NCBI GenBank assembly: GCA_963674965.2
Contig: CAXXFL010000001.1
Coordinates: 1-64,000, forward strand
DNA: 64,000 nt
Direction of reading: 5' to 3'
From: a bacterium
Lineage (GTDB): Bacteria; RBG-13-61-14; DATKZS01
Of this stretch, positions 1 through 64,000 are shown piece after piece. Made by a program: the position numbers and the translations under genes. Each line of letters opens with the position of its first letter. Positions within the stretch are counted from its first letter, which is position 1. Under the pieces are notes generated by a model, which worked only from the letters and a program-made list of their open reading frames with translations, made no database searches and was not told where the DNA came from.

Positions 1-55
1 CCCCGCCGGGGGCGCTCTCGCTGATGGGAGTTTTCGCTATTTCCAGGATATCCAT
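1..55 (-). CDS. tssA: T6SS protein TssA, 5' end only (runs off the window)
   Basis: ATG at 55 reads MDILEIAKTPISESAPGG, resembling the ImpA_N start (L..PI...P.G). It lies directly downstream of tssM. Too short for the ORF track. Confidence 0.7.
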   Translation of the reverse strand, partial: MDILEIAKTPISESAPGG

Positions 56-139
56 GGCAATTCGCTCTCTTGTAATTGGGGACCTCGCCGAACGAGTCGG
101 TCCCGAGATTTCACGTTTAGGAAGACCACGCTTTTCGCG

Positions 140-3100
140 TCAATTCCAACAATACACAATCTTTCGAGGGGCGGCCAAGGGTGTCTTCTCGATCAGGTCG
201 ATTAGAGGCTCGTGCCCCTTCAGCTCGAACTTGACCTGGATGAAGTTTACTCCCAGGTTGTCCATTTCCATTTTATGGAGGGGGAAGTCCTGCTGAGTGA
301 ATATCTTGTCGCCGTTCCTGAAATCCATCAGGAATTTGGGAAATCCCGAGTAATGCGGATAGGTCTTGGTCAAGGTAAAGTCCCGAAACCTTATGTCCAT
401 CTTGACGCCGCCGCAAAGCTCCGGGTTCCATTTGAAGGACTGTTTTACCGGGTAGTTCAGGTTCTCGATGCGCTGTACCCCCTCGGAGCAGATCATCTCG
501 ACCACCACCGCCTCGGGCTTGGTCATGGCCCCGGCGTTGACGTCCGTCGGCAGCCCCTCGATGCCGACCTCATACTCGTCGAGCAGCATGTGTCTTCCCA
601 CCGAGCCCGCCGTCAGGAAGCTCTTGAACTCCGAGGAAAAGGGTATCTGCTCGCCGTAGGCCTGGCGCGCGTAATAGCCCCTGGGGTTTTTCGAGATGAA
701 GGGAGAGGCCGGTCCCTGGGCGAACTTCCAGACGATCCCGCTTTCCCCGAACATCTCGTTCTGAAGGGTCGCTCGCGGAACTCCCTCGAGCTCGGCCAGG
801 ACGCTTTCCTCCCACGAGCTCTGGAGGGCGCAGGCCGCGTCCATGCAGGTGTAGTAAAGAAGATTGCGAACGGGGCCCTCCATCAGGTCCCAGAAGACCT
901 GGTCGTCGCCGCGCTTGCTTCCCTTGTAGGACTTGAACTGCTTGACCGCCATGAAGCCGTCGTTAAAGGGAGACTTCGCCTTGCCCGGGTCGTCGCTCTT
1001 GAAAAGACCGGAGGCCATCTGGTAGGCCTTCTCTTTCGACTCGAGCGCGGGCGAGATATCCTGGAGGGCCTTCTGGTAGGCCTGGAGGGACTCCATGGCC
1101 TTGACGTGTCTTTGCACCTCGTCGCGGGCCTGTCCCGGGTCGCCCTTGAAGGCTCCCTCGGCGGCCTTCTCGAACTTCTGGGCGAAGCTCATGCCCTTTT
1201 CGAGGAAACCCTCCCGGATGACCTGCTGCTTCATGGGCTGGAAATCGACGACCAGCTTGACCCAGGCGGGCGCGTCCTTTTTGTTCTCGAGGTGCCCCAG
1301 CTCGTCGGCCATTTTGTCGGTGAACTCGAAATAGGGGTTCACGAAGGTGGTCATGGCCACGGACAGGTCCTGCCACTGGCGACGCGCTCGCTTGACGTCG
1401 TCCTCCTTGTCCCGCATCTTGTATTCTTCCTTGACGAAGTCCTCGGCGAAGCGGCGCCAGCTGGCGATGTACTCGTCCCCGTAGTAATCCTGGAAGGACG
1501 CGATCCTTCCCTCCATGTCCAGGGGGTCCCCGTCCTTTCTCGCGTTGGCCTCGGCCAGGGCCTTCTTCATCTGGCCGATGAAGCCCTCGATTCTCTCCTT
1601 GCCCTTCACCGTGTAGGCGGGCGGGACCATGATCCCCGTTTCCTCGGAGTCGTCTATCCGGTCGTACCAGAACTGGGCCAGGGTGACGGGCTCGAGTCCC
1701 TCCTCGCGGTTGGCCCACGCGATCAGCCACGGCATGGACTTGCCTTTGAGCTTGACCAGCTTGATCAGCATGCCCTCGAGTTTTTTCTTCTCCCTCTTTA
1801 TCTCCTCCCCGTCCACGCTCCAGTTGAGATAATACAGGTAAAGGGAGTTGAAGTTGGAGGCCACCGTCGGCAGGAGGGTGCTGTCGATTATCAGCACCAC
1901 CGCCGTCGAGGGCTGGGGCATCTCCTTTTGTTTCTCGATGGGGACCCCGTCGAGGTAAGCCTCGATAAGGTTGATCCGCTTCACCAGGTGCTCGGCGTAG
2001 TCGCCCACCACCTCGTTGGGCGTGGTCTCGTCCAGCGCGGCGATGCGGCTTCCCATCTCGTCGTCAATCCGCTCGAGCAACCCCTCGAGCCTGTCCTTGG
2101 CCCCCTTGTCGACCAGCGGCCTTCCCTCCTTGAAGAGGTTGACGTAGCGCTCCTTGAGCCCCTTCTCGACCTCCCTGCTCTGGTAAAGGCCCATCCTCGG
2201 GAGCCACCAGTTGGCGTTCAGGCCCTCGAGTTCCATGATCTGGGACCGGAAGGAGTCAAGAAGGATAATGTCCCTGGTCGCGTCGCGCACCATCTCGGGC
2301 GGCTTCTCGAACTTCTCGGTATAGGAATCGAGGGCGTTGTAGTTCTTGACGAAGGAGAAGAAGGTCAGGGCCACCGCCACCAGGGCCACTCCCATGACCG
2401 CGGCCGCTCCCAGGTAGCGGGTGGACCGCTTCCAGTTCATGTATTCCCTGAGCGGCGAGTACATGTAGCGGTCGTCGGGAAGGATTTTCGAGAAGAAGTC
2501 CTGGAGGAAAAATCCCCGGTTGGAGCCGGGAAGGTTCTCGTGCATCTCCCGGTTGACCCCGAGGGGAACGAGCATGTCCGACTTGGGCTGGCCCGCCTGC
2601 TGGGCGCTGGAGAAGAATATTCCGCGCAGCATGGCGGGTTCCTGGTAGGGGTTCTCCTGGAACGCTCCCTTTATGAAGGCCTCGAGCCCCGGCTTCAGTC
2701 TTTCGAACTCCTCCGGGAAAAGCAGCATGGCCGGGTCGGCGTTCTCGTTCTCGTGCAGGATAACGAGCTTCAAGTCCTTGAGCCTCTCGGTGATGGAGGC
2801 GAAGGTCTCGTCGATAAAGGTCTGGGTGTCGCGCTTGACGTTTCGGTTGACGTTGCCCATCCCCTCCTTGAAGGCCCGCCAGGGGAAGGCGCCGCAGAAG
2901 GAGTTCATGCCGGGGACCTGGTCGAGCTTGGTCACGAGGACGTAGACGGGGAACTTGGCGCCGAGGACCCTCATGACGTGGTCGATGGACTGGTTGACTC
3001 CCCGGCCGTACTGCTCGACGTCCTCTTTCCGGGCCGAGCGGAGCTTGTCGGCAGGGACCGCCACGACCACCCCGTTAATGGGCTCCTTTTTGCGGTAGCG

Positions 3101-3694
3101 CGAGAGGAGGGAGAGGAACTTTTTCCATTCCTCCTTGTTTTTTCCGTGGGCCGTGCCCATGGCGTATCTTCCGGCGGTGTCGAGCACCACGGAGTCGTCG
3201 AAGAACCACCAGTCCAGGTTGGTGGTGGCCGAGTCCCCCGGCGGGTGTCCCAGGTCGGGGAAACAGGAGGGCAGCCTCGAGTTCTTGAGGGCCGTGGTTT
3301 TTCCCGAGGACTGCTCGCCTATCATCAGGTACCAGGGCAGGGCGTAAAGGGGGTTTCCCCTTTTTTTGAGGCGGGACTTCTTGAGCCTGTCCACCGCCTC
3401 CCTGAACCTGTTCTCCAGGTCCTGGAGCTGGCGGGCCTCGAACATGGGCGTCCCGGCGGCGGTCTCCTGCTCGATCACCTGGCGGACGAACCCTTCCTCC
3501 CGCCGCCTGAACACCAGCTTCCTCACGAACAGGATCAGCCCGAGAACGGCCACGATCGAGCCCGGGATCACCAGGGATATCCACCAGGGCCATCCCAGTC
3601 TCGGACAAAGGTAAAAATAGGTGCCCAGCCCTATCGCCACCAGGACCGCGACGAACAGAGTCCACTTGAGTATTGTCCACAATATCTTCGTCAT
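140..3694 (-). CDS. tssM: T6SS membrane complex protein TssM (IcmF)
   Basis: 1184 aa; N-terminal TM helices, LYALPWYLMIG, Walker A GEQSSGKTT, DWWF, LDTAGRY, PINGVVV, FPVYVLVTKLD, LRGIFFSSA. Confidence 0.97.
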   Translation of the reverse strand: MTKILWTILKWTLFVAVLVAIGLGTYFYLCPRLGWPWWISLVIPGSIVAVLGLILFVRKLVFRRREEGFVRQVIEQETAAGTPMFEARQLQDLENRFREAVDRLKKSRLKKRGNPLYALPWYLMIGEQSSGKTTALKNSRLPSCFPDLGHPPGDSATTNLDWWFFDDSVVLDTAGRYAMGTAHGKNKEEWKKFLSLLSRYRKKEPINGVVVAVPADKLRSARKEDVEQYGRGVNQSIDHVMRVLGAKFPVYVLVTKLDQVPGMNSFCGAFPWRAFKEGMGNVNRNVKRDTQTFIDETFASITERLKDLKLVILHENENADPAMLLFPEEFERLKPGLEAFIKGAFQENPYQEPAMLRGIFFSSAQQAGQPKSDMLVPLGVNREMHENLPGSNRGFFLQDFFSKILPDDRYMYSPLREYMNWKRSTRYLGAAAVMGVALVAVALTFFSFVKNYNALDSYTEKFEKPPEMVRDATRDIILLDSFRSQIMELEGLNANWWLPRMGLYQSREVEKGLKERYVNLFKEGRPLVDKGAKDRLEGLLERIDDEMGSRIAALDETTPNEVVGDYAEHLVKRINLIEAYLDGVPIEKQKEMPQPSTAVVLIIDSTLLPTVASNFNSLYLYYLNWSVDGEEIKREKKKLEGMLIKLVKLKGKSMPWLIAWANREEGLEPVTLAQFWYDRIDDSEETGIMVPPAYTVKGKERIEGFIGQMKKALAEANARKDGDPLDMEGRIASFQDYYGDEYIASWRRFAEDFVKEEYKMRDKEDDVKRARRQWQDLSVAMTTFVNPYFEFTDKMADELGHLENKKDAPAWVKLVVDFQPMKQQVIREGFLEKGMSFAQKFEKAAEGAFKGDPGQARDEVQRHVKAMESLQAYQKALQDISPALESKEKAYQMASGLFKSDDPGKAKSPFNDGFMAVKQFKSYKGSKRGDDQVFWDLMEGPVRNLLYYTCMDAACALQSSWEESVLAELEGVPRATLQNEMFGESGIVWKFAQGPASPFISKNPRGYYARQAYGEQIPFSSEFKSFLTAGSVGRHMLLDEYEVGIEGLPTDVNAGAMTKPEAVVVEMICSEGVQRIENLNYPVKQSFKWNPELCGGVKMDIRFRDFTLTKTYPHYSGFPKFLMDFRNGDKIFTQQDFPLHKMEMDNLGVNFIQVKFELKGHEPLIDLIEKTPLAAPRKIVYCWN

Positions 3695-3732
3695 TTGCCG
3701 CCCTACGCTGTCTTTGCCGCCTTCATCGCCGA

Positions 3733-4395
3733 CTAGAGGATGCCGCCCGCCATCTTGTCAAGAATCCCGCTGAAAACGATAAAGGCCGCCGCCGCGCTTC
3801 CCGCCGCCGCCGCCGCCACGCCCACCGCGAAGGGAACGACGCTCCAGTCCACCCGCCTCCTGGCTTTTTCCCGCTCCGATATGTAGGAGCCCGGAAAGAA
3901 CCTGGCCTCCTCGGAAATATAGGGGTTCGAGCCTATGTCCAGAATCCTGGCCAGGGCCTGGTCCCCCACCTTGTCCAGGTCCTCCAGGGACCTGACCGCG
4001 AAATACCTGCCGCTGAACCCGAGCACCAGGCACGCGCAATAGACCTCCATCACGCGCCCTCCGTCTTCCCCCAGCCTTCCCAGCCGCTCGAAGAACTCAA
4101 CGCCCGCGTTGGTGGTATGGTAGTACTCCCTTTGAAGCTGCCGGTCCTTCCAGCTTTCCTTCTCGCTCCAGCTCGAGAGCAGGATGACCTCGTCCACCCA
4201 GGCGCAGACGGCGAACTTGGCGCTATCGAAGTCGGGCTCGGCGAACCCGGCCTCCTTGGCCAGCCTCTGGGCGTTCTCGAGCAGAAGCTCGATCTCCCTC
4301 CGGAAGACGTCGAAGGGCGGATGGCTCTCGGAAAGGCGCGACATGGAATAGGCCACGTACGAAACCGGGCCGGAAAAACAGTCGAGCAGCCTCAA
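3733..4395 (-). CDS. tssL: T6SS protein TssL (DotU family), no OmpA domain
   Basis: AKFAVCAWVDEVIL, W...LQ..Y..TTNAGVEFFERL, EVYCACLVLGFSGRY and a C-terminal TM helix; located between tssK and tssM. Confidence 0.95.
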   Translation of the reverse strand: MRLLDCFSGPVSYVAYSMSRLSESHPPFDVFRREIELLLENAQRLAKEAGFAEPDFDSAKFAVCAWVDEVILLSSWSEKESWKDRQLQREYYHTTNAGVEFFERLGRLGEDGGRVMEVYCACLVLGFSGRYFAVRSLEDLDKVGDQALARILDIGSNPYISEEARFFPGSYISEREKARRRVDWSVVPFAVGVAAAAAGSAAAAFIVFSGILDKMAGGIL

Positions 4396-4396
4396 G

Positions 4397-5788
4397 TCAC
4401 GACCTCCTCATCACGATCACCTCGGCGATAAGGTCCTCGGGCGCGGCGTTCCAATGCAGGGCGATGTTCCCGTCCCTTCTCACGTCGTCCCACTGGGTGC
4501 CGGACAGGTCGATCCTGAAGTAGGAGGCGTTGCCTATCTGGGGCAGGCCGGGGGGAGGCACGGGCAGATACTCGAGGACCAGGCCCGGCAGGGCCCTCGA
4601 GATCAGGATGGGCAGGTTCTCCTTGGCCGAGAGCTTGCTCACCGAGCCGATGGCGTCCACCACCTCGGCCTTGTCCAGGTCCGTCCTCAGCGACAGGTAA
4701 TAAACGTTCTTGTCGCTGAACACGGCCGGCTCCATCTCTCCCTGGTAGTACTGGTCAGCCAGCTCGAGCTTGATGATCGCCTCGGGACCGTAGGTGATAT
4801 CATCCAGCAGCCGGCTGATGAGCTTGTGCAGCCTCGAGTAGCTGTACTCGAGGTCCAGGTGCTTGTAGGGGGGGACAACCTTGGCCCCCGTCACGTCCTC
4901 GCCCGTGGCGCTCATGGTCTGGGAGAAGGTGGTCAGCTCGCCCACCATCTGCACCAGCACCTCGTACACGTTCCAGGGGTGGACCTCCCTGGTGTCCATC
5001 ATGTGGTGGAGCCAGAGGGCGTAGCGCGAAAGCGTGCGAAGGCCCATGAGAAGGAAGAAAACGCCGCCCTCGATCTCGCCCGAGCGCATGCCCCTCGGGC
5101 TCTTGTATTCCTCGAGCCGGCGGCAGCGGGCGCTCAGCTTGTCGTAAACGTCCTTGATAAGGCCCATGAGCTGGGGGGCCGAGTCGATCCGGAGGGAGGG
5201 CGGGATAAAGCGGGCCGACAGCCTGACCTTGTCCTCCCCCGCCTCGAGCACCGCCGCGGGAATGAGCACGTACTTGCTCAGCTCGTCCTTTTCCGACTCC
5301 CAGAATATGCGGGGAACGTAGCTCAGGCGCTTGACCTTGGCCTGAGGACCGTCCTGGTAGAGGTCGGCCACGTCCTCGGGGTCGGAGGTGGTCACGAACC
5401 GCGAGGTTATGGCGCCCACGTCCTCCAGGCTCGAGACCTCGGTCACGTTGTCCGAGGCCTGGTCGAGCTTCTTGAGACCGAGGAACACCTTGAGAGGACG
5501 GCCGCCCTCGAGGGGCGCGTCCTCGAGCGACCGGCTCCGGATGACGCCGTTCCCGGGAAAGGTCACGTAGGTCCCGTCGGGAAAAACCAGCTCGGCCTCG
5601 TCGATGGCCAGCATGCCGTTCTCCAGGGACTCGGCGTTAAAGGTCAATGAGCTTACGCCCCACATGTACGGGTTCGCGAACTTGGCGAAGGGCGTCAAGA
5701 GCGACTGGTGGTACATGTCGGAAAGCTGGAAATGCTGAGGCTGAAGAAACAGTCCCTGGTGCCAGAAAATGGGTCGTTGATTTTTCAC
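4397..5788 (-). CDS. tssK: T6SS baseplate subunit TssK
   Basis: IFWHQGLFLQPQHFQ start, FIPPSL, HPWNVY..L, PPYKHLDL, ALPGL..L..PP motifs; GTG start. Confidence 0.96.
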   Translation of the reverse strand: MKNQRPIFWHQGLFLQPQHFQLSDMYHQSLLTPFAKFANPYMWGVSSLTFNAESLENGMLAIDEAELVFPDGTYVTFPGNGVIRSRSLEDAPLEGGRPLKVFLGLKKLDQASDNVTEVSSLEDVGAITSRFVTTSDPEDVADLYQDGPQAKVKRLSYVPRIFWESEKDELSKYVLIPAAVLEAGEDKVRLSARFIPPSLRIDSAPQLMGLIKDVYDKLSARCRRLEEYKSPRGMRSGEIEGGVFFLLMGLRTLSRYALWLHHMMDTREVHPWNVYEVLVQMVGELTTFSQTMSATGEDVTGAKVVPPYKHLDLEYSYSRLHKLISRLLDDITYGPEAIIKLELADQYYQGEMEPAVFSDKNVYYLSLRTDLDKAEVVDAIGSVSKLSAKENLPILISRALPGLVLEYLPVPPPGLPQIGNASYFRIDLSGTQWDDVRRDGNIALHWNAAPEDLIAEVIVMRRS

Positions 5789-5791
5789 CGC

Positions 5792-6394
5792 TTACTCCAG
5801 TGTCTGTTGGATTTCCTCGGGACCGAAATAAAAGCGGACCTCGAGCTTGTCGGGCACGGCCGTGTGTTTCCGGATGAAAAAGCCGCTCTTCTCGATCCTT
5901 ACCGGGACCAGGACCAGCTTGGAAACGTGTCCCGGCCATAAATTGTAGTATCCAGCCACCACCCCGAAAAACCTGGCGTCCTCGGCCCGGTCGAAAACGA
6001 TGGTCTCCTCGTCCCCCGGGTGGACCACCAGGGGCTCCGAGCTGGCCACGCTCTCGTCGAAGCGCTGGCACTCGAGGAGCTTGATCACGCCCTCCCGGCT
6101 GGCCTTGAGGTCGTTGAAGGCGTTGGGGTCGATAAGCTGGTACATGCACACGAAAAGGGTGTGGGCCTCGTCGTCGTGGACGTTAAGGTTGGGGTCGGCC
6201 CGGTAGGTCATCTTGATGCCCTTGGCCTGGAAGGGCCATTTCTCCAGTTCCTCTATCTTTTTGGCGCAGGAGAAAACCGAGGCCAGGGCGAGGGTCAACA
6301 TCACGGCCAGACCGCGAGCCAAGGGCCTGGGGGCCTTGCCGCCAAGAAGGATGGTCAGTTTTTTCGGCGTTCTCATTACAACGTTTTTAGCCAT
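5792..6394 (-). CDS. tssJ: T6SS lipoprotein TssJ
   Basis: Lipobox-like LASVFSC, ADPNLN, MYQL...F, DRAEDARFFGVVAGYY. First gene of the tssJKLM run; ATG 6394 chosen for its upstream GAGGAAGG. Confidence 0.9.
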   Translation of the reverse strand: MAKNVVMRTPKKLTILLGGKAPRPLARGLAVMLTLALASVFSCAKKIEELEKWPFQAKGIKMTYRADPNLNVHDDEAHTLFVCMYQLIDPNAFNDLKASREGVIKLLECQRFDESVASSEPLVVHPGDEETIVFDRAEDARFFGVVAGYYNLWPGHVSKLVLVPVRIEKSGFFIRKHTAVPDKLEVRFYFGPEEIQQTLE

Positions 6395-7071
6395 CGATCC
6401 TTCCTCGTTCACGTCGCGAGGGCCATGGACCGGACGCTTAAAGATCGATCGCGCGTCCTTTCCCTCACTTATATCCGCCAGAGCGCTTCCACTTGAGCAT
6501 ACGCCTAGGGCCGAAAACCCGGCCAGTGTCGCCGCCGGACTCGGGGGTCCTTTAAAAGGTCGTTTTTAAGTTATATCCTTTCCGGTCCGAAGATATGAAG
6601 TCAAAATACTACCAGGCCGGTTACCCCATGCTCTTCTTCCCGCTACCCATGAACCAATAGGGGAGCGGCGCGAATCGCCGCAATTCCCGAAACTATTCAA
6701 AATGCCATGAGTATTGTTTTGCGGTTCACGTTCCGGCGAACTTCAGCGGTAGCGTGGGGCTTGAGGCGCGTTGTCAGCTTGGGGCGCGTACTTCGTGGAA
6801 CTTTGACAAAGCCGGAACATGTTTCCACGCAAATTTAATATGGCGACTATATACCAACGCGCCCAAAGAATCAAGGACAAATTTAACAAATTATTTTGAA
6901 GATCGAACAAGGGAAAAAGTCTTTTCGCTTTTTTCGGCCATTTCGGTTTTATTCCCTCCAGCCTTGTGTTATTATTCCCCCAGACCCGCCCGCCGGACCT
7001 CCAGAAACAAGGCGCGGCGCGGGAACCGACGCCGCCCATCCTCGCGGCGATCCGACCAAGGAGAAGTTCGC

Positions 7072-8004
7072 ATGAAGATTAGGACGCTGACCGCCGCTCT
7101 TTGCCTTGCCATCTCGCTCCTGGCGGCCCTTCCCGGGCTGGCCGCCTCCAGCGCCTCCCTGGGCCGGTACGTGGACTACCAGGCCGAGGAGGGCGGCGGC
7201 CGCATAACGGGCAAGCTTAAAAACCTCTTCAAGCCCTGGTGGAAAAAGTCCGGCGACGATAAAAAAGCCGACAAGCACGCCCCCGAGGAATCGGACGAGG
7301 ACGAGGCCCTCGAGGGGGCCCCTCCCAAGCCCGAGAAGGAGACCAAGTGGGGCTACTTCGTGGGTCCCATGTTCTTCCTTTTAAACTCGGACTTCTCCAA
7401 CCTCGATCCCATGACCGGCGACCGGGGAATAAACTCCTTCAGCGACAACACCTTCTTATGGGGCGTTTACGGAGGGGCCATCAGGGGCAGTTACAGGTTC
7501 GGCGGGTTCTACCTCACCGGGTACCAGGCCGACAACGAGCTCATCCTCAACCGCACGCGCCGGGCCGAGATTGATTACATGGGATACGGCGGCTTCTTCG
7601 AGTATTCCCACGAGTACATGACCTACAAGCGAAAGAACTACCCCGCCCACGTGCCCTACATGCGCTACGGCTACATCATGGGCCTGATGGCATCCACCGG
7701 GACCATGGACTTCCTGGCCGAGGGGCCCGACATGGGAGAATCCAACCAGTGGAGCGCAAGCGCGCCCATCCAGACCGCCTACCCCTACGTCGGACTGTGG
7801 CTCTCCCCCTACGACTGGCTGTGGCTGCAGATCGACGTGGGCTACCTTATGTTCTTCATGGACGTCTCGGGAGACGAGTTCGTCAACGACGCGGGGACCA
7901 GGATGGTGACCGACGAGTTCGGCGACGGCGTCCAGATCGGGCTCAGGTTCACCTTCGGCGAAAACCCCAACGTCGAGTACGCCCCCCCCAACAGGCCAAG
8001 GTAG
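7072..8004 (+). CDS. Secreted or outer-membrane beta-barrel-like hypothetical protein
   Basis: AAGGAG RBS before ATG 7072, Sec signal peptide, acidic linker, then amphipathic Gly/aromatic-rich strands ending GVQIGLRFTFG. Confidence 0.65.
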   Translation: MKIRTLTAALCLAISLLAALPGLAASSASLGRYVDYQAEEGGGRITGKLKNLFKPWWKKSGDDKKADKHAPEESDEDEALEGAPPKPEKETKWGYFVGPMFFLLNSDFSNLDPMTGDRGINSFSDNTFLWGVYGGAIRGSYRFGGFYLTGYQADNELILNRTRRAEIDYMGYGGFFEYSHEYMTYKRKNYPAHVPYMRYGYIMGLMASTGTMDFLAEGPDMGESNQWSASAPIQTAYPYVGLWLSPYDWLWLQIDVGYLMFFMDVSGDEFVNDAGTRMVTDEFGDGVQIGLRFTFGENPNVEYAPPNRPR

Positions 8005-8087
8005 GAATAAGAAGAAACCGGATGGCCACCCACCGCTCCCATAGGATCGCGGCCCCCTTCCCGCGCCTTCGGCGCCCAGATAGCAAA

Positions 8088-8278
8088 TTTTCAGCGCCAT
8101 GACATAGTTTACACCTTGTGCCACAACATGGTTTACACTTTCGGCATCTTGATCTTTGTTTTGGAGGTGATTGGGATGCCGTGGAAAGAGGTCGACATCC
8201 ATGATAAGTCTCTGTCAAGGGGAGAGGGAGGCTCCCCGTTCTTCGACGATTTATCCGCTGATCAACTCATGCTATCAT
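8088..8278 (+). mobile_element. IS481-family left-end remnant with the first codons of a transposase
   Basis: Direct repeats ACATAGTTTACAC (8102-8114) and ACATGGTTTACAC (8126-8138), then GGAGGT and ATG 8176 encoding MPWKEVD, a typical IS481 transposase start. No recognisable continuation; right boundary inferred from the coaD break. Confidence 0.7.
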
Positions 8279-8696
8279 CCTCCTTGATCAGGCTGGAGGA
8301 CAAGTGCGAATAGCATCCCTCGGTCATCATGAACAGGGTCTCGACCGCGGGCTTCATCTGGCGGTTGGTATGGGCCATGGCTATCTCGTACTCGAAGTCG
8401 GTGGTGTTGCGAAGTCCGCGCAGCAGGATGCCGGCGCCCTTTCCCTCGGCGTAGTCCACGAGCAGGCTCTTCTTAAAGGAGTCGACCTTGACGTTCGAAA
8501 GGCCCTTGGGAAGGATTTTCCTCCAAAGGTCAAGACGCTCCTCGGTGGAGAACACGTAACGCTTGCTGGTGCTGTCGGCCACCGCGATGATGACCTCGTC
8601 GAAAATGGCCGCCGAGCGGGACACGATGTTAAGGTGCCCAAGGGTCGGGGGATCGAAACTCCCCGGATACGCCGCTATTACCTTCTTCTTAGCCAA
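8262..8696 (-). pseudogene. coaD: Phosphopantetheine adenylyltransferase, C-terminally truncated or interrupted
   Basis: YPGSFDPPTLGH, LRGLRNTTDFEYE, ETLFM, SSSLIKE. Homology stops there and DDSMS* follows instead of the usual ~20-residue tail. TTG start at 8696 after GGGAGGGAG. Confidence 0.85.
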
Positions 8697-8990
8697 TACT
8701 CCCTCCCGCGCCGATCGATTCAAGACCAGTTATTCTATGAAAAAACGCGAGAAGACGCAACAAAAAAGCGTGCCAAGGCACGAACCTTGGACCATGCTCT
8801 ATTGTTTATCGATATATGCAAAAGTAATAAGAAAATCGAGCCATCAGGAGAAACTGAAATCTTATCGCCAACATTGCAGAGCATAACACGCCGTTATTAC
8901 AAGTGATTTTCTCCAATTTGCGCGTTGACTTTTTATCCCTTTTCTGTTCTATATACTTTATTGAGATGAATCCATCCCAGGAGGTCTTGA

Positions 8991-9625
8991 ATGAAGGATT
9001 TTAAGAGCCTTGGTGTCCTTTTTCTGGTTGTTGCTTCTGTCCTGCTTCTTGGGCAAACTCAATCCTCCGTACCGCCGACCATTTACTATCAGGGAAGAAT
9101 TGCCGATGATTATGTCTCTCCCGTTGAGGACGGCGAGTTTGAATTTTATTTTCTTATCTTTGACGCCGTTTCCGGTGGTGACTTGCTTTGGTCTGAATCT
9201 CAGCCCGGGGTTGCGGTTTCAGGGGGTCTGTATAAGGCTAACCTTGGGGCCGTGGAGCCTATTGAATTCTCCATTTTCAATGGCAAAGATGCTTATCTTG
9301 AAGTCCGTGTGTTTGGGAAGACGCTTGGGCCAAGGGCCAGGGTCGTTTCCAGTCCTTTTGCTCTCAAGGTGGAGGGCGAGGTTCCGGAAGGAGCGATTAT
9401 TCTGAGCGAGCTTAGCGGTGACACGGCCATAACCAACTTTGGCTTTACCGAGCAGGGAAGTACTATAAACTCTTATTATTTGTATAAAAAAGACGCTTAC
9501 AATCCCTCACGGCCTCGCGTTCCCCAAAGGATTTTATACCAAGGACGATTGCTTCCGGCGGATGGAGGCACGGTTGGAAGCACGGCAAATTTCACTTTCT
9601 CCATATATGACGCGGACACCGCCGG
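8991..9625 (+). pseudogene. Secreted protein with tandem 'YQGR' domains, truncated in the second repeat
   Basis: GGAGG RBS and signal peptide; PPTIYYQGRI...FLIFDAVSGGDLLWSE, then VPQRILYQGRL...[10 protein letters not shown], which breaks off. The ORF continues to 9719 through unrelated sequence. Visibly AT-richer than its flanks. Confidence 0.7.
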
Positions 9626-9706
9626 TATCCGCCCGACAAGCAAGAGGCGGCGACCAAGACGGTCATCGAACAGGCGGAGTTGTTGTCAGCGGATTGGGCG
9701 GGTTAA
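9626..9706 (+). pseudogene. hsdR: 3' terminal fragment of type I restriction endonuclease subunit R
   Basis: An alternative frame reads [26 protein letters not shown], matching the HsdR C-terminus I recall as [15 protein letters not shown] (DUF3387). Confidence 0.8.
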
Positions 9707-10077
9707 GACGCTAATATGAAGATATTTCTTCCCAGCTATTCTATGGTGAAACTTGCTTTGTGTGGTAGCTATTTAGCGCTCCCCGTAGTATGAACTTTTA
9801 AAGAAAAATAAGTATATTCTTCTTTCCTTCCACCCTCCTGTACCCGAAAGAATCATGACCGGAGGACCGAGCGGACGAGGGACGGAGGGCGCAATTATTT
9901 CGGGTCAATCCCCTGACGGAAATATGAAAAAGCTTCTCCATATCTCCGTATCCCTCCACCCATCTATTCGAGGTCAAGAGATCGTAAGCATCACGAGGCG
10001 GTCACCACCGTTCCGTCCGCCATTCTTTCCTTATAGAGTTGCCTATGGTACGGCGTTAACTGGCAAAGACTAGGAAT

Positions 10078-10451
10078 TCACTTGCTCGCCTTTACCATGG
10101 CCACAATCCCGGCCCGGACGGCCTCGGGGAGGTCGTTCCATTTATCCACTACAAGGGAAAGGTCGGCGTCCAGGACGGCGCGTCCCGGCCCCTGGCCGCT
10201 CATGTCCTGGCCCTGGCCGTGGTCCTCTCCTGGCCGGGGAAGGCCCGGTTTATTGTATACCGTACTGGATACCGTTCCGGGATTGTTCCGGGATTTTTCT
10301 TTCCGCGACGGGTTATCAAGCTGTACCCCATCTGTCCGGGCGCAATTTGCGACGCCGCCTAATTCATCGGTAAGGCTCGGATATTGTATTGGATTTTCGT
10401 CTTTTTGTCCGGGGTTGTCCTGAATTTGTCCGGTCTCGAAATTGCTGGAAA
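10078..10451 (-). mobile_element. Possible att-adjacent relic of an integrative element downstream of tRNA-Val
   Basis: Open frame continuing out of the tRNA 3' half and ending DADLSLVVDKWNDLPEAVRAGIVAMVKASK, a peptide type I recall from integrase tails and tRNA att sites. Confidence 0.45.
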
Positions 10452-10527
10452 TGGTAGGCACGTGGGGATTTGAACCCCAGACCCCTACCGCGTCAAGGTA
10501 GTGCTCTCCCAACTGAGCTACGTGCCT
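10452..10527 (-). tRNA. tRNA-Val(GAC)
   Basis: 76 nt; acceptor AGGCACG/CGTGCCT, D-arm TAGCTCAGTTGGGAGAGC, anticodon arm CTACC-TTGACGC-GGTAG, T-loop GTTCAAATC, encoded CCA. Confidence 0.97.
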
Positions 10528-10540
10528 AGGTACAGATAGT

Positions 10541-10568
10541 AGTATGCCTCAATAACCGGAATTGTCAA
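10541..10568 (-). promoter_or_regulatory. Sigma70-type promoter of tRNA-Val
   Basis: TTGACA-N16-CATACT ending 13 nt upstream of the tRNA. Confidence 0.6.
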
Positions 10569-10691
10569 GCCCCGGAAGGTTGGACGGACGGTGGGATCAG
10601 CCGGCGGGAGGGCCGGGGGATTGGGGCGCGAGAAGAGGGCGAGGCGCCGCCGGGCGCTTGGAGGCGGGGCGGCGCCTTGGCGGTTTGGTGA

Positions 10692-11309
10692 CTATTTCTT
10701 TTCTTTCTTCCGAGGGAGGTCGCCGGCCGTTTGGGGCTCGGCGAGGACGTCGCCGGTCACGGTGTTCATGGTCTTGTTGGCGAAGCCCATGATGGTGATC
10801 ACGGCCAGGACGTCCCTTCTTTCCTGCTCGTTATAGTTGGCCTCGAACTCGGCCACCACCTCCTCGTCGGGGAACTCGCCTCGGAAGAGGGCGTAGTCCC
10901 GCACCCAGGCCAGGGCCGCCCGCTCGCGGGGGTCGAAGTCCTCGGGGTTGAGATCGACCAGGGAAAGTATCTCCTCGTCCGTGAGTCCCGCCTTTCTCCC
11001 GAACTGGGAGTGGGCCTGGAATCACCCCACGCAGTGGTTGTTGATGGTCAGGGTAAGGCAAAGCTTCTCGCGGAAGGCCGGGTCTATCCAGCCCATGTCC
11101 ACCGGGCCTCCGTTCAGGCGCTTGAAGAGGATGATGTTGTTCACCTTGCCATAGTGCTTGAGGAAGTCGCCCGCCCCCTCGAACTTGGGATGATTGACGC
11201 TGACGCCGAAGTTGTTTTGGGTGGGGGCCTTTTTCGCCGCGCAACCCGTAAGGACCAGGATAGCCGTCCCTACAAGCCCCAAGAGACTTTTCAATTTTAT
11301 GCCGGTCAT
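10692..11309 (-). CDS. AhpD/CMD-family selenoprotein with lipoprotein signal (Sec at 11022-11024; 205 aa)
   Basis: ORFs 11022..11357 and 10692..10904 are in one frame, split by a single TGA. Read-through gives IDPAFREKLCLTLTINNHCVG-U-FQAHSQFGRKAGLTDEEI, matching the AhpD CxxCxxxH motif. GGGAGG RBS, lipobox LTGC, SECIS-like hairpin. Confidence 0.88.
10990..11015 (-). promoter_or_regulatory. Bacterial SECIS-like hairpin
   Basis: GCC-CA-CUCCC-AGUUC-GGGAG-AAA-GGC. The apical loop follows the UGA after 16 nt and has a G in its first two positions followed by U. Confidence 0.72.
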
Positions 11310-11387
11310 GATGACGCCTCCCGATAAAAATATAACCTCATGGCGGGCAAATGGCAATCGTTTTTTTTCGCTCGCGCCCGGCCTCGC

Positions 11388-11837
11388 CTAGCGGGCGGCC
11401 AAACCCTCGATGGCGGTCTTCCACTTTTCCTCGTCGGACACGAAGAAGCCGACCCTGGTTCCATCCTGGAGGTGCAGGACCAAAACCTTTTTGCCCGCGA
11501 CCCAGTTACCCAGAAAGGATTTTTCCACGGTCACTTGACCGATCTCATAGGCCCCGAGCCGGATGACGTTCTTTCCCACCAGGGGATGGAAGGTCAGCCC
11601 TCCTCGAGCAAGGTATATTACACCGTTGCATTTAATCCTTCCGAACCTCGCGGTGGAGCCTCGAAAGCTTCCGCTTTCCGGCGCGATAATGGTCCCGCCG
11701 GGATCGAGACTTATCTCCTCCTCGATCTTGCGCCGAATTTTTTTGGATTTGCCGGCAAAAAAATACAAGAGGGCCCCGATCGTGAAAAAGAGGGCCAAGA
11801 AAAGTAAGACTACGGGAAAGACAACGGTTAAGGCCAT
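11388..11837 (-). CDS. Membrane-anchored hypothetical protein (possibly PH-like beta domain)
   Basis: AAGGAA RBS, N-terminal TM helix, CNGVIYL..GGLTF and RVGFFV.D.EKW pattern. Confidence 0.65.
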   Translation of the reverse strand: MALTVVFPVVLLFLALFFTIGALLYFFAGKSKKIRRKIEEEISLDPGGTIIAPESGSFRGSTARFGRIKCNGVIYLARGGLTFHPLVGKNVIRLGAYEIGQVTVEKSFLGNWVAGKKVLVLHLQDGTRVGFFVSDEEKWKTAIEGLAAR

Positions 11838-12250
11838 GGCGATTTCCTTTGCTTGACGCGTTCTATCGCCCGGATTTTCCGGACGTCCTCCTCGATGTCC
11901 CTCACGGTGAGGCCTCCGCATATAAATATACACTCTGACGGGCAAATCTCAATAGGCAAGCCTGGCCAAAAACCAAGCCTAGAATTGGCCGTGACGGAAA
12001 AAACGCGGCAAGCGTCCGGCTTTTTTCGCCAGGAATGAAAATATTTTTCGTCTTTTACTACTAAATATGCTATCTTCTTGAGATCATCACGCCGCGGCGG
12101 GGAGCTATTTAACCTTGGAGCGGCCGTCGGCGGTTTTGAAAACCCACGGGAAAAGAGATTGCGACTCTGAAAAAATGTCGATTTTACCTTGCTTTAAGAA
12201 AGTCGATATAGTAATTTCGATCTAATGAAAGGTTCAAGGAGGAAAGAAAT

Positions 12251-12757
12251 ATGAAATGTCCATCTTGCGGAGCGGACAACGCTGACGGCAACATCATGTG
12301 CACGAACTGCGGCAACTCGCTCGAGGGGACCCAGCAGGCCCAACAACCGGCTCAGCCGGCCCAGCCCGCCCCTCCCCCCGCGCAACAGGCCTACGCTCCC
12401 CAGCAGGGCGGCTACGCCCCGCCGCCTCAGGGCGGGTACCAGCAGCAGGGCGGATACCCGCCGCAGGGAGGGTTCCCGCCGGGCGGGGGCATGCCCGCGG
12501 GCCAGCAGGTGCCCAACTACCTGGTCATGGCCATCCTCTCGATTTTCTGCTGCTGGCCTTTGGCCATCGTGGCCATCATCTTCGCCACCCAGGTTAACTC
12601 GAAACTGGCCATGGGCGACGTGGCCGGGGCCATGGACGCCTCGAAAAAGGCCAAGCTTTTCTCCATGATCGGAATAGGAATCGGCGTGGCCTTCACGTTG
12701 CTTTATATTATCCTCATGGTGGTGGGAATGGTCGCCGGTGGGATGCAGAGCTATTGA
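12251..12757 (+). CDS. CD225/dispanin-family protein with N-terminal zinc ribbon
   Basis: CPSC...CTNC, P/Q/G-rich linker, VPNYLVMAILSIFCCWPLAIVAIIFATQVN...GD..GA..AS.KAK. Confidence 0.92.
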   Translation: MKCPSCGADNADGNIMCTNCGNSLEGTQQAQQPAQPAQPAPPPAQQAYAPQQGGYAPPPQGGYQQQGGYPPQGGFPPGGGMPAGQQVPNYLVMAILSIFCCWPLAIVAIIFATQVNSKLAMGDVAGAMDASKKAKLFSMIGIGIGVAFTLLYIILMVVGMVAGGMQSY

Positions 12758-12843
12758 TCGGCCTTGATTATTGCATGATATTGCCCGCTCCGCGGCGGGC
12801 TTGAAAGGGTATTGGCGTTAACCAATCAGCAAGGAGGGAATGA

Positions 12844-13215
12844 ATGGATCGTTTGACTGGAAGTGGTAGAGGATTATCCAACAGGACAGAGATGGGAGCT
12901 CCTCCTCCCGGCCAGCCGGGCATGCCCGGCCCGGGAATGCCTGGAGGGGCCCCGCCGGCCAGCGTGCCCAACAACCTGATACTGGCTATCCTGGTCACGT
13001 TGTTCTGCTGTCTGCCGGGCGGGATAGTGGCCATTGTTTTCGCCACGCAGGTCAATTCCAAACTGGCCGCCGGCGACGTGGCTGGGGCCATGGACGCCTC
13101 GAAAAAGGCGAAAATGATATCTCTTATCTCCGCGGGTATCGGTCTCGCCTTTATAATCATTTACGTGATTTTAATGGTGGTCGTCGGAGTCGGCGGAGGC
13201 ATGTCGTCCTATTGA
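12844..13215 (+). CDS. CD225/dispanin-family protein
   Basis: AAGGAGG RBS; VPNNLILAILVTLFCCLPGGIVAIVFATQVN. Alternative start at 12892. Confidence 0.9.
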   Translation: MDRLTGSGRGLSNRTEMGAPPPGQPGMPGPGMPGGAPPASVPNNLILAILVTLFCCLPGGIVAIVFATQVNSKLAAGDVAGAMDASKKAKMISLISAGIGLAFIIIYVILMVVVGVGGGMSSY

Positions 13216-13242
13216 TCGTTACCGTTCCCTTTTGGGAGTGAT

Positions 13243-13632
13243 ATGAACAACTTCAACGGTTCGAAACCATTTTCGGGAGTATCGTACCAGCCGCCCGGCC
13301 CCCCTTACGGGCCGGGCGGGTACGCTCCCCCTCCCATGGGTTATCCGGGCCAACCCATAATCCTGCCGCCCGTCAACAACCATCTGGTGTTCGCCATCAT
13401 GGTCACTATTTTCTGCTGCCTGCCCGGCGGGGTCATCGCCTTAATCTACGCCTCTCAGGTCAACGGCAAACTGGCCATGGGCGACTACAACGGCGCCATG
13501 GCGTCCTCGCGGAGCGCCAACTTCTGGTGCTGGCTGTCGGTGATACTGATGGGCCTGGTTTACGCGGCCATGGGGGTTTTCTACGGGATAATGATTCTGG
13601 TGGCCATCCTGTCCGAGTCCGGGGGCTACTGA
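13243..13632 (+). CDS. CD225/dispanin-family protein
   Basis: Pro-rich N-terminus; NNHLVFAIMVTIFCCLPGGVIALIYASQVN...GDYNGA..SS.SA. Confidence 0.9.
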   Translation: MNNFNGSKPFSGVSYQPPGPPYGPGGYAPPPMGYPGQPIILPPVNNHLVFAIMVTIFCCLPGGVIALIYASQVNGKLAMGDYNGAMASSRSANFWCWLSVILMGLVYAAMGVFYGIMILVAILSESGGY

Positions 13633-13674
13633 TCCAAAGACGCCAAACCGCGAGGGCGCGAAGGGCCGGGTAAA

Positions 13675-14046
13675 ATGGGCGATCCTTACGACGGGTCATG
13701 GCAGGGCAAATACCACCTCTCGGGCCAGACTAACCCTTACGGACCGGGCCAGGCATATCAAGAGCCTTTGCCGCCGGTCCAGAACTACCTGGTCTTCGCC
13801 GTGCTTGCCACTCTTTTCTGTTGTCTGCCCCTGGGAGTGGTGGCCATCCTCTTCGCCACCCAGGTCAACACCAAGCTGGCCCAGGGAGATTATTTCGGAG
13901 CGGTCAAGGCCTCGAACAACGCCAGGAACTTCTGCCTTATCTCGGCGGGGGTCCAGGCCGTGATCTACCTCATTACCATCATCATCTACGTGGCTTACGC
14001 CATTTTCGCCTACGGGATCATTTCCGATTTGACCGAGACGATATGA
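13675..14046 (+). CDS. CD225/dispanin-family protein
   Basis: QNYLVFAVLATLFCCLPLGVVAILFATQVN...GDYFGA..AS.NA. Confidence 0.9.
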   Translation: MGDPYDGSWQGKYHLSGQTNPYGPGQAYQEPLPPVQNYLVFAVLATLFCCLPLGVVAILFATQVNTKLAQGDYFGAVKASNNARNFCLISAGVQAVIYLITIIIYVAYAIFAYGIISDLTETI

Positions 14047-14134
14047 GCGGCAAGACGGAAAGGAGGTGGACTTCCCACATTTTGAAAAACTTGGGATATA
14101 CGGCTCGTGGCGATCTGCATACGAATCTCGGGCC

Positions 14135-14353
14135 AAAGCCCGAAGGGCTTTAACATGAATAGCCGTAGGCGCCAGCCTACGGGAAGCGTGGCCGGTAATT
14201 TCTTACCCGCCCCCGAAGGGGGCGAACCTTGCCGGGCGTCGGCAATCCAGGTCGCCGGTGGTCCGGCCCATTCAGGGCCGAAGAACATTTTAAAAGCCAT
14301 CCTTTCCGTAGGCTGGCGCCTACGGCTATTCGAATTTTCCCCCTTCGGGGGAA
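14135..14353. repeat. REPIN/MITE-like palindromic element
   Basis: Perfect 26-bp inverted repeat GAATAGCCGTAGGCGCCAGCCTACGG (14157-14182 and 14306-14331), plus short CCCGAAGGG / CCCTTCGGG hairpins outside and between the arms. Confidence 0.75.
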
Positions 14354-14461
14354 GACGGCTACGTCCGTTTCAGCGGCGTCGGCGGCCGACTGATCGAGGA
14401 GGCAACGGTTGATTTTCACTTCGAGCGGCGGACAACTTGCCGGATAAAAAAGGAACCAAGA

Positions 14462-14890
14462 GTGAAACGGTCAAAATTGGGGGAAGTTCCGGGAAAGGAG
14501 AAGCTGAAGGCGGCGGCCGTCCTCTTGGTGGCGTTTTGTTTCGCGCTGGTCCTTTTCTTTTTCAAGCCCGGCTCGGGCGGGATATATCCACCCTGTCCCT
14601 TCCACGCCCTGACGGGTCTTTATTGTCCCGGGTGCGGCACTCTCCGCGGCCTTCACCAGCTTCTGCACGGCCATTTCTGGGCGGCCCTGGACTATAACCC
14701 CCTGATGGTGCTGTCCCTTCCCTTTATCGGATATTACCTGGCCTCCCAGGTATCGATACTAACTCGCGGCCGTCCCCTCAAGGCGTACTTTTACCCGGTC
14801 TGGCTGATCTGGACCATATTTTACGTCATCATCGGCTACTGGGTTATCCGTAACCTTCCCTGGTTTCCCTTTACATATCTTGCGCCTTGA
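14462..14890 (+). CDS. DUF2752 domain membrane protein
   Basis: PPCPFHALTGLYCPGCGTLRGLHQLLHG...A..YNPL and C-terminal WVIRNLP. Confidence 0.9.
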   Translation: MKRSKLGEVPGKEKLKAAAVLLVAFCFALVLFFFKPGSGGIYPPCPFHALTGLYCPGCGTLRGLHQLLHGHFWAALDYNPLMVLSLPFIGYYLASQVSILTRGRPLKAYFYPVWLIWTIFYVIIGYWVIRNLPWFPFTYLAP

Positions 14891-17078
14891 CCCGGCCGTT
14901 TCCGTTGGACTCGAGCGTTTGCAGGACGATGGTGAACGTCGTGCCTTTTCCCGGATCGCTCTCGAGGATTATGCCGCCGCCGTGGCTCCTGATTATCCCC
15001 TGGACCTCGGCCAGTCCCAAGCCCCGGCCGGTCAAGCCGGTGGTGAAAAAGGGGTCGAATATCTTTTCCATCAAGTCCTTGTCCATGCCTTTTCCCTGGT
15101 CGAACACCTGGATGAACAGGCACTCCCCTTTTTTAAGATCGTATCCTTCCGGCATCTTCTCCAGCGTGGCCTCGTCGCACTTCCCGAGGCCGACCTTGAC
15201 CAGTACCTTTCCTTTCGCGTCCTCCATGGACTCGGCCGCGTTGGCCATGACGTTCATGAGGGCCCGCTTCATTTGCGTGGGATCGAGCCTCATCTCCGGC
15301 AGGTCCTCTTCCAGTTCGACCCCTATCTCGATTCCCTCGGGAAGGTCCAAAGAGATTTCCTCCGCGGCCTCGCGGATTATTTCCTCCACCGCGTGACGCT
15401 CGAGGGTTATCCCGCCCTTGCCCGCGTAGGAAACCATCTTCGCGCATATTTCCGCGGCCCGCATGGCCGAGTTCCTCACGTTGGCCAGCCCCTTGGAGGC
15501 TTCCCTGGAGAAGGACTCGTCAATCATGACAAGGTCGATATGGCCTATGACGCTGGTCAGGATATTGTTGAAATTATGGGCTATGCCGCCGGCCACGGTC
15601 CCCATGCTCTCGAGCTTCCTCGCGTAGGCCGCCCTTCTTTCCATCCTTTCCTTTTCCGCTTCCGCCGCCTTGATTTCGGTGATTAACTCGATAAAGACGA
15701 TAAACCCGGCCGGCTCTCCCAGCGGGTCACGCCAGGGATGGACTTTCCACCGAATCCACTCGGGAGGCTTGCCGGGCAGGCTGAGCTCGCTTTCTCCGGC
15801 GATGTTCTCGACCCCCACCAGGGCCCGGTCGTGGGCGTCCTTGATCTCCTCGGGCAAATAAGGATAGACGTCCAAATAGGACATGCCCAGCATGTCGCCC
15901 TCCAGGTTGAAGGTCTCGCGCCACCTTCGGCTCTCGAGGAGTATCTTTTTGTTTTTATCGAACAGGGCCACCATGTTGGGCGATTGCTCGATGAACCTTC
16001 TCAGCCTTTCCTCCCTGGCCTTGAGGTCCGCGTCCTTTTCGTCCAGGGCGTCGAGCATGACGTTGATGCCGCCCTCGAGGCGGGATATCTCGTCGTCGCC
16101 CTCCACGGCCAGCCGCCGGGACGAATCCTTGCTCGAGGCGATCTCCTCGACCGTCTCCGCGGCGAGTCTGACCCGGCCCAAAACGAACCTCTCAAGCATG
16201 ACAACCAGGACCACGAGCAGGATCACGCCGGAAAGCATCACGAAAAAAAGCGCGTACATCTGAGACCGCTTGCCCTCGGCCAGGGTCCTTCTATCCCTTA
16301 GTATCTCGAGGGCCAGGGCGGGGTCCCCATCCAGGCCGCGGAATATGGACTCGATCTTTAATTTTCCATCGCTTATCTCGGAAAGCGAATATGGGTTGCC
16401 AAGATTGGACCTCCTGCCCGTCTCGTCGGCAAGGACGCGCGAGAAAGAGGCGTCCGCCTTAACGATAGCCAAGTCAACCTTGGCCTGGTTCGCTATGGAC
16501 TCGATCATGCCGGGAGTCAGGAGCTTGCCCATGATCATGGTACCCTTGAAGGGTCCCTTGTTCTCGCTGGTTACGATGGCGCGAGATGAAACCAGGCATG
16601 GTCCCCATCTGGAGTTGTAGACTCCCCGCTTGACGGAATCGTCCGACGTGGCCAGAAGGCCATTATCACTAAGGAAACCCTTTGAGGCGGACTCGGGCGC
16701 CTCGATGAAAACCATTTTTTCCAGGTCGTACGCCGCGCCCCACAATACTTCGCCGGCAAGGTCGACCACGTATATCACGTTGTGGTCGGTGGTATGAAAG
16801 GTGTTCTCGAGCAGGTTGCACGAGGCGAATTCCCCGTTTCGGTCCTGAACGAACCGGTACAGGTCGTCCCAGGCGGCCCAGTCGAAGCAGGTCTTGTCGA
16901 TGAACTCGATTTCCTTCTGGATGACTTCCTCGCACCTGTTGAGGTCTTTTTGCGCTTCCTCCCTCTCGAGCTGCTCGAAGCTGGGAAATATTATCAGAGC
17001 GAACGCCGCGTACACCAGGAGAGTGTAAATGGCGAAAACGGCAAGGCCGATGGATATGGCTTTGGCGCGAATAGTCAT
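14871..17078 (-). CDS. CHASE4-HAMP-PAS sensor histidine kinase
   Basis: TM, DWAAWDDLY.F (CHASE4), TM-HAMP, PAS, H-box GIAHNFNNILT, NVMANAAES, DQGKGM, FDPFFTT, GRGLGL. Confidence 0.92.
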   Translation of the reverse strand: MTIRAKAISIGLAVFAIYTLLVYAAFALIIFPSFEQLEREEAQKDLNRCEEVIQKEIEFIDKTCFDWAAWDDLYRFVQDRNGEFASCNLLENTFHTTDHNVIYVVDLAGEVLWGAAYDLEKMVFIEAPESASKGFLSDNGLLATSDDSVKRGVYNSRWGPCLVSSRAIVTSENKGPFKGTMIMGKLLTPGMIESIANQAKVDLAIVKADASFSRVLADETGRRSNLGNPYSLSEISDGKLKIESIFRGLDGDPALALEILRDRRTLAEGKRSQMYALFFVMLSGVILLVVLVVMLERFVLGRVRLAAETVEEIASSKDSSRRLAVEGDDEISRLEGGINVMLDALDEKDADLKAREERLRRFIEQSPNMVALFDKNKKILLESRRWRETFNLEGDMLGMSYLDVYPYLPEEIKDAHDRALVGVENIAGESELSLPGKPPEWIRWKVHPWRDPLGEPAGFIVFIELITEIKAAEAEKERMERRAAYARKLESMGTVAGGIAHNFNNILTSVIGHIDLVMIDESFSREASKGLANVRNSAMRAAEICAKMVSYAGKGGITLERHAVEEIIREAAEEISLDLPEGIEIGVELEEDLPEMRLDPTQMKRALMNVMANAAESMEDAKGKVLVKVGLGKCDEATLEKMPEGYDLKKGECLFIQVFDQGKGMDKDLMEKIFDPFFTTGLTGRGLGLAEVQGIIRSHGGGIILESDPGKGTTFTIVLQTLESNGNGRVKAQDM

Positions 17079-17109
17079 GTCATGGCCGCAACCTGGCATT
17101 AATTATAGA

Positions 17110-17125
17110 TGCAGTTACCGTGCCC
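17110..17125 (-). promoter_or_regulatory. Putative sigma54 (-24/-12) promoter
   Basis: GGGCACG-GTAA-CTGCA against consensus TGGCACG-N4-TTGCW, about 30 nt upstream of the kinase ATG. Confidence 0.55.
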
Positions 17126-17664
17126 CGCCACTCCCTGTTGGGCCAATTGGAACTTATCGTCTATAAGCCAGTTTTAGAAGGTCTTTTTTAACGATAAAAA
17201 CCGATTTGACCTGGTGGCCGATAAAAGGCCCTCCTTGGTTTCCCGATAATGGCAAGAAGGCGATGGAAATCTTGAAATCGATGAGTTCCGATATCGAGTC
17301 CATTGATCGAATGCCCTCCCAGGATGGCCGGACGGATTCGAGTCAAGTCTTAATCGAACTCGGCTTCGCTCCTTGACTTACCGCATGAACATTTCATTTG
17401 CAAAGCCGTATTTTTTCTGGTAAATTATTAAGCACAATTTTTGTGTCCAATGTCTTTTGGATATTTGGATATTTGGCGTCGGCCAGTAGCCGGTCGGATA
17501 GAGTTTAAGACAAACATATTGAAGGATAAAAAAAATCGAAGGGGGGTGAGCGGGTAAGAAGGTTTTTCATCAATGTTAACGCCGATAGCGGTACGTGGAA
17601 ATTGGCGCGGCCCGGGAGGCCGCAAAGTGACAAGCTCGATAATATTGTCAAGGAGGACAACGTG

Positions 17665-18888
17665 ATGAAAAGGAATTTGGCTATTTTATTTGTACTCGCC
17701 GGGCTGGTAATGCCGAGTCTTACCTTTGCCCAGGACGTAAACACCTCGGCCGGCAACATCTCGCTTCTGGCCCACATCGACTTCGTGGCCCGACTCTCAC
17801 CCGAGGACGACCCCAACACCGCCAACGGCTACTACGGATACGAGACTTACAACATCGAGGCCGTGGTCATCGGTCTGGCCGGACAACTTGACGATAACGT
17901 CAACTGGCTGGTCACCTATTCCTACGGCTTTTACGGTCCTAACGCGGCCGCGGCCAGCTACGCGGGAGGACCCGTCGAGAACTCGGCCGGGACCCTTCTG
18001 GACGCCCGGGTAAACTGGATGCTTTTCCAGACCGAGGGCTTCATGAACTCCCTGACCCTGTCCTTTGGCCGGTTCATTCCACCCACGTCCATGACCTTCC
18101 AGCCTCACATGCTGAGCAATCTCAAGGTCCTCAACTACCCGCTCATCAACGGCTCCGGCTTCCAGGGCCTCAGCCCTTACCAGGTAACCAACGGCAGCAC
18201 GGGCAACTATTGGATACCTCTTCCCATGTACCAGACGGGCGTGCAGATGACGGGCAAGTTCTTTGACGACGCCGTGTCCATCATGGTGGGCCATTTCAAC
18301 GGCACCGACCCGGTCGCCAGCTACAACACTGGCGTGGCGGCTTTCCCCGGCATCAACAACACCATGGACATCGACAAGACCAAGGGCACGAACGTGAAGG
18401 TCCAGCTCGACATGTCCGGCTTCCACCTTGGCGGCTTCTACTACTTCGAGGAGGCCTCGATTACCTATGCCTCCGGCGCCATGGAGGACGCCCGCATCGA
18501 CCAGTACGGCGTCGAGGCCGCCTACGAGTCGGACAGCCTCTTCGCCCAGGCCCAGTACATGACCACCAACCTGGACTGGCAGGACATAGGCAGTCAGGAC
18601 CTCGTCCAGTGGGGCGCCTACGGACTTATCGGCATCAACATCGAGAACGTCCAGATCGTGGGACGCTATGACTACATGGACTATGACGCCGACGATACCA
18701 TACTTGACGTCAACCCCGTTACCCTGGTTTTCTACGACGCCAACACCGAGACCATGATCTCCGGCGCCGTGAACTGGCTGATCACCGAGCAAACCACCTT
18801 GGGCTTCAACTACAACTACCGCGACGTCGAGGGATGGGAAGTGGACATCAACGAGTTCGCCCTCATCGTGGAGATGGACCTCTTCTAA
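17665..18888 (+). CDS. Outer-membrane porin-like beta-barrel protein (OprO/P-like)
   Basis: AAGGAGG RBS, signal peptide, LLDARVNW, LSFGRFIPP, GRYDYMD and terminal Phe. Confidence 0.75.
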   Translation: MKRNLAILFVLAGLVMPSLTFAQDVNTSAGNISLLAHIDFVARLSPEDDPNTANGYYGYETYNIEAVVIGLAGQLDDNVNWLVTYSYGFYGPNAAAASYAGGPVENSAGTLLDARVNWMLFQTEGFMNSLTLSFGRFIPPTSMTFQPHMLSNLKVLNYPLINGSGFQGLSPYQVTNGSTGNYWIPLPMYQTGVQMTGKFFDDAVSIMVGHFNGTDPVASYNTGVAAFPGINNTMDIDKTKGTNVKVQLDMSGFHLGGFYYFEEASITYASGAMEDARIDQYGVEAAYESDSLFAQAQYMTTNLDWQDIGSQDLVQWGAYGLIGINIENVQIVGRYDYMDYDADDTILDVNPVTLVFYDANTETMISGAVNWLITEQTTLGFNYNYRDVEGWEVDINEFALIVEMDLF

Positions 18889-18906
18889 TCGCGCAAACCG
18901 GAATCG

Positions 18907-18939
18907 AAAAGGAGCGGCCCCCGGGTCGCTCCTTTTTTT
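18907..18939. terminator. Bidirectional intrinsic terminator
   Basis: AAAAGGAGCGGCCC...GGGTCGCTCCTTTTTTT hairpin between convergent genes. Confidence 0.85.
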
Positions 18940-18955
18940 ACCTCGCCGGTCCGGG

Positions 18956-20374
18956 CTATTCCATGCCCAGTCTCTTCATCATCTGCTGAAGGCTCTGCCG
19001 GGTAAGGCCGAGGGTATCGGCCGCCTTGGTCTTGTTGCCCTCGCACTGGGCAAGGGCGTCTCCGATCAGGTTCCTCTTCAGGTGGTCCACCGCCTCCATC
19101 AGGCCGCCGCCGGCGGAGGATGCCTCCGCCTCGAGCAAGGGGCCGTTCACCAGCCGGTCGGAAAGGTCGGAGACCTTGATCGTCTCGCCGTCGCAGAGCA
19201 TCATGGCCCGCTCGATCTCGTTTTGAAGCTCGCGAGCGTTGCCGGGGAAGTCGTAGGCCTTGAGCGCGGCCATGGCTTTTTCGTCGACCCGGGGCGGGGT
19301 CCTCCCGTTTTTCTTCGCCGCCCGCTCGAGGAAGTGGCTCGCCAAAAGGGGCACGTCCCCGTCCCGGTCGCGGAGGGGAGGCGCGGTGATCGAGATCACG
19401 TTGAGCCGGTAAAAAAGGTCCTCCCTGAACCCGCCCTCCTCGACCAGCCGGGCCAGGTCCTTGTTGGTGGCGGCCACCACCCGGACGTCCACGAACCGGG
19501 GCTCGAGTTCTCCCACCCTCCTGACTTCTCCCTCCTGGAGAACGCGGAGGAGCCGGACCTGCATGGCCGGCGAGGTTTCGCCTATCTCGTCCAGGAACAC
19601 GGTCCCGCCGTCGGCCACCTCGAAGAGTCCCTTCTTGTCGTTGGCCGCTCCGGTGAAGGCCCCCTTCTTGTAGCCGAACAACTCGCTCTCGAGCAGGGTG
19701 TCGGGCAGGGCGCCGCAGTTCTGGACCACGAACTTGGCCCCCGCCCGGGAGGAGTTGTAATGCAGGGCCCGGGCGATCAGTTCCTTGCCCGAGCCGGTCT
19801 CGCCCTGGATGAGCACCGTCACCGCCGAGTCGGCCACCTTCGAGAGCACGGCGAACATCTTCTCCATGGCCGGGCTCTTGCCCACGATCTCGTCGAAGCC
19901 GTACCTGGTCTCGACCTCCCGCTGGAGGTGGGCGTAGTCCTTTTTCAACTCCTCGTGCGCCCGGGCCAGTTCCCCGGTCAGCCTGGCGTTCTCCCGGACC
20001 AGCCGGAAATGGTCGGCCGCCTGGGCCACGGTCACCTTTAGCTCGCTCGGCTCCCAGGGCTTGGTAAGGTATCTCCACACCTCGCCCGAGTTGATGGCCG
20101 TGATCAGGTCCTCGATGTCGGCGTAGGCGGAAAGGATGACGCGGACCGCGTCGGGACGGATATCCCTGGCCCTTCTCATCACCTCGACGCCGCTCATGCC
20201 GGGCATGCGCTGGTCGGCTATGACAACCGCCACGTCCGTTTTCTCGAGCAGGCCGATCGCGTCGGCGGGCGAGGTCGAGGTCAATACCTCGAAGTCGTCC
20301 TCGAAAGTAATGGCCAGGGAGTCCACAATATGGGGCTCGTCGTCCACTATCAGGATTTTAAGCCTCTCTTCCAT
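18956..20374 (-). CDS. Sigma54-dependent response regulator (NtrC family)
   Basis: REC (VDDE, DQRMPGMSG), GETGSGKE, ESELFG, GAFTGA, FLDEIG, FREDLFYRL, C-terminal Fis HTH. Confidence 0.97.
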   Translation of the reverse strand: MEERLKILIVDDEPHIVDSLAITFEDDFEVLTSTSPADAIGLLEKTDVAVVIADQRMPGMSGVEVMRRARDIRPDAVRVILSAYADIEDLITAINSGEVWRYLTKPWEPSELKVTVAQAADHFRLVRENARLTGELARAHEELKKDYAHLQREVETRYGFDEIVGKSPAMEKMFAVLSKVADSAVTVLIQGETGSGKELIARALHYNSSRAGAKFVVQNCGALPDTLLESELFGYKKGAFTGAANDKKGLFEVADGGTVFLDEIGETSPAMQVRLLRVLQEGEVRRVGELEPRFVDVRVVAATNKDLARLVEEGGFREDLFYRLNVISITAPPLRDRDGDVPLLASHFLERAAKKNGRTPPRVDEKAMAALKAYDFPGNARELQNEIERAMMLCDGETIKVSDLSDRLVNGPLLEAEASSAGGGLMEAVDHLKRNLIGDALAQCEGNKTKAADTLGLTRQSLQQMMKRLGME

Positions 20375-20411
20375 GTCCGCGTCTCCTTATCGCTCCCGCG
20401 TCGGCCGGTCC

Positions 20412-22121
20412 CTACCTTATTTGGGTGGGTCCGGGCATGACCGCCAGTTTGGTCCCGGCCTTCCACAGCCCCCTGAACCTCACGGCCTCCAAGAGGGACC
20501 TCTCCTCGGGCGTCAGGAAGTGGGAGGCCGCCCTTTCCTCGATCCTTCCCGTCAGTATCTTCCACAGCGTGACCTTTTCCCGCTTGTATACCAGGTTCAC
20601 GTCCTGTCCCGCGGGCACGGAAAGAAGCTTCTTCATCTCGTCCACCGCCGCGTCGAAGCCGCCCACCCGGTCCACCAGGCCGATCTCGAGCGCCTGATGT
20701 CCGGTCCAGACCCTTCCCTTTCCGATCTCGTTGACTTCCTCCTCGGTCATGGAGCGTCCCTGCCCCACCCTGCTCAGGAAAAGCTCATAAAGGGACGAGA
20801 TACTATCGCGGACCTTTTCTCTTTCCGCCTCGGTTAACTTTTTATTGATGGTACCCATGGTCGAGTATTGTCCTCTTCCCATGTTCTCCGTTCCCACCTG
20901 TATCTTTTCCAGGAGCCGGCCCAGGCTGAGGTGGGCCGTGAGTATGCCGATGGACCCGGTTATAGTGCCAGGCTGGGCCACGATCTTGTCCGCCCCGCAG
21001 GATATGTAATAGCCGCCCGAGCCGGCCACGTCGGACATGGAGACCACTATGGGCTTCTCCTTTTTCATCCGCTGCGTCACCCTCCAGATGAGGTCCGAGG
21101 CCAGGGCCGAGCCGCCTCCCGAGTCCACCCTGAAGATGACCCCGTCGATGTCCTCGTCGTTCATCACCTTGAGCATTTCCTTGACCATGTCGTCCGAGGC
21201 GATCATCTGGCGGCTGAAGAAACCGCCCGGCTCCTCGCCGGTCACGATGGGACCGACGCCGTAGATGACCGCCACCTGAGGCTCCTTCGAGAACTTGTTT
21301 TTATTGGAGGTAATGGACTCGAGATACCAGTCCTCCGAAAGCACCTCGGGTTTTCCGCCCGAAAGTTCCGTGACCACCTCGTCCAGGTACCTGGTTCCGT
21401 CCAGTGCCCCGGCCTCGATATATTTCTCGGGAATGAACCAGGCCGAGTCGATCCAGTTCCCGACCTCCTCCGGCGCCACGCCCCGCCCGTCGGCTATGTC
21501 ATTAACGAGCTGGGAATACACGTCGTCAAGGATGGAGTTTTGCACCTCGCGCTCGGCCTCGGACATGTCCCGCCTGGAAAGCATGTCGGCGAAGGACTTG
21601 TATTCCGCGATCTGGTCCACTTCCATGTCAACGTATATCTTGTCCCACAGCCCGCCCAGATAAAAACGGAAAACGGATGGGCCCGTGAGCTCGAGCTGGG
21701 AGGCCGGAGATATGTAAACCTTGTCGCAAGCCGAGGCCACGTAATACTCGACGTTGCCGCCGCCCTCCAGCTCTAGGTAGGCGTGGATGGGCTTGTCCGT
21801 CATCGACTGGTATCTTTTAATCGCGCTCCTGAACTCCTGGGCCTTGCCCAAACCATACTCGGCCGAGGCGATCTTAAGCACCACGGCCTTGACGTCCTTG
21901 TCCCGGGCCGCCGCCTCGAGTATCCGGACCTTGTCCAGGACCGTGGGCGTGTATTCCTCGAACAGGCTCATAAACGCGTTAAAGGAGGTTACCTCGGGAA
22001 TCTCGCCGCCAAGATCGAGAAGAAGCACGCCGTCTTTGGGCATATGGGGACGCCGGGCGGCCGTCAAACCGCAAAGAGAAACGATTAAAACGAACATGAC
22101 CGCGAGTTTTGTTTTTTTCAT
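20412..22121 (-). CDS. sppA: Signal peptide peptidase SppA (tandem S49 domains)
   Basis: YYVASACDKVY, EYKSFAD, RVDSGGGSALASD, SMSDVAGSGGYYIS, TITGSIG, GRVWTG.QA..GLVD. Confidence 0.95.
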   Translation of the reverse strand: MKKTKLAVMFVLIVSLCGLTAARRPHMPKDGVLLLDLGGEIPEVTSFNAFMSLFEEYTPTVLDKVRILEAAARDKDVKAVVLKIASAEYGLGKAQEFRSAIKRYQSMTDKPIHAYLELEGGGNVEYYVASACDKVYISPASQLELTGPSVFRFYLGGLWDKIYVDMEVDQIAEYKSFADMLSRRDMSEAEREVQNSILDDVYSQLVNDIADGRGVAPEEVGNWIDSAWFIPEKYIEAGALDGTRYLDEVVTELSGGKPEVLSEDWYLESITSNKNKFSKEPQVAVIYGVGPIVTGEEPGGFFSRQMIASDDMVKEMLKVMNDEDIDGVIFRVDSGGGSALASDLIWRVTQRMKKEKPIVVSMSDVAGSGGYYISCGADKIVAQPGTITGSIGILTAHLSLGRLLEKIQVGTENMGRGQYSTMGTINKKLTEAEREKVRDSISSLYELFLSRVGQGRSMTEEEVNEIGKGRVWTGHQALEIGLVDRVGGFDAAVDEMKKLLSVPAGQDVNLVYKREKVTLWKILTGRIEERAASHFLTPEERSLLEAVRFRGLWKAGTKLAVMPGPTQIR

Positions 22122-22348
22122 TGAAGTTCCCTCCTTAAATTTTGCCGCCAACTTGCCTCCGGCGGTATTTAAACCCTTCCTTTTTTTCCGTCCTCGCCCC
22201 GCGCCGCAAGAAAATCAAGCGCCCGGGCCGCCGGAAACAATTGCGAAAGGCGCCTATGGATAACAATTTATCTCTTTAATAAGGACCGTTTCTCCAGTTT
22301 CAAGGTCCTCACTCGATATAATAGCAACCTTTGGGCCAAAGGGTCCCT

Positions 22349-23665
22349 TCAGTCGGTCTCGATCTCATCCCTGAACCTTTTTATTTCATCAAGGGCCCGG
22401 CGGGCCATTCTCTCCTTGCGGTCTTTTTTCCGGAGCCTCTCGGAAAGCGGCTCGAGGACCCCGAAGTTGGCGTTCATGGGCTGGAAGTTAATAATCGACC
22501 GGTCCGTGACGTAGGCCATGAGCGCCCCCATCACCGTGGTCCGGGGCGGAAGCTTGGGCGCTTTTCCCTGCAGCCTTCTTATAACGCCGAGTCCGGCCAT
22601 CATCCCCGAGGCAGCGCTTTCGAGGTATCCTTCTACTCCCGTGATCTGGCCGGCGAAAAAAACGCGGGGCAGTTCCCTAAGAGAAAGGTCGGCGGACAAC
22701 AGCTTGGGCGAATTAATATAGGAGTTACGATGCACGCTTCCGAGCCTCGCGAACTCGGCCCTCTCCAGGCCGGGAATCATGCGGAACACCCTTTCCTGCT
22801 CGGGCCAGGCCAGCCGGGTTTGAAACCCCACCATGTTGTAAAGGCCTCCGGCCGCGTCGTCCTGCCGAAGCTGGACCACGGCGTGGGGACGAAGGCCCGT
22901 TCGGGGGTCCGTAAGTCCCACCGGCTTGAGCGGTCCGTGGGCCAGGGTGTCCACGCCCCTCTCGGCCATGGTCTCGACGGGAAGGCAGCCCTCGAAGTAT
23001 CTCGGGTCCTCGAACTCCCGTAGGGGCGTCCGCCTGGCCTCGATCAGGGCGGTGATAAAGCCTTCGTATTCGCGCCGGTCCATGGGGCAGTTGATATAGT
23101 CGTCGCCGCCCTTGCCGTAGCGGGAGGCGCGGAAAGCCACGCTCATGTCCACGCTCTCGGCGGTCACGATGGGGGCGATGGCGTCGTAAAAGGCCAGGGA
23201 CCCGGCCCCGGTAAGATTCGAGATAGCCTCGGCCAGGGCGTCCGACGTGAGCGGACCCGAGGCCACCACCACCACCCCGCCCGGTATTGACTTAATCTCC
23301 TCCCGCTCGATCTTCACCGCCTCCAGGGACTCGAGGCTATCGGTGATATGGCCCCCGAACCTTTCCCGGTCCACGGCCAGGGCCCCGCCGGCGGGCACGC
23401 GGGAAGCCCGGGCCGCCTTCATCACTATCGAGTCGAGCGCCTCCATCTCGGCCTTGAGGACGCCCGAGGCGTTGTCCAGCGAGTCGGACTTGAGAGAGTT
23501 CGAGCAGACCAGCTCGGCCAGGAGCCCCGTCTTGTGGGCGGGGGTCATGCTTGACGGGCGCATCTCGAAAAGGCGGACCGCTATCCCGGCCTTTCCCAGC
23601 TTCCAGGCCGCCTCGCATCCCGCGAGGCCCCCTCCGATTATCGTTACGGCTTTGTCGTCGGACAT
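22349..23665 (-). CDS. trmFO: FAD/folate-dependent tRNA (uracil-54) methyltransferase
   Basis: GGGLAGCEAA, AELVCSNS, VPAGGALAVDR, YFEGCLPVE, GPLKPVGL, YNMVGFQT, FFAGQITGVEGY, FQPMNANFG. Confidence 0.98.
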   Translation of the reverse strand: MSDDKAVTIIGGGLAGCEAAWKLGKAGIAVRLFEMRPSSMTPAHKTGLLAELVCSNSLKSDSLDNASGVLKAEMEALDSIVMKAARASRVPAGGALAVDRERFGGHITDSLESLEAVKIEREEIKSIPGGVVVVASGPLTSDALAEAISNLTGAGSLAFYDAIAPIVTAESVDMSVAFRASRYGKGGDDYINCPMDRREYEGFITALIEARRTPLREFEDPRYFEGCLPVETMAERGVDTLAHGPLKPVGLTDPRTGLRPHAVVQLRQDDAAGGLYNMVGFQTRLAWPEQERVFRMIPGLERAEFARLGSVHRNSYINSPKLLSADLSLRELPRVFFAGQITGVEGYLESAASGMMAGLGVIRRLQGKAPKLPPRTTVMGALMAYVTDRSIINFQPMNANFGVLEPLSERLRKKDRKERMARRALDEIKRFRDEIETD

Positions 23666-23707
23666 GAGGGTGAAGTTATCTTAAGGCTCGGCGCCGGTCA
23701 AACGAGG

Positions 23708-24889
23708 TTATCGCCCGGGCCACGGCGCGTCCATGGAAATCCCTCGCGAGGGCTCGTGGGCGAAGAGGCGGACGCCATCGAGGCTCGAGTCGAAAATGGC
23801 GGCCCCCAGGGTGCATCCCTTGTCCGGTCCGACGTAGGGTCGGCAGACGGGAAATTCCTCGTCCTCGGCCGAGGCCAGGACCCGGAGGACGTCATCCATG
23901 GTCAGGACCGAGGGGGCCGCGCTTTCCGCCCAGGCGTCGGCCGCTTTCTGTCGCGGCTCGGACCTGTCCCTGTATCCCTCGATCTGTTTTATATCCTTCA
24001 TTTTGGGATGGATAAAATGGTTGGCGTGGGCGAAGGTCCCATCGATTTGAATGATGGAGAAGTCGTCTCGAGAGGTCTCGACCGAGACCATTTTGCCCTC
24101 CTTCCTGGAGGCGAAAAGATGGTGCTGTGAATAGGCCCGGCGCGGATGAGTGGCCAGCGCCGCGGCCTCGCCGATATTTCTCGCCTCGAGCGCGGCCCGG
24201 TCGATGGCGTAGCGCGGCAGCCCCGGCCTCACGCCGGCGGCGCCTATATAATTGACGGTCTGGACCAGCCCGGCCGAGTTGGCCGACGGCCCGTTTCCGG
24301 GCAGGTATCCCGGATAGGTCAGGCTGACGCTTCTGACGCCCGAGGGCCAGGTCACGTCGAGGACGTACATGCCGCGGTAATAGGCCCCGCTTCCGTCCTC
24401 GTTGTGGCCGACAATGAAACGGCCGCCCGCCAGGGCCGCGACGGTGGTGCATTCCTCGTCGTAAGTGACGGCCTTCATCATGGCCGACAGCTCGGGGTTG
24501 AGGAACATGGCCAGCGCCCGCTCGAGATCGACTCCCGCTCCCTGGGCCATGCCCTCCAGCTCGGCCAGGACGAAGGGCGTCTCCTCCCTTATCGCCGCCA
24601 AAAAAGGATCGAGCCGGGTCTTGCGATCGGCCATGGCGAAGGAAATCAGGGTGTCCATCCATTCCTTCCTCGCCTCGTGGGCCTCCCCGATTTCCTTTTC
24701 AAAGCGGCGGCCCACGGCCAGTCCGATCTCCCGGTAGTCTTTCCCGCTTACCCTGAAAAGTGGAAATGGGAAACCTTCGCGCTCGGGGTCCATCGACTTC
24801 CTCTTTCCGCGCCCCAGCCTGGCGGCCAGCACGGGGCCGGGCAAGGCGAGCGCCGCGATCATCGATCGCCTGGTGATTTTTAATGGCAT
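23708..24889 (-). CDS. Peptidase C45 / Ntn-hydrolase (acyl-CoA:6-APA acyltransferase family)
   Basis: ELEGMAQGA, autocleavage-type ECTT, GHNED, HANHF; possible Tat signal ITRRSMI. Confidence 0.88.
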   Translation of the reverse strand: MPLKITRRSMIAALALPGPVLAARLGRGKRKSMDPEREGFPFPLFRVSGKDYREIGLAVGRRFEKEIGEAHEARKEWMDTLISFAMADRKTRLDPFLAAIREETPFVLAELEGMAQGAGVDLERALAMFLNPELSAMMKAVTYDEECTTVAALAGGRFIVGHNEDGSGAYYRGMYVLDVTWPSGVRSVSLTYPGYLPGNGPSANSAGLVQTVNYIGAAGVRPGLPRYAIDRAALEARNIGEAAALATHPRRAYSQHHLFASRKEGKMVSVETSRDDFSIIQIDGTFAHANHFIHPKMKDIKQIEGYRDRSEPRQKAADAWAESAAPSVLTMDDVLRVLASAEDEEFPVCRPYVGPDKGCTLGAAIFDSSLDGVRLFAHEPSRGISMDAPWPGR

Positions 24890-25102
24890 GGGAAAAGATT
24901 ATAGCCGGATGTTCGCCGCGGTCAATCGGGGATAGTACCTCGATCGTTTTTTATCGGGTCATCGCGTATTAGTTACGGCGACGAGGAAAAATATTAAACA
25001 AGCCGTTAATCAAACGCGATCGTCCCGCGCCTTTGGGAAGCCGCGTACAAACCTCGACAAAATCCCTCGTTTCCGAAGCCAATAGCCCGTTCGCTTCGCT
25101 CA

Positions 25103-25194
25103 CCCACGCAATATGCGTGGGCGACCCGGATTCCAGGCGGCTGGAAGCGGTTTAGCGCCCTTGCGGATGGGGTCGCCCATGCATCTTGCGTGGG
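25103..25194. repeat. REP-like inverted repeat pair
   Basis: CCCACGCAATATGCGTGGGCGACCC (25103-25127) and its reverse complement with 2 mismatches (25170-25194); each arm is itself a hairpin. Confidence 0.65.
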
Positions 25195-25521
25195 CGGCGT
25201 GAGGCGCCGGCTGAGTTCCTCTCACCATTAAAGACCCCACTCCATTCGGTCTATATAATAAATGTCGTCAAACTCACATGATTTCTCGTCCACCTGGCCC
25301 GTTCGACACTCTCACCCGCCTGTCTCCATCCGGTCATCTCTATTAGATTTGAACGGCTAACCGCCCTGTCATAAACTGGACTGGAGTTTTCCGGGACGGT
25401 CCCCCAGGGGCCGCGAAAGCGGGACGCCCGGCCGGGCGGTCTCGAGGATTACAGCCAACCGGACGAGGGCCGCGCCGAGCGATGGGCGCTTTTTCTCCTC
25501 GTCCGGACAAGGAGGTTTTAG

Positions 25522-27213
25522 ATGGGCCAGAAAGTAGTAGTAATAGGCGGCGTGGCCTGCGGTCCCAAGGCCGCCGCCCGGCTTCGGCGCAAGGACCCCG
25601 AGGCGCAAATAACCATCATCGAGCGCGGTCCCTTCGTTTCCTACGCGGGCTGCGGAATACCTTATTACATAGGCGGCGTGGTCGAGGAGCTTGAGGGACT
25701 CATGAAGACGTCCCACGGAACGCTTCGGGACGTGCTTTATTTCGACAAGGTCAAGAACGTCAAGGTCATGGCCCGCACCGAGGCCGCGGCCATCGACCGG
25801 GCCAATAAGACAGTAAAGACGAAAAACCTGGACACGGGCGAGGAGGCCGAGGTCCCCTACGACAAGCTGGTCATGGCCACGGGCGGGGCGCCCGTCATGC
25901 CGCCCTTCCCCGGCATGGACCTGGAGGGCGTGTTCACCCTCCGCCGCCCGACGGACGCCGAGGCCCTGCGCGCCAAGATCGAGGCGGGCGAGGCCGACAG
26001 GGTGTGCATAGTCGGCGCCGGCCGCATCGGGCTCGAGGTGGCGGAGGGCCTGGCCAACCAGGCCTGCGACGCGACCATCGTGGACATAGCGCCCCAGGTG
26101 CTGTTCGGGCTGCTCGATCCGGACATGGCCCTGGTGGTCGAGAACGCCCTCCGGGCCGAGAACGTGGTCCTCCATCTGGGCGAGGGCGTGAAGAGCATCG
26201 AGGGCGAGGACGGCAAGGTGACCAAGGTGGTCACCGACAAGCGGGAGATCGAGACCGACGCCGTGCTGGTGGCCGTGGGCGTAAGGCCCGAGGTGGCCCT
26301 GGCCAAGGCGGCCGGACTCGAGATAGGCGAGACCGGGGCCATATTGGTGGACGAATATCTCGTCACCAGCGACCCCGACATATACGCGGGCGGCGACTGC
26401 GCCGAGAACAATAACCTGGTGACGGGCAAAAAATGCTGGATACCTCTCGGGTCCACCGCCAACCGGCACGGCCGGATCATCGCCAACAATATCATGGGCG
26501 AGAAGGCCAAGTTCCCCGGCGTGGTGGGAACGGGCATCCTGCGCACCCTCGGCGTGAACGTGGCCAGCACGGGAATCACCGCTACCAAGGCCAGGGAACT
26601 CGGGTTCGATCCGGTTTACGGGCTGGCGCCCTCCGGCGACAAGTCGCACTTTTATCCGGGCGGCAAGAACATCCTCATCAAGCTGGTGGCGGACGCCAAG
26701 TCCCGGAAGCTTCTGGGCATCCAGGTGGTGGGCCCGGGCGACGTGGTCCGCAGGGTGGACACGGTGGCGGCGGTCCTTACCTTCGGCGGCACGGTGGACG
26801 ACCTGGCCGAGATGGACCTGGCCTATTCCCCGCCCTTCGGCACGGCCATCGAGGCGGTGGCCCACGCCGCCAACATCGTGAGAAACCGCATCGACGGCAT
26901 AGCCGAGGTGATGACGCAAAAGGAGTTCCGCGAGTTCCTCGAGACCAAGCTGGATGCCCTTATCCTGGACGTGCGGTCGGCCCATGAGGTCGAGAATATC
27001 CCGGCCCCCGCGGACGGACGCTGTCAGAACGTGGCCCTCGGCGACCTGCGCTCGAGGATAAGCGATCTTCCGTCGGACAAGGAGACGGTGATTCTTTGCG
27101 CCCTGGGCCAGCGGTCCTATGAGGCGGTCCTGGCGCTGAAGGGCGCGGGCTTTAACAAGGTCCGCTACGTGGAGGGAGGCCTGAACGTCTTCACCAGGAG
27201 CGCGAGCGAATAA
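25522..27213 (+). CDS. CoA-disulfide/persulfide reductase with C-terminal rhodanese domain (Npsr-like)
   Basis: GGVACG, redox SYAGCGIPY, GAGRIGLE, YAGGDC, DLAYSPPF, rhodanese LDVR...ILCALGQRSY. Confidence 0.92.
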   Translation: MGQKVVVIGGVACGPKAAARLRRKDPEAQITIIERGPFVSYAGCGIPYYIGGVVEELEGLMKTSHGTLRDVLYFDKVKNVKVMARTEAAAIDRANKTVKTKNLDTGEEAEVPYDKLVMATGGAPVMPPFPGMDLEGVFTLRRPTDAEALRAKIEAGEADRVCIVGAGRIGLEVAEGLANQACDATIVDIAPQVLFGLLDPDMALVVENALRAENVVLHLGEGVKSIEGEDGKVTKVVTDKREIETDAVLVAVGVRPEVALAKAAGLEIGETGAILVDEYLVTSDPDIYAGGDCAENNNLVTGKKCWIPLGSTANRHGRIIANNIMGEKAKFPGVVGTGILRTLGVNVASTGITATKARELGFDPVYGLAPSGDKSHFYPGGKNILIKLVADAKSRKLLGIQVVGPGDVVRRVDTVAAVLTFGGTVDDLAEMDLAYSPPFGTAIEAVAHAANIVRNRIDGIAEVMTQKEFREFLETKLDALILDVRSAHEVENIPAPADGRCQNVALGDLRSRISDLPSDKETVILCALGQRSYEAVLALKGAGFNKVRYVEGGLNVFTRSASE

Positions 27214-27243
27214 CCGAGACGGCCTCGGCGGCAAGAGGGGCGC

Positions 27244-30090
27244 TTATCCGGCGTCCCTCTTTTTTATTAGGTCGAGGAGGACCCTCATGGCGCTCACGGG
27301 CGTGAGTCCGAGCCGAGCTATCTGGAGACGGCAGGCCGGGCAACCCGAGACCACCAGTTCCGTTCCCGCCTTCGCGGCCGCCTCGGTCAGGACCCCGGCC
27401 AGGGCGTCGGACACCTCGGCGTTTTCCTTGCGCAGTCCAAAGGCCCCGGCGTAGCCGCAGCAGACGTTTTGGGTGGACACGAGATCGAGTCCCCGGGCCC
27501 TGGCCAGGACCCTTCCCACGTGGTCGCTCTCGCTCAGGGCCCGGTGGTGGCAGGACCGGTGAAGCAGGGCTCGGCCGAGGTCCGTCTCCCCCGTCTCGAG
27601 CTCGAGTCTTCCCGAGGAGATTTCCTCGTCGATAAACTGGAAGGCCTCCCTGACCGACGCAAGCTCGGCGGGGTCCTTGCCCAAAAGGCGCGGGTGCTCG
27701 AGGTTGACGGTCAGGGCGCAAGTAGGACAGGCCGTGACCACGGGGTCGCCGGACTCGAGGTAGCCGGCCAGGGCCTCGGTGAAAGCCAGGGCGCATTTTT
27801 TAGCTCCCTCCACGTCGGCGGCCATGAGCTTGGGCTCGCCGCAACAGGGAAGGTCGGCGACCGTGACCTTATAGCCCAGGGCCGAAAGGACCGAGACGGT
27901 GGTTTCCGTCTCTTTCTCCCGGTCCGCGTAGCGGCCGAGGCATCCCGCGTAAAGGGTCACGCCGCCCATCGGGTACGATATATCCTCGTCCTTGGCCGGG
28001 GCGCTCATGTCAATCAGAACGTCCCGGGCCGGGACCGGGAAAGGAGCCTGCTTGCGGAGCTTGACGGCCGAGTCCAGGGCCGCCCGTCCCACGCGGCTCG
28101 AGGACAATAGAGCCGAGGCGTCGGGGGCCCGAGAGGCGGCGGCCATCATCTCGGGAGAGTAGGCGATGATCAGCTCCCGCAGCGGGCGTCCGTTCCGCTC
28201 GAGCCTTTTCCCCTCGTATTCCCTGATCAGGACGGCGGGCTCGACGCCGGTGGGACATCCAGTGACGCAGGCGTTGCAGGCGGTGCAAAGGCGGAGGGAC
28301 CGGTCCATCTCGATCCTCACCTCCTCGGCGTCAGGGTCGAGGTCGCCCTGCGCCGCGGCCCTAAGCAGCCCTACCTTCGAGCGGGGAAGGGCCTTCTCCT
28401 CTCCCGTGGCCAGGTACACGGGGCAATAGGTCGAGCAAAGACCGCAGCCGTGACAAAGAAGGAGCATGTCCATCGAGGCGGGGGAAGGGAAGCCTTTTTC
28501 ATGCCCGGCTTCATTTCCCCTTTCCTTGAACTTGAGCCGGTCCGTCGGGACCCGGGGCTCGTCGCTCAGAATCTTTCCGGGGTTCAATACGCCCGCTGGA
28601 TCGAATATGTCCTTGATCTCCCGAAAGGCGGGATAGAGCCGGGGGAACTGGCGCTTTACGTAGCCGGCCCGGAGCATGCCGTCTCCGTGCTCGCCGCTTA
28701 TGGACCCTCCCATCCCGATGGCGAGCGAGTAAAGCTCCTCGGCGATGATCGCCATCTTTTTCCCGTCCTCGGGAAGGGTCAGGTCCAGGCGAGGATTGAG
28801 GTGAAGGTTTCCGTCGCCCGCGTGGCCGAGAATGGGCGCCTGGGCGTCGTGCTTTTTCAGGATTTCATTGATGGCCTCCATGGCCTCGGACAGGGACTCG
28901 GGCAAAAAGACCAGGTCCTCGACGAACCGGGTCAGCCTTTTCCCGGGAAGTCGGTAGAGGATGGGGGAGGCGGCCTTCCTGATCGACCACAGCCGTGAGG
29001 CCTCGGCCTCGTCCTTGGCCCGGCCCGCGAAGACCAGGCCAGCCACGTCCTTTAAGGCCCCCTCGGCCCGCTCGGCCAATGACCCGGCCTCGGCCGCGCT
29101 TTCGCCCTCGAACTCGGCCAGCACGATAGCCTCGGTTTTCTCGGGCAAGAGGTCGCGAAAGCCTCCGGCGTGCTCGCGGATAAGCCTCACGAAGGACCCG
29201 TCCATGATCTCGACGGCGGCGGCCGAACCGGCCAGGACCAGCGCCGAGGAGCAGGCGTCCTTTACCCGGCCGAAGGCGAACAGGCAAACCGAGCGAGCGC
29301 CGGGCAAATCGGCCAGGGCCAGCTCGGCCTTGACCGTAATGGCCAGGGTCCCCTCCGAGCCCACGAGCAGGGGCGTGGGATTGAAGTTCCTTTCCTCCAT
29401 GAGGTCCCAAAGGTGATAGCCGGAGGAGTTTTTCTTCACGCCCGGCCGGTCGGCGGCGAGGGCCTCCTCGTATTTCGAGAGGAGGGATGGCGCGGCCGCG
29501 TAGACCCGGTTCTCGATGGAGTCCGCCCTGGCCATGGAGCGGGGAAGGGGGGGACGGGGATCGAGCCAGGCCTGGTTGCCATCGGCCAGGACCGCCTTGA
29601 TCTTCCGCGTCCATTTTCTCGCGTCGCCGAATTTAAGGGAGTGGGCGCCGGAGGAATTGTTGGCGATCATTCCCCCCAGGGTGGCGTAGTCGCCGGAGGA
29701 CGGATCGGGCGGAAAGAAGAGCCCATGTCCCGCCAGCTTCCGGTTGAGGTCGGCCAGGACCAGGCCCGGCTGAATGGTCGCTCTTTTTTCCTCGAGGTTG
29801 ATTTCCAGCGTCCGGTTCATATGGGCCTTGAAGTCGATTATTATGCCCGGTCCCAATGCCTGGCCGGCCACGGAGGACCCGGCGCCCCTGGCGGTAACCG
29901 GAATTCCCCGCCTGGCCGCGTAGGCCACCATGGCCGAGACCTCGTCGGCCTCGAGCGGCCTTACGACGGCCATGGGCCGAACGCGATAGACGCAGGCCGA
30001 GGTCGAGTAGACCTCCCTGGTGACGGGATCGGTGAAGACCTCTCCCCTCGTGAGTTTCCGGAGGTCTTTTTCCAGGGAGGAAAGAGACAT
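27244..30090 (-). CDS. FAD-linked oxidase with 4Fe-4S and CCG domains (YdiJ/GlcD-GlpC-like)
   Basis: RGAGSSVAGQ, PDPSS, ANNSSGAHS, GSEGTL, HAGDGNLH, GEHGDG, two CxxCxxCxxxCP motifs and two CCG motifs. Start moved to ATG 30090. Confidence 0.92.
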   Translation of the reverse strand: MSLSSLEKDLRKLTRGEVFTDPVTREVYSTSACVYRVRPMAVVRPLEADEVSAMVAYAARRGIPVTARGAGSSVAGQALGPGIIIDFKAHMNRTLEINLEEKRATIQPGLVLADLNRKLAGHGLFFPPDPSSGDYATLGGMIANNSSGAHSLKFGDARKWTRKIKAVLADGNQAWLDPRPPLPRSMARADSIENRVYAAAPSLLSKYEEALAADRPGVKKNSSGYHLWDLMEERNFNPTPLLVGSEGTLAITVKAELALADLPGARSVCLFAFGRVKDACSSALVLAGSAAAVEIMDGSFVRLIREHAGGFRDLLPEKTEAIVLAEFEGESAAEAGSLAERAEGALKDVAGLVFAGRAKDEAEASRLWSIRKAASPILYRLPGKRLTRFVEDLVFLPESLSEAMEAINEILKKHDAQAPILGHAGDGNLHLNPRLDLTLPEDGKKMAIIAEELYSLAIGMGGSISGEHGDGMLRAGYVKRQFPRLYPAFREIKDIFDPAGVLNPGKILSDEPRVPTDRLKFKERGNEAGHEKGFPSPASMDMLLLCHGCGLCSTYCPVYLATGEEKALPRSKVGLLRAAAQGDLDPDAEEVRIEMDRSLRLCTACNACVTGCPTGVEPAVLIREYEGKRLERNGRPLRELIIAYSPEMMAAASRAPDASALLSSSRVGRAALDSAVKLRKQAPFPVPARDVLIDMSAPAKDEDISYPMGGVTLYAGCLGRYADREKETETTVSVLSALGYKVTVADLPCCGEPKLMAADVEGAKKCALAFTEALAGYLESGDPVVTACPTCALTVNLEHPRLLGKDPAELASVREAFQFIDEEISSGRLELETGETDLGRALLHRSCHHRALSESDHVGRVLARARGLDLVSTQNVCCGYAGAFGLRKENAEVSDALAGVLTEAAAKAGTELVVSGCPACRLQIARLGLTPVSAMRVLLDLIKKRDAG

Positions 30091-30098
30091 GGCCTGGC

Positions 30099-31601
30099 TC
30101 AGCGCCGCGTGAAGTCGCGGCCGATGTTGATAAGGGTCTTGATCTGGTCGGGCCTCATGACCCTTCTCACGTACTTGCCGAAGAACTTGCGCGGGTCGCG
30201 GAACAACAGGCTGAGAGTGGCGCGCCAGTACTCGCGGCGCTGGATGGACTCGAGCAGCTCGGGGGTCCATTCCTCGGTCGAGAAGCCCGAGATGAGATAA
30301 CAGTTTTCCTCCGTTGAATACTCGTCCTCGATCAGGCCCCGTTCGAGGCATTCCCGGTAAAGAGGCGTGCCCGGGAGGGGGTTGAAGATGAAAACGTAAA
30401 ACTTGTCCAGCTTGAGCGACCGGGCGTAGGCGAAGGTGTTTCTTATCTGCTCCATGGTCTCGCCGGGAAAGCCGATGATAAAGAAGGCGTGGGTGTCGAT
30501 GCCGTGGGCCTTGACGGTCTTGACGATGGACCTGGCCTTCTCGAGGTCGAGGGGCTTGTTGACGATGTTGTCCACCACGTATTGGTCGCCGGACTCGAAG
30601 GCGAGGATCACCTCGAAGCAGCCCGACTCCTTCATCAGGCTTACCATCTCCTCGTCCTCGAGGGTCTTGACCATGACCCCGTTGGGCATGTTCCAGCTAA
30701 GGTTCAGGCCCCGGTCTATCATGCCCCTGAAGATGGCCTTGGCCCGCTTGCGGTCGAAGGTCAGGTTGTCGTCCTCGAACTTGACCTCCTCGACGCCGTA
30801 CTTGTTTTTCAGGTGCTCGAGCTCGGCCAGCACGCTCTCGGCCGACCTGAGACGGTAGCGTCCTCCCCAGTACCTGGTGCTCGAGCAGAAGTTGCAGCGG
30901 CAGGGGCAGCCCCGCGAGGTCGAGAAGGAAACGTTCCTCGGGCTCTTGGAGAAGAAAAGGAAGGGCACGTTGATCTTGAAGTATTTCTCCACGGGCAGAA
31001 GGTCCCGCGCCGGGAAGGGCAGCGTATCCAGGTCCTTGATCCACGAGGTCTTGGGATTGATCCTGACGTCACCGTTCTCGCGCCAGGCCAGTCCGTCGAT
31101 CTCCTCGAGGCCCCGGCCCCTGGCGAGGGCGGACAGAAGCGCGGGAAGTGACTCCTCCGCCTCTCCCATCACCACGTAGTCCAGGCCCTCCTCCTTGAGG
31201 CAGCGCTCGGGCAGGAAGGTGGGATGGGTCCCGCCGGTGATGGTGACCATGTCCGGGTCCTCCTCCTTGATCTTCCGGACCAGCTCGGCCACCGCGGGGA
31301 ACTGGTTCGAGAAAAGACAGCTCAGCCCGACCGCGTCCGGCCCGAATTCCCTGATCCTGTCCAGGATCATGTCCGCGTCCAGTCCGTACTGGAAAATGGA
31401 GGGGCTTAGGTCGCGCTCGAGATGGTGTCCCTCCACCACCGCGTCCAGGAGGCGGACGTCATAGGACTCGCGAAGAACTGCGCCCAAATAGGCTATCCCC
31501 ATGGGCATGCAGCACATCTTGTCGTACACGCGGGCGATGGTGACCGGCGGAAAAACGAGCATGACCTTTTCCACCGGCTTGTTTTTCATGGACCTTTTCA
31601 T
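30099..31601 (-). CDS. B12-binding radical SAM protein
   Basis: PMGIAYLGA, GGTHPT, GEAE, SRGCPCRCNFC, FEDDN, FIIGFPGET, PLPGTPL. Confidence 0.95.
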   Translation of the reverse strand: MKRSMKNKPVEKVMLVFPPVTIARVYDKMCCMPMGIAYLGAVLRESYDVRLLDAVVEGHHLERDLSPSIFQYGLDADMILDRIREFGPDAVGLSCLFSNQFPAVAELVRKIKEEDPDMVTITGGTHPTFLPERCLKEEGLDYVVMGEAEESLPALLSALARGRGLEEIDGLAWRENGDVRINPKTSWIKDLDTLPFPARDLLPVEKYFKINVPFLFFSKSPRNVSFSTSRGCPCRCNFCSSTRYWGGRYRLRSAESVLAELEHLKNKYGVEEVKFEDDNLTFDRKRAKAIFRGMIDRGLNLSWNMPNGVMVKTLEDEEMVSLMKESGCFEVILAFESGDQYVVDNIVNKPLDLEKARSIVKTVKAHGIDTHAFFIIGFPGETMEQIRNTFAYARSLKLDKFYVFIFNPLPGTPLYRECLERGLIEDEYSTEENCYLISGFSTEEWTPELLESIQRREYWRATLSLLFRDPRKFFGKYVRRVMRPDQIKTLINIGRDFTRR

Positions 31602-31678
31602 GGAGGGCTTGATACTAAGTTAGCAAAGGCAAGCCCCCGTATCAAGAAGAGGGCCGGCCGCTTCGGCTTATGGAATGG

Positions 31679-32107
31679 TTATTTCCTCCGCAGGACCGAG
31701 TGGATGGTCCCGCCTCGGGCGACCATCTCGCCGTCCTCGTCGAAGAGACTGGACTCGACGATGGCGAAGCGTCCCGTGCGCTTTACCACCTCGGCCCGGG
31801 CCGTCAGCTTGCCCTTTTCCACCGACTTATAGAACTGCACCTTCAGGTCGAGGGTCATGGGGGCCTCCCCCTCCTTCATCACCGTCAAAGCCGCCGAGCC
31901 GCACGAGGCGTCCAGCACGCTCGAGAGCACCCCGCCATGGACCACGCCGTAGATGTTTTTATGCTCCGGCCTCACCTCGAGCTCGACCCTCGAGCTCGAC
32001 TCCCCCAGCTCGACCACCTTAAGCCCCGACCAGGTATAAAAGGGCGACCCGTTCAAACGCCGCTTGATATCTTCCCCGTCCACGCGGTCCTCCAGCTCAA
32101 CCGTCAT
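31679..32107 (-). CDS. PaaI-family thioesterase
   Basis: HKNIYGVVHGGVLSSVLDASCG hot-dog motif. Confidence 0.93.
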   Translation of the reverse strand: MTVELEDRVDGEDIKRRLNGSPFYTWSGLKVVELGESSSRVELEVRPEHKNIYGVVHGGVLSSVLDASCGSAALTVMKEGEAPMTLDLKVQFYKSVEKGKLTARAEVVKRTGRFAIVESSLFDEDGEMVARGGTIHSVLRRK

Positions 32108-32128
32108 AACGTCTCCCGCCAGTCAAGA

Positions 32129-34168
32129 TCAGTCCGTCCGGCCCTTGCCTTGCAGATCGTATAACAACCTTTCCACCGCCTCGTCTCCGGGCGTCTTTTG
32201 AAGCCAATCCATTAAGAACTCTCCGGCCTCTTCCTTCTTATCCTTTTCCACCAACCTCCGGGCGAAGGCCACGGCGTGGGAGCTTTGATAGGGGCGCGCC
32301 TTGGCGGCCCGGGCCAGGTAGTCGTCGGCCTTTTCCGTCTTTCCCTCTCGCCCGTATAAGAGGGCCAGCTCGAACAACTCTTCCGAGTTGGCCCTGGTGC
32401 ACCTCCCGGCGTGAAGCAGTACCTTCTCGGCCTCTTGAACCTGGCCGCGCCGGGCGAGCCAGCGGCCCAGTTGAAGGTTCAGGTCGGCGCCGTTGGGATA
32501 GAGCTCGACGGCCTTTCTGAAAAGGGCCTCGGCCTGTTCGGGGTCGTCTCGAGACTTCAGGAAGGCCAGGTCCCGGTAGTAATAGGGGTACCTCGGATTG
32601 AGCGAGACGGCCTTCTCGAGCGCCCGGACGGCTTGTTCCACCTCGGCGGGCGACCTTGCCGAGACGGCGACCGAACGGGCGACGAGGTCCCAGGTCTCCT
32701 CGTCTCTCCCGTCCCATTTCGCGGCGGCCCGGGCCGCTTGTCCCGCCTCGGCCCACTTGCCCTCCCTGGCCAGGTTTCCCGCCTTGCTCTTCAATCTGGC
32801 CGCCTGGAAACAATAGGCCTGGACAAGGGCCAGGGCCGCTAATAGGACCGCCGCCAGGATTAGTCCCGGTCCTCTCCTCTTATACTCGTCGTCCGTTTCG
32901 CCCGGCCTGGCGGACAGCGCTCCCAGGCCCACCCAGAAAATGGTGGACGCCTCGGCCGTCTGAAAGGAATAGTCGATCATGGAGTGAGCGAGCGCGACCA
33001 TCCCGCCGGCCGCGATTCCGGAAAGGATTATCGCCTCCCGTTGCTCCTCCTTTCGGACGGACCTTATCGCTCCCATGATAAAGGACGCGGATATTACCAT
33101 TATGCCCGCCGCTCCAAGGGGACCGGTTTCGGCCAGGGTCTCGATAAAAAGATTGTGGGCGTGTTTGGCCTCGTTTCCCTCGACGCTCCGGTGCTTGAGG
33201 GCGGCCAGTCCGAACTTGCCACCCCCCGCGCCGGTCAGGGGAAACTCCCAGGCCGCCTTGAGGCCCGCCCGCCAGTTCTCCATCCTTTGAAAGGCCGGGT
33301 TGTTGGGGTCGTCCGTATCCAGGACGTGCCCGCCGCGCGCCAGCATAATAAGGACCGCCCCGGCCGCCATGGCCGAGACGAGGGAAGCGGCGAATATCTT
33401 GATTTTTTTCGCCGAGACCCCCAGCGGCCTCCCGATCAGGAAGAGCCAGGCGGCCATCCCCGTCCCCGCGGCCATCCATCCGCCCAAGGACCTTGCCAGC
33501 CATATGCCGGCGGCCAGAAAGAAAACGGACACGAGGGCCAACAGAGCGGCGGTCCTTTCCGGTCCCGGCCGTCCGAGTTTTCCCCTCGCCGCAACCAGTG
33601 CCGAAAGGCCGGCGGGCAGAAGTCCCCCCAGGCAGGCGGCCAGCATGTCCGGCGAAAAGGTCATGCCGAAGGCCCTTCCCTCGAGGAGGGTGTTTCTGGC
33701 GTACTCGGTAAGTTCACCTTGCTCGAGGGTAACGGCGAAGCCGCCCAGTTTTTGGCGGACGGCCCAGGCGGCGGACACGACCCCGGCCGCGACCATGGCC
33801 GTGAGGACCCAGCCGATCCTTCGTCTTCCCGCCGCGGCGACCAGGACGACGAGGACCGATCCTGACTCGAAAACCAACCACCGCAAGGACCCGAAGGGCG
33901 AGATGGAAAAGGGGACTGAAAGGACCGCGCCGGCCATGTACAACCCGAGTCCTATTAAGGCCAAGCGGCCAAGGGATCTTTTCGATAAGAGTCCTTGCCA
34001 AAGGGCGGCCAGCGCGAGGATGGCCAGGACCGCGTTGGTAAGGGGAGTAATCCAGGGGTATATCGAGCCGGAGACCAGTATCCTGGCGGCGAGGGTTACC
34101 GCGGCTGCGGCGGTCCAAAGGTCGCCGGGTTTTCTCGGGACCAAGTCTTGCGGTTCCCTCTCAAACAA
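32129..34168 (-). CDS. O-antigen ligase (Wzy_C) family protein with C-terminal TPRs
   Basis: Multi-TM; GRAFG.TFSPD, SLGG, R..NW..G.....FPLTGAG, HAHNLFIETLAETG, HSMIDY; TPR tail. TTG start overlaps the upstream stop. Confidence 0.85.
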   Translation of the reverse strand: MFEREPQDLVPRKPGDLWTAAAAVTLAARILVSGSIYPWITPLTNAVLAILALAALWQGLLSKRSLGRLALIGLGLYMAGAVLSVPFSISPFGSLRWLVFESGSVLVVLVAAAGRRRIGWVLTAMVAAGVVSAAWAVRQKLGGFAVTLEQGELTEYARNTLLEGRAFGMTFSPDMLAACLGGLLPAGLSALVAARGKLGRPGPERTAALLALVSVFFLAAGIWLARSLGGWMAAGTGMAAWLFLIGRPLGVSAKKIKIFAASLVSAMAAGAVLIMLARGGHVLDTDDPNNPAFQRMENWRAGLKAAWEFPLTGAGGGKFGLAALKHRSVEGNEAKHAHNLFIETLAETGPLGAAGIMVISASFIMGAIRSVRKEEQREAIILSGIAAGGMVALAHSMIDYSFQTAEASTIFWVGLGALSARPGETDDEYKRRGPGLILAAVLLAALALVQAYCFQAARLKSKAGNLAREGKWAEAGQAARAAAKWDGRDEETWDLVARSVAVSARSPAEVEQAVRALEKAVSLNPRYPYYYRDLAFLKSRDDPEQAEALFRKAVELYPNGADLNLQLGRWLARRGQVQEAEKVLLHAGRCTRANSEELFELALLYGREGKTEKADDYLARAAKARPYQSSHAVAFARRLVEKDKKEEAGEFLMDWLQKTPGDEAVERLLYDLQGKGRTD

Positions 34169-34958
34169 AGTCCCGCCTTTGGAATACGATCATGGCGACG
34201 GCCAGGAAAACGGAAATGGTCAGCAGGCCGGTCAAGACGATTTTTGCCAGCAGTCCCAGGGGAAGGCTGACGTTATAGAGGGCGTACTCGATCTGCACGT
34301 AGTTGGTCAAGTTGGGCACGACGGCGTAAAGGACCTCGGCCCCGTGCCGGAAGAAGGGGTTGTCCGACTTGACGCTGAACTGGAGAATGCCCTCGGTGAG
34401 CCTTCCGATAATCACGAAACAAAGGGTAAAGATGGCCGAGAGGGTGGGAGTGCTGAAGGTCGAGAAGGCCATGGCCACAGAGGTGATGATGGCCAACTCG
34501 AGATAAATGAGCAAAATGGCCTGGAAAACGGGCCAGGTCAAAGTGGGACCGTCCCCCGGAAGATAGATCAGCACCCCGAAAAAGGCGACGGCCATGATGG
34601 CGACGTTAACGCCTATGGTTATCATGAGGCCCAAAAACCTTCCTATTATAAAGAAGCTTCGGGGCGCGGGCTTGGCGATGAGGGTGTAGATGGTTTTTCT
34701 CTCGATTTCCTTGCTCACGAGGCTGATGCCGAGGAAGACGGCCATGAGTATTCCGAAGACGGAGATGGAGGTCAGGCCGGCGTCGACGGTAATTCTTCTT
34801 TGCTCGGCGATGGTAAGCTCGCCCAGGACGATGGACAGCCCGATCATGATCACGGCGAAAACGAGCAGGTTGTAGAGGATTTTATCCCTTATGTTCTCGC
34901 GGAAGGTATTGAAGGCTATGGCCCATATCTTCATAAGCGCGGCGTTATTCATCGTCAA
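34161..34958 (-). CDS. ABC transporter permease (PilI-like)
   Basis: IAFNTFRENIRDKILY, SKEIERKTIYTLIAKP..R, GRFLG, FQRRDF end. Confidence 0.9.
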   Translation of the reverse strand: MTMNNAALMKIWAIAFNTFRENIRDKILYNLLVFAVIMIGLSIVLGELTIAEQRRITVDAGLTSISVFGILMAVFLGISLVSKEIERKTIYTLIAKPAPRSFFIIGRFLGLMITIGVNVAIMAVAFFGVLIYLPGDGPTLTWPVFQAILLIYLELAIITSVAMAFSTFSTPTLSAIFTLCFVIIGRLTEGILQFSVKSDNPFFRHGAEVLYAVVPNLTNYVQIEYALYNVSLPLGLLAKIVLTGLLTISVFLAVAMIVFQRRDFV

Positions 34959-35898
34959 TCTCTCTTAAGAAATAGGACTCGAGGGTTTCTCTTTTGGGTT
35001 GCAGCGAGACCAGCCTGGCCCCCTTTTGGGAGGCCAGGTTTTTGGCGCTCTCGGCGGCGTCCCAGTTGGGCGCGACCACCAGGGCCATCTCCCCCTTTAC
35101 GGTCACGCGGAAGTCCGGGTGTACTTCGGAGAGTTTTTCCATTTGCCGGAGGGCCTCGCCCTCGAGCCCGGTGAACTGGAGGTCGATCTTCTCCACCTCG
35201 GGCCGGAGGATGTCGGTGAGCTTTCCCGTGTCCCTTACCTTTCCCTTATGGATGACGCACACCCTGTCGCATATCTGCTCGACGTCGGGCAGGATGTGGG
35301 AGCTGAAGAACACGGTCTTGCCCTCTTCCTTGAGCCCGTAGATTATTTCTCGCATGTCCCTTCTTCCCACCGGGTCGAGGCCGGACATGGGCTCGTCCAG
35401 GATGACCAGGTCCGGGTCTCCGAGCAGGGCCTGGGCCATGCCTATCCTCTGGAGCATGCCCTTGGAGTACTTGCGAAGGGCCAGGCCCGCGGCGTCGGAA
35501 AGGCCTACCTTTTCCAAGAGCTCATCGGTCCTCTTTTTCCTTTCCGCCTTGTTTATCCCGTGGATGCGGGCGTAGAAATCCAGGAATTCCGCTCCCTTAA
35601 GATAATCGTAAAAATAGGGATGCTCGGGCAGAAAGCCGACTTTTTTCTTGACTTGCACGTTTCCGACCGGCTTTCCCAGCATGGCGGCCTCGCCCGCGCT
35701 GGGAAAGATGAGGCCGAGCAGTATCTTGATGGTCGTGGTCTTTCCCGCCCCGTTGGGTCCCAGGAAGCCCAGTATCTCATTTTGTTTGACTTCAAGGTCC
35801 ACGCCGCGAAGGGCCTCGACCCTTCTGCGGAAAAAACCAATGAAAAATATTTTCTTCAGGCCCTTAACGGATATTACGGGGCCATGATTTTCGTCCAT
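34945..35898 (-). CDS. ABC transporter ATP-binding protein (PilH-like)
   Basis: GPNGAGKTT, FLPEHPYFYDYL, YSKGMLQR, ILDEPMSGLDP, FFSSH. Confidence 0.95.
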   Translation of the reverse strand: MDENHGPVISVKGLKKIFFIGFFRRRVEALRGVDLEVKQNEILGFLGPNGAGKTTTIKILLGLIFPSAGEAAMLGKPVGNVQVKKKVGFLPEHPYFYDYLKGAEFLDFYARIHGINKAERKKRTDELLEKVGLSDAAGLALRKYSKGMLQRIGMAQALLGDPDLVILDEPMSGLDPVGRRDMREIIYGLKEEGKTVFFSSHILPDVEQICDRVCVIHKGKVRDTGKLTDILRPEVEKIDLQFTGLEGEALRQMEKLSEVHPDFRVTVKGEMALVVAPNWDAAESAKNLASQKGARLVSLQPKRETLESYFLREIDDE

Positions 35899-35904
35899 CT
35901 GTCA

Positions 35905-36819
35905 CTAGCCTCCGTCTCTCGAGATTGTTCTGCTTTGCAAAGCCCGGAAGACCTTGTTCTCTATCTCCGGCTCGCTCCTTATATTGTCGGTCTCCGCGTC
36001 AAAGACAAACCGGTGATCGGCAAGAGGATGCGGCGGGACTTTAAATCCGGGCTGCACCTTAGCCAGGTCGGAAAGTCCCGAAATGGGGGAACCGAACTTA
36101 CTTTCATATTTCTCCCGGAGCGCGTTCATGTCCATTTCCATTTTTATGGCCGTAAGCTCGTCAATGCGGCGTCGGTAATAAGCCCTTTGCCTTTCGTCTT
36201 CCGTTTGGGCCATGGCGGCTTTCAGATAAGTAATGGCCACCTCTGGTTTGCCGCCCTCGCTCCTTATCCGGCCGGCCAGGGCGTGGTGAAATTTATGGCC
36301 GGTAAGCTTGGCGGCCTCTTCCATGTTATCGGCCGCCTTGTCGTGCTCGCCCAGCGCAAAATAATAACAGACGCCAAGGTAAAAGGGGATTTTCCAATAG
36401 TTCTGGCAGGTAAAGGGGCTTTCCTTTTTGCACTCTCTTTTGCCCTTCTCCAGTATCTGGACTATTTCCTCGGGTTCGCCTCCCTCCACCAGCAGGTTAA
36501 TGGCGGTGAAATAGTAGGCGATGGAAAAGTGCGGGTCCAGATCGGTGATAAAATCGGTCCGCTTGTAAAGGTTTACGGGTACTTTTTTCTCGTCCACGCA
36601 CCTGGAGAAGTACTGGATCGCCTCCATCCAGTACGAGTCGGCAACGATCCCCTGGAAACCCATGGAGGCCGCTTTGACCGCGTCCGACCGGGGCAGGACA
36701 AGCTCGTCGGGACGCTCCCGTTCCAACTCGACTTTGTCCTTGTCCACCAGCCTTTGGGAAAAGGCGGTTAATACCGCGAGAAGCGCGACAATGGATATGG
36801 ACGCCAGGGTGGATTTCAT
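35905..36819 (-). CDS. TPR-like accessory protein (PilG-like)
   Basis: N-terminal TM, GF..IVADSYWMEAIQYF, ITDLDPHF..AYY, W.IPFYLG..YYF; directly upstream of the ABC pair. Confidence 0.65.
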   Translation of the reverse strand: MKSTLASISIVALLAVLTAFSQRLVDKDKVELERERPDELVLPRSDAVKAASMGFQGIVADSYWMEAIQYFSRCVDEKKVPVNLYKRTDFITDLDPHFSIAYYFTAINLLVEGGEPEEIVQILEKGKRECKKESPFTCQNYWKIPFYLGVCYYFALGEHDKAADNMEEAAKLTGHKFHHALAGRIRSEGGKPEVAITYLKAAMAQTEDERQRAYYRRRIDELTAIKMEMDMNALREKYESKFGSPISGLSDLAKVQPGFKVPPHPLADHRFVFDAETDNIRSEPEIENKVFRALQSRTISRDGG

Positions 36820-36882
36820 TTCTTCATTAATTTATACAATCGAAAGGCGACTTTCAAATGGCCTTCCCTCGGGCCGCGACGA

Positions 36883-39800
36883 TTACTTAGGCCCGGCGTT
36901 TTCTTTTTCTAAAATTTTTCCGCTCGTCCCTTTTGAGGCCAGGTTTTTAAACTCGGCCTCGATGGCGGTTATATCGGTTTGATCGAGCCTGAACCGGTCT
37001 CTCCTGTAAGAGGACGGGATATCCCCTTTCCTTTTCTTCATCAGGTCGTCGACCTCTCTTTTTTTCTTCACGAATTCCATCCACGCCGCCATGGCCTCCT
37101 CTTTCCTCCCCGCCTCCAGGAGCGCCCGAGCCAGGTTCAAGGAGGAGGGAAGGTCGTAGGGCTCGACGGCAACGGCCTTTTTCCAAAGCTCAATCTCCCG
37201 GGCTTTATCGCCCCTGAACCTCGCCGCCATGGCCAGGCCCATAAGCGACCCTATATCGCTGGGGTTCATCTCGAGGGCCCGCTCGAAGGCGGCCTCGGCC
37301 AGTTGGGCCCCTTCCCTGGAATCGGCCAGCATGGCGCCGTCCAGCAATATCTGCCCCTTTTTCCTATAAGGTCCCGGGTCAGCCGGGTTCAATCTCGAGG
37401 CCTCCTCCTCGAGCTTCAGGGCCTTGCTGAGGAACCTCGGGTCGCGCGCTCCCTTGAACTTGGCGTAATAGGCCGAGGCCAGCTTCTGATAAGGTCCCGT
37501 GTTTCCGCTCGATTTCAAGATTGCGTCCGCCAGGAGAATCGAGGCCTTGTCGGGACTCCTCTCAGCCTGGGCCGCCATGTAAAGACCGTAGCCTTGGGCA
37601 AGATACAAGGAAAGGGATGAAATGACGAGAAAAGCCGCCGCAACGGCCAGGGCAACGATCCCGGCCGTCCATGGACCCGGCCGGATTTCCCGAAGACCCG
37701 GCCAGCCCCCGGCCCCCAGGCTCGAGGCCAGGCACCCGCAAACGACGGCCGTGAGCGCGGCGATGGATTGGTTTTGCAGGTTCGAGTCCACCAGGGCGTG
37801 CAGGCAAACGCCGAGGAGTCCCGCGGCCAGGGCCAGGGCCGTTCCTCCTCCCTCGGACGCCGCGCCGCGCCAGGCGGAGAATATCATGATGAAGGCCGGA
37901 ACCATAAGGCAAACCGCGGCAAGGGGACTCATCTCGGCCGCCAGGTGGATATACTCGTTGTGCGCGGTGGTGGGCGACTTCTCGAAACGGCCGCCCGGCA
38001 CTCCCTCCACGGGAAACTTGTGCTTGTAAGCGTAATACTTGAACATGCCCGGACCAACGCCGAGTGGATGGTCGCCGATTACTTTCAGCCCGGCGGCCCA
38101 GATGTTGACCCGCTCGAAGGCGTAGGGGTCCTTGCCGATTTTCCTGACCCTTTCCCGCAAGGGGTTGGGAGTCGCCGCCAGGAATACGAGGCCAAGCGCC
38201 GCGGCCGCCGCGGGAATGCCGATCGACAGGCGAAGGGCCTTGCCGCCGCTCGCTCCCCACGCGGTCGCGGCCTTCCGGATCATGGGAACGGCCACGAACA
38301 TTAAGGGGACCGCTAAAATAACCGCCGCCCTGCTTTGGGAAGATATTACTCCCGCGAGAAACAGGACAAAAAGCGCGCCCCAGCCCGCGAGTCCCCTCCA
38401 ACCGGCGGGTCCCGCGAGCAATGAAGCCAGGGAGCGGTACAGCGCGTAAGGGGCAAGTATCATGATGAAACCGGCCAGGTAATTGGGATTGAAGAACCCC
38501 CCCGTCGCCCTTGCGGCCGATGATTGGTCCTGGACGAGCGCCGAGGCGCATTGCAGGGCCCCGGCCGCGACCGCGATGAGCATGACGGCCCTGACCCTCG
38601 CCTCGGCCGCCTGCCGGCGGTCCATGGCCTGACCGCCTTCCTCGTCCCCGACCTGGGAGGTGAATTGCAAGATGAAGTAAAAAAGGAAAACGTAGGCGAT
38701 AATGTTAAGGCACCAGTAAAGGGAGATATAGTAATAATCGCTCATGGCGAAGCTGATGGAGGCGAGAAGCCAGAATCCCAGTATCCACTTGTCGAGTTTC
38801 GTGGCGTAAATGGTCTTTTGGCTTTGGCCGCCGATCCGGAAGGACCACGCCGCCGCGAGCAAAAGGACGATAACGCGCAGAGCGGTTACGGGAACATAGG
38901 TGGTCCCGCCCTCGATGAAGGGAAGGCCCACTAAAATGATCACCAATGAGCCATAGTAAAAGAACGGCCCGCGCTTCATGAGGACCCAGGCGATAAAAAG
39001 CCCCGTTGCCAGGCTGAGTATCAAGGCCGGATAGAAAAAAGAAGGCATGAAAACGAAATCCACCCTCGGCCCTTCCCTGTTGACCTCGACGGCCTTGAAG
39101 AATCCGTTCGCCCGGAGGATTTCCCTCTCCTTGCCGTTCACCTTGGCCTTCCATCCCGGATAATGAGAGTCCAGGAACACCAGGTAGCCTGGGTGATTGG
39201 GCTCGACCAGGAAGGTGGCCCGGCCGTTGGTCTCGATAAAGGGGGTTTGTCCAATGAACAGGCTGCCCACGTCCTTGGGTGGCTGGGCAGGAGGCTCCCC
39301 CTCCAGCAGGACCTCGGCCCGCGGGTCGAATGAGGGGTCGCGCATGGCCTCGATTACGGACTCGCGGTCGGGAAAAAAGCGGGCGCGAGGGACCACGTAG
39401 GCCAGGGGCAGGGCCCCGCCGGTCCGGACCGGTTCCTTGCCCTGGCTTACGATCCATTGGATACCGGAAAGGGAGGCCAGTTTCCTGCCCATCTCCGGCG
39501 ACTCGGAGGCCAATTTCAACCAAAGGTCCACGTCAAAAGGATAAAAGGAACTCCTGGACCCCGCGTCCCGGAGCCTCAGCTCGAGGCCCGTAAAGGGACG
39601 GAGCCAGTAGCGCCGGCTTTTGAAAAAATCCACCGGGTCCCGGCCGGGAACGAGCGAACGAAGCTTCGGGTCCTCGGGCAAAAGAGTCATGACCCGGGCG
39701 CGGGCGTCCCTTTTAAGAATCTCCTCCGCGGCGTTTTTCTCCAAATTGTAAAAGCTCTCCGGCTGGGTCGGATTGACGCGCTTATGGGCGGAATAAAGGT

Positions 39801-41304
39801 CGATGAAAACGAGAAGGAACAGGGCCGGGCATATCCTGGCCGCCATGCCGGCCCTGGTCCTTATCAGGGTCCAGGCAAAGAGGCAAAGGCCCGCGATGAA
39901 AATGGTCCTGCAGGCCGCGAGATAAAACAGGCGAGACCTTATCGCCTCGAGGCCAAGAGATATGATCCGGTCTGAAAGCCCCCGCGTGGACAGGAAAAGC
40001 GCGGCCGCGGCGAGGACCAGAGAGACAAAGGGGACCATCCTCTCCGAGGACCCGGACGCGGGTTTGCCTTCTGGCGATCCGGGGTCGGCGAAGGTCCTGG
40101 CCAGGGCGTCCACGCCCATGGCGGCCAGGTAGCAAAGGGGCAGGGCGAAGCCCATCATGAGGCGCTCGGGTATGCGGAAACGGTCGAAGCCCGGAACGAT
40201 CTTGTAGAAAATCCAATAAAGCCCCGCGTTCTCTCCCATGGCCAGGACCAGGAAAAGGACCATGGCCGCCGCCAGCATGAGCCATTCCTTTTTCCTCTTG
40301 CCCATGACGCCCGCCCCGGCGAGAAGGAGAGCGGCGAGCCCGGGATACAGGCTTAGAAGATAGGGAAGCGTGGGAGGACGAAGCCCCATTATCCAGAATG
40401 GATTGCCGCTCGGCTCGGAAATATAATTCGGTATGAGAAGGGTGGCCAGGGCCCTGGGATCGAGGGACCACCGGACGGCCTCGGAATACTCCAGCCCGCC
40501 CGCCCGGTTGGAAAGACCCGACAACTCGAGCGTCGGTACCCACTGGACCGCGCTGATAGCCAGGGCCAGGCCGAGGGACCCGCAAACGGCCCAGGCCGCC
40601 CTTTTGATTTTTCCTCGGGTCAGGCCTTGTCCGTCCTCCTGGAAAGGTCCGGCCAATAAAAAAAGCGGCGCCAGCGCGCCCGACAGAGCGGCTATCTGCG
40701 GCTCCCCTCCCAGGGCCTGCATGCCCCAGAAAAGACCGGACAGGCACAGGAAGCGAAGGTCCCCCGTCCGATAGAAACGCATGACGGCCCATAACAGCGG
40801 AGTTATCCAGGCGGCTGAATTAAGGACCACCACCTGGAGGCCGAGGGAGATAAAAAAGCCGCCATAGGCCCAGGCCAGGGAGCCGGCCAGGGAGGCCCCC
40901 CTCGAGAAACCCGAGCTCTTTAAAAACACGTAAGTCCCAAAAAGGGCCAGGGCGAAATGAGCGATGATGAAAAATGTCACCGTCCTGGCCGCCGATCCCA
41001 GGAGGAATATGAAGTTAAGGGGATAGAAGGCGAACCACTGGGGGTTGGCCGCCCCCGGAATGCCGTTGAAGCTATAGGGGTTCCAAAGCACGTCGAAGCC
41101 CGACTCGATTAAAAAGTGCCGCTTGGGCACGATCTCCACGCAGACGTCGCGGAAATAAAAGACCTGCCCTCCGAAGATGGCCTCCGCGAAAAAGAGGCAC
41201 AGGGTGAAAAGCATGAAACCCATGGCCAAAAGGTCGGCGCGGCCGACCTCGAACCCGAGGAAAGCGGACAATTTTTCACCGAAATTTCTCGTTGTCCTTT
41301 CCAT
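36883..41304 (-). CDS. Fusion of a YfhO-like membrane glycosyltransferase, an O-antigen ligase domain and TPRs
   Basis: N-half: YFRD, WNPYSFNGIP, FYP, RFRIPER, YLVFLDSHYPGWKAKVNG, RANGFF. C-half: RATGGFFNPNYLAG, SQSRA, R..IW, HPLGVGPG, AHNEY, HALVD, then TPRs. No internal stop. Confidence 0.85.
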   Translation of the reverse strand: MERTTRNFGEKLSAFLGFEVGRADLLAMGFMLFTLCLFFAEAIFGGQVFYFRDVCVEIVPKRHFLIESGFDVLWNPYSFNGIPGAANPQWFAFYPLNFIFLLGSAARTVTFFIIAHFALALFGTYVFLKSSGFSRGASLAGSLAWAYGGFFISLGLQVVVLNSAAWITPLLWAVMRFYRTGDLRFLCLSGLFWGMQALGGEPQIAALSGALAPLFLLAGPFQEDGQGLTRGKIKRAAWAVCGSLGLALAISAVQWVPTLELSGLSNRAGGLEYSEAVRWSLDPRALATLLIPNYISEPSGNPFWIMGLRPPTLPYLLSLYPGLAALLLAGAGVMGKRKKEWLMLAAAMVLFLVLAMGENAGLYWIFYKIVPGFDRFRIPERLMMGFALPLCYLAAMGVDALARTFADPGSPEGKPASGSSERMVPFVSLVLAAAALFLSTRGLSDRIISLGLEAIRSRLFYLAACRTIFIAGLCLFAWTLIRTRAGMAARICPALFLLVFIDLYSAHKRVNPTQPESFYNLEKNAAEEILKRDARARVMTLLPEDPKLRSLVPGRDPVDFFKSRRYWLRPFTGLELRLRDAGSRSSFYPFDVDLWLKLASESPEMGRKLASLSGIQWIVSQGKEPVRTGGALPLAYVVPRARFFPDRESVIEAMRDPSFDPRAEVLLEGEPPAQPPKDVGSLFIGQTPFIETNGRATFLVEPNHPGYLVFLDSHYPGWKAKVNGKEREILRANGFFKAVEVNREGPRVDFVFMPSFFYPALILSLATGLFIAWVLMKRGPFFYYGSLVIILVGLPFIEGGTTYVPVTALRVIVLLLAAAWSFRIGGQSQKTIYATKLDKWILGFWLLASISFAMSDYYYISLYWCLNIIAYVFLFYFILQFTSQVGDEEGGQAMDRRQAAEARVRAVMLIAVAAGALQCASALVQDQSSAARATGGFFNPNYLAGFIMILAPYALYRSLASLLAGPAGWRGLAGWGALFVLFLAGVISSQSRAAVILAVPLMFVAVPMIRKAATAWGASGGKALRLSIGIPAAAAALGLVFLAATPNPLRERVRKIGKDPYAFERVNIWAAGLKVIGDHPLGVGPGMFKYYAYKHKFPVEGVPGGRFEKSPTTAHNEYIHLAAEMSPLAAVCLMVPAFIMIFSAWRGAASEGGGTALALAAGLLGVCLHALVDSNLQNQSIAALTAVVCGCLASSLGAGGWPGLREIRPGPWTAGIVALAVAAAFLVISSLSLYLAQGYGLYMAAQAERSPDKASILLADAILKSSGNTGPYQKLASAYYAKFKGARDPRFLSKALKLEEEASRLNPADPGPYRKKGQILLDGAMLADSREGAQLAEAAFERALEMNPSDIGSLMGLAMAARFRGDKAREIELWKKAVAVEPYDLPSSLNLARALLEAGRKEEAMAAWMEFVKKKREVDDLMKKRKGDIPSSYRRDRFRLDQTDITAIEAEFKNLASKGTSGKILEKENAGPK

Positions 41305-41499
41305 GATAACCACGCGAAAGGTATTACAATATAATCATTTGGCTTTTCTCTCAAGTCCGGAGCGGACAAAAGCGGGAAGGAAGCCGAAAAGCAAGGCCCT
41401 CTTAAGGCCTAAGGGCATAGGCGGCCGAGAACGACAAGACCGGAGGATAAGCCGCCCCGATTTCGGCCGAAACCGCGCGCCGCCCGGGGCCGGCCCTGA

Positions 41500-41528
41500 T
41501 TGACACGAGTATCTCACTGTGTTAACTT
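41500..41528 (+). promoter_or_regulatory. Sigma70-type promoter of the che operon
   Basis: TTGACA-N17-TAACTT with a TG extension, about 100 nt upstream of cheR. Confidence 0.6.
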
Positions 41529-41630
41529 ACAAATTTGTTGGATCCGCTCGTTTTGGCCGCCTTTGGCGGCGGCCCCGGGTCCGGCGCGGTGAAGACTTGA
41601 ACTTGATTAATTCAGGCGCGAGGGATTGAG

Positions 41631-42476
41631 ATGAGCGCCCCCCTTATTGAAGACTATCCGCTGGAGGAATTGGCGGACAAGCTTTTCCGGGAGAGGGGGT
41701 TCGATCTTCACTCCTATAAACCCAGGCTTTTAAAGCGGAGGCTGACCGCCCGGTTGAGGCTCTGTTCCTGCGGCGGGGTCAAGGACTACCTTGATTTTCT
41801 GCGGTCCAACCCGGGCGAGGTGGACGAGCTTTTAAAGGCCCTCGATATCAACGTCAGCGGCTTTTTCCGTAACGCCGAGACGTTCGATTTCCTGGCCGAG
41901 CGGATACTGCCGGGCCTCATCCGACGGAACCGGGAGTCGGGAAGGGGTCTTTTCATGGTGAGCGCCGGGTGCGCCGACGGCGAGGAGCCCTACAGTATGG
42001 CCATGATATTGAAGGGCCGGTTCAGCCGGGACCTTCGCGGCATGGTGACTCGCTTGGTCGGAATGGACGTCTCCGGGGAATCGATCGAGAGGGCCAAAAA
42101 GGGCCTTTACAGAAACGACCGGCTGTCCGAGACGCCGGCGGAATACGTGAAGAAGTACTTTATCAAAAAGGGAAGCGACTTTGAGATATGCCCGGAGGTC
42201 CGCGAGATGGTGGAATTCGAGAGGCGAGACCTGCGGGAGGGCCTTCCTTTCTCGGGAGTGGACCTTTTACTGTGCCGGAACGTGCTGATCTATTTCCAGA
42301 AGGAAAGGCAGGACGCCCTGGTTAAAAGTTTTCTCGAGGGCCTTTACCCGGGCGGGTACCTGGTGCTGGGCAAGACGGAGAGTCTTATAGGAAACAAAAG
42401 AGAGGGTTTTAAGGTGGTCGACATATCTCAACACGTCTATTGCAAAGCGGGAGAAGAACCATGCGGATGGAGGTGA
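41631..42476 (+). CDS. cheR: Chemotaxis methyltransferase CheR
   Basis: [43 protein letters not shown]. Confidence 0.95.
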
Positions 42477-43891
42477 AGATTTTCCTTGGCTTTATGTTCG
42501 TGGCCCTCGCCACCACGGTTATAAACTTCGTTTTCAGCCTGCTTATGATCAACGACGTCTTCGGTCCGATCCCGGCCACGGTGGGAAGTCTTTCCGTTGT
42601 GCTGGTGGTCATGGCCGTGGCGGGAAGGCTTTACGCCAAGACCATTTATCTGGACCTCCACCGCCTCATATCCTCGGCCCGCCGCATCAGCAAGGGGGAC
42701 CTGACCGAGGAGGTCAGCCTTAAGCGGGACAACCGTTTTCCCGACGAGATCGATGACCTCATGGCCTCGGTCAACGCCATGCTCGAGAGCCTGAGGGAAC
42801 TCACGGCCAAGACCCAGGGCACGGCGGTCAACATCAGCAAGGCGGCCCAGAACCTCTCGACCACCTCGGAGGAAATGAACGCCTCTACCCTCGAGGTCTC
42901 GACCACCATCGAGGAGATCAGCAAGGGGGCCGAGCTCCAGGCCGAGCTGGTGGAGAACACCTCGAAGACCGTGAGGGAGATGGCCGGGACCATCGAGTTG
43001 ACGTCCTCCAACGCCGCCGTCACCTCGACCTCCGTGTCCGAGGCCGCCCAGAAGGCGCAAGGATCGGGAGAACTCGCCAACACGGCCATGGAAAAGATGA
43101 AGCAGGTCTTCGAGAAAATGGCCAACTCCCAGGACATGGTCGTCCAGTTCGGGGGCAAGACCAAGCGCATCGGAAAGATCGTCGAGATGATCACCAACAT
43201 CGCCCGCCAGACCAACCTCCTGGCCCTTAACGCCACCATCGAGGCGGCCCGGGCGGGAGAGTACGGCAAGGGCTTCGCCGTGGTGGCCGACGAGGTAAGA
43301 AAACTGGCCGAGTCGACCTCGACGGCCTCCGAGCAGATCACCGACCTGGTGCAGGAGGTGTCCGACGAGTCCGAGCGGGTGGTGAACTCGATGAAGGAGA
43401 CGGCCGACAACATCGCCGAGGGCAGGGAGGACATCGGGACCATCAACCAGTCCCTGGCCGAGATCGTGGAGATGGTCAACGAGGCGGCGGCCAAGGTCAA
43501 GGACATCGCCGAGCTGTCCCAGGTGCAGGCCGAGGGCGCCAAGGACCTGGTCCGGAGCATCGACGAGATCGCCAAGGTCGCCCACGACAACGCCTCCGCC
43601 ACCGAGGAGGTCAGCGCCGCCACCGAGGAACAGACCGCCTCGATGCAGGAAATGGCCACCTCGGCCCAGGAGCTTTACATGCTCAGCGACGAGCTCAAGA
43701 ACGTGGTCAGCAAGTTCCGGCTCGACGCCGAGAGGGTGATGGTGACGGAGGCCGGGGCGTCCTTCCGGCCCGACGAGGAGGACAGGGTCACGGGAAACCA
43801 CGCGGCCAAGGACAAAAAGAAAGAAAAGGGCGGCGATAAAAACAAGCCCGGCTCGGGCGACGCCGCCGACATGGACTTTATTTTCGAGTGA
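42461..43891 (+). CDS. Methyl-accepting chemotaxis protein with minimal periplasmic loop (DifA-like)
   Basis: Two adjacent TM helices, [39 protein letters not shown]. Confidence 0.95.
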
Positions 43892-44355
43892 TGGAAGCCG
43901 CCGTTAATTTAAGACCCGACGCCCGGCGTCAGGTCATAAGTTTCGCCCTCGAGCCCGAGCTTATGGGCCTCGAGTTGAAATACGTCGAGAAGGTAATCGA
44001 GATAAGCTCTTTCACCTTCGTGCCCCGGGCGCCCTCCTTTATAAGGGGGGCCATCAACCACCACGGCAAGGTCATAGCGGTGGTGGACCTGAGGGATTTC
44101 CTCGGGATGGGCAAGTCCGAGCTGACGCTGGACTCGAGGCTCCTGATAATCGGGAGCGAGGTTTACCATCTCGGGTTTATCGTGGACCGGGTGGAAAGGA
44201 TCGAGCTGGTTCCCATGCGGGGCCCGCTGGTCCAGACGCCCGAGCCGGGAGAGTCCAACCCCTTGGTTTTGAGAATGATCAACCTCGGCGGAAGGATTCT
44301 TAACCTCATCGACATGGACAAGCTCCTGGCCGACGTGGAGAATTACTTCGCCTAA
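43888..44355 (+). CDS. cheW: Chemotaxis coupling protein CheW
   Basis: [35 protein letters not shown]. Confidence 0.92.
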
Positions 44356-44380
44356 TGAAGATTGATTGAGGAGGTCGCGG

Positions 44381-44746
44381 ATGCCTATCAGGGTTCTCAT
44401 CGCCGACGACGCGCTATTCATGCGGAACATGATCAAGGACGTGTTCGCCGGCGACGACTTCGAGGTGGTTGGAGAGGCGGCTAACGGCGTCGAGGCCGTG
44501 GAACGCTACAAGGAACTCCAGCCCGACGTCACCACCATGGACATAGTCATGCCCCAGAAGAGCGGGATCGAGGCGGTAAGGGAAATCGTCAAGATCGACA
44601 AGGACGCCAAGATCGTCATGTGCTCGGCCCTGGGCCAGGAGTCCCTGGTCATGGAGGCCATCGAGGCCGGGGCCTCCGACTTCATCGTTAAGCCGTTCAA
44701 GCCGGAAAAAGTCCTCGAAATCGTCCGCAAAGTAGTCAAGCTCTGA
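44381..44746 (+). CDS. cheY: Single-domain response regulator CheY (DifD-like)
   Basis: IADDALFMR, MDIVMP, MCSALGQ, DFIVKPF; GAGGAGG RBS before ATG 44381. Confidence 0.95.
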   Translation: MPIRVLIADDALFMRNMIKDVFAGDDFEVVGEAANGVEAVERYKELQPDVTTMDIVMPQKSGIEAVREIVKIDKDAKIVMCSALGQESLVMEAIEAGASDFIVKPFKPEKVLEIVRKVVKL

Positions 44747-44810
44747 TTCCAGTCCCCGGACGGGAGCGAAAACCGCGACCGCCCGGACCCGTACGCCGAG
44801 GGGCCCGATC

Positions 44811-47138
44811 ATGGATATGAGTAAGTACAAGGCCATGTTCATCTCCGAGACCGCGGAACACCTGCAGTCCATGAGCCGGGGCCTTGTCAAAATCGAGCAA
44901 AACCCCGAGGAGCAGGAGGCCATCGCCGAGGTCTTCAGGAACGCCCATTCCATCAAGGGCATGGCCGCCTCCATGGGGTTCGAGCCCATACGGGACCTGG
45001 CCCACGCCATGGAAGACGTGATGGACGACGTGAGGGAGGGGACCACCAGGCCCGAGGCCGAGGCCATGGACCTGCTTTTCCAGGGCCTGGACCTGCTCGA
45101 GAAGATGCTCTCCCAGGTCGAGAACGACCTCGAGTTCTCCGGCGAGGGCGAGGAACTGGCCGCCCGGATCAGGAGCTTTCGCGAGACGGCGGGAGAAAAA
45201 CCGGCCGCCGAGACCGCGCCCTCCGAGGAACCAAAAAAAACGACCGGCCAAGAAGAGGATAAGCCGGAGATAGACCTGGGCGACATGGGCATGGGAGAGA
45301 TCGAGGCCAAGGAGGAAACCCGGACCTCGCCCCCCCCCAAGCTGCCCGAGCTGGTCTTCGACGACGACCTGGACTTCGCCCTGGACGAGGAGACCGAGGA
45401 GGAAGTCAAGGCGCCCGAGCCGGTCCAGACCGCCCAGGCCGCCGGCGACGAGTACGACCTCGAGGAGGAAGAAGACGGCTTCGACGACGAGGTGACCTTT
45501 ACCCTCGAGGACGCCGGATTGGCCTCGCCCCCCCCACCCAAGGCGGCCGCCCCCGCCGCGACGCGACCCGGGCCCGCCCCGGTGCCGCCCGAGCCGGAGT
45601 CCCCGGAGAAGGCCGCCGGGCCCCGCCGCTCGATCAAGGTTATTTTCTCCCCCCAGACCGCTTCCCCCGGGGTCCGGGGACTTATCCTTTTCAAGCGCCT
45701 CGGCGAGGTGGGACAGATACTCGATTCCCGCCCTCCCGCCGACGAGGTCAAGGCGGGAAACTTCCTGGACGACCCCAAGGGACTGGCGGTCGAGATCGAC
45801 TTCCAGGCCGACTCGGGGGAGGCCGAGATCATCGAGGTGATCAAGTCCATGACCGACGTCGAGGCCTTCGAGGTCACGGCCCCCGAGGCGGGTCCGGCGC
45901 AAGCGGCCGCCCAGGCCGAGGACTCCGCCGAGCCGGCCGAGGCCCGCGACAAGGAACCCGCCTACGACCCCTTCGCCCAGGTCCAGTCCCTGCCCCAGAC
46001 GGTAAGGGTCAAGACCATGGCCCTGGACGGTTTCATCAACGCCCTGGGTGAAATGATCCTGGTCAAGAGCGAGCTGCGGGAAGTGGCCAAGCGCCATCCC
46101 ATCGGCGCCCTTACCGCCGGGCTGGACAAGCTGGAGGGACTGGTAAAGGACTTCTACGACCAGGTCATGAGCATCAGGATGATGCCGCTCGAGAGCGTGG
46201 TGCAAAGACTTCCCCGCGTGGTCCGGGACCTGGCCCGGGACGAGGGCAAGAAGATAAGGTTCGAGATCACGGGGGTCGACATCGAGCTGGACCGGGCCAT
46301 CCTCGAGCAGCTCACCGACCCCCTGATCCACCTGCTTCGCAACTGCGTCAACCACGGGATCGAGACGCCCGAGGAAAGGGAGAAGATGGGCAAGCCCGGC
46401 GAGGGCGTGATCGTTCTCGAGGGCTACCGGATGCGGGACCTGGCCCTGATCGAGGTCCGGGACGACGGAAGAGGGATGGACCCCTTCGCCATCAAGGAGG
46501 CGGCCGCGGCCAAGGGGGTCGTCTCGGCGGAGCAGGCGGCCAAGATGACCGACGAGGACGCGCTCCAGCTCATCTTCACCCCGGGTTTCTCGACGGCCAA
46601 GAAGGTGGGCATGGTCTCGGGCCGGGGCGTGGGCATGGACGCGGTCAAGAACGTGGTCGAGGGCGTGGGCGGTTTCGTGACCATCAACACGGTGCCGGGA
46701 AGCGGGACGACCTTCACCCTCCACCTGCCCCGCACCATCGCCATCGTGAACGTTCTCCTGGTCAAGCTGCTCGAGGAAGTCTTCGCCGTTCCCCTGACCA
46801 AGGTGCAAAAGACGGTCGAGATACTTCCCCACCAGGTAAGGGTGAACCAGGGCAAAAGGTTCTACCTCGACCGCCAGGAGATGGTGCCCATGAAGCCCCT
46901 GCACCGGTTCCTCGACCTGGAGGAACCCAAGGCCTCGCCGAGGGACGCGGCCCAGGCCCTTATCGTCGAGGCCCACAACAGGAAGGTGGCCCTCCTCGTG
47001 GACGACCTGATCGGACAAGAGGAGGCCTTTATAAGACCGCTTGGAAAACCGCTGGAGAGGATTTCGGGCCTGTCCGGCGTTACCATGCTGGGGGACGGAA
47101 AAATGGTTTTCGTCCTGGACACGATGAGCTTGCTCTAA
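44811..47138 (+). CDS. cheA: Chemotaxis histidine kinase CheA (DifE-like)
   Basis: HPt FRNAHSIKGMA, acidic linker, P2-like domain, HLLRNCVNHG, DDGRG, SGRGVGMD, C-terminal CheW domain. Confidence 0.97.
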   Translation: MDMSKYKAMFISETAEHLQSMSRGLVKIEQNPEEQEAIAEVFRNAHSIKGMAASMGFEPIRDLAHAMEDVMDDVREGTTRPEAEAMDLLFQGLDLLEKMLSQVENDLEFSGEGEELAARIRSFRETAGEKPAAETAPSEEPKKTTGQEEDKPEIDLGDMGMGEIEAKEETRTSPPPKLPELVFDDDLDFALDEETEEEVKAPEPVQTAQAAGDEYDLEEEEDGFDDEVTFTLEDAGLASPPPPKAAAPAATRPGPAPVPPEPESPEKAAGPRRSIKVIFSPQTASPGVRGLILFKRLGEVGQILDSRPPADEVKAGNFLDDPKGLAVEIDFQADSGEAEIIEVIKSMTDVEAFEVTAPEAGPAQAAAQAEDSAEPAEARDKEPAYDPFAQVQSLPQTVRVKTMALDGFINALGEMILVKSELREVAKRHPIGALTAGLDKLEGLVKDFYDQVMSIRMMPLESVVQRLPRVVRDLARDEGKKIRFEITGVDIELDRAILEQLTDPLIHLLRNCVNHGIETPEEREKMGKPGEGVIVLEGYRMRDLALIEVRDDGRGMDPFAIKEAAAAKGVVSAEQAAKMTDEDALQLIFTPGFSTAKKVGMVSGRGVGMDAVKNVVEGVGGFVTINTVPGSGTTFTLHLPRTIAIVNVLLVKLLEEVFAVPLTKVQKTVEILPHQVRVNQGKRFYLDRQEMVPMKPLHRFLDLEEPKASPRDAAQALIVEAHNRKVALLVDDLIGQEEAFIRPLGKPLERISGLSGVTMLGDGKMVFVLDTMSLL

Positions 47139-47150
47139 GGTGAAACGAAC

Positions 47151-47810
47151 ATGAACCAGCCCTTGACGTACGAGGACTTGGAACTCCGCGAGGTCGAGTA
47201 CGACGCCCTGCGCGAGATTTCCAACATAGGAATGGGACACGCCGCCACCGCCCTCAACCAGATGATCGGCAAGACCGTCATCCTGACCATACCCGAGGTG
47301 GCGCTGGTATCTCTCAAGGACCTTCCCGACTTCGTGGGAGGGACCGAGAAGATCGTCATCGGGATTTATTTGAAGGTGTGGGGCGACGTGACCGGCGACA
47401 TACTCATGGTCTTCCCCCGCAAGAGCGCCCTCGCCCTTTGCGCCCTGCTCACGGGGGGAGCGCCGGAGGACGAGCTGGTCCTCTCGGAAATGCACTCCTC
47501 CGCCCTCCGGGAGATCGGCAACATCCTCGCCTCCTCCTATCTGGCCGCCCTCGAGAGGCTGTTGGGCAAGACCCTCATCCCCTCCGTGCCCGGCATCGCC
47601 TTCGACATGGCCGGCGCGGTGGTGGACTACATCCTCATCCAGGTGGGAGAGGCCGTGGACCAGACCCTGGTGATCAAGGCCGCCTTTAAGGGAAACGACC
47701 ACGGCGTCAAGGGGAACTTCTATCTTATGCCCGACCCCAACTCCCTCAAGATAATTCTCGACGCCGCCAAGATGCTGGCCAGCCAGAGAAACGGCGAGAG
47801 GAACCGATAG
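47151..47810 (+). CDS. cheC: CheY-P phosphatase CheC (DifG-like)
   Basis: DALREISNIGMGHAATAL and SALREIGNIL ExxN motifs. Confidence 0.95.
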   Translation: MNQPLTYEDLELREVEYDALREISNIGMGHAATALNQMIGKTVILTIPEVALVSLKDLPDFVGGTEKIVIGIYLKVWGDVTGDILMVFPRKSALALCALLTGGAPEDELVLSEMHSSALREIGNILASSYLAALERLLGKTLIPSVPGIAFDMAGAVVDYILIQVGEAVDQTLVIKAAFKGNDHGVKGNFYLMPDPNSLKIILDAAKMLASQRNGERNR

Positions 47811-47812
47811 TC

Positions 47813-48349
47813 ATGGAAGCTCCTCTGGCGTCGGAAAACGTGCTCCGGGTAAGGATATCCGAGTTCCTCGTGGCCAGGCCCCCGGCCATCCTCCGCGTGT
47901 CCGGCCTCGGGTCCTGCGTGGCCCTCGGGCTTTTCGATCCCAAGGCGGGACTGGCCGGGCTGGCCCATATACTGCTTCCCGGTCCCGCGCCCGATTCGGT
48001 GCGGGGTTCCGAGGACCCGCGCGTCAACAGGTACAAGTACGCCGACCAGGCGATCGAGGGCCTGCTCCAGGCCATGGAGCGGGAAGGCGCCACCCTGGCC
48101 GAAGTCAAGGCCAAGATAGCGGGCGGCTCGACCATGTTCTCGCAGGAGGACGGATTTGGCGACGCCCGTACGATCAAGGACGGGATCGGGGCGAGGAACG
48201 TGGAGGCCGTCAAGGCCAAGCTGGCGGAATTGAACATACCCATCGCGGGGGAGGACTCGGGAGGAAAGAGCGGCAGGACCATATCCTTCGACCCGGCGAC
48301 GGGAATCATGAGCATCACAACCAAAAGGAGCGAGGCGGTCGAGATATGA
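47813..48349 (+). CDS. cheD: Chemoreceptor glutamine deamidase CheD
   Basis: GLGSCVA, GLAHILLP, KYAD, AKIAGG, IGARN, EDSGG..GRT. Confidence 0.95.
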   Translation: MEAPLASENVLRVRISEFLVARPPAILRVSGLGSCVALGLFDPKAGLAGLAHILLPGPAPDSVRGSEDPRVNRYKYADQAIEGLLQAMEREGATLAEVKAKIAGGSTMFSQEDGFGDARTIKDGIGARNVEAVKAKLAELNIPIAGEDSGGKSGRTISFDPATGIMSITTKRSEAVEI

Positions 48350-48401
48350 CCCGCTCCCGGGCGCGGCCCCCGGCCGAGTCTCGGCCCCGCCTATTGACGT
48401 C

Positions 48402-49166
48402 ATGGATGAAAAGTACCTCAGAAAACTGATCGGGGACGTAAGGAAGGGCAAGACCGGGGAGGACGAGGCCTTGGCCGCTCTTCGCGACCTTCCCTTCGCC
48501 GACCTGGGACACGCCAAGGTTGACCACCACCGGTCCCTCAGGCAGGGAGCGCCCGAGGTAGTCTTCGCCGAGGGCAAGACCCGGGAGCAGGTGGCCGCCA
48601 TACTGGAGGAGCTGGCCAAGGCCGGCGACCACGTTCTCGCCACCCGGGTCTCGCCCGAGCAGGCCGCCCACGTTAAAAAGAAGCGGCCCGGCGTCATCCA
48701 TAACCCGGTGGGCCGGACCCTCCGTATAGTAAAGGGCAAAGCGCGCAAGGAGGGCGAAAGAGGACCGGTGCTGATACTGAGCGGCGGCACCTCGGACCTG
48801 CCCGTGGTGGAGGAGGCCAGGGAAACCCTGATCTGGCTGGGCGTTCGTCCCATCGTGATCGGCGACGTGGGCGTGGCCGGGCTCCACCGCCTCCTCGCCC
48901 ATCGCGGCGAGATAGACGAGGCCAGGGCCATCATCGTGGCCGCGGGCATGGAGGGGGCCCTGCCCAGCGTGGTGGGGGGCCTGGTGAACAAGCCCGTCAT
49001 CGGCCTGCCCACCTCGGTGGGATACGGGGCGGGGGCCGGAGGCCTGTCCGCCCTTTTAGGCATGCTCAACTCCTGCGCCTCCGGCGTGGTGGTGGTTAAC
49101 ATCGACAACGGGTTCGGCGCGGCCTTCGCCGCCTCCCGCATGCTCCGGATAGGAGAAGAATCATGA
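48402..49166 (+). CDS. larB: Nickel-pincer cofactor biosynthesis carboxylase/hydrolase LarB
   Basis: DHHRSLRQGAPEVVFAEGKT, GTSDLPVVEEA, DVGVAGLHRL, AGMEGALPS, PTSVGYG, LNSCASG, VNIDNGFGAA. Confidence 0.96.
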   Translation: MDEKYLRKLIGDVRKGKTGEDEALAALRDLPFADLGHAKVDHHRSLRQGAPEVVFAEGKTREQVAAILEELAKAGDHVLATRVSPEQAAHVKKKRPGVIHNPVGRTLRIVKGKARKEGERGPVLILSGGTSDLPVVEEARETLIWLGVRPIVIGDVGVAGLHRLLAHRGEIDEARAIIVAAGMEGALPSVVGGLVNKPVIGLPTSVGYGAGAGGLSALLGMLNSCASGVVVVNIDNGFGAAFAASRMLRIGEES

Positions 49167-50335
49167 CCCGCGCGGCCTACCTGGACTGCTTCTCGGGCGT
49201 CTCGGGAAACATGTTTTTGGGCGCCCTCATCCACGCCGGCGTCAAGCCCGCCTCGATCCGCAAGGCCGTCAAGAGGGTGGTGGGCGACTTCACCCTTGCC
49301 GCGAAAAACGAGGAGAGGGCCCACATGGCGGGGGTCCACGTCAAGGTGGGCTACCGGAAAAAGGACCAGCGCCACCGCGGCCTGCCCCGCATCGAGGAAA
49401 TGATCCGAAAAAGCGGGCTGCCCGGACCGGTGATCTCGGACTCCCTCCGGGTCTTCCGGGCCCTGGCCGAGGCCGAGGCCAAAGTCCACGGCGTGCCCGT
49501 CGAGAAGATACACTTCCACGAGGTGGGGGCCGTCGACGCCATCGTGGACGTCGTGGGAACCGTCTTCGGCCTTTTCGAGCTGGGCGTCGGGGAGGTCCAC
49601 TGCTCTCCCCTTCCCCTTTGCGGGGGCGAGGTCCAATGCGCCCACGGAACGCTTCCCCTGCCCGCTCCGGCGGTAATGGAACTGGTCAAGGGCCTTCCCG
49701 TCAGGGGCATGGAGGGCGACCTCGAGCTGGTCACGCCCACCGGCGCGTCCCTGGTTTCCACCCTGGCCAAGCGGTTCGGGCCCATGCCCGCCATGACCGT
49801 GTCCGCCGTGGGCGTGGGACTGGGAGACCGCGATATTCCCCACCGGCCCAACGTGACGAGGCTGATCCTGGGCGAGAAAAAGGGAGAGGGAGACTCGGTG
49901 GTCCAGATCGAGGCCTCCATCGACGACATGACCCCCGAAAGCTTCGGCTTCCTCATGGACAGGCTGCTCGAGGCCGGGGCCCTGGACGTTTCCTTTTTGC
50001 CCTGCCAGATGAAGAAGAACCGGCCCGCCACGCTGGTCAGGGCCCTGGCCGGGCACGGAAACCGCGAGGCGGTGACGAGGACCCTGTTGAGGCACAGCGC
50101 CACCCTCGGGGTCAGGGAGTACGAGGTATCGAGGACCGTGCTTCCCCGCAGTACCTTCAAGGTCGAGACGAGGTTCGGGACCATCAGGGTGAAAAAAGCC
50201 GAGGGGCCCGACGGCTCCGTCCGGCTGCACCCCGAGTACGACGACGTGGCCGCGGCGGCCGCGGCGCGTGACGCCACCATGGCCGAGGTCAGTAGGGCCG
50301 CCCTCGAGGCGGCCCGGACGGGAGATTGGGAGTGA
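49163..50335 (+). CDS. larC: Nickel insertase LarC
   Basis: DCFSGVSGNMFLGAL, AEAKVHG, HFHEVGAVD, HGTLPLPAPA, ELVTPTGA, IDD, MKKNRP, PEYDD. Confidence 0.96.
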   Translation: MTRAAYLDCFSGVSGNMFLGALIHAGVKPASIRKAVKRVVGDFTLAAKNEERAHMAGVHVKVGYRKKDQRHRGLPRIEEMIRKSGLPGPVISDSLRVFRALAEAEAKVHGVPVEKIHFHEVGAVDAIVDVVGTVFGLFELGVGEVHCSPLPLCGGEVQCAHGTLPLPAPAVMELVKGLPVRGMEGDLELVTPTGASLVSTLAKRFGPMPAMTVSAVGVGLGDRDIPHRPNVTRLILGEKKGEGDSVVQIEASIDDMTPESFGFLMDRLLEAGALDVSFLPCQMKKNRPATLVRALAGHGNREAVTRTLLRHSATLGVREYEVSRTVLPRSTFKVETRFGTIRVKKAEGPDGSVRLHPEYDDVAAAAAARDATMAEVSRAALEAARTGDWE

Positions 50336-53300
50336 AGAAAAAGGTCCTTCTCGTGGACGTTCCCAGGGGAGGCCTGGCCTCCCTGGCCAAGGACCTTGCA
50401 AACAAGGGCTACGCCGTTGAAAGAAGCGCGGGCGAGGTACCGGCGCCATCGCCGGCGGGGGAAAACCTGGCCGGGGCGGTGGTCCATCACAAGCGCGCCC
50501 GGGAGGTGAAAAAGCTGAGGGGCCTGGCCGGCATGGACGCGGTCCCCATTATCCTTTGGTTTCCCTCCGGGGCCGGACCCGGTCCCAAGGCGGCGGAGGT
50601 GGCCGACGACTTCATGGTGGGCAAGGTCTTGGCCGATGAACTCCTGGCCAGGTTCAAGGCCGCGGAAAAGGACCTGAAGCTCAAGCTGCCCTGGCTCCAG
50701 GACTCCCTCCAGGCCCTTACCCGCATAGGCCGGTCCACCGCCGGAAGGGGAAGCGACTTCAGCGTCCTTGCCATCACCGCCCGGGAGGTCGAGCGGGTCA
50801 TGCCCGGGGTGAGGTGCTCGATCATGATGCTCTCCTCCAAGGGCGGCTCGGGCATGGTCATCACCCAGGGAGACCGTCCCGAGCCTCTCAACATCCGGCT
50901 TGAGTTCAAGAAGTATCCTGAGATACGCAAGATGCTGGACACCAGAAAGCCGGTGTCGATAACCAACGTTCGCCGCCACCCGCTGATGAAGGAGGTCAGG
51001 GACATCCTGAGCGCGACCGACCTTTTTTCCATCCTGGTGGTCCCCATCTTCTTCCGGGACGAGGTGATCGGCCTGATCATGCTGCGCTCGGTCGGGGCCC
51101 CCCGCCCCTTCGAGCGGATCGAGATATCCTTCCTCGAGATGGTGGCGCAGAGCACGGCGGTTTCCCTTCGCAACATCCGGCTGGGCCGGGAGGTCTCGGA
51201 GGAGGTCAAAAGGAAACGGGAGGCCAAGCGCCTGGCGAAAAGGAAGACGAGCGACCTGGCCAGGATGGAGACCCTCTTCGACCACGCCTCCGACGGCGTG
51301 CTGGTGGTGGACTCGGACGGCGGCATCAAGAGCGCCAACGTGAACTTCCTTCGTCTCTCCGGCTACGCGAGGCGGGAGGTGGAAAAGCGGAACATCGACG
51401 ACTTCCTCTTTCCCACGCCCGACGACGTGGTGACCGTCTCGATGGAGATAGGCCGTCTGGGGCAGGAGAAGCGGGAATACAAGGCCAGCCGCTTTTCCCA
51501 GGTTCTGCGGGGCAAGTCGGGGGCCCGCCTTTTCGTTGCCCTCCGGGTTGAGAGCCTTCCCACCCGGGACGAGTGGCTCATCTCGATGCACGACCTCACG
51601 GAGGAGCGGGAACTGGAGGACGCCCTGCGAAGGACCAAGGAGTTCCTCGAGAACGTGATCAACTCCTCGATGGACGCCATTATCGCGGCGGACATGACGG
51701 GCTCGATCATCCTTTTTAACGCGGCGGCGGAGAGCATCTCGGGCTACAAGGCCGAGGACGTGGTGGGCCGGATGAGCATCGTGGACTTCTACGCCCCCGG
51801 CGTGGCTCGCGACATCATGCGCAAGTTAAGGAGCGAGGACTACGGGGGCAAGGGCAAGCTCGAGAGCAGCTACAACACTCTCATCAGCTCGGACGGCCGG
51901 GAGATACCCATCAACATCAGCGCCGCCATCGTCTACGAGGATGGGCGCGAGGTGGCCAGCGTGGGCATTTTCCAGGACCAGCGGGAGCGCATCCGCATCG
52001 AGAAGGAGCTTCGGGAGGCCCAGGAGAAACTTATGGAGTCCCGGCAGAGGTCCCATCTCATGGCCCTGTCGGGGGCGGCGGCCCACGAGCTGAACCAGCC
52101 GCTGACCTCGATCCTCGGCTACCTCGAGCTTTTGCGCCGGGTCGAGAGGAACCTGATGGAGGCCCAGCCCGAGAACCCGTCGGTGGCTTCCCTGCACAAC
52201 GCCGCCGAGGTCATCGGCCAGGAGGCCGAGAGGATGGCCGAGGTGGTGAGAAAGATCGGCCAGGTCACCGAGTTCGAGACCCGCGAATACGTGGGCGGGG
52301 CCCGCATCATGGACCTGGACCGGGCCCAGGGCGACCGGGCCGACGAGAACGCGCCCATTTGGCAGACCCTGTTCAACCACATGAAGGAGGCCGTGTTCGT
52401 GGCGGGGGAGGACACGGTGGTGACCATGGCCAATCCCGCCTCGGTAACCTTCACCGGCGAGAACCCGGTGGGAAAAAGCTTCACCCGCTACCTCAAGGGA
52501 CAGGATTACACGCTGGCCATGGAGGCCATGGAGAGGGTGAAAAAGGGCGAGGCCGTCCCCATCGAGATCGAGGCCGAGATACCCAGCGGGGACAGGAGGC
52601 TGGTGGACGCCCTGGCCCTTCCCATCCCCAGCTCCGGCGAGATGATGACCATCTACTCCGACGTCACGGAAAGAAGAAGGCTCGAGAACGAGCACCGCGA
52701 CTTCGCCAGCTTCAGGGAGCAGATTTACAAGAACTCCTCGGTGCCCTTCATCGTGTTCGACGTGGACTCGAGGATCACCTTCTGGAACCGGGCCGCCGAA
52801 AACCTCTTCGGCTACGCCTACGAGGAGGTCAAGGGCAAGAACGTGGGCTTTTTGATCCAGGGGTTCGTGCCCGCCCACCACCAGGAGCACCTGCGCCGCC
52901 TCCGCAAGGAAAGGGACCTGACCGAGGAAATCCGGCTGGTCAAGAAGTCGGGCGAGGTCTTCAGGGCCTACTACGTGAACTCCCTGATGCGGGACGAGGA
53001 TGGCAAGACCGCGGGCTTCCTGAGCATGATCTTCGACCTCACCGAGCGCCGGGCCTTCGAGGCCGAGCTTCGGCAGAAGACCGAGCAGATCACGGTGATG
53101 AGCGACATCTCCGACGCGGTGCGGGCGGGTGAGGCCCTCGAGGAGGTCCTGGGAGGGGCCCTTCGCAAGCTCTCCCGCGTCTTCCCCCTCGACATGTGCG
53201 CCGTGGTGGTAAGGGACGAGGCGGAAAGCGAGTTGAAAGTGCTCAACTACGTCCCCGAGCAGGGCCGTCTTACGAGGAACGTCATCTCCACGTCCGCCGA

Positions 53301-55203
53301 GCCGGACGTTTTGTCGCGCGTTCTTTTCCTCGATCAGCCGGCGGTGTTCGACGACGTCTCGAACGTTGACTGGGGCGAGATGCCCAGGAACTTCGCCCGT
53401 GAGGTCAAGGAGATGATCGGAAGAGGATACAAGTCCCTGATCAACTACCCCCTCGTGTTCCGGGGCGAGGTCATGGGCACCCTCCACGCGCTCTCGAGCG
53501 AGAAGGCCTTCTACGGGGCCGAGCACCTGTCCAGGCTCAGCCAGTTCGCCGGGCCCATTACCATGAGCCTGGCCAACGCCCGGCTCTTCAACCAGATACA
53601 GAAGAAGAACCGGGACCTGTCCAGGCGCACCGAGTGGATGGCCGAGCTGATCTCGGCGGGACAGGAAATACATTTCGGCATGGAGCCGGACGAGATGCTC
53701 GCTCGGCTTATCAAGCCCTACATGAAGGCGAACGAGAACATCAGGATCACGGCCTGGCTCAAGGGGGCCGAGGGCGGGGGCCTTCGCCTGGCCGCCGGCC
53801 GGGGCCTTCGGAGGCTGGGCAAGGCCCGGCTCGAGCTGGCGGAGGAGTATCTGGATAAAATCCGAAGCGACAACCGCATCCTCGAGTTCGGGGACCTGAA
53901 AGAGGAGGGGCCTTATCGTGCCCTTTTCAAGAAAAGCAAGGCCGCCATCATCGTGCCCATGACGGCCTTCGACCAGTGGCTCGGCGTTCTCAGCCTCGAG
54001 AGCGAGCGTCCCTTCTCGGAGGAGGACAAGTTCGAGGCCCGGGTCATGGCCGCCCACGTGGCGGGGGTGATGAGGAACCTGTTCTTCTACCACGAGCTTG
54101 ACCTTTCCGCCAGGTACCAGCGGGGCCTTATTGACGACGCCAACGCCCTTATCCTCATCATCGACCGGGACGGCAAAATCGCCCTGATCAACAACGCCCT
54201 CCAGGAGCTGATGGGCGTGAGCGAGGAAGGGTACGTCGGCGTCGGCTTCGGCGAGATATTCGAGAGGCACCTGCTCATCGAGTATGAGGGAAGACCCATT
54301 ACCGCGGGAGACGAGAAATTCCGGGGGCTTACCGGCCGGGTCCGCCGCGGCGAGAGCCTGGCCAACCTGCGGGTCAACATATCCACGCCCGCCGGCCAGA
54401 AAAGCAGGGCCATCTTCAACACGTCCTCCATCCTCGACCGGGAGGGCAGGTTCCAGGGCTTCATCGCCATCGGCCAGAACATCACCCGCTACCAGGAACT
54501 GGAGAACCACCTGCTCCAGGCCGAGAAGCTGGCCACCGTGGGCCGCATGTCCGCGGGCATAGCCCACGACCTGGCCAACCCCATCACCAGCGTCATCAAC
54601 TCCGCCCGGCTGCTCGAGGGTCAGAGCGAGCTCAGCGCCAAGGGCCGGGACAGGGTCGAGTGTCTCATCGAGGACGCGGAAAGGATTCGACAGTTGTCTC
54701 AGAACCTGATGAGCTACGCCCGTCCCTCCCGGGAGCAACTCTTTCCCGTTGACGCCGGGCGGATGATCGAGGAGTCGCTCAGTTTCTCGCGCTACGAGCT
54801 CGAGCGCGACGGGGTGACGGTCGAGGTCGAGGTCCCCGCCGACCTTCCCCCCATCCGCGGCATCAAGGACCAGCTCCAGCAGGTTTTCATCAACCTCCTG
54901 GTCAACGCCAGCCACGCCTGCGCGGAAAAAGGGGGGGGACGGGTGCGGGTGCGCGGGGGCAAGGGCGAGGGAGACACGGTGACGATAACGGTCGAGGACG
55001 ACGGCGCGGGCATTTCGCCGGAGGACCTTCCCCGCCTCTTCGATCCCTTTTTCACCACCAAGCCCGAGGGCAAGGGCACGGGCCTCGGACTTTCCATCAT
55101 CAAGGAGATAATCAGCCGGCACAAGGGCGAGGTGTCGGTGGTCAGCCGGCCGGGGGAAGGCGCGACCTTTACGGTCGTTCTTCCCGTTTTCACTACTAAT
55201 TGA
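50332..55203 (+). CDS. Cytoplasmic multi-GAF/PAS histidine kinase with two HisKA domains
   Basis: Degenerate REC-like start, GAF, 2 PAS, AAHELNQPL, 2 PAS, 2 GAF, PAS, IAHDLANPI, HATPase (NLLVNA, DDGAG, FDPFFTTK, GTGLGL). GTGA overlap with the larC stop. Confidence 0.9.
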   Translation: MKKKVLLVDVPRGGLASLAKDLANKGYAVERSAGEVPAPSPAGENLAGAVVHHKRAREVKKLRGLAGMDAVPIILWFPSGAGPGPKAAEVADDFMVGKVLADELLARFKAAEKDLKLKLPWLQDSLQALTRIGRSTAGRGSDFSVLAITAREVERVMPGVRCSIMMLSSKGGSGMVITQGDRPEPLNIRLEFKKYPEIRKMLDTRKPVSITNVRRHPLMKEVRDILSATDLFSILVVPIFFRDEVIGLIMLRSVGAPRPFERIEISFLEMVAQSTAVSLRNIRLGREVSEEVKRKREAKRLAKRKTSDLARMETLFDHASDGVLVVDSDGGIKSANVNFLRLSGYARREVEKRNIDDFLFPTPDDVVTVSMEIGRLGQEKREYKASRFSQVLRGKSGARLFVALRVESLPTRDEWLISMHDLTEERELEDALRRTKEFLENVINSSMDAIIAADMTGSIILFNAAAESISGYKAEDVVGRMSIVDFYAPGVARDIMRKLRSEDYGGKGKLESSYNTLISSDGREIPINISAAIVYEDGREVASVGIFQDQRERIRIEKELREAQEKLMESRQRSHLMALSGAAAHELNQPLTSILGYLELLRRVERNLMEAQPENPSVASLHNAAEVIGQEAERMAEVVRKIGQVTEFETREYVGGARIMDLDRAQGDRADENAPIWQTLFNHMKEAVFVAGEDTVVTMANPASVTFTGENPVGKSFTRYLKGQDYTLAMEAMERVKKGEAVPIEIEAEIPSGDRRLVDALALPIPSSGEMMTIYSDVTERRRLENEHRDFASFREQIYKNSSVPFIVFDVDSRITFWNRAAENLFGYAYEEVKGKNVGFLIQGFVPAHHQEHLRRLRKERDLTEEIRLVKKSGEVFRAYYVNSLMRDEDGKTAGFLSMIFDLTERRAFEAELRQKTEQITVMSDISDAVRAGEALEEVLGGALRKLSRVFPLDMCAVVVRDEAESELKVLNYVPEQGRLTRNVISTSAEPDVLSRVLFLDQPAVFDDVSNVDWGEMPRNFAREVKEMIGRGYKSLINYPLVFRGEVMGTLHALSSEKAFYGAEHLSRLSQFAGPITMSLANARLFNQIQKKNRDLSRRTEWMAELISAGQEIHFGMEPDEMLARLIKPYMKANENIRITAWLKGAEGGGLRLAAGRGLRRLGKARLELAEEYLDKIRSDNRILEFGDLKEEGPYRALFKKSKAAIIVPMTAFDQWLGVLSLESERPFSEEDKFEARVMAAHVAGVMRNLFFYHELDLSARYQRGLIDDANALILIIDRDGKIALINNALQELMGVSEEGYVGVGFGEIFERHLLIEYEGRPITAGDEKFRGLTGRVRRGESLANLRVNISTPAGQKSRAIFNTSSILDREGRFQGFIAIGQNITRYQELENHLLQAEKLATVGRMSAGIAHDLANPITSVINSARLLEGQSELSAKGRDRVECLIEDAERIRQLSQNLMSYARPSREQLFPVDAGRMIEESLSFSRYELERDGVTVEVEVPADLPPIRGIKDQLQQVFINLLVNASHACAEKGGGRVRVRGGKGEGDTVTITVEDDGAGISPEDLPRLFDPFFTTKPEGKGTGLGLSIIKEIISRHKGEVSVVSRPGEGATFTVVLPVFTTN

Positions 55204-55223
55204 AACATCCATCGGGAGGCGTC

Positions 55224-56882
55224 ATGGCTGAGAAGAGGAAACTTAGGCTGGGAGAGATACTCCGGGAGATGGGACTGGTCTCGGAGGAGGACGTTACCCG
55301 CGCCCTCAAGGCGGGCAAGGAAAGCGGCCTCCGCGTGGGCGAGGCCCTCATCGAGCTGGGCATCCTGACCGAGGACAGGATGCTGTGGGCGCTGGCCGAG
55401 CAGCTCGGCCTCAGCTTCATCCGGATCGCGCCCGACCAGATCAACGAGGCGGCCGTGCGCCTGATACCGGAGGACATGGCCCGGAGCAGGCTGGTCCTTC
55501 CCCTCATCCAGATCGGCCCCGAGTTGACCCTGGCGGTCAACGACCCCCTGCAGGACGAGCTCTTCGAGGACGTGGCGCGCCTGTCGGGGTGCGAGGTCCA
55601 CCTTTCCCTCGCCCGTGCCGAGGAAATAGTTGACGGCCTTAACCAGGTTTACGGCAAGGCGGCCGAGGCCGAGTTCGAGCCCGAGTCGTCCCTGTCCTCG
55701 GACCGCTACCCGGACAAGGAACTCTCTTACATGGCCGCCGACAAGGGGGCCTCCCGCCTGCTCGAGCGCCTGCTCAAGGACTGCCTCGAGAACAACGTGA
55801 ACGCCGTGCATCTCAAGATTCGGGGAGGCAAGGCCCAGGTCATGTTCCGGGAGGAGGGCGTGATGAAGGTCGTCCTGGAGATGGGGGCCGGCTGGGGCAG
55901 GGCCATCCTCACCCGGCTGAGCCTGATGACGGGCGAGTCTCGCGAGATCGGCTCGTCTCGCTCCTGGCGCATCGAGGCGCAAGTGGAGGGCTCGGCCCTG
56001 GGCCTGGACGTCTCTAGGCTCCAGGTGAGGGGGGGCGAGGCCGCCCTCATCCGCGTGCTGGGCAAGAGGGCCAAGAAGATGCCCGTGAACAAGCTCGGGC
56101 TGACCCCCACCCAGCGCGGCCTTATCGAGGGCATGCTGGCCACCCCGGGGCTGATCGTCGTCACCGGGCCCGGCGACTCGGGCCGGGCCACCACCGTGGC
56201 CAGCCTGCTCGGCGGGTTCGACCCCGCCTCGAGCAGGATCGTCACGGCCGAGGACTGGATCAGGACGGAGGACCCCGGCGTCCTCCAGGTCGCCTCCGAG
56301 ACCCTTCCCAAGGGGGAGTCCAAGGTGCGGGCCCTCACCTCGCTCGATCCCGACGTCCTTTACATCGAGAGCCTCGAGACGGCCGGGGAAATGGAATGGG
56401 CCCTGCGCGCCGGCATGAGGGGGGCCTTTATCTTCACCCTCCTCGACTTCAGGCGGGCGGCCTCGGCCCTCAATTACCTGGCCGGGCTGGGCATTCACCC
56501 GTCCCTGGTGGCGGAGGGGTTGTCCGGCGTCGTGGCCCAACGGCTGGTCCGGGTCCTTTGCGACAAGTGCAAAAGCGAGGTCAAGCTTAAAAAGAGCCAA
56601 CTGGCCGGCTTCGACGGGGTGGTGACCGAGGTCCTGACCTCGGGCCCGGTCTACAAGACCAAGGGCTGCAAGGCGTGCGGCGGGACCGGATACAAGGGAA
56701 GGGCCGCGGCCTTCGAGGTGCTGGCCCTCGACCACCGGCTGAGGGAGGCGGTGGCCTCCGGCATCTCCGTGGCCGGATTGCCCATGGACTACGGCAAGCC
56801 GGACCTCGAGCTGCCCCACCGAGTGCTCGAGCTGATAAAAAAAGGCGTTTGCGGCTGGGAAGAAATCCTGCCCTTCAGATAA
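55224..56882 (+). CDS. GspE/PilB-family protein with MshEN domain and degenerate ATPase motifs
   Basis: RLGEILREMGLV...RVGEALIELG; Walker A GPGDSGRATT; TAED; DPDVLYIES; AQRLVRVLCDKC...GCKACGGTGYKGR. Confidence 0.85.
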   Translation: MAEKRKLRLGEILREMGLVSEEDVTRALKAGKESGLRVGEALIELGILTEDRMLWALAEQLGLSFIRIAPDQINEAAVRLIPEDMARSRLVLPLIQIGPELTLAVNDPLQDELFEDVARLSGCEVHLSLARAEEIVDGLNQVYGKAAEAEFEPESSLSSDRYPDKELSYMAADKGASRLLERLLKDCLENNVNAVHLKIRGGKAQVMFREEGVMKVVLEMGAGWGRAILTRLSLMTGESREIGSSRSWRIEAQVEGSALGLDVSRLQVRGGEAALIRVLGKRAKKMPVNKLGLTPTQRGLIEGMLATPGLIVVTGPGDSGRATTVASLLGGFDPASSRIVTAEDWIRTEDPGVLQVASETLPKGESKVRALTSLDPDVLYIESLETAGEMEWALRAGMRGAFIFTLLDFRRAASALNYLAGLGIHPSLVAEGLSGVVAQRLVRVLCDKCKSEVKLKKSQLAGFDGVVTEVLTSGPVYKTKGCKACGGTGYKGRAAAFEVLALDHRLREAVASGISVAGLPMDYGKPDLELPHRVLELIKKGVCGWEEILPFR

Positions 56883-56908
56883 TTACCACCTAAGCCGGAG
56901 TCGGGAAA

Positions 56909-57961
56909 ATGGCCAAGATAGATCAATTCTTTCAAGCGATGCTCGATAAGGGGGCCTCGGACCTGCACCTCACCTCGGGCGCGCCCCCCATGGTAAGGCA
57001 GCACGGCGACATGACGCCCCTCTCGGACAAGGCCCTCACGCCCAAGCAGACGAGGGAGCTGCTCCTCGAGATGCTCTCCGAGGCCAAGCAGGAAAAATTC
57101 AAGAAGACGCGGGACCTGGACTTCGCCTACGAGATGGGCGAGTACCGGTTCCGGGCCAACTTCTTTTTCCAGAGGAAGGGAGTGGGGGCCGTGTTCCGCG
57201 TCATTCCCGCCAGGATACTCTCGGTGGAGGACCTGGGCTTGCCGGCGCAGATACTGAAGCTGGCCGCCTTCAAAAAGGGGCTGGTGCTGGTCACGGGCGG
57301 CACGGGCTCGGGCAAGTCGACCACCCTGGCCGCCCTCATCGACTACATCAACGTCAACCGCAAGGAGCACGTTATCACCGTCGAGGACCCCATCGAGTTC
57401 GTGCACGAGAACAAGAAGAGCCTTATTAACCAGCGCGAGGTGGGGACCCACACGGTAAGCTTCGCCGCCGCCCTCAAGGCCGCCCTGCGGGAGGACCCCG
57501 ACATCATCCTGGTCGGCGAGATGAGGGACCTCGAGACCATCGAGCTGGCCATTACCGCGGCCGAGACGGGACACCTGGTGTTCGGGACCCTCCACACCTC
57601 GAGCGCGCCCAAGACCGTGGATCGGATCATCAACGTCTTTCCCACCACCCAGCAGGAGCAAATAAGGACAATGTTAAGCGAGTCACTGCGCGGCGTCGTC
57701 TCGCAAAACCTCCTTAAAAAAGCCGACGGAAAAGGTAGGGTTGCGGCCCTCGAGATACTGGTGGCCACCAGCGCCTCGAACAACCTGATTCGGGAGAACA
57801 AGACCTTCCAACTCAACTCCGTCATTCAGACCGGCAAAAGGGACGGCATGCAGACCATGGACCAGGCCATCATGGAGCACCTCATGGCCAAAAGGATCAC
57901 GGCCCAGGAGGCCTATACCTACGCCGTGGAAAAAAGACAGTTCGAGTCGTTCCTGAAATAG
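56909..57961 (+). CDS. pilT: Type IV pilus retraction ATPase PilT
   Basis: ASDLHL, GGTGSGKSTT, TVEDPIE, QREVG, ALREDPDIILVGEMRD, ETGHLVFGTLHT, GMQTMDQ. Confidence 0.96.
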   Translation: MAKIDQFFQAMLDKGASDLHLTSGAPPMVRQHGDMTPLSDKALTPKQTRELLLEMLSEAKQEKFKKTRDLDFAYEMGEYRFRANFFFQRKGVGAVFRVIPARILSVEDLGLPAQILKLAAFKKGLVLVTGGTGSGKSTTLAALIDYINVNRKEHVITVEDPIEFVHENKKSLINQREVGTHTVSFAAALKAALREDPDIILVGEMRDLETIELAITAAETGHLVFGTLHTSSAPKTVDRIINVFPTTQQEQIRTMLSESLRGVVSQNLLKKADGKGRVAALEILVATSASNNLIRENKTFQLNSVIQTGKRDGMQTMDQAIMEHLMAKRITAQEAYTYAVEKRQFESFLK

Positions 57962-57970
57962 GGCCGCGCC

Positions 57971-60379
57971 TTAGCGCCCCGTCCGCTCGAGATACCGGGC
58001 CATGACCTCCTCGAGGGCCGCGCCGTCCCGGAGGACCAGTATCAGGTCCGTCGGGTTGTCCCTCCCGCCCGGGTCGTAATCGATCTCGAGCCGCGACTCC
58101 TTCTCCTTGAACTCGAAGCCGGCCTCGCGGCGGGTCCCGTCCATCATCAGCCTCACGGAGGATGACGGCCGCGAAAGACCGGGCGAGCGGACCCTGGCCA
58201 CGCCCCTTCCCGAGGCGCTCACCATGACGTAATCCGGACCCTTGACGATGACCCCGAACTTGCCGGTGAAGCTCATCTCGTCTTCCCCATACTCGACGCG
58301 GCCGCCCCGCGGGTCGTCGAGCAGGGCCGCCCGCAGCCCGCCGTCCGCGATGGAAACAAAGGACGCCGTCTTGGCGCCCGCCGCCAGTCGCATATCGCTC
58401 GCGCCTCCCGCGAAGAATACGGGGCCGTCGAAGGGCCCGGCGCCGCGGTTGACGACCGATAAGATCACGGGAGACCCCGGCGGTCCTCTCCTCTCGATCA
58501 CGTCCACCTCGTCCGCGTCCGTCCAAGCCCTTTTAAGGACCACGCCCTTTCGCCGGGCCATCTCTTCCAGTTCCCGATAACCCCGGCCCTCGCCGTACCA
58601 GAAAACCTCGGGCCCGTCCTCCATCCCCTCGGCGGCCTCGAGGTCGAAAAATTTCCTCGAGCCCTCGGGCAGCGCGAGGATTTCGTATTCTCCGATTTGT
58701 CCCGGTTTCAAATGGTCCAGATGGACCACGTCGAACTCGGCGTGGCGTTTCACAAGGTCACCCGCGATGAGCATGGACCGCTCGGCCAGGTTGGCGCCTC
58801 GGGTAAACTCGGCCAGGGCCTTATGCCGGGTCCGCCGATGGGGCCGGTTGAAGTTGAACCTGAAGTCCCAGTTCCAGGCGCGCTCGGGTTTGTGGCTATA
58901 GCCGACCGCCAACCGGGGCCTCTCGCGGCCGGGAAGGAAACCGCCCGAGCGCTCCATGAACAAATAGGTCAGCTTGCCGTTCCAGAAGCAATCGCGGGTC
59001 CTTCCCTCCGGCGTCACGCAGGCCTCCATGCCCCACGAGCGGCCCGGGGCCACCTCGCGGTTGTCGGGACGGGCCTGAAGCCCGACGTATATATTGGCCG
59101 CGTCCGCTCCCCAGGCGATGGGGGCCTGGAAGTAAAGCCGCCTCGAGCAGGTTATCTCGGGAACGAAGGCGGGGTACGGACTCGAGAGGGTACCGGAAAG
59201 ACTCGTCCGCCAAACCGCCATGTGCACGTACTCGTCCCAGTTGTACTTGTAGACCAGGTCCCCCGTGAAGATGGTCCAGGGACGATAGACCTCGGCGTAA
59301 ACGTTGGTCCCCAGCCAGCCGCCCGAGGCCTCGGCCATTCCGCCCAGGTCGCCCAGCATGCCGGCCATGTCCCAGGGCATGCACAGAAGGTCCTGGAAGG
59401 TCGGCGCGTAAAAGCCGACTTCTATAAGGGCCTCGCGGTAGCGGCGGAGGGCCTCCACGTACTGCCACTCCGCGAACTCGTCAAGGTCCAGGTATATCTG
59501 GAATTCCTCGCCGCTCCTGGGGTCATTCCACCTGGAGGGCATGGGCGCGTCCCGGAAAGAGGAATAGGCTGAGCCGTGGGCCGCGTTCAGGCGCTGGACG
59601 CTGCCGTACTTGTCCTTTAGCCACTCGGGCCAGGCCGTTTGGACCTGGTAGGCGTTATAGTCCGCCTTGAAGTTGTGAGTGAGGTAATTCGAGAGCGTGA
59701 CGAACCCGTCGCCCGGCGTCTCGTTATCCACCTGCACCGCCACGATGGGGCCGTCCGGCCACTGGCGGGGGACAGCGACCTTGGCGACCTCCCCGTAATA
59801 GCGCCGTACCAGCTCCAGGTAAAGGGGATGGAGATAGGATACGCGGGGCATGCCCGAGTCGCCGTGCATATAGGGCTTGCCGCGCTTATCGAGGGCGGCG
59901 GTCTCGGGGTAATCCCTAATAAGCCAGTGCGGTACGCCGCCCGCGTTGGTCTCGGCGTCGATAAAGGGCCCGGGCTTGAGTATGACCTTGAGCCCCCGCT
60001 CGGCGCAGAGGTCGAGGAAACCGGCCAGGTCCCTTTCCGGCCGGGTCCTTCCCGTGAAGTCGAAGTCCCCCTCCTCCATCTCGTGCCATCCCCAGTGAAC
60101 GTAGGTCGAAACGCAGTCGGCGTTGTACTGGGCCATCCTCGTCAGGAGCGGCCCCCACTTGTCGCGGGGAAACCTGAAGTACTGGAACTCGACCGACCTC
60201 AGCGGCTCGTCGTAGCGGGAGGAACGAAAATAGTCCCGCTCCGCTCCGGCGCCCGTCCGCCCTTGTCCCGTATAGCCAAGGAGCAGGGCCAACATGGCGA
60301 GGCAAGGAACGATCCTCAAGGGGCGCGCGCCCGCCGGGCTCGCAGCCCTTGGCCGATTCTCGCGTGGTGAAGATTTCAT
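57971..60379 (-). CDS. GH35/GH42-like beta-galactosidase family protein
   Basis: EFQYFRFP, STYVHWGWHE, FDFTG, LKPGPFIDAETNAGGVPHWL, GPIVAVQVDNE; hydrophobic N-terminal segment. Start uncertain. Confidence 0.85.
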   Translation of the reverse strand: MKSSPRENRPRAASPAGARPLRIVPCLAMLALLLGYTGQGRTGAGAERDYFRSSRYDEPLRSVEFQYFRFPRDKWGPLLTRMAQYNADCVSTYVHWGWHEMEEGDFDFTGRTRPERDLAGFLDLCAERGLKVILKPGPFIDAETNAGGVPHWLIRDYPETAALDKRGKPYMHGDSGMPRVSYLHPLYLELVRRYYGEVAKVAVPRQWPDGPIVAVQVDNETPGDGFVTLSNYLTHNFKADYNAYQVQTAWPEWLKDKYGSVQRLNAAHGSAYSSFRDAPMPSRWNDPRSGEEFQIYLDLDEFAEWQYVEALRRYREALIEVGFYAPTFQDLLCMPWDMAGMLGDLGGMAEASGGWLGTNVYAEVYRPWTIFTGDLVYKYNWDEYVHMAVWRTSLSGTLSSPYPAFVPEITCSRRLYFQAPIAWGADAANIYVGLQARPDNREVAPGRSWGMEACVTPEGRTRDCFWNGKLTYLFMERSGGFLPGRERPRLAVGYSHKPERAWNWDFRFNFNRPHRRTRHKALAEFTRGANLAERSMLIAGDLVKRHAEFDVVHLDHLKPGQIGEYEILALPEGSRKFFDLEAAEGMEDGPEVFWYGEGRGYRELEEMARRKGVVLKRAWTDADEVDVIERRGPPGSPVILSVVNRGAGPFDGPVFFAGGASDMRLAAGAKTASFVSIADGGLRAALLDDPRGGRVEYGEDEMSFTGKFGVIVKGPDYVMVSASGRGVARVRSPGLSRPSSSVRLMMDGTRREAGFEFKEKESRLEIDYDPGGRDNPTDLILVLRDGAALEEVMARYLERTGR

Positions 60380-60518
60380 ATTGACGGATTTTACAGCCCG
60401 TCGCGGATGACTTCAAAACGCGCCGCGCTCCCTCGAGCTTAGCGGCTTTCAATCCTCCTTCTTGCCGAGCGCCGCCAAATTGAGGATACTATTTCCCACG
60501 CCCGCGAGGGACAAGAAG

Positions 60519-61934
60519 ATGGACGAGTTCACGAGAAAAATCGAGACGGCCATTAAAAGGCGGTCGCTACTCGAGCGCGGAGACGCGGCGCTGGTGGGGC
60601 TTTCCGGCGGCCCGGACTCGGTGGCCCTCCTTCTCGCGCTGGCCGAGCTGGCCCCCGCCTGGGACCTCGAGATACTGGCCGCTCATTTCAACCACGCCTC
60701 GAGGGGAGAAGAGTCCGACTCGGACGAGGAGTTCTGCCGCCGATTGTGCGCCTCCCTCGAGGTCCCCTTTTCCAGCGGCCGAGCGAGCGACCCTCCTTCC
60801 TCCAACTTCGAGAGCTGGGCGCGGGACGCCCGGTACGATTTCCTTCTCGCCGCGGCCTCAAGGCTCGGGGCCTCGAGGCTGGCGGTGGCTCATCACGCCG
60901 ACGACCAGGCCGAGACCCTCATCATCAACCTCCTTCGCGGCTCGGGTTCCTCGGGCCTGGCGGGCATGCCTCCGTCCAGGCGGATGAGTGGACCCGGCGG
61001 CGATGTGACTATTATCAGACCGCTCATCGAGTCCCGGCGGGAGGAAATAATCCGCTTCCTCGATAGGCGCGGACAAGACTACAGGACCGACTCATCCAAC
61101 TCCGACCCGAGGCTCCTTCGCAACCGGGTGCGGCTCGAGGTCATTCCTCTCCTCGAGTCCATCAACCCCGAGGCGAGCCACGTCCTGGCCCGCTCGGCCC
61201 ATGTGCTAGGTCTCGAGTCGGAGGCCGTAAAATGGGCGGCCGGGGAAACGCTCTATCAGTGCCTCAAACTGGAGGGGGACAAGGTCAAGGTGCGACTTGC
61301 CCCCCTCGCCGGCGTCTTGCCCGGAATCCGGCTGGCCGTTTTCAGGGAGGCCATAAGGCACGCGGCCGGTTCCCTTCGCCGCCTTGGTCTTGCCCACTTC
61401 ACGGCGGTGGACGACCTGGCCGTCCTGGGCCCGGCTCACGGCTCGATCGACTTGCCGGGGCTGACCGTGAAAAGGGAATACGACGCGATCGAGATTGTCC
61501 CGGCGGGCGGGGAGCGGGAAGAAAACGAGGTACCCCGCGCCCCCCTCGAGATCGAGTTGCCCGTGCCCGGCGAGGTGGTCTGGCCCGGTCCCGAGGGGAT
61601 TGACTACAGGATTCGCGTCGAGCGGGCCGAGTTACCCACGTCGCGGCCCGACCACTCCTCCGAGGCGTGGCTGGATGAGGCGTTCGTGGCCGGGAAGACG
61701 CGGGCGCGCCGGCGCGGGCCGGGCGACTCGTTCACGCCTCGGGGCATGGAAGGAAGACGCAAGCTAAAGGACGTAATGAACGAGATGCGGGTCCCCCCCC
61801 GGATGAGGGACGACTGGCCGATTATTTGCGACGACGAGAAAATCCTCTGGGTCCCGGGCTTTCGTCCCTCCGGTCCCGAGCCGGGAAACAAGGCAAAAGC
61901 CCTGAGGCTTTCCATTTCCCCGCCCCTCGGATAA
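60519..61934 (+). CDS. tilS: tRNA(Ile)-lysidine synthase
   Basis: SGGPDSVALL, AHFNH, ARYDF, AHHADDQAET, RGSG, IRPL, DSSN, RNRVR and TilS_C KLKD...VP..R..WP. Confidence 0.97.
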   Translation: MDEFTRKIETAIKRRSLLERGDAALVGLSGGPDSVALLLALAELAPAWDLEILAAHFNHASRGEESDSDEEFCRRLCASLEVPFSSGRASDPPSSNFESWARDARYDFLLAAASRLGASRLAVAHHADDQAETLIINLLRGSGSSGLAGMPPSRRMSGPGGDVTIIRPLIESRREEIIRFLDRRGQDYRTDSSNSDPRLLRNRVRLEVIPLLESINPEASHVLARSAHVLGLESEAVKWAAGETLYQCLKLEGDKVKVRLAPLAGVLPGIRLAVFREAIRHAAGSLRRLGLAHFTAVDDLAVLGPAHGSIDLPGLTVKREYDAIEIVPAGGEREENEVPRAPLEIELPVPGEVVWPGPEGIDYRIRVERAELPTSRPDHSSEAWLDEAFVAGKTRARRRGPGDSFTPRGMEGRRKLKDVMNEMRVPPRMRDDWPIICDDEKILWVPGFRPSGPEPGNKAKALRLSISPPLG

Positions 61935-61940
61935 GCCGCC

Positions 61941-63878
61941 CTACTTGTCGAGAAGGATGGGAGGCGCGTCCTCCACCCTGGGCCGGGCCGCGTCGGACCA
62001 GGTCTCCACGTAAAGAGGATCGCCAAGGCCGAGGTCCTCGCTGAAGATTTCACGGGCCGGCTTTCCGGGCATGTCCTTGCCCAGGGGAAAGCCCATCATG
62101 TAAAGGACGGTGGGAGCAAGGTCGAGAGGACTCATATTATCGAGGACCACGGGCTCGATCCCTTCTCCCGCCATGACGACGCAGCCGCGCGGGGTCCTTT
62201 TGGCGGAGACGTCCCGGAAGGAGCGGCGGACGCCGGCGAGGGGGATCGGGTCCTTGTCGTCCCGCCCTCGATAAGCGTAATTGTCCAGAAGGGCCTCCTC
62301 GTTCAAGGTGGCCAGAAGGTCGGGAGGGTCGAAGGCGTAGGGGGTGATGACCTCCTTGTCCGGGTTCATTTCCACCCGCTCGAAGAGCCTGGCGTTCCTC
62401 TCGGTCCTCAAGTCGAGGAGGGCGTTTTTTACCTCCTTGGCCGCTTTCCCGTGGTCGCCGAAGGGAATGATGCCCTCGGGCTCGCGGTCCTTGAGGTTCA
62501 CGAAAATCCCGACGACTTTCTTTTCCGGCTCCTCCAGCGCCCAGGCCGCCGTCTCGTTCCAGTAAATGTCCCGCTTGGCCATGCCGGGCAAAAGCGAGCC
62601 CGATATCTTGAGCATCAGCTTGATCCTGGCGTTTTGATGCTCCTCGTTCTCGGGCGGATGGAACTTGAAGCGCGTCGAGACGTAGGCCTCGACCGCCGCC
62701 GGGTGCATGCTTTTCTCGCCCTTGGCCAGCCACTTGCGGGTCTCGTCCTCCAGCTCCCGGCAGACGTAGAACACGCTCTCCGACCTCGGCTCGGGTACCT
62801 CGAGTTCTCCCTTCTCGGCCAGCTTCATGAGCGCCCCGTCGCAGCTATAGCCCTCGTAGGTCAGGAGTCCCATGTACTCGAGCAGGCGGTTGGCGGACAT
62901 GAAGACGTCCGCCGGCGGAAAGGACGGGCCCATGCCGTAGGGCGAGACGATAATCGCGTTATAGCCCTCGGCCTCGGAAAGCAGGCCGCCGATCAGCCGG
63001 TCCAGGAAGCGGTAATGTTCCTCGATCACGCGTCGGTACCTCTCGCGGTCGGCGGCGGTCACGTTGGAAACGTGATCCTCTCCCATGGGCCAGGCGAATT
63101 TCCAGAAGGCGCGGGAAACCTCCTCCAGCCCCTGGAACCTCACCATGACCAGGTCCGGCCGCTCCTCCCGCATTATCTCGAGGGCGCGGGAAAAGGCCAT
63201 CCGGTCCTCCTCGTAGGCCCGCCGGGCCCTCGAGTCCCTGACCTTTTCCAGTTCCTCCTCGTAGTCGAGCGCCTTGGGCGGCGGCGCCGTCTTCACCCGC
63301 TCGCGCCACTCGGGAGGAAGAGTACGGGGCCCCTCCCCCCCCTTGCCCAGGTCCTCCGCCACGAAGACGCCGCGCTCGAGTTCCTCCGCCGGGTAGGCCG
63401 CCTTCCAGTTGATCACGCCCGAGCTTTTTCCGCCCCGGTCCACCACGTTCCACAGGGCGGGGGCGCGTCGGAACGCGCTCGTGGCCAGGACCGGCTTGTA
63501 CTGGCGCGGCGGCTTGAGCTTTTCCCCGCTGATACCGTGGACCTGAGGAGTCACTCCCGTCGCGAGGGTGGTATATAGTGAGGCCGAGACGAGGGGGGGC
63601 GTTGAGGTCATCTCTCCCCTGGCCCCGACGGCCAGGAGTCTGGCCAGGCGCGGCATGTCCCCCTCGTTGATCAGCTCGATGGCCCGGTCCAGGTTGAAGC
63701 CGTCTATGCCGATGACGAGGACTTTAGTATTGCTCGACTTGATCGACTCGATGACCTCGGGCGAGGACGGGGGCAACGTCTCCGTTCCCTTGTCCGCCGG
63801 CCTCAAGTAGAGCCAGTAAAAAAAAGCCGCGGCCAGCATTATCCCGGCCGCGATCTCGACGTAGTTCCTACGGTTCAT
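61941..63878 (-). CDS. Alkaline phosphatase / nucleotide pyrophosphatase superfamily protein, membrane anchored
   Basis: N-terminal TM, KVLVIGIDG, PPLVSASLYTTLATG..P..HGI, DLAPTVLYMMG...DMPG; several metal-ligand motifs altered. Confidence 0.8.
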   Translation of the reverse strand: MNRRNYVEIAAGIMLAAAFFYWLYLRPADKGTETLPPSSPEVIESIKSSNTKVLVIGIDGFNLDRAIELINEGDMPRLARLLAVGARGEMTSTPPLVSASLYTTLATGVTPQVHGISGEKLKPPRQYKPVLATSAFRRAPALWNVVDRGGKSSGVINWKAAYPAEELERGVFVAEDLGKGGEGPRTLPPEWRERVKTAPPPKALDYEEELEKVRDSRARRAYEEDRMAFSRALEIMREERPDLVMVRFQGLEEVSRAFWKFAWPMGEDHVSNVTAADRERYRRVIEEHYRFLDRLIGGLLSEAEGYNAIIVSPYGMGPSFPPADVFMSANRLLEYMGLLTYEGYSCDGALMKLAEKGELEVPEPRSESVFYVCRELEDETRKWLAKGEKSMHPAAVEAYVSTRFKFHPPENEEHQNARIKLMLKISGSLLPGMAKRDIYWNETAAWALEEPEKKVVGIFVNLKDREPEGIIPFGDHGKAAKEVKNALLDLRTERNARLFERVEMNPDKEVITPYAFDPPDLLATLNEEALLDNYAYRGRDDKDPIPLAGVRRSFRDVSAKRTPRGCVVMAGEGIEPVVLDNMSPLDLAPTVLYMMGFPLGKDMPGKPAREIFSEDLGLGDPLYVETWSDAARPRVEDAPPILLDK

Positions 63879-63999
63879 GTATTTCCTCTTGCGCCCCTTT
63901 CCCGGGAGCGTCCACGTTTATCCGGAGCAAAAGGAGGGCGAAAACAATGGCCGTCAGGGCCAGGGTCGCCACCGCCCCCATCGCCATCTCGATGTCCAG
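63868..63999 (-). CDS. 3' end of a membrane protein entering from beyond the window
   Basis: LDIEMAMGAVATLALTAIVFALLLLRINVDAPGKGAQEEIHEP*; overlaps the next gene's start. Confidence 0.55.
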   Translation of the reverse strand: MDIEMAMGAVATLALTAIVFALLLLRINVDAPGKGAQEEIHEP

Positions 64000-64000
64000 G

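Follow-up and report, generated by a model that had tools for sequence, protein, structure and literature searches.

A gene split by annotation at an in-frame TGA very likely encodes one selenium-containing AhpD-family enzyme with a predicted lipoprotein signal and a candidate donor chain

The stretch of bacterial DNA analysed here (64,000 nucleotides; the window) carries two open reading frames (ORFs), 11022-11357 and 10692-10904, that share one frame. Does this locus contain two gene fragments or a single gene whose TGA is translated and, in the latter case, where would the product act and what would reduce it? An earlier examination of the letters and ORFs (the sequence-only reading) had proposed that the two ORFs are divided only by the TGA at 11022-11024, and that gene callers would split what is one hidden selenoprotein gene. 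Both ORFs were found, on the minus strand (a strand that reading had not named), and ORF calling with translation table 11 does split the gene into these two parts. Read through its single in-frame TGA, the gene (10692..11309, minus strand) runs over 205 codons from an ATG at 11309 to a TAG at 10694-10692 and would encode an AhpD/CMD-fold (seleno)lipoprotein of 205 residues. The TGA (11022..11024, minus strand) corresponds to predicted selenocysteine 96, the second position of a CxxU motif that begins with C93 (NHCVG-U-FQAH). A reading of the same interval on the plus strand was rejected because its frame is meaningless.

The start codon is preceded at a distance of 7 nt by a Shine-Dalgarno-like GGGAGG (11317..11322, minus strand), and purine-rich sites also precede the equivalent start codon in relatives. 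A sigma-70-like promoter (TTGCCA-17-TATATT, 10/12; 11329..11357, minus strand) is a consensus match only, and the region 10450-12300 holds 5 such sites compared with 0.7 in shuffled sequence. A cytoplasmic isoform made from an internal start was considered and rejected, as codons 24-55 include no in-frame ATG, GTG or TTG. The sequence-only reading had been staked on the TGA not proving to be TGC or TGG; contigs from two sequencing runs (X1 and X2) show no other letter at 11022-11024 and zero differing letters over 10600-11450, both runs being of one sample, possibly the source of the window, and so not independent.

The neighbours of the gene in the window, namely an upstream membrane-anchored ORF (11388-11945), a tRNA-Val and a CD225 array, were not found conserved beside its relatives. 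The array consists of four tandem similar small membrane proteins, the first of which scored as CD225, followed by a DUF2752 gene (12251-14890, plus strand). The tRNA-Val gene (10452-10527, minus strand) is accompanied by a downstream ORF without a Pfam match (10078-10512), a secreted-protein ORF that seems truncated (8991-9719) and a coaD-like ORF (8262-8723); judged by eye, the region 8262-10527 may form the boundary of an integrated element. Type VI secretion genes tssJ, tssK, tssL and tssM were recognized with Pfam at 140-6412 (minus strand). In four relatives (L015, L021, L024 and L026) trmFO directly follows the selenoprotein gene, but in the window trmFO-sppA (20412-23665, minus strand) lies on the same strand 9-12 kb upstream of it, which suggests that a local rearrangement may have occurred.

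The protein matches the Pfam CMD family (PF02627) with 38.3 bits against a cut-off of 23. In its predicted structure a disordered tether precedes a bundle of helices; the mean pLDDT is 78.4, with low values at residues 1-7, 22-37 and 188-205. The best solved structures retrieved by Foldseek were all AhpD-like, with PA0269 first, SMU.961 of S. mutans and AhpD of S. pneumoniae among them, and the debrominase Bmp8 lower (sequence E 0.00096, fold E 2.8e-3). The codons for the AhpD proton relay, E81 (11069-11067), C93 (11033-11031), U96 and H100 (11012-11010), span 11010..11069 (minus strand), and their spacing equals that of PA0269 (E36/C48/C51/H55) and M. tuberculosis AhpD (E118/C130/C133/H137), as given in PMC3141380. 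All four residues are invariant in 23/23 aligned rows, and E/C/C/H is likewise present in 21/21 rows of Cys forms. At the place of the fifth relay residue (His132/Tyr50) the window protein has Gly95; this position is variable across the family, and it also falls outside the invariant set of deinococcal AhpDs.

With the AhpD core profile TIGR00778 the window protein scored 24.9 (cut-off 27.8) and two of its Cys orthologs, P0005 and P0006, scored 29.2 and 27.9; the profile matches all 23 aligned members at E 0.01. Scores of the window protein remained below the curated cut-offs for the AhpD-type selenoproteins NF041047 (12.3/110), NF053654 (19.2/310) and TIGR01926 (19.9/81.8), NF041238 and NF041537 gave no match to it, and the ESM Atlas returned only generic CMD clusters, under 0.9. 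Gamma-carboxymuconolactone decarboxylase, which is described as being without CxxC and the relay residues (PMC3141380), was rejected as an identity for a protein in which CxxU and these residues are present.

A word-indexed protein search for relatives yielded only 2 N-terminal halves, and a single-protein scan of genome contigs gave no match; an alignment-based scan succeeded. Four of the 40 related genomes contain 5 full-length matches with one TGA apiece, and scans with an alignment of the full-length genome matches produced 5 genome loci and 22 metagenome loci. After duplicates and three near-duplicates had been removed, 22 distinct relatives (30-63% identity) remained. The DNA scans, for which Sec members served as seeds, under-sample Cys forms; Cys proteins came from a protein library search, whose three best matches, P0005-P0007, are full-length CxxC proteins. 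P0005 groups with the window protein within 11 rows (support 100/94).

The window's clade comprises 13 distinct Sec members and its sister clade 5, and a more distant clade C is represented by 5 loci (L037-L041). Clade C proteins are CxxU AhpD-like, with a short basic/hydrophobic N-terminus that lacks Cys and differs from that of the window's clade, a different hairpin past the TGA and, often, a C-terminal Cys pair or Cys. In L008, L024, L025, L026 and P0143, CGGG-U (CxxxU) replaces CxxU, the SECIS spacing being unchanged. One genome (G001) carries a 35-codon C-terminal remnant of the enzyme gene (G001:C11:11619-11717; L013, L084), whose N-terminal part was not found there, and retains two selA copies.

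TGA occupies the Sec column in 22/22 metagenome loci and 5/5 genome loci, and Cys in orthologs P0005-P0007 and 93 more distant full-length matches. Among the best 150 protein-library matches, 96 are full-length with CxxC; 11 terminate precisely at the Sec column. The sequence-only reading, which had placed the TGA on the second Cys of the AhpD CxxCxxxH motif and had been made conditional on Cys in homologs, is confirmed on both points: the motif is C93/U96, and the column holds TGA or Cys in the relatives.

A hairpin noted in that reading is also present, with its loop beginning 16 nt past the UGA. This putative bacterial SECIS element (bSECIS; 10983..11021, minus strand) consists of an upper stem CUCCC/GGGAG (11010-11006 and 11000-10996), a loop AGUUC (11005-11001) and a short lower stem. 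Published bSECIS criteria specify a 3-9 nt loop, a 4-16 bp stem and G[G/U] early in the loop, together with a distance of 16-37 nt from the UGA and a minimum folding energy of at most -7.5 (PMC13188914); the element, with its 5-nt loop, 5-bp stem, 16-nt distance and -15.8 kcal/mol, agrees with all four. Taken alone, the folding energy is a weak to modest sign: the 40-nt fold has z -1.89, with 10/200 shuffles as good, and longer folds are unremarkable (60 nt, z -0.96; 100 nt, z -0.71). Furthermore, 2672 of the 167,543 TGA triplets of the genome (1.6%) have a comparable stem, counted as at least 5 Watson-Crick pairs with a G[G/U] loop 16-22 nt downstream.

The codons that form the stem are frozen across 18 distinct members (TCC 18/18, GGG 18/18, AGA 16/16), compared with 28 other conserved 4- or 6-fold sites, where the top codon has a mean share of 0.55 and a maximum of 0.85, and the Ser and Gly encoded by the stem are kept in only 6/96 Cys relatives. 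This choice of codons is the decisive sign for selenocysteine. No covariation was seen in the upper SECIS stem, because it is identical in 18/18 members and never varies.

The absence of sel genes had been named as a finding that would overturn the sequence-only reading; the complete set was detected in the window's genome (G000, 97.6% complete). The selA, selB and selD genes score above curated cut-offs and tRNA-Sec was identified by ARAGORN. The first two are clustered with tRNA-Sec (C4:210035-213490), and selD, itself with a TGA, lies on C1. Across 13 genomes of the phylum, selA is above cut-off in 7, including all 5 with a full-length enzyme gene. The cytochrome c maturation gene resB (system II) is located directly upstream of selA-selB-selC (G000:C4:208636-213490) and, by coordinates, also adjoins selA in G001, G002 and G004. 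UGA96 is almost certainly read as selenocysteine, inserted by SelB, and the gene split by annotation is very likely one selenium-containing AhpD-family redox enzyme.

The N-terminal lipoprotein signal recognized in the sequence-only reading was borne out and is conserved across the clade. The predicted signal peptide (residues 1-22, with lipidated Cys23 encoded at 11243-11241; 11241..11309, minus strand) has an n-region of net charge +2, an uncharged h-region, the lipobox LTG-C23 and Ala at +2. Signal peptides were predicted for 12/13 members of the window's clade, 9 of them with a Cys after the h-region (strict pattern in 6, near-canonical by eye in 3) and 3 without; one member is signal-less. 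A lipobox Cys after the h-region is also present in P0005 and P0006. Signal peptides occur in 0/5 members of the sister clade, and a hydrophobic N-terminus in only 5/96 full-length CxxC relatives, three of which are the best matches, P0005-P0007. Predicted export is therefore a trait of the window's branch, with signals in this clade and P0005-P0007 and rarely elsewhere, and predicted lipidation is not essential to the family: the Cys is missing from three clade members that have a signal, and a fourth has lost the signal altogether. Of the lipoprotein-processing proteins, Lgt, Lnt and LolA score above cut-off in the window's genome. It is highly probable that the enzyme is exported; the sequences thus support the exported, membrane-tethered Sec redox enzyme envisaged earlier, both export and Sec insertion being predictions.

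All-against-all comparison of 25 loci revealed a single conserved upstream neighbour, a protein with the thioredoxin fold, a CRxC motif and a hydrophobic N-terminus. Its gene lies upstream in 9/12 signal-bearing members and is adjacent in 8; the spacing is a stop/start overlap in five loci, 3 nt in two and 48 nt in one, and in one locus a gene intervenes. It was not found upstream in the other three signal-bearing members (the window, L021 with 814 nt of sequence, and L023), in any of 6 signal-less members (0.4-4.9 kb examined) or in any of the 4 clade C loci for which upstream DNA was available. The thioredoxin is of the Thioredoxin_2/_7 type (ResA profile 16.4 bits vs 170), and the hydrophobic N-terminus is present in all 10 aligned sequences. 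An extra Cys pair is complete in 6/10 and wholly lacking in 4/10; the two residues always occur together, as would be expected for a structural disulfide.

In the window's genome, neither the thioredoxin nor ccdA is adjacent to the enzyme gene, which speaks against a relay between them, and ccdA was found beside the enzyme gene in none of the relatives' loci. An ortholog of the exported CRxC thioredoxin (48-53% identity to the nearest) is nevertheless encoded elsewhere in this genome (G000:C2:693152-693712), and 125 nt past its end lies the only ccdA copy (G000:C2:693838-694587; 249-aa product). This pair could serve cytochrome c maturation (heme attachment), since the genome also encodes ResB, a CcsA-like protein and 17 ORFs (of 6924) with two or more CxxCH. 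When P0005, a Cys ortholog from another species, took the place of the enzyme in a complex prediction with the thioredoxin, the score was 0.15 against a mark of 0.32.

The 13 phylum genomes, which are kin and partly incomplete (87-97%), so that the counts are neither a statistical test nor independent events, include 13 with ccdA, 11 with resB, 5 with the thioredoxin and 4 with the signal-bearing enzyme, all four within those five. In the fifth (G004) a contig ends inside the thioredoxin gene. The genome with the 35-codon enzyme remnant (G001; 97% complete, selA and resB present) has no thioredoxin ortholog, and another (G011) has a signal-less enzyme and no thioredoxin. Because of this co-occurrence, the thioredoxin appears to track the exported enzyme rather than cytochrome maturation. 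Gene order and co-occurrence make a donor chain from CcdA through the thioredoxin to the enzyme probable.

The sequence-only reading had also suggested a periplasmic selenol system. This suggestion has to be narrowed, as the partners found (the exported thioredoxin and CcdA) are Cys proteins. An envelope system of several selenoproteins was not found: by eye, no signal peptide is apparent in the other candidates from the genome (PrxU, SelD, a formate dehydrogenase recognized by motif, a flavin disulfide reductase, and SelW-like and Prx-like proteins), in a scan that is incomplete and missed selD itself. A further candidate selenoprotein, of 67 residues, was also observed (G000:C3:521254-521454, plus strand; L078:755-955), in which two hydrophobic segments flank GCHGG-U-G. 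A hairpin of 7 bp with a GUU loop occurs 20 nt past its TGA, and the protein has no Pfam or NCBIfam match.

Considering these data together, we lean towards a dedicated selenium-based reducing pathway of the envelope, leading from CcdA to the exported CRxC thioredoxin and on to a lipid-anchored AhpD-fold selenoenzyme. The further proposal that this enzyme reduces envelope peroxides and is recharged by CcdA via the exported thioredoxin is tentative. SelB would read the in-frame SECIS and insert Sec96; export of the precursor, attachment of lipid to Cys23 and cleavage would follow. Residues 24-37 would then form a flexible tether that holds the all-helical domain on the periplasmic side, perhaps at the outer membrane, as the +2 residue, which governs lipoprotein sorting, is Ala and LolA is present. 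By homology, Glu81 and His100 would form the AhpD relay beside Sec96, whose selenolate would attack ROOH, with Cys93 resolving the product to a selenenyl-sulfide; in M. tuberculosis AhpD the second Cys (Cys133) is the attacking residue. Electrons would pass from cytoplasmic thioredoxin to CcdA and the exported CRxC thioredoxin, which would reduce the Cys93-Sec96 bond. CcdA and the thioredoxin would thereby replace the lipoamide donor of classical AhpD; the lipoamide system that reduces M. tuberculosis AhpD is cytoplasmic. We infer Sec insertion, export, partnership and substrate alike, and the substrate is the weakest step. PA0269 has a weak Cys-dependent peroxidase activity (0.16 uM/min; PMC3141380), but AhpD-fold proteins are weak peroxidases, adaptors or a debrominase, which counts against the peroxidase reading.

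It is possible, though doubtful, that the same exported selenoprotein and donor chain act instead as a disulfide reductase or adaptor, passing electrons to envelope proteins with oxidised cysteines, to apo-cytochrome CxxCH motifs or to another peroxidase. M. tuberculosis AhpD serves AhpC in this manner (PMC3141380, PMC8945050), and the system II maturation genes, the 17 multi-CxxCH ORFs and the position of resB directly upstream of selA would all suit such a role, as would a crude inspection by eye in which none of the 16 WCxxC ORFs of the window's genome was an evident signal-bearing ResA. However, resB (11/13) and ccdA (13/13) occur in genomes that have neither enzyme nor thioredoxin, so heme attachment does not need these two proteins, and no exported peroxiredoxin gene is conserved beside the enzyme-thioredoxin pair.

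Other small-molecule chemistry in the envelope, such as Bmp8-like reductive dehalogenation or the reduction of reactive chlorine, sulfur or selenium species, is an unlikely function of the exported selenoenzyme. Such reactions also require a thiol donor and Bmp8 is among both the sequence and the fold matches, but it is outranked by PA0269, S. mutans SMU.961 and S. pneumoniae AhpD, and no pathway gene is conserved beside the pair. It is about equally improbable that the selenoprotein is real and its link with the thioredoxin is historical, with recycling by other means, or that an uncleaved anchor holds a domain facing the cytoplasm. The separation of the pair in the window's genome, the lack of the thioredoxin beside 3/12 members and the kinship of all carriers fit a historical link, against which stand the stop/start overlaps in 5 loci, the joint loss in G001 and the absence of the thioredoxin beside all 6 signal-less members. 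As to an uncleaved anchor, the Cys-free hydrophobic N-terminus of clade C is set against a lipobox Cys that is conserved while the h-region varies freely. Finally, that the TGA is a true stop, in a pseudogene, between two fragments or through an assembly error, would agree with the two ORFs of table 11 and the modest hairpin energy but is hardly credible in view of a TGA shared by 22 distinct relatives, with identities as low as 30% and coding conserved on both sides, the frozen SECIS codons, the Cys orthologs and the full sel machinery.

To our knowledge, catalogues have listed AhpD-like selenoproteins since 2005, but neither a function nor a donor is known for them. If the proposed relay from CcdA through the thioredoxin to the selenoenzyme is true, it would represent the first extracytoplasmic branch of AhpD, the first AhpD supplied by CcdA/thioredoxin rather than by lipoamide and a candidate third kind of envelope terminal enzyme beside peroxiredoxins and Msr. 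The function of the family and the advantage of Sec in an oxidising envelope become testable through this clade, which provides a location, a donor chain with named candidates and, as natural controls, lipoproteins with Sec or Cys and signal-less Sec sisters. Annotation is corrected as well, the 11 truncated proteins among the best 150 database matches being N-terminal halves cut at the Sec codon. The finding has a narrow range, a small lineage of uncultured organisms, and none of its components is without precedent.

CxxU AhpD-like or CMD-like selenoproteins are catalogued in PMC1088965 (Sargasso Sea), PMC9312934 and PMC13188914, the last with rows for TIGR01926, PF02627, NF041047 (GSU3128), NF041238 and NF041537. 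The window protein resembles these CxxU families (including NCBIfam NF053654) in its AhpD/CMD core, Sec as the second residue of CxxU and in-frame bSECIS; unlike them, it has a lipoprotein signal and a coupled exported thioredoxin, and it scores below the curated cut-offs. It is set apart by profiles and descriptions, and in the accessible portions of PMC1088965 and PMC13188914 no mention was found of a signal, lipoprotein or periplasm for CxxU families. With PA0269 (2O4D, 2IJC, 7XW1) and S. pneumoniae AhpD (6E8L) it shares the all-helical fold (TM 0.75 over the target, 20% identity), and with these two and M. tuberculosis AhpD the Glu/Cys/Cys/His spacing. It differs from the AhpD peroxidases in having Sec for the second Cys, Gly at His132/Tyr50 and an export signal, and M. 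tuberculosis AhpD is reduced by the lipoamide system (PMC8945050/PMC3141380).

Precedents for Sec outside the cytoplasm, or linked to DsbD-like carriers, are provided by the exported proteins of the SAO system (10.1101/2022.07.06.499078) and by the TsoB rhodanese/DsbD fusion and DsbA- and DsbG-like selenoproteins (PMC13188914, PMC1088965); their folds are unrelated and none is AhpD-like. Neither an exported AhpD-type enzyme nor this donor wiring for the family was found in the literature searched, which covered few subscription papers, and the supplements of selenoproteome surveys may list these sequences without comment. We conclude that the locus holds a real, hidden selenoprotein gene, which adds a new form, predicted to be exported and provided with a candidate donor chain, to the AhpD-like selenoproteins.

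The CcdA-Etrx-MsrAB system of S. pneumoniae, as described in PMC3914529, is similar in being a lipoprotein-based extracytoplasmic redox defence with thioredoxin-fold partners; it differs in its terminal enzyme, a methionine sulfoxide reductase with neither Sec nor the AhpD fold. In the ScsB-TlpA-PprX pathway of Caulobacter, envelope peroxide is handled by a carrier, a thioredoxin-like protein and a thiol peroxidase (PMC3322552). The arrangement proposed here from genes likewise has a membrane carrier, an exported thioredoxin-like protein and an exported terminal enzyme, but the carrier is a 249-aa CcdA and not ScsB, the thioredoxin is of the Thioredoxin_2/_7 and not the TlpA/ResA type, and the terminal enzyme has the AhpD fold and predicted Sec instead of the peroxiredoxin fold of PprX. 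The proposed relay would thus work like ScsB-TlpA-PprX but is not a member of that system.

Follow-up and report, generated by a model that had tools for sequence, protein, structure and literature searches.

The window, that is, the whole 64,000-nucleotide stretch of DNA analysed here, carries four adjacent CD225 (dispanin) genes, g1 to g4, together with a single DUF2752 gene. We favour, with moderate confidence, the reading that this array is an expanded DUF2752-centred membrane module with the four dispanins as putative auxiliary subunits or clients. The dispanins would be subunits or clients of DUF2752 and not the reverse: the four paralogues would either co-assemble via GDxxG around one DUF2752 protein or be handled by it, a single membrane module would thereby gain four different cytoplasmic tails, and the invariant cysteines on DUF2752 and on the dispanins would be the likely points at which the partners touch or react. 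As a role in the cell, immunity seems less likely than a constitutive part in organising the membrane or envelope, or a function in recruiting cytoplasmic partners.

The five genes lie on one strand with spacings of 27-86 nt except at the insertion of a MITE (Table 1), and a GGAGG Shine-Dalgarno sequence is found 5' of g1. A Pfam scan bore out the identity of the genes as four CD225 genes plus DUF2752 given in the preliminary description: g1-g4 reached 79.7-88.6 bits for PF04505 (gathering cut-off 27.1) and the DUF2752 protein 75.7 bits for PF10825 (gathering cut-off 27). In the whole 6.5 Mb genome, g1-g4 are the only PF04505 matches, and because these four genes are all adjacent, their clustering is not a matter of chance. 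The shared core and the differing N-termini described earlier were likewise recovered, the former as 27 columns invariant in g1-g4 (including N..L, FCC.P, A.QVN.KL..GD..GA and S..A), the latter as Pro-, Gly-, Gln- and Tyr-rich tails that differ among the four. As had also been noted, g1 alone carries a zinc ribbon (PF13248/PF13240, CxxC-x10-CxxC), while g2 is the paralogue nearest the family consensus.

Table 1. Features of the dispanin-DUF2752 array and their positions in the window.
Feature	Position	Strand	Description
Sigma-70-like promoter candidate 5' of g1	12183-12212	+	TTTACC-18-TATAGT; 9/12 consensus matches; weak evidence from promoter scan (4 such sites in region, 1.7 expected)
g1	12251-12757	+	168 aa; zinc ribbon, long Gln/Pro/Gly/Tyr-rich linker, CD225; PF04505 E 1.7e-23
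G+C-rich hairpin, g1-g2 spacer (86 nt)	12783-12800	+	Read from sequence; no T run after hairpin
g2	12844-13215	+	123 aa; Pro/Gly-rich tail and CD225; PF04505 E 2.9e-25
g3	13243-13632	+	129 aa; PPGY-rich tail and divergent CD225; PF04505 E 1.8e-22
g4	13675-14046	+	123 aa; short tail, divergent CD225, longer C-terminus; PF04505 E 1e-22
Target-site duplication, left copy	14057-14065	.	GGAAAGGAG; 9 bp; identical to 14492-14500
MITE	14066-14491	+	426 bp; non-autonomous; imperfect ~20-bp terminal inverted repeats; long internal hairpin
DUF2752 gene	14462-14890	+	142 aa; PF10825 E 2.8e-21
Target-site duplication, right copy	14492-14500	.	Now codons 11-13 of the DUF2752 ORF

Each of the four dispanins consists of a disordered Pro/Gly/Tyr-rich N-terminal tail, a hydrophobic segment of ~25 residues interrupted at an invariant Cys-Cys-x-Pro, and a basic loop in which GDxxG is invariant, followed by a single transmembrane helix and a very short C-terminus. 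C55, C56, P58, G77, D78 and G81 (g2 numbering) are invariant across 121 sequences. The sequences would fit a type II layout, with N-terminus and loop in the cytoplasm, a single transmembrane helix at the C-terminal end and a short tail outside: the loop holds 3.6 Lys+Arg per sequence, the hydrophobic segments hold none and the C-tail averages 5 residues, while the N-terminal zinc ribbon implies the cytoplasmic side. In an AlphaFold2 model of g2 the helix is broken at residues 56-59, with a mean pLDDT of only 60, so that the evidence for the apex break is sequence and not a confident model; a Foldseek search with this low-confidence model returned no match.

The closest solved relative of g1-g4 by sequence is PRRT1/SynDIG4 (mouse, PDB 9zks chain M), which was matched by a four-paralogue profile at E 7e-20, in an alignment that pairs up CC, P, QV and GD, and by a 121-sequence CD225 profile at E 9e-23. 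FCC.P of the window's dispanins aligns to ICCFWP of PRRT1 and the GD of their loop motif to its GD, and both have, in the same order, a Pro-rich disordered N-terminus, a re-entrant Cys-Cys-apex helix followed by Pro, a Gly-Asp loop and one TM helix. Published work on PRRT1 describes a CD225 domain with a re-entrant M1a/M1b helix, apex cysteines, a Gly-Asp loop motif and TM2, in an AMPA-receptor auxiliary subunit that binds the TM helices of GluA1 and CNIH2 (bioRxiv 10.64898/2026.06.24.734257; PMC13262616). In contrast to the window's proteins, PRRT1 is eukaryotic and neuronal, its partners GluA1 and CNIH2 are without counterpart in the window, its N-terminus is far longer, it has neither a zinc ribbon nor a DUF2752 partner, and it reads GDLVS where the window's dispanins read GDVAG. 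Relevant to the hetero-oligomers suggested in the preliminary description, GDxxG is kept in all four dispanins, and the homologous GxxxG drives oligomerisation in IFITM3 and PRRT2 (PMC7665892).

Judged from their sequences, g1-g4 are old, diverged tandem copies. Near-identical DNA in g1 and g2 and Tyr-TGA-TC gene ends had been taken to indicate local duplication, and both observations hold: 12615-12652 differs from 13073-13110 at a single base in 38, and the endings are present in g1-g3, with a C-terminal Tyr also occurring in 20 of 120 outside homologues. A single origin is allowed as well, one clade for g1-g4 not being rejected in an AU test (p 0.561) and the tree constrained to it surpassing the free search by 6.85 lnL units. 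The duplication claim is nevertheless only partly borne out, since substitution at synonymous sites has reached saturation (dS = 0.78-1.36 across the six pairs) and g3 and g4, which sit on long tree branches, are nearer to outside sequences (56-59% identity) than to any array neighbour (44-53%); g2 shares 71% core identity with g1. These two observations together indicate that any duplication is ancient or that the array arrived already diverged. The same dS values and core nucleotide identities of 55-70% mean that the similarity does not point to a recent duplication of g1-g4. dN/dS is ~0.24 for g1-g2 and, on saturated dS, 0.4-0.8 for pairs with g3 or g4.

Canonical bacterial dispanins are almost always accompanied by one DUF2752 subtype. 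The pairing, which the preliminary description had mentioned for bacteria, proved to be a conserved association, as DUF2752 neighbours CD225 in 76 of 80 related loci (single-sequence phmmer) and, among the matches listed there, is always on the CD225 strand and usually within tens of bases. In a broad genome sample DUF2752 adjoins CD225 in 10 of 16 loci; the remaining 6, mostly weak CD225 matches, count against the favoured reading. DUF2752 was found in 13 of 18 CD225-positive versus 75 of 382 CD225-negative genomes, an association that kinship among genomes inflates. Its occurrence in 88 of 400 other genomes, against 18 of 400 for CD225, and its presence in five class relatives that do not have CD225 favour dependence of the dispanins on DUF2752 over the reverse.

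The fourfold CD225 array is a rare expanded variant and not a new kind of system. Routine four-copy arrays in related genomes had been named beforehand as grounds for refutation; the copy-number survey found that they are not routine, with CD225 in 0 of 12 class relatives and tandem arrays of at least three copies in 1 of 33 other CD225-positive genomes. In Terriglobia-like Acidobacteriota, CD225-DUF2752 forms a stable single-copy syntenic unit in dozens of species. The 80 related loci, zinc-ribbon-CD225 plus DUF2752 pairs from Acidobacteriota and other phyla (L018-L097), likewise have both families on one strand, DUF2752 as a rule directly following, and share with the window the zinc-ribbon architecture of g1 and a core identity to g1/g2 of up to 75-77%. 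They differ from the window in carrying, within 6 kb to each side, one copy (76/80) or two (4/80) but at no locus three or four, and in having no MITE between CD225 and DUF2752. The one other array, G151 (locus L098), resembles the window in its five diverged, same-strand CD225 paralogues beside one DUF2752. However, its DUF2752 precedes the array, each of the five copies starts with a Cys-pair zinc-ribbon-like motif (weak Pfam ribbon matches in three), and its CD225 domains, at 21-37 bits, have diverged much further, with CC kept in two copies only.

By bit score, the window's DUF2752 is of the CD225-linked subtype and not of the lineage's own. It matches 7 of 8 CD225-linked DUF2752 proteins of other genomes at 91-114 bits and the eighth (G151) at 58.9, compared with 50 bits for the genome's own second copy (contig 4, unpaired) and 35-45 bits for the copies of class relatives; the second copy in turn matches a same-family relative at 115 bits. 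Because the window's DUF2752 is thus nearest to CD225-linked proteins, the CD225-DUF2752 module probably entered the lineage as a unit. It has probably long been resident, as its ORFs are open with the invariant residues kept, dN/dS of g1-g2 is ~0.24 and its composition lies inside the genome's range. Against the favoured reading, CD225-DUF2752 fusions were not found: the best 150 of 24,828 DUF2752 representatives are 102-277 aa long, and a Pfam scan of six longer DUF2752 proteins (five from this list and the single 401-aa match) gave no CD225 domain.

In the DUF2752 protein, three transmembrane helices are predicted and the C-x9-C-x2-C motif is invariant; the window's copy carries this motif in the full form C-x9-C-x2-C-G-x2-R. 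C45, T51, C55, C58, G59, R62 and N79 are invariant in 45 DUF2752 sequences including the window's, R130/N131 are nearly invariant, and a CPGC sequence is present. This enzyme-like conservation, CPGC included, would suit a membrane-embedded, thiol-active enzyme or chaperone that acts transiently on the dispanin Cys-Cys by oxidation, metal insertion or lipid attachment, the paralogues being its four substrates. Consistent with such an activity, the dispanin CC is invariant in the 121 sequences, four or five dispanin genes stand beside a single DUF2752 (in the window and in G151), and DUF2752 also adjoins other zinc-ribbon proteins with small membrane domains. Moreover, apex CC or CxC occurs in at least one CD225 copy at 10 of 10 broad-sample loci with an adjacent DUF2752 versus apex CC at 2 of 6 others, a small sample confounded by divergence. 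We nevertheless consider the enzyme-substrate relationship unlikely, as no fold or sequence likeness to a known oxidoreductase or acyltransferase was seen (DsbB, Z 3.4, is noise) and no redox or lipid-donor gene lies nearby. In addition, the charge distribution fixed neither the topology of DUF2752 nor the membrane side of its cysteines, and the dispanin apex enters the membrane from the cytoplasmic side, which weighs equally on the contact between the two cysteine motifs proposed in the favoured reading. An AlphaFold2 model of DUF2752 (mean pLDDT 84) yielded no detectable solved relative in a structure search (best Z 3.7), so that nothing indicates its activity.

In class relatives, two ORFs checked from two genomes (L126, L127) show DUF2752 followed by a same-strand protein that combines a zinc ribbon with a small hydrophobic membrane domain. 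There, the client is DUF4190 with a pilin-like region and not CD225, and DUF2752 is of the lineage's own subtype. These pairs suggest a general DUF2752-client arrangement. A further-reaching proposal, which we think quite unlikely, is that DUF2752, with its cysteine motif, is a small membrane enzyme or a metal/thiol chaperone by which the apex cysteines of dispanin-type clients with zinc ribbons (CD225, DUF4190 and similar domains) are modified or ligated, and that the eukaryotic palmitoylation-dependent IFITM/PRRT proteins descend from CD225-DUF2752 as an ancestral writer-client system. The arrays would then provide a single writer for several clients with different cytoplasmic tails, and DUF2752 would be the missing partner explaining the retained intramembrane Cys-Cys of bacterial dispanins. 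The conservation of this motif in bacterial dispanins is an acknowledged puzzle, bacteria not being known to S-palmitoylate (PMC3282796).

The CD225-DUF2752 pair is widespread and unstudied: our literature search found no tested native function for any bacterial dispanin, and a full-text search for 'DUF2752' found no paper. Dispanins (IFITM, PRRT, SynDIG, TUSC5) are important for antiviral immunity and for synapses. They have been proposed to derive from bacteria via gene transfer (PMC3282796). With DUF2752 as the more widespread partner, which has other zinc-ribbon membrane clients, and a 1:1 pair that can grow to four or five dispanins per DUF2752 (4:1 or 5:1), the function of bacterial dispanins can be approached as a question about two defined proteins, in which the CC apex, GDxxG and C-x9-C-x2-C are clear sites to mutate.

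Eukaryotic IFITMs block viral fusion, and likeness to them is one argument for a role in defence, in which an IFITM-like array would stiffen or alter the cytoplasmic membrane against phage genome entry or membrane-attacking toxins, its diversity reflecting an arms race. IFITM3 and the mycobacterial 'IFITMs' (M. avium, M. abscessus) belong to the same Pfam family and have the double cysteine and GxxxG, a likeness by family and motifs. For the window's genes there is no evidence of an inducible or antiviral role, and endocytic targeting is not known in bacteria, unlike the setting of IFITM3. Two homologues from mycobacteria made human cells moderately resistant to influenza and were shown to be functional homologues of IFITM3 there; in the available text of that source no tested native function was found (PMC4488726). 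The patchy spread of CD225 (18/400 and 15/301 genomes), the absence of the module from class relatives and the divergence of the paralogues would also fit defence. However, the five proteins and the upstream neighbour matched no PADLOC-DB 2.0 model (2023 library) at E up to 0.1, and around the array lie genes for a sensor kinase, a tRNA and small membrane proteins as well as coaD, with no defence genes among them. Viral collections contained 0 confirmed cases in IMG/VR (pattern scan) and 1 in 50,697 phage records, the single-copy syntenic stability in Terriglobia-like Acidobacteriota fits housekeeping better, and composition gives no sign of recent arrival, G+C and GC3 of the array genes lying inside the genome's range. 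A defensive function is therefore distinctly unlikely, and the earlier suggestion of defence against phage or contact toxins found no support, given the missing PADLOC match, the near-absence from viral collections and the coaD and tRNA genes that separate the array from the upstream type VI secretion (T6SS) genes.

Those genes, tssM, tssL, tssK and tssJ at 140-6412 on the opposite strand, raise the question of whether g1-g4 are a tandem set of immunity proteins that counter type VI effectors aimed at membranes and encoded close to these upstream genes. Genes for immunity proteins are often found as tandem arrays of small membrane-protein paralogues. We judge this role very improbable, because ~5.8 kb with coaD (8262-8723) and tRNA-Val (10452-10527) lie between, no effector, VgrG, PAAR or Hcp gene stands beside the array, and 6754-11945 holds no effector-type domain, although ORFs there that match no family leave a little doubt. 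Furthermore, CD225-DUF2752 is single-copy in many genomes.

Within the DUF2752-centred module that we favour, the one irregular spacing is the 415-nt gap between g4 and DUF2752, which is accounted for by the 426-bp MITE and its 9-bp target duplication; the two genes would otherwise be about 10-20 nt apart. A plain spacer is ruled out, since the gap holds the MITE and the DUF2752 ORF begins inside this element. The element, whose internal arms are 14139-14228 and 14260-14349, occurs in the genome as 11 full-length copies of 82-86% identity, several flanked by 8-10-bp duplications; its consensus folds at -135.6 kcal/mol, and an Rfam search gave no family matches. Through the MITE, DUF2752 may have lost its coupling to the dispanin genes or have gained a changed N-terminus, so that the module could be partly disabled in the window.

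Taken further, this would make the array a decaying remnant without current function, with a MITE-hit, mis-expressed DUF2752 and redundant paralogues drifting. The MITE indeed sits exactly at the DUF2752 5' end, a pre-insertion model of the gene has no in-frame start upstream, and g3 and g4 combine long branches with dN/dS of 0.4-0.8, on saturated dS, for their pairs. We find decay improbable all the same. All five ORFs are open and keep every family-invariant residue, and the 142-codon DUF2752 frame is intact although the insertion was probably not very recent, as MITE copies differ by 14-18%. The g2 sequence also appears in RNA-library contigs (covering 12835-13262), libraries in which DNA can be present. 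Finally, the MITE itself offers a GTG start (14462), which with the first 10 codons of the DUF2752 ORF is MITE sequence, and an AAGGA motif six bases upstream. The start codon of DUF2752 being supplied by a MITE is a small curiosity in its own right.

The locus is a four-to-one expanded form of a membrane module that usually has two genes and is widespread but uncharacterised, here with four tandem CD225/dispanin genes (g1 to g4) and one DUF2752 gene. All five ORFs of the preliminary description, which had listed four consecutive CD225 paralogs plus DUF2752, were present, and Pfam assigned CD225 (PF04505) to g1-g4 at E-values of 1e-22 to 3e-25 and DUF2752 (PF10825) to the 142-aa ORF at 2.8e-21. 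A zinc ribbon had been described for the first paralog only, and Pfam indeed found one at the N-terminus of g1 and in none of the other three. Alignment of the cores revealed 27 columns invariant across all four proteins, while the N-terminal tails were mutually unlike and enriched in Pro, Gly, Gln and Tyr. The intergenic spacers g1/g2, g2/g3 and g3/g4 measured 86, 27 and 42 nt, and a purine-rich ribosome-binding motif lay 5' of every gene in the array. A reading of the array as a decaying remnant appears less likely than that of an expanded module. A profile search of the whole 6.5 Mb genome returned g1-g4 and no other CD225 matches. In a metatranscriptome library, two contigs (98-99% identical) spanned 12835-13262, covering g2 and the start of g3; such libraries may hold DNA, and the coverage gaps elsewhere in 11900-15100 are uninformative. 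The small-share DNA run X4 contained a 151-nt piece identical to g2.

Features of the array, its surroundings and the MITE family (C-numbers denote contigs of the same genome)
Feature	Position	Strand	Remark
tssM (IcmF), tssL (DotU), tssK (VasE), tssJ lipoprotein	140-6412	-	upstream of array
coaD	8262-8723		between T6SS genes and array, after unassigned ORFs
tRNA-Val	10452-10527		between coaD and array
Two small membrane- or lipoprotein-like ORFs			between tRNA-Val and array; no family match
Sigma-70-like site	12183-12212		weak
g1	12251-12757	+	168 aa; CD225 PF04505 and N-terminal zinc ribbon
g2	12844-13215	+	123 aa; CD225 PF04505
g3	13243-13632	+	129 aa; CD225 PF04505
g4	13675-14046	+	123 aa; CD225 PF04505
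MITE	14066-14491		426 bp; fills 415-nt gap between g4 and DUF2752
DUF2752 gene	14462-14890	+	142 aa; PF10825
CHASE4-HAMP-PAS histidine kinase	14871-17099	-	convergent, downstream of DUF2752
MITE copies, contig 1	C1:291206-291635; C1:1204920-1205343; C1:98158-98596
MITE copies, contig 2	C2:749162-749603; C2:354212-354638
MITE copies, contig 6	C6:78860-79284; C6:1026670-1027091
MITE copies, contig 7	C7:843498-843923; C7:729545-729973; C7:509328-509751

The 3' ends of the histidine kinase gene and the DUF2752 ORF overlap by 20 nt (14871-14890). On the other side, the T6SS membrane-complex cluster continues beyond the window start; the array could be read as a set of T6SS immunity genes, which we consider less likely than an expanded CD225-DUF2752 module. 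A role in defence, which the preliminary description had proposed as a possibility, is likewise less likely, as PADLOC models gave no match and CD225 relatives were nearly missing from viral collections. A 242-aa ORF (8991-9719, + strand) sits in a stretch of lower G+C (0.48-0.50) and showed a sub-threshold match (E 3.6e-7, 30 bits versus a cut-off of 60) to NF053851, the N-terminal domain of Bdellovibrio-type mosaic adhesive trimer fibre proteins.

Pairing of the two families extended well beyond this genome. Among the 80 CD225 loci nearest in sequence, single-sequence phmmer with the window's DUF2752 as query detected a DUF2752 homologue at 76; all matches listed lay on the CD225 strand and usually started no more than tens of bases from the CD225 stop, and at one of the four loci without a match the contig stops about 90 bases after CD225. 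In the broad sample of 400 other genomes (12 class relatives and 388 drawn domain-wide), DUF2752 adjoined CD225 in 10 of 16 loci examined and accompanied every strong CD225 match (9/9 with E below 1e-18). It was present in 13/18 CD225-positive versus 75/382 CD225-negative genomes, a contrast obtained from genome lists matched by hand and inflated by kinship. DUF2752 is the commoner partner (88/400 versus 18/400 other genomes), with 24,828 representatives reaching E 0.001 or better in a set of 1.84 billion, and five class relatives carried DUF2752 and lacked CD225. Searching for longer DUF2752 proteins gave no fusion with CD225, only one 401-aa protein without CD225 (coverage sparse at ~250-337 aa). 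Other proteins occurred beside DUF2752 as well: in two class relatives, from which two neighbouring ORFs in all were scanned, the gene after a DUF2752 of the lineage's own subtype encodes a zinc-ribbon-DUF4190 protein that has a pilin-like region, and in a Blastocatellia MAG (L018, 5953-8028) CD225 and DUF2752 are set apart by genes for a zinc-ribbon-TM2 protein and for a PemK/MazF-like toxin.

CD225 arrays of three or more copies, in contrast to the pair itself, are rare. No CD225 match came from the 12 relatives that share the family, order or class (87-97% complete), and matches at E up to 0.001 were found in 18/400 other genomes, 17 with a single copy and one, G151, with five in tandem. 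In a phylum rich in the closest homologues, 15 of 301 genomes were positive with at most two copies, including a tandem pair in one genome (G445), and the 80 nearest loci, mostly from Acidobacteriota, held one copy in 76 cases and two in four (HMM search, 6 kb on each side), one of which (L026) resembles a split gene. Since G151 alone among the 33 other CD225-positive genomes surveyed carries three or more copies, the four-copy array is unusual. The G151 locus (G151:C23:194000-206000, 3691-7327 within it) comprises one DUF2752 gene followed by the five CD225 genes, which are highly divergent; all five begin with a zinc-ribbon-like Cys pair, matched weakly by a Pfam zinc ribbon in three, and two retain the double cysteine, the rest having C-x-C or a single Cys. 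G151 is thus a second, independent case of several dispanins with a single DUF2752, with five copies where the window has four.

To what extent the four copies share a local origin was assessed from 77 core columns. Identity was 71% for g1-g2, 44% for g1-g3, 51% for g1-g4, 46% for g2-g3, 53% for g2-g4 and 44% for g3-g4, and the closest outside homologues reached 77% (g1), 75% (g2), 56% (g3) and 59% (g4), so that each paralog is at least as similar to an outside protein as to any sibling. Core DNA identity was 55-70%, dS was saturated in all six pairs (0.78-1.36), and dN was 0.25 for g1-g2 and 0.50-0.65 for the remaining pairs. Trees from 75 usable columns were unresolved, with 15/199 inner branches starred for 206 rows and 6/91 for 94 rows (a set without two very long rows, those exceeding 8 gaps and any at least 80% identical to a retained row), and showed long branches for g3 and g4 in both sets. 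We therefore relied not on the trees but on an AU test of the 94 rows, which cannot demonstrate a clade; it did not reject a four-gene clade (p 0.561), the constrained tree lying 6.85 log-likelihood units above the free-search tree, and so permits a single local origin without proving it. Of the local duplication suggested earlier, a one-clade origin is hence compatible with the data, whereas a recent date is not: the copies, if born in this lineage, would have arisen long ago. The sequence marks cited for duplication were both present, namely the Tyr-TGA-TC ending of g1-g3 and the near-identical g1/g2 core DNA, in which 37/38 bases agree (12615-12652 versus 13073-13110). This tract stands out from the rest of the two cores, which are ~70% identical with saturated synonymous sites, and our guess is that it may be a short gene-conversion patch.

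Contig 4 of the genome encodes another DUF2752, which is unpaired (C4:192459-192596; L007 1369-1782) and lies beside an ORF whose translation looks transposase-like. In BLASTP comparisons, the window's DUF2752 scored 91-114 bits with 7 of 8 CD225-linked proteins of other genomes and 58.9 bits with the eighth (G151), versus 50 bits against the copy on contig 4 and 35-45 bits against those of class relatives, whereas the contig-4 copy reached 115 and 95 bits against copies from relatives in the same family. The scores thus separate two subtypes, a CD225-linked one beside the dispanins and the lineage's own elsewhere in the genome. The CD225-linked subtype of this DUF2752, together with the absence of CD225 from class relatives, suggests that the whole module was acquired in one piece. 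Such an acquisition would not be recent; G+C (0.56-0.64) and GC3 (0.66-0.82) of the array genes lie within the genome range (0.606 +/- 0.036 and 0.737 +/- 0.106). Comparison of flanking genes in five relatives defined no empty site, as the flanking kinase had only paralogue-like matches (26-37% identical) and an upstream 185-aa protein was matched in one of the five.

The MITE between g4 and DUF2752 has imperfect terminal inverted repeats of ~20 bp, a long hairpin in its interior (arms at 14139-14228 and 14260-14349) and an exact 9-bp duplication, GGAAAGGAG, on both flanks (14057-14065 and 14492-14500). Its family counts 11 full-length copies genome-wide (82-86% identity) plus fragments, several with flanking duplications of 8-10 bp. 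No transposase ORF lies within it, an Rfam scan gave no family and only a sub-threshold SorX-like match (E 0.25), and the consensus folds at -135.6 kcal/mol with compensatory changes in 10/110 pairs. The annotated GTG start of DUF2752 (14462) belongs to the element, as do an AAGGA six bases before this codon and the first ten codons of the gene. Upon in silico excision of the MITE with one duplication copy, no in-frame start, near-cognate ones included, was left in the stretch from the upstream stop to the duplication, and the first downstream candidates were CTG 14504, TTG 14525 and GTG 14528; the MITE therefore supplies the apparent start and basic N-terminal decapeptide of DUF2752. Most copies of the family end in an outward-facing GTG preceded by AAGGA. 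Judged from the sequence, the g4-DUF2752 spacing minus the MITE would be about that of other genomes.

A full-text literature search found no paper on DUF2752, and Foldseek (E up to 0.001), a VIA-align comparison with 48,161 chains (best Z 3.7, noise level for helical proteins), the ESM Atlas and a profile search of PDB sequences (best E 0.97) gave no meaningful match. Its model (pLDDT 84) predicts three long helices, the first two joined by 46 residues that form short helices and carry the cysteine motif; Lys/Arg counts did not fix the membrane orientation. In 45 sequences C45, T51, C55, C58, G59, R62 and N79 were invariant and prolines, R130 and N131 nearly so.

For the dispanins, the four-paralogue profile matched a single solved structure, that of mouse PRRT1/SynDIG4 (9zks chain M, E 7e-20), with the double cysteine, proline, QV and GD all in register, and a 121-sequence bacterial profile matched it at E 9e-23; invariant in these 121 sequences were N43, C55, C56, P58, Q69, V70, K73, G77, D78, G81, A82 and A89 (g2 numbering). 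The AlphaFold2 model of g2, with a mean pLDDT of only 60 and no Foldseek matches, predicts that residues 1-42 are disordered, followed by helices 45-55 and 60-74 on either side of a break at CC-x-P, GD in a short loop and a long helix 79-119. According to two 2026 reports on native AMPA receptors (bioRxiv 10.64898/2026.06.24.734257; PMC13262616), M1a/M1b of the PRRT1 CD225 domain form a re-entrant helix whose apex aims two conserved cysteines at the bilayer centre, the cytosolic loop bears a Gly-Asp motif, and a tilted TM2 is wedged among GluA1 and CNIH2 transmembrane helices. The homologous GxxxG motif drives oligomerisation of IFITM3 and PRRT2, as stated in PMC7665892. On bacterial homologues, our search of main texts found only a heterologous study of mycobacterial CD225/IFITM proteins (PMC4488726) and a 2012 family survey.

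Because of the direction of co-occurrence, the other client types and the one-to-many arrays, and because the sole solved CD225 domain acts by binding transmembrane helices of other membrane proteins, we infer that DUF2752 would be the core of the module and the dispanins its auxiliary subunits or clients. Why bacteria, which are not known to S-palmitoylate, retain the dispanin cysteines is described as an open question in PMC3282796. Since cysteines are invariant in both partners, a thiol-based link between DUF2752 and the dispanins through them would be an attractive, purely speculative answer to this puzzle.

The N-terminus of PRRT1 is Pro-rich and disordered, as in the window's dispanins. 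Proline-rich peptides are ligands of GYF domains. Because some CD225 homologues in other genomes are fused to GYF_2, the genome's GYF_2 proteins are candidate readers of the dispanin tails; an ORF cluster at C1:782284-785413 (- strand) contains six such domains (E 1e-12 to 1e-16).
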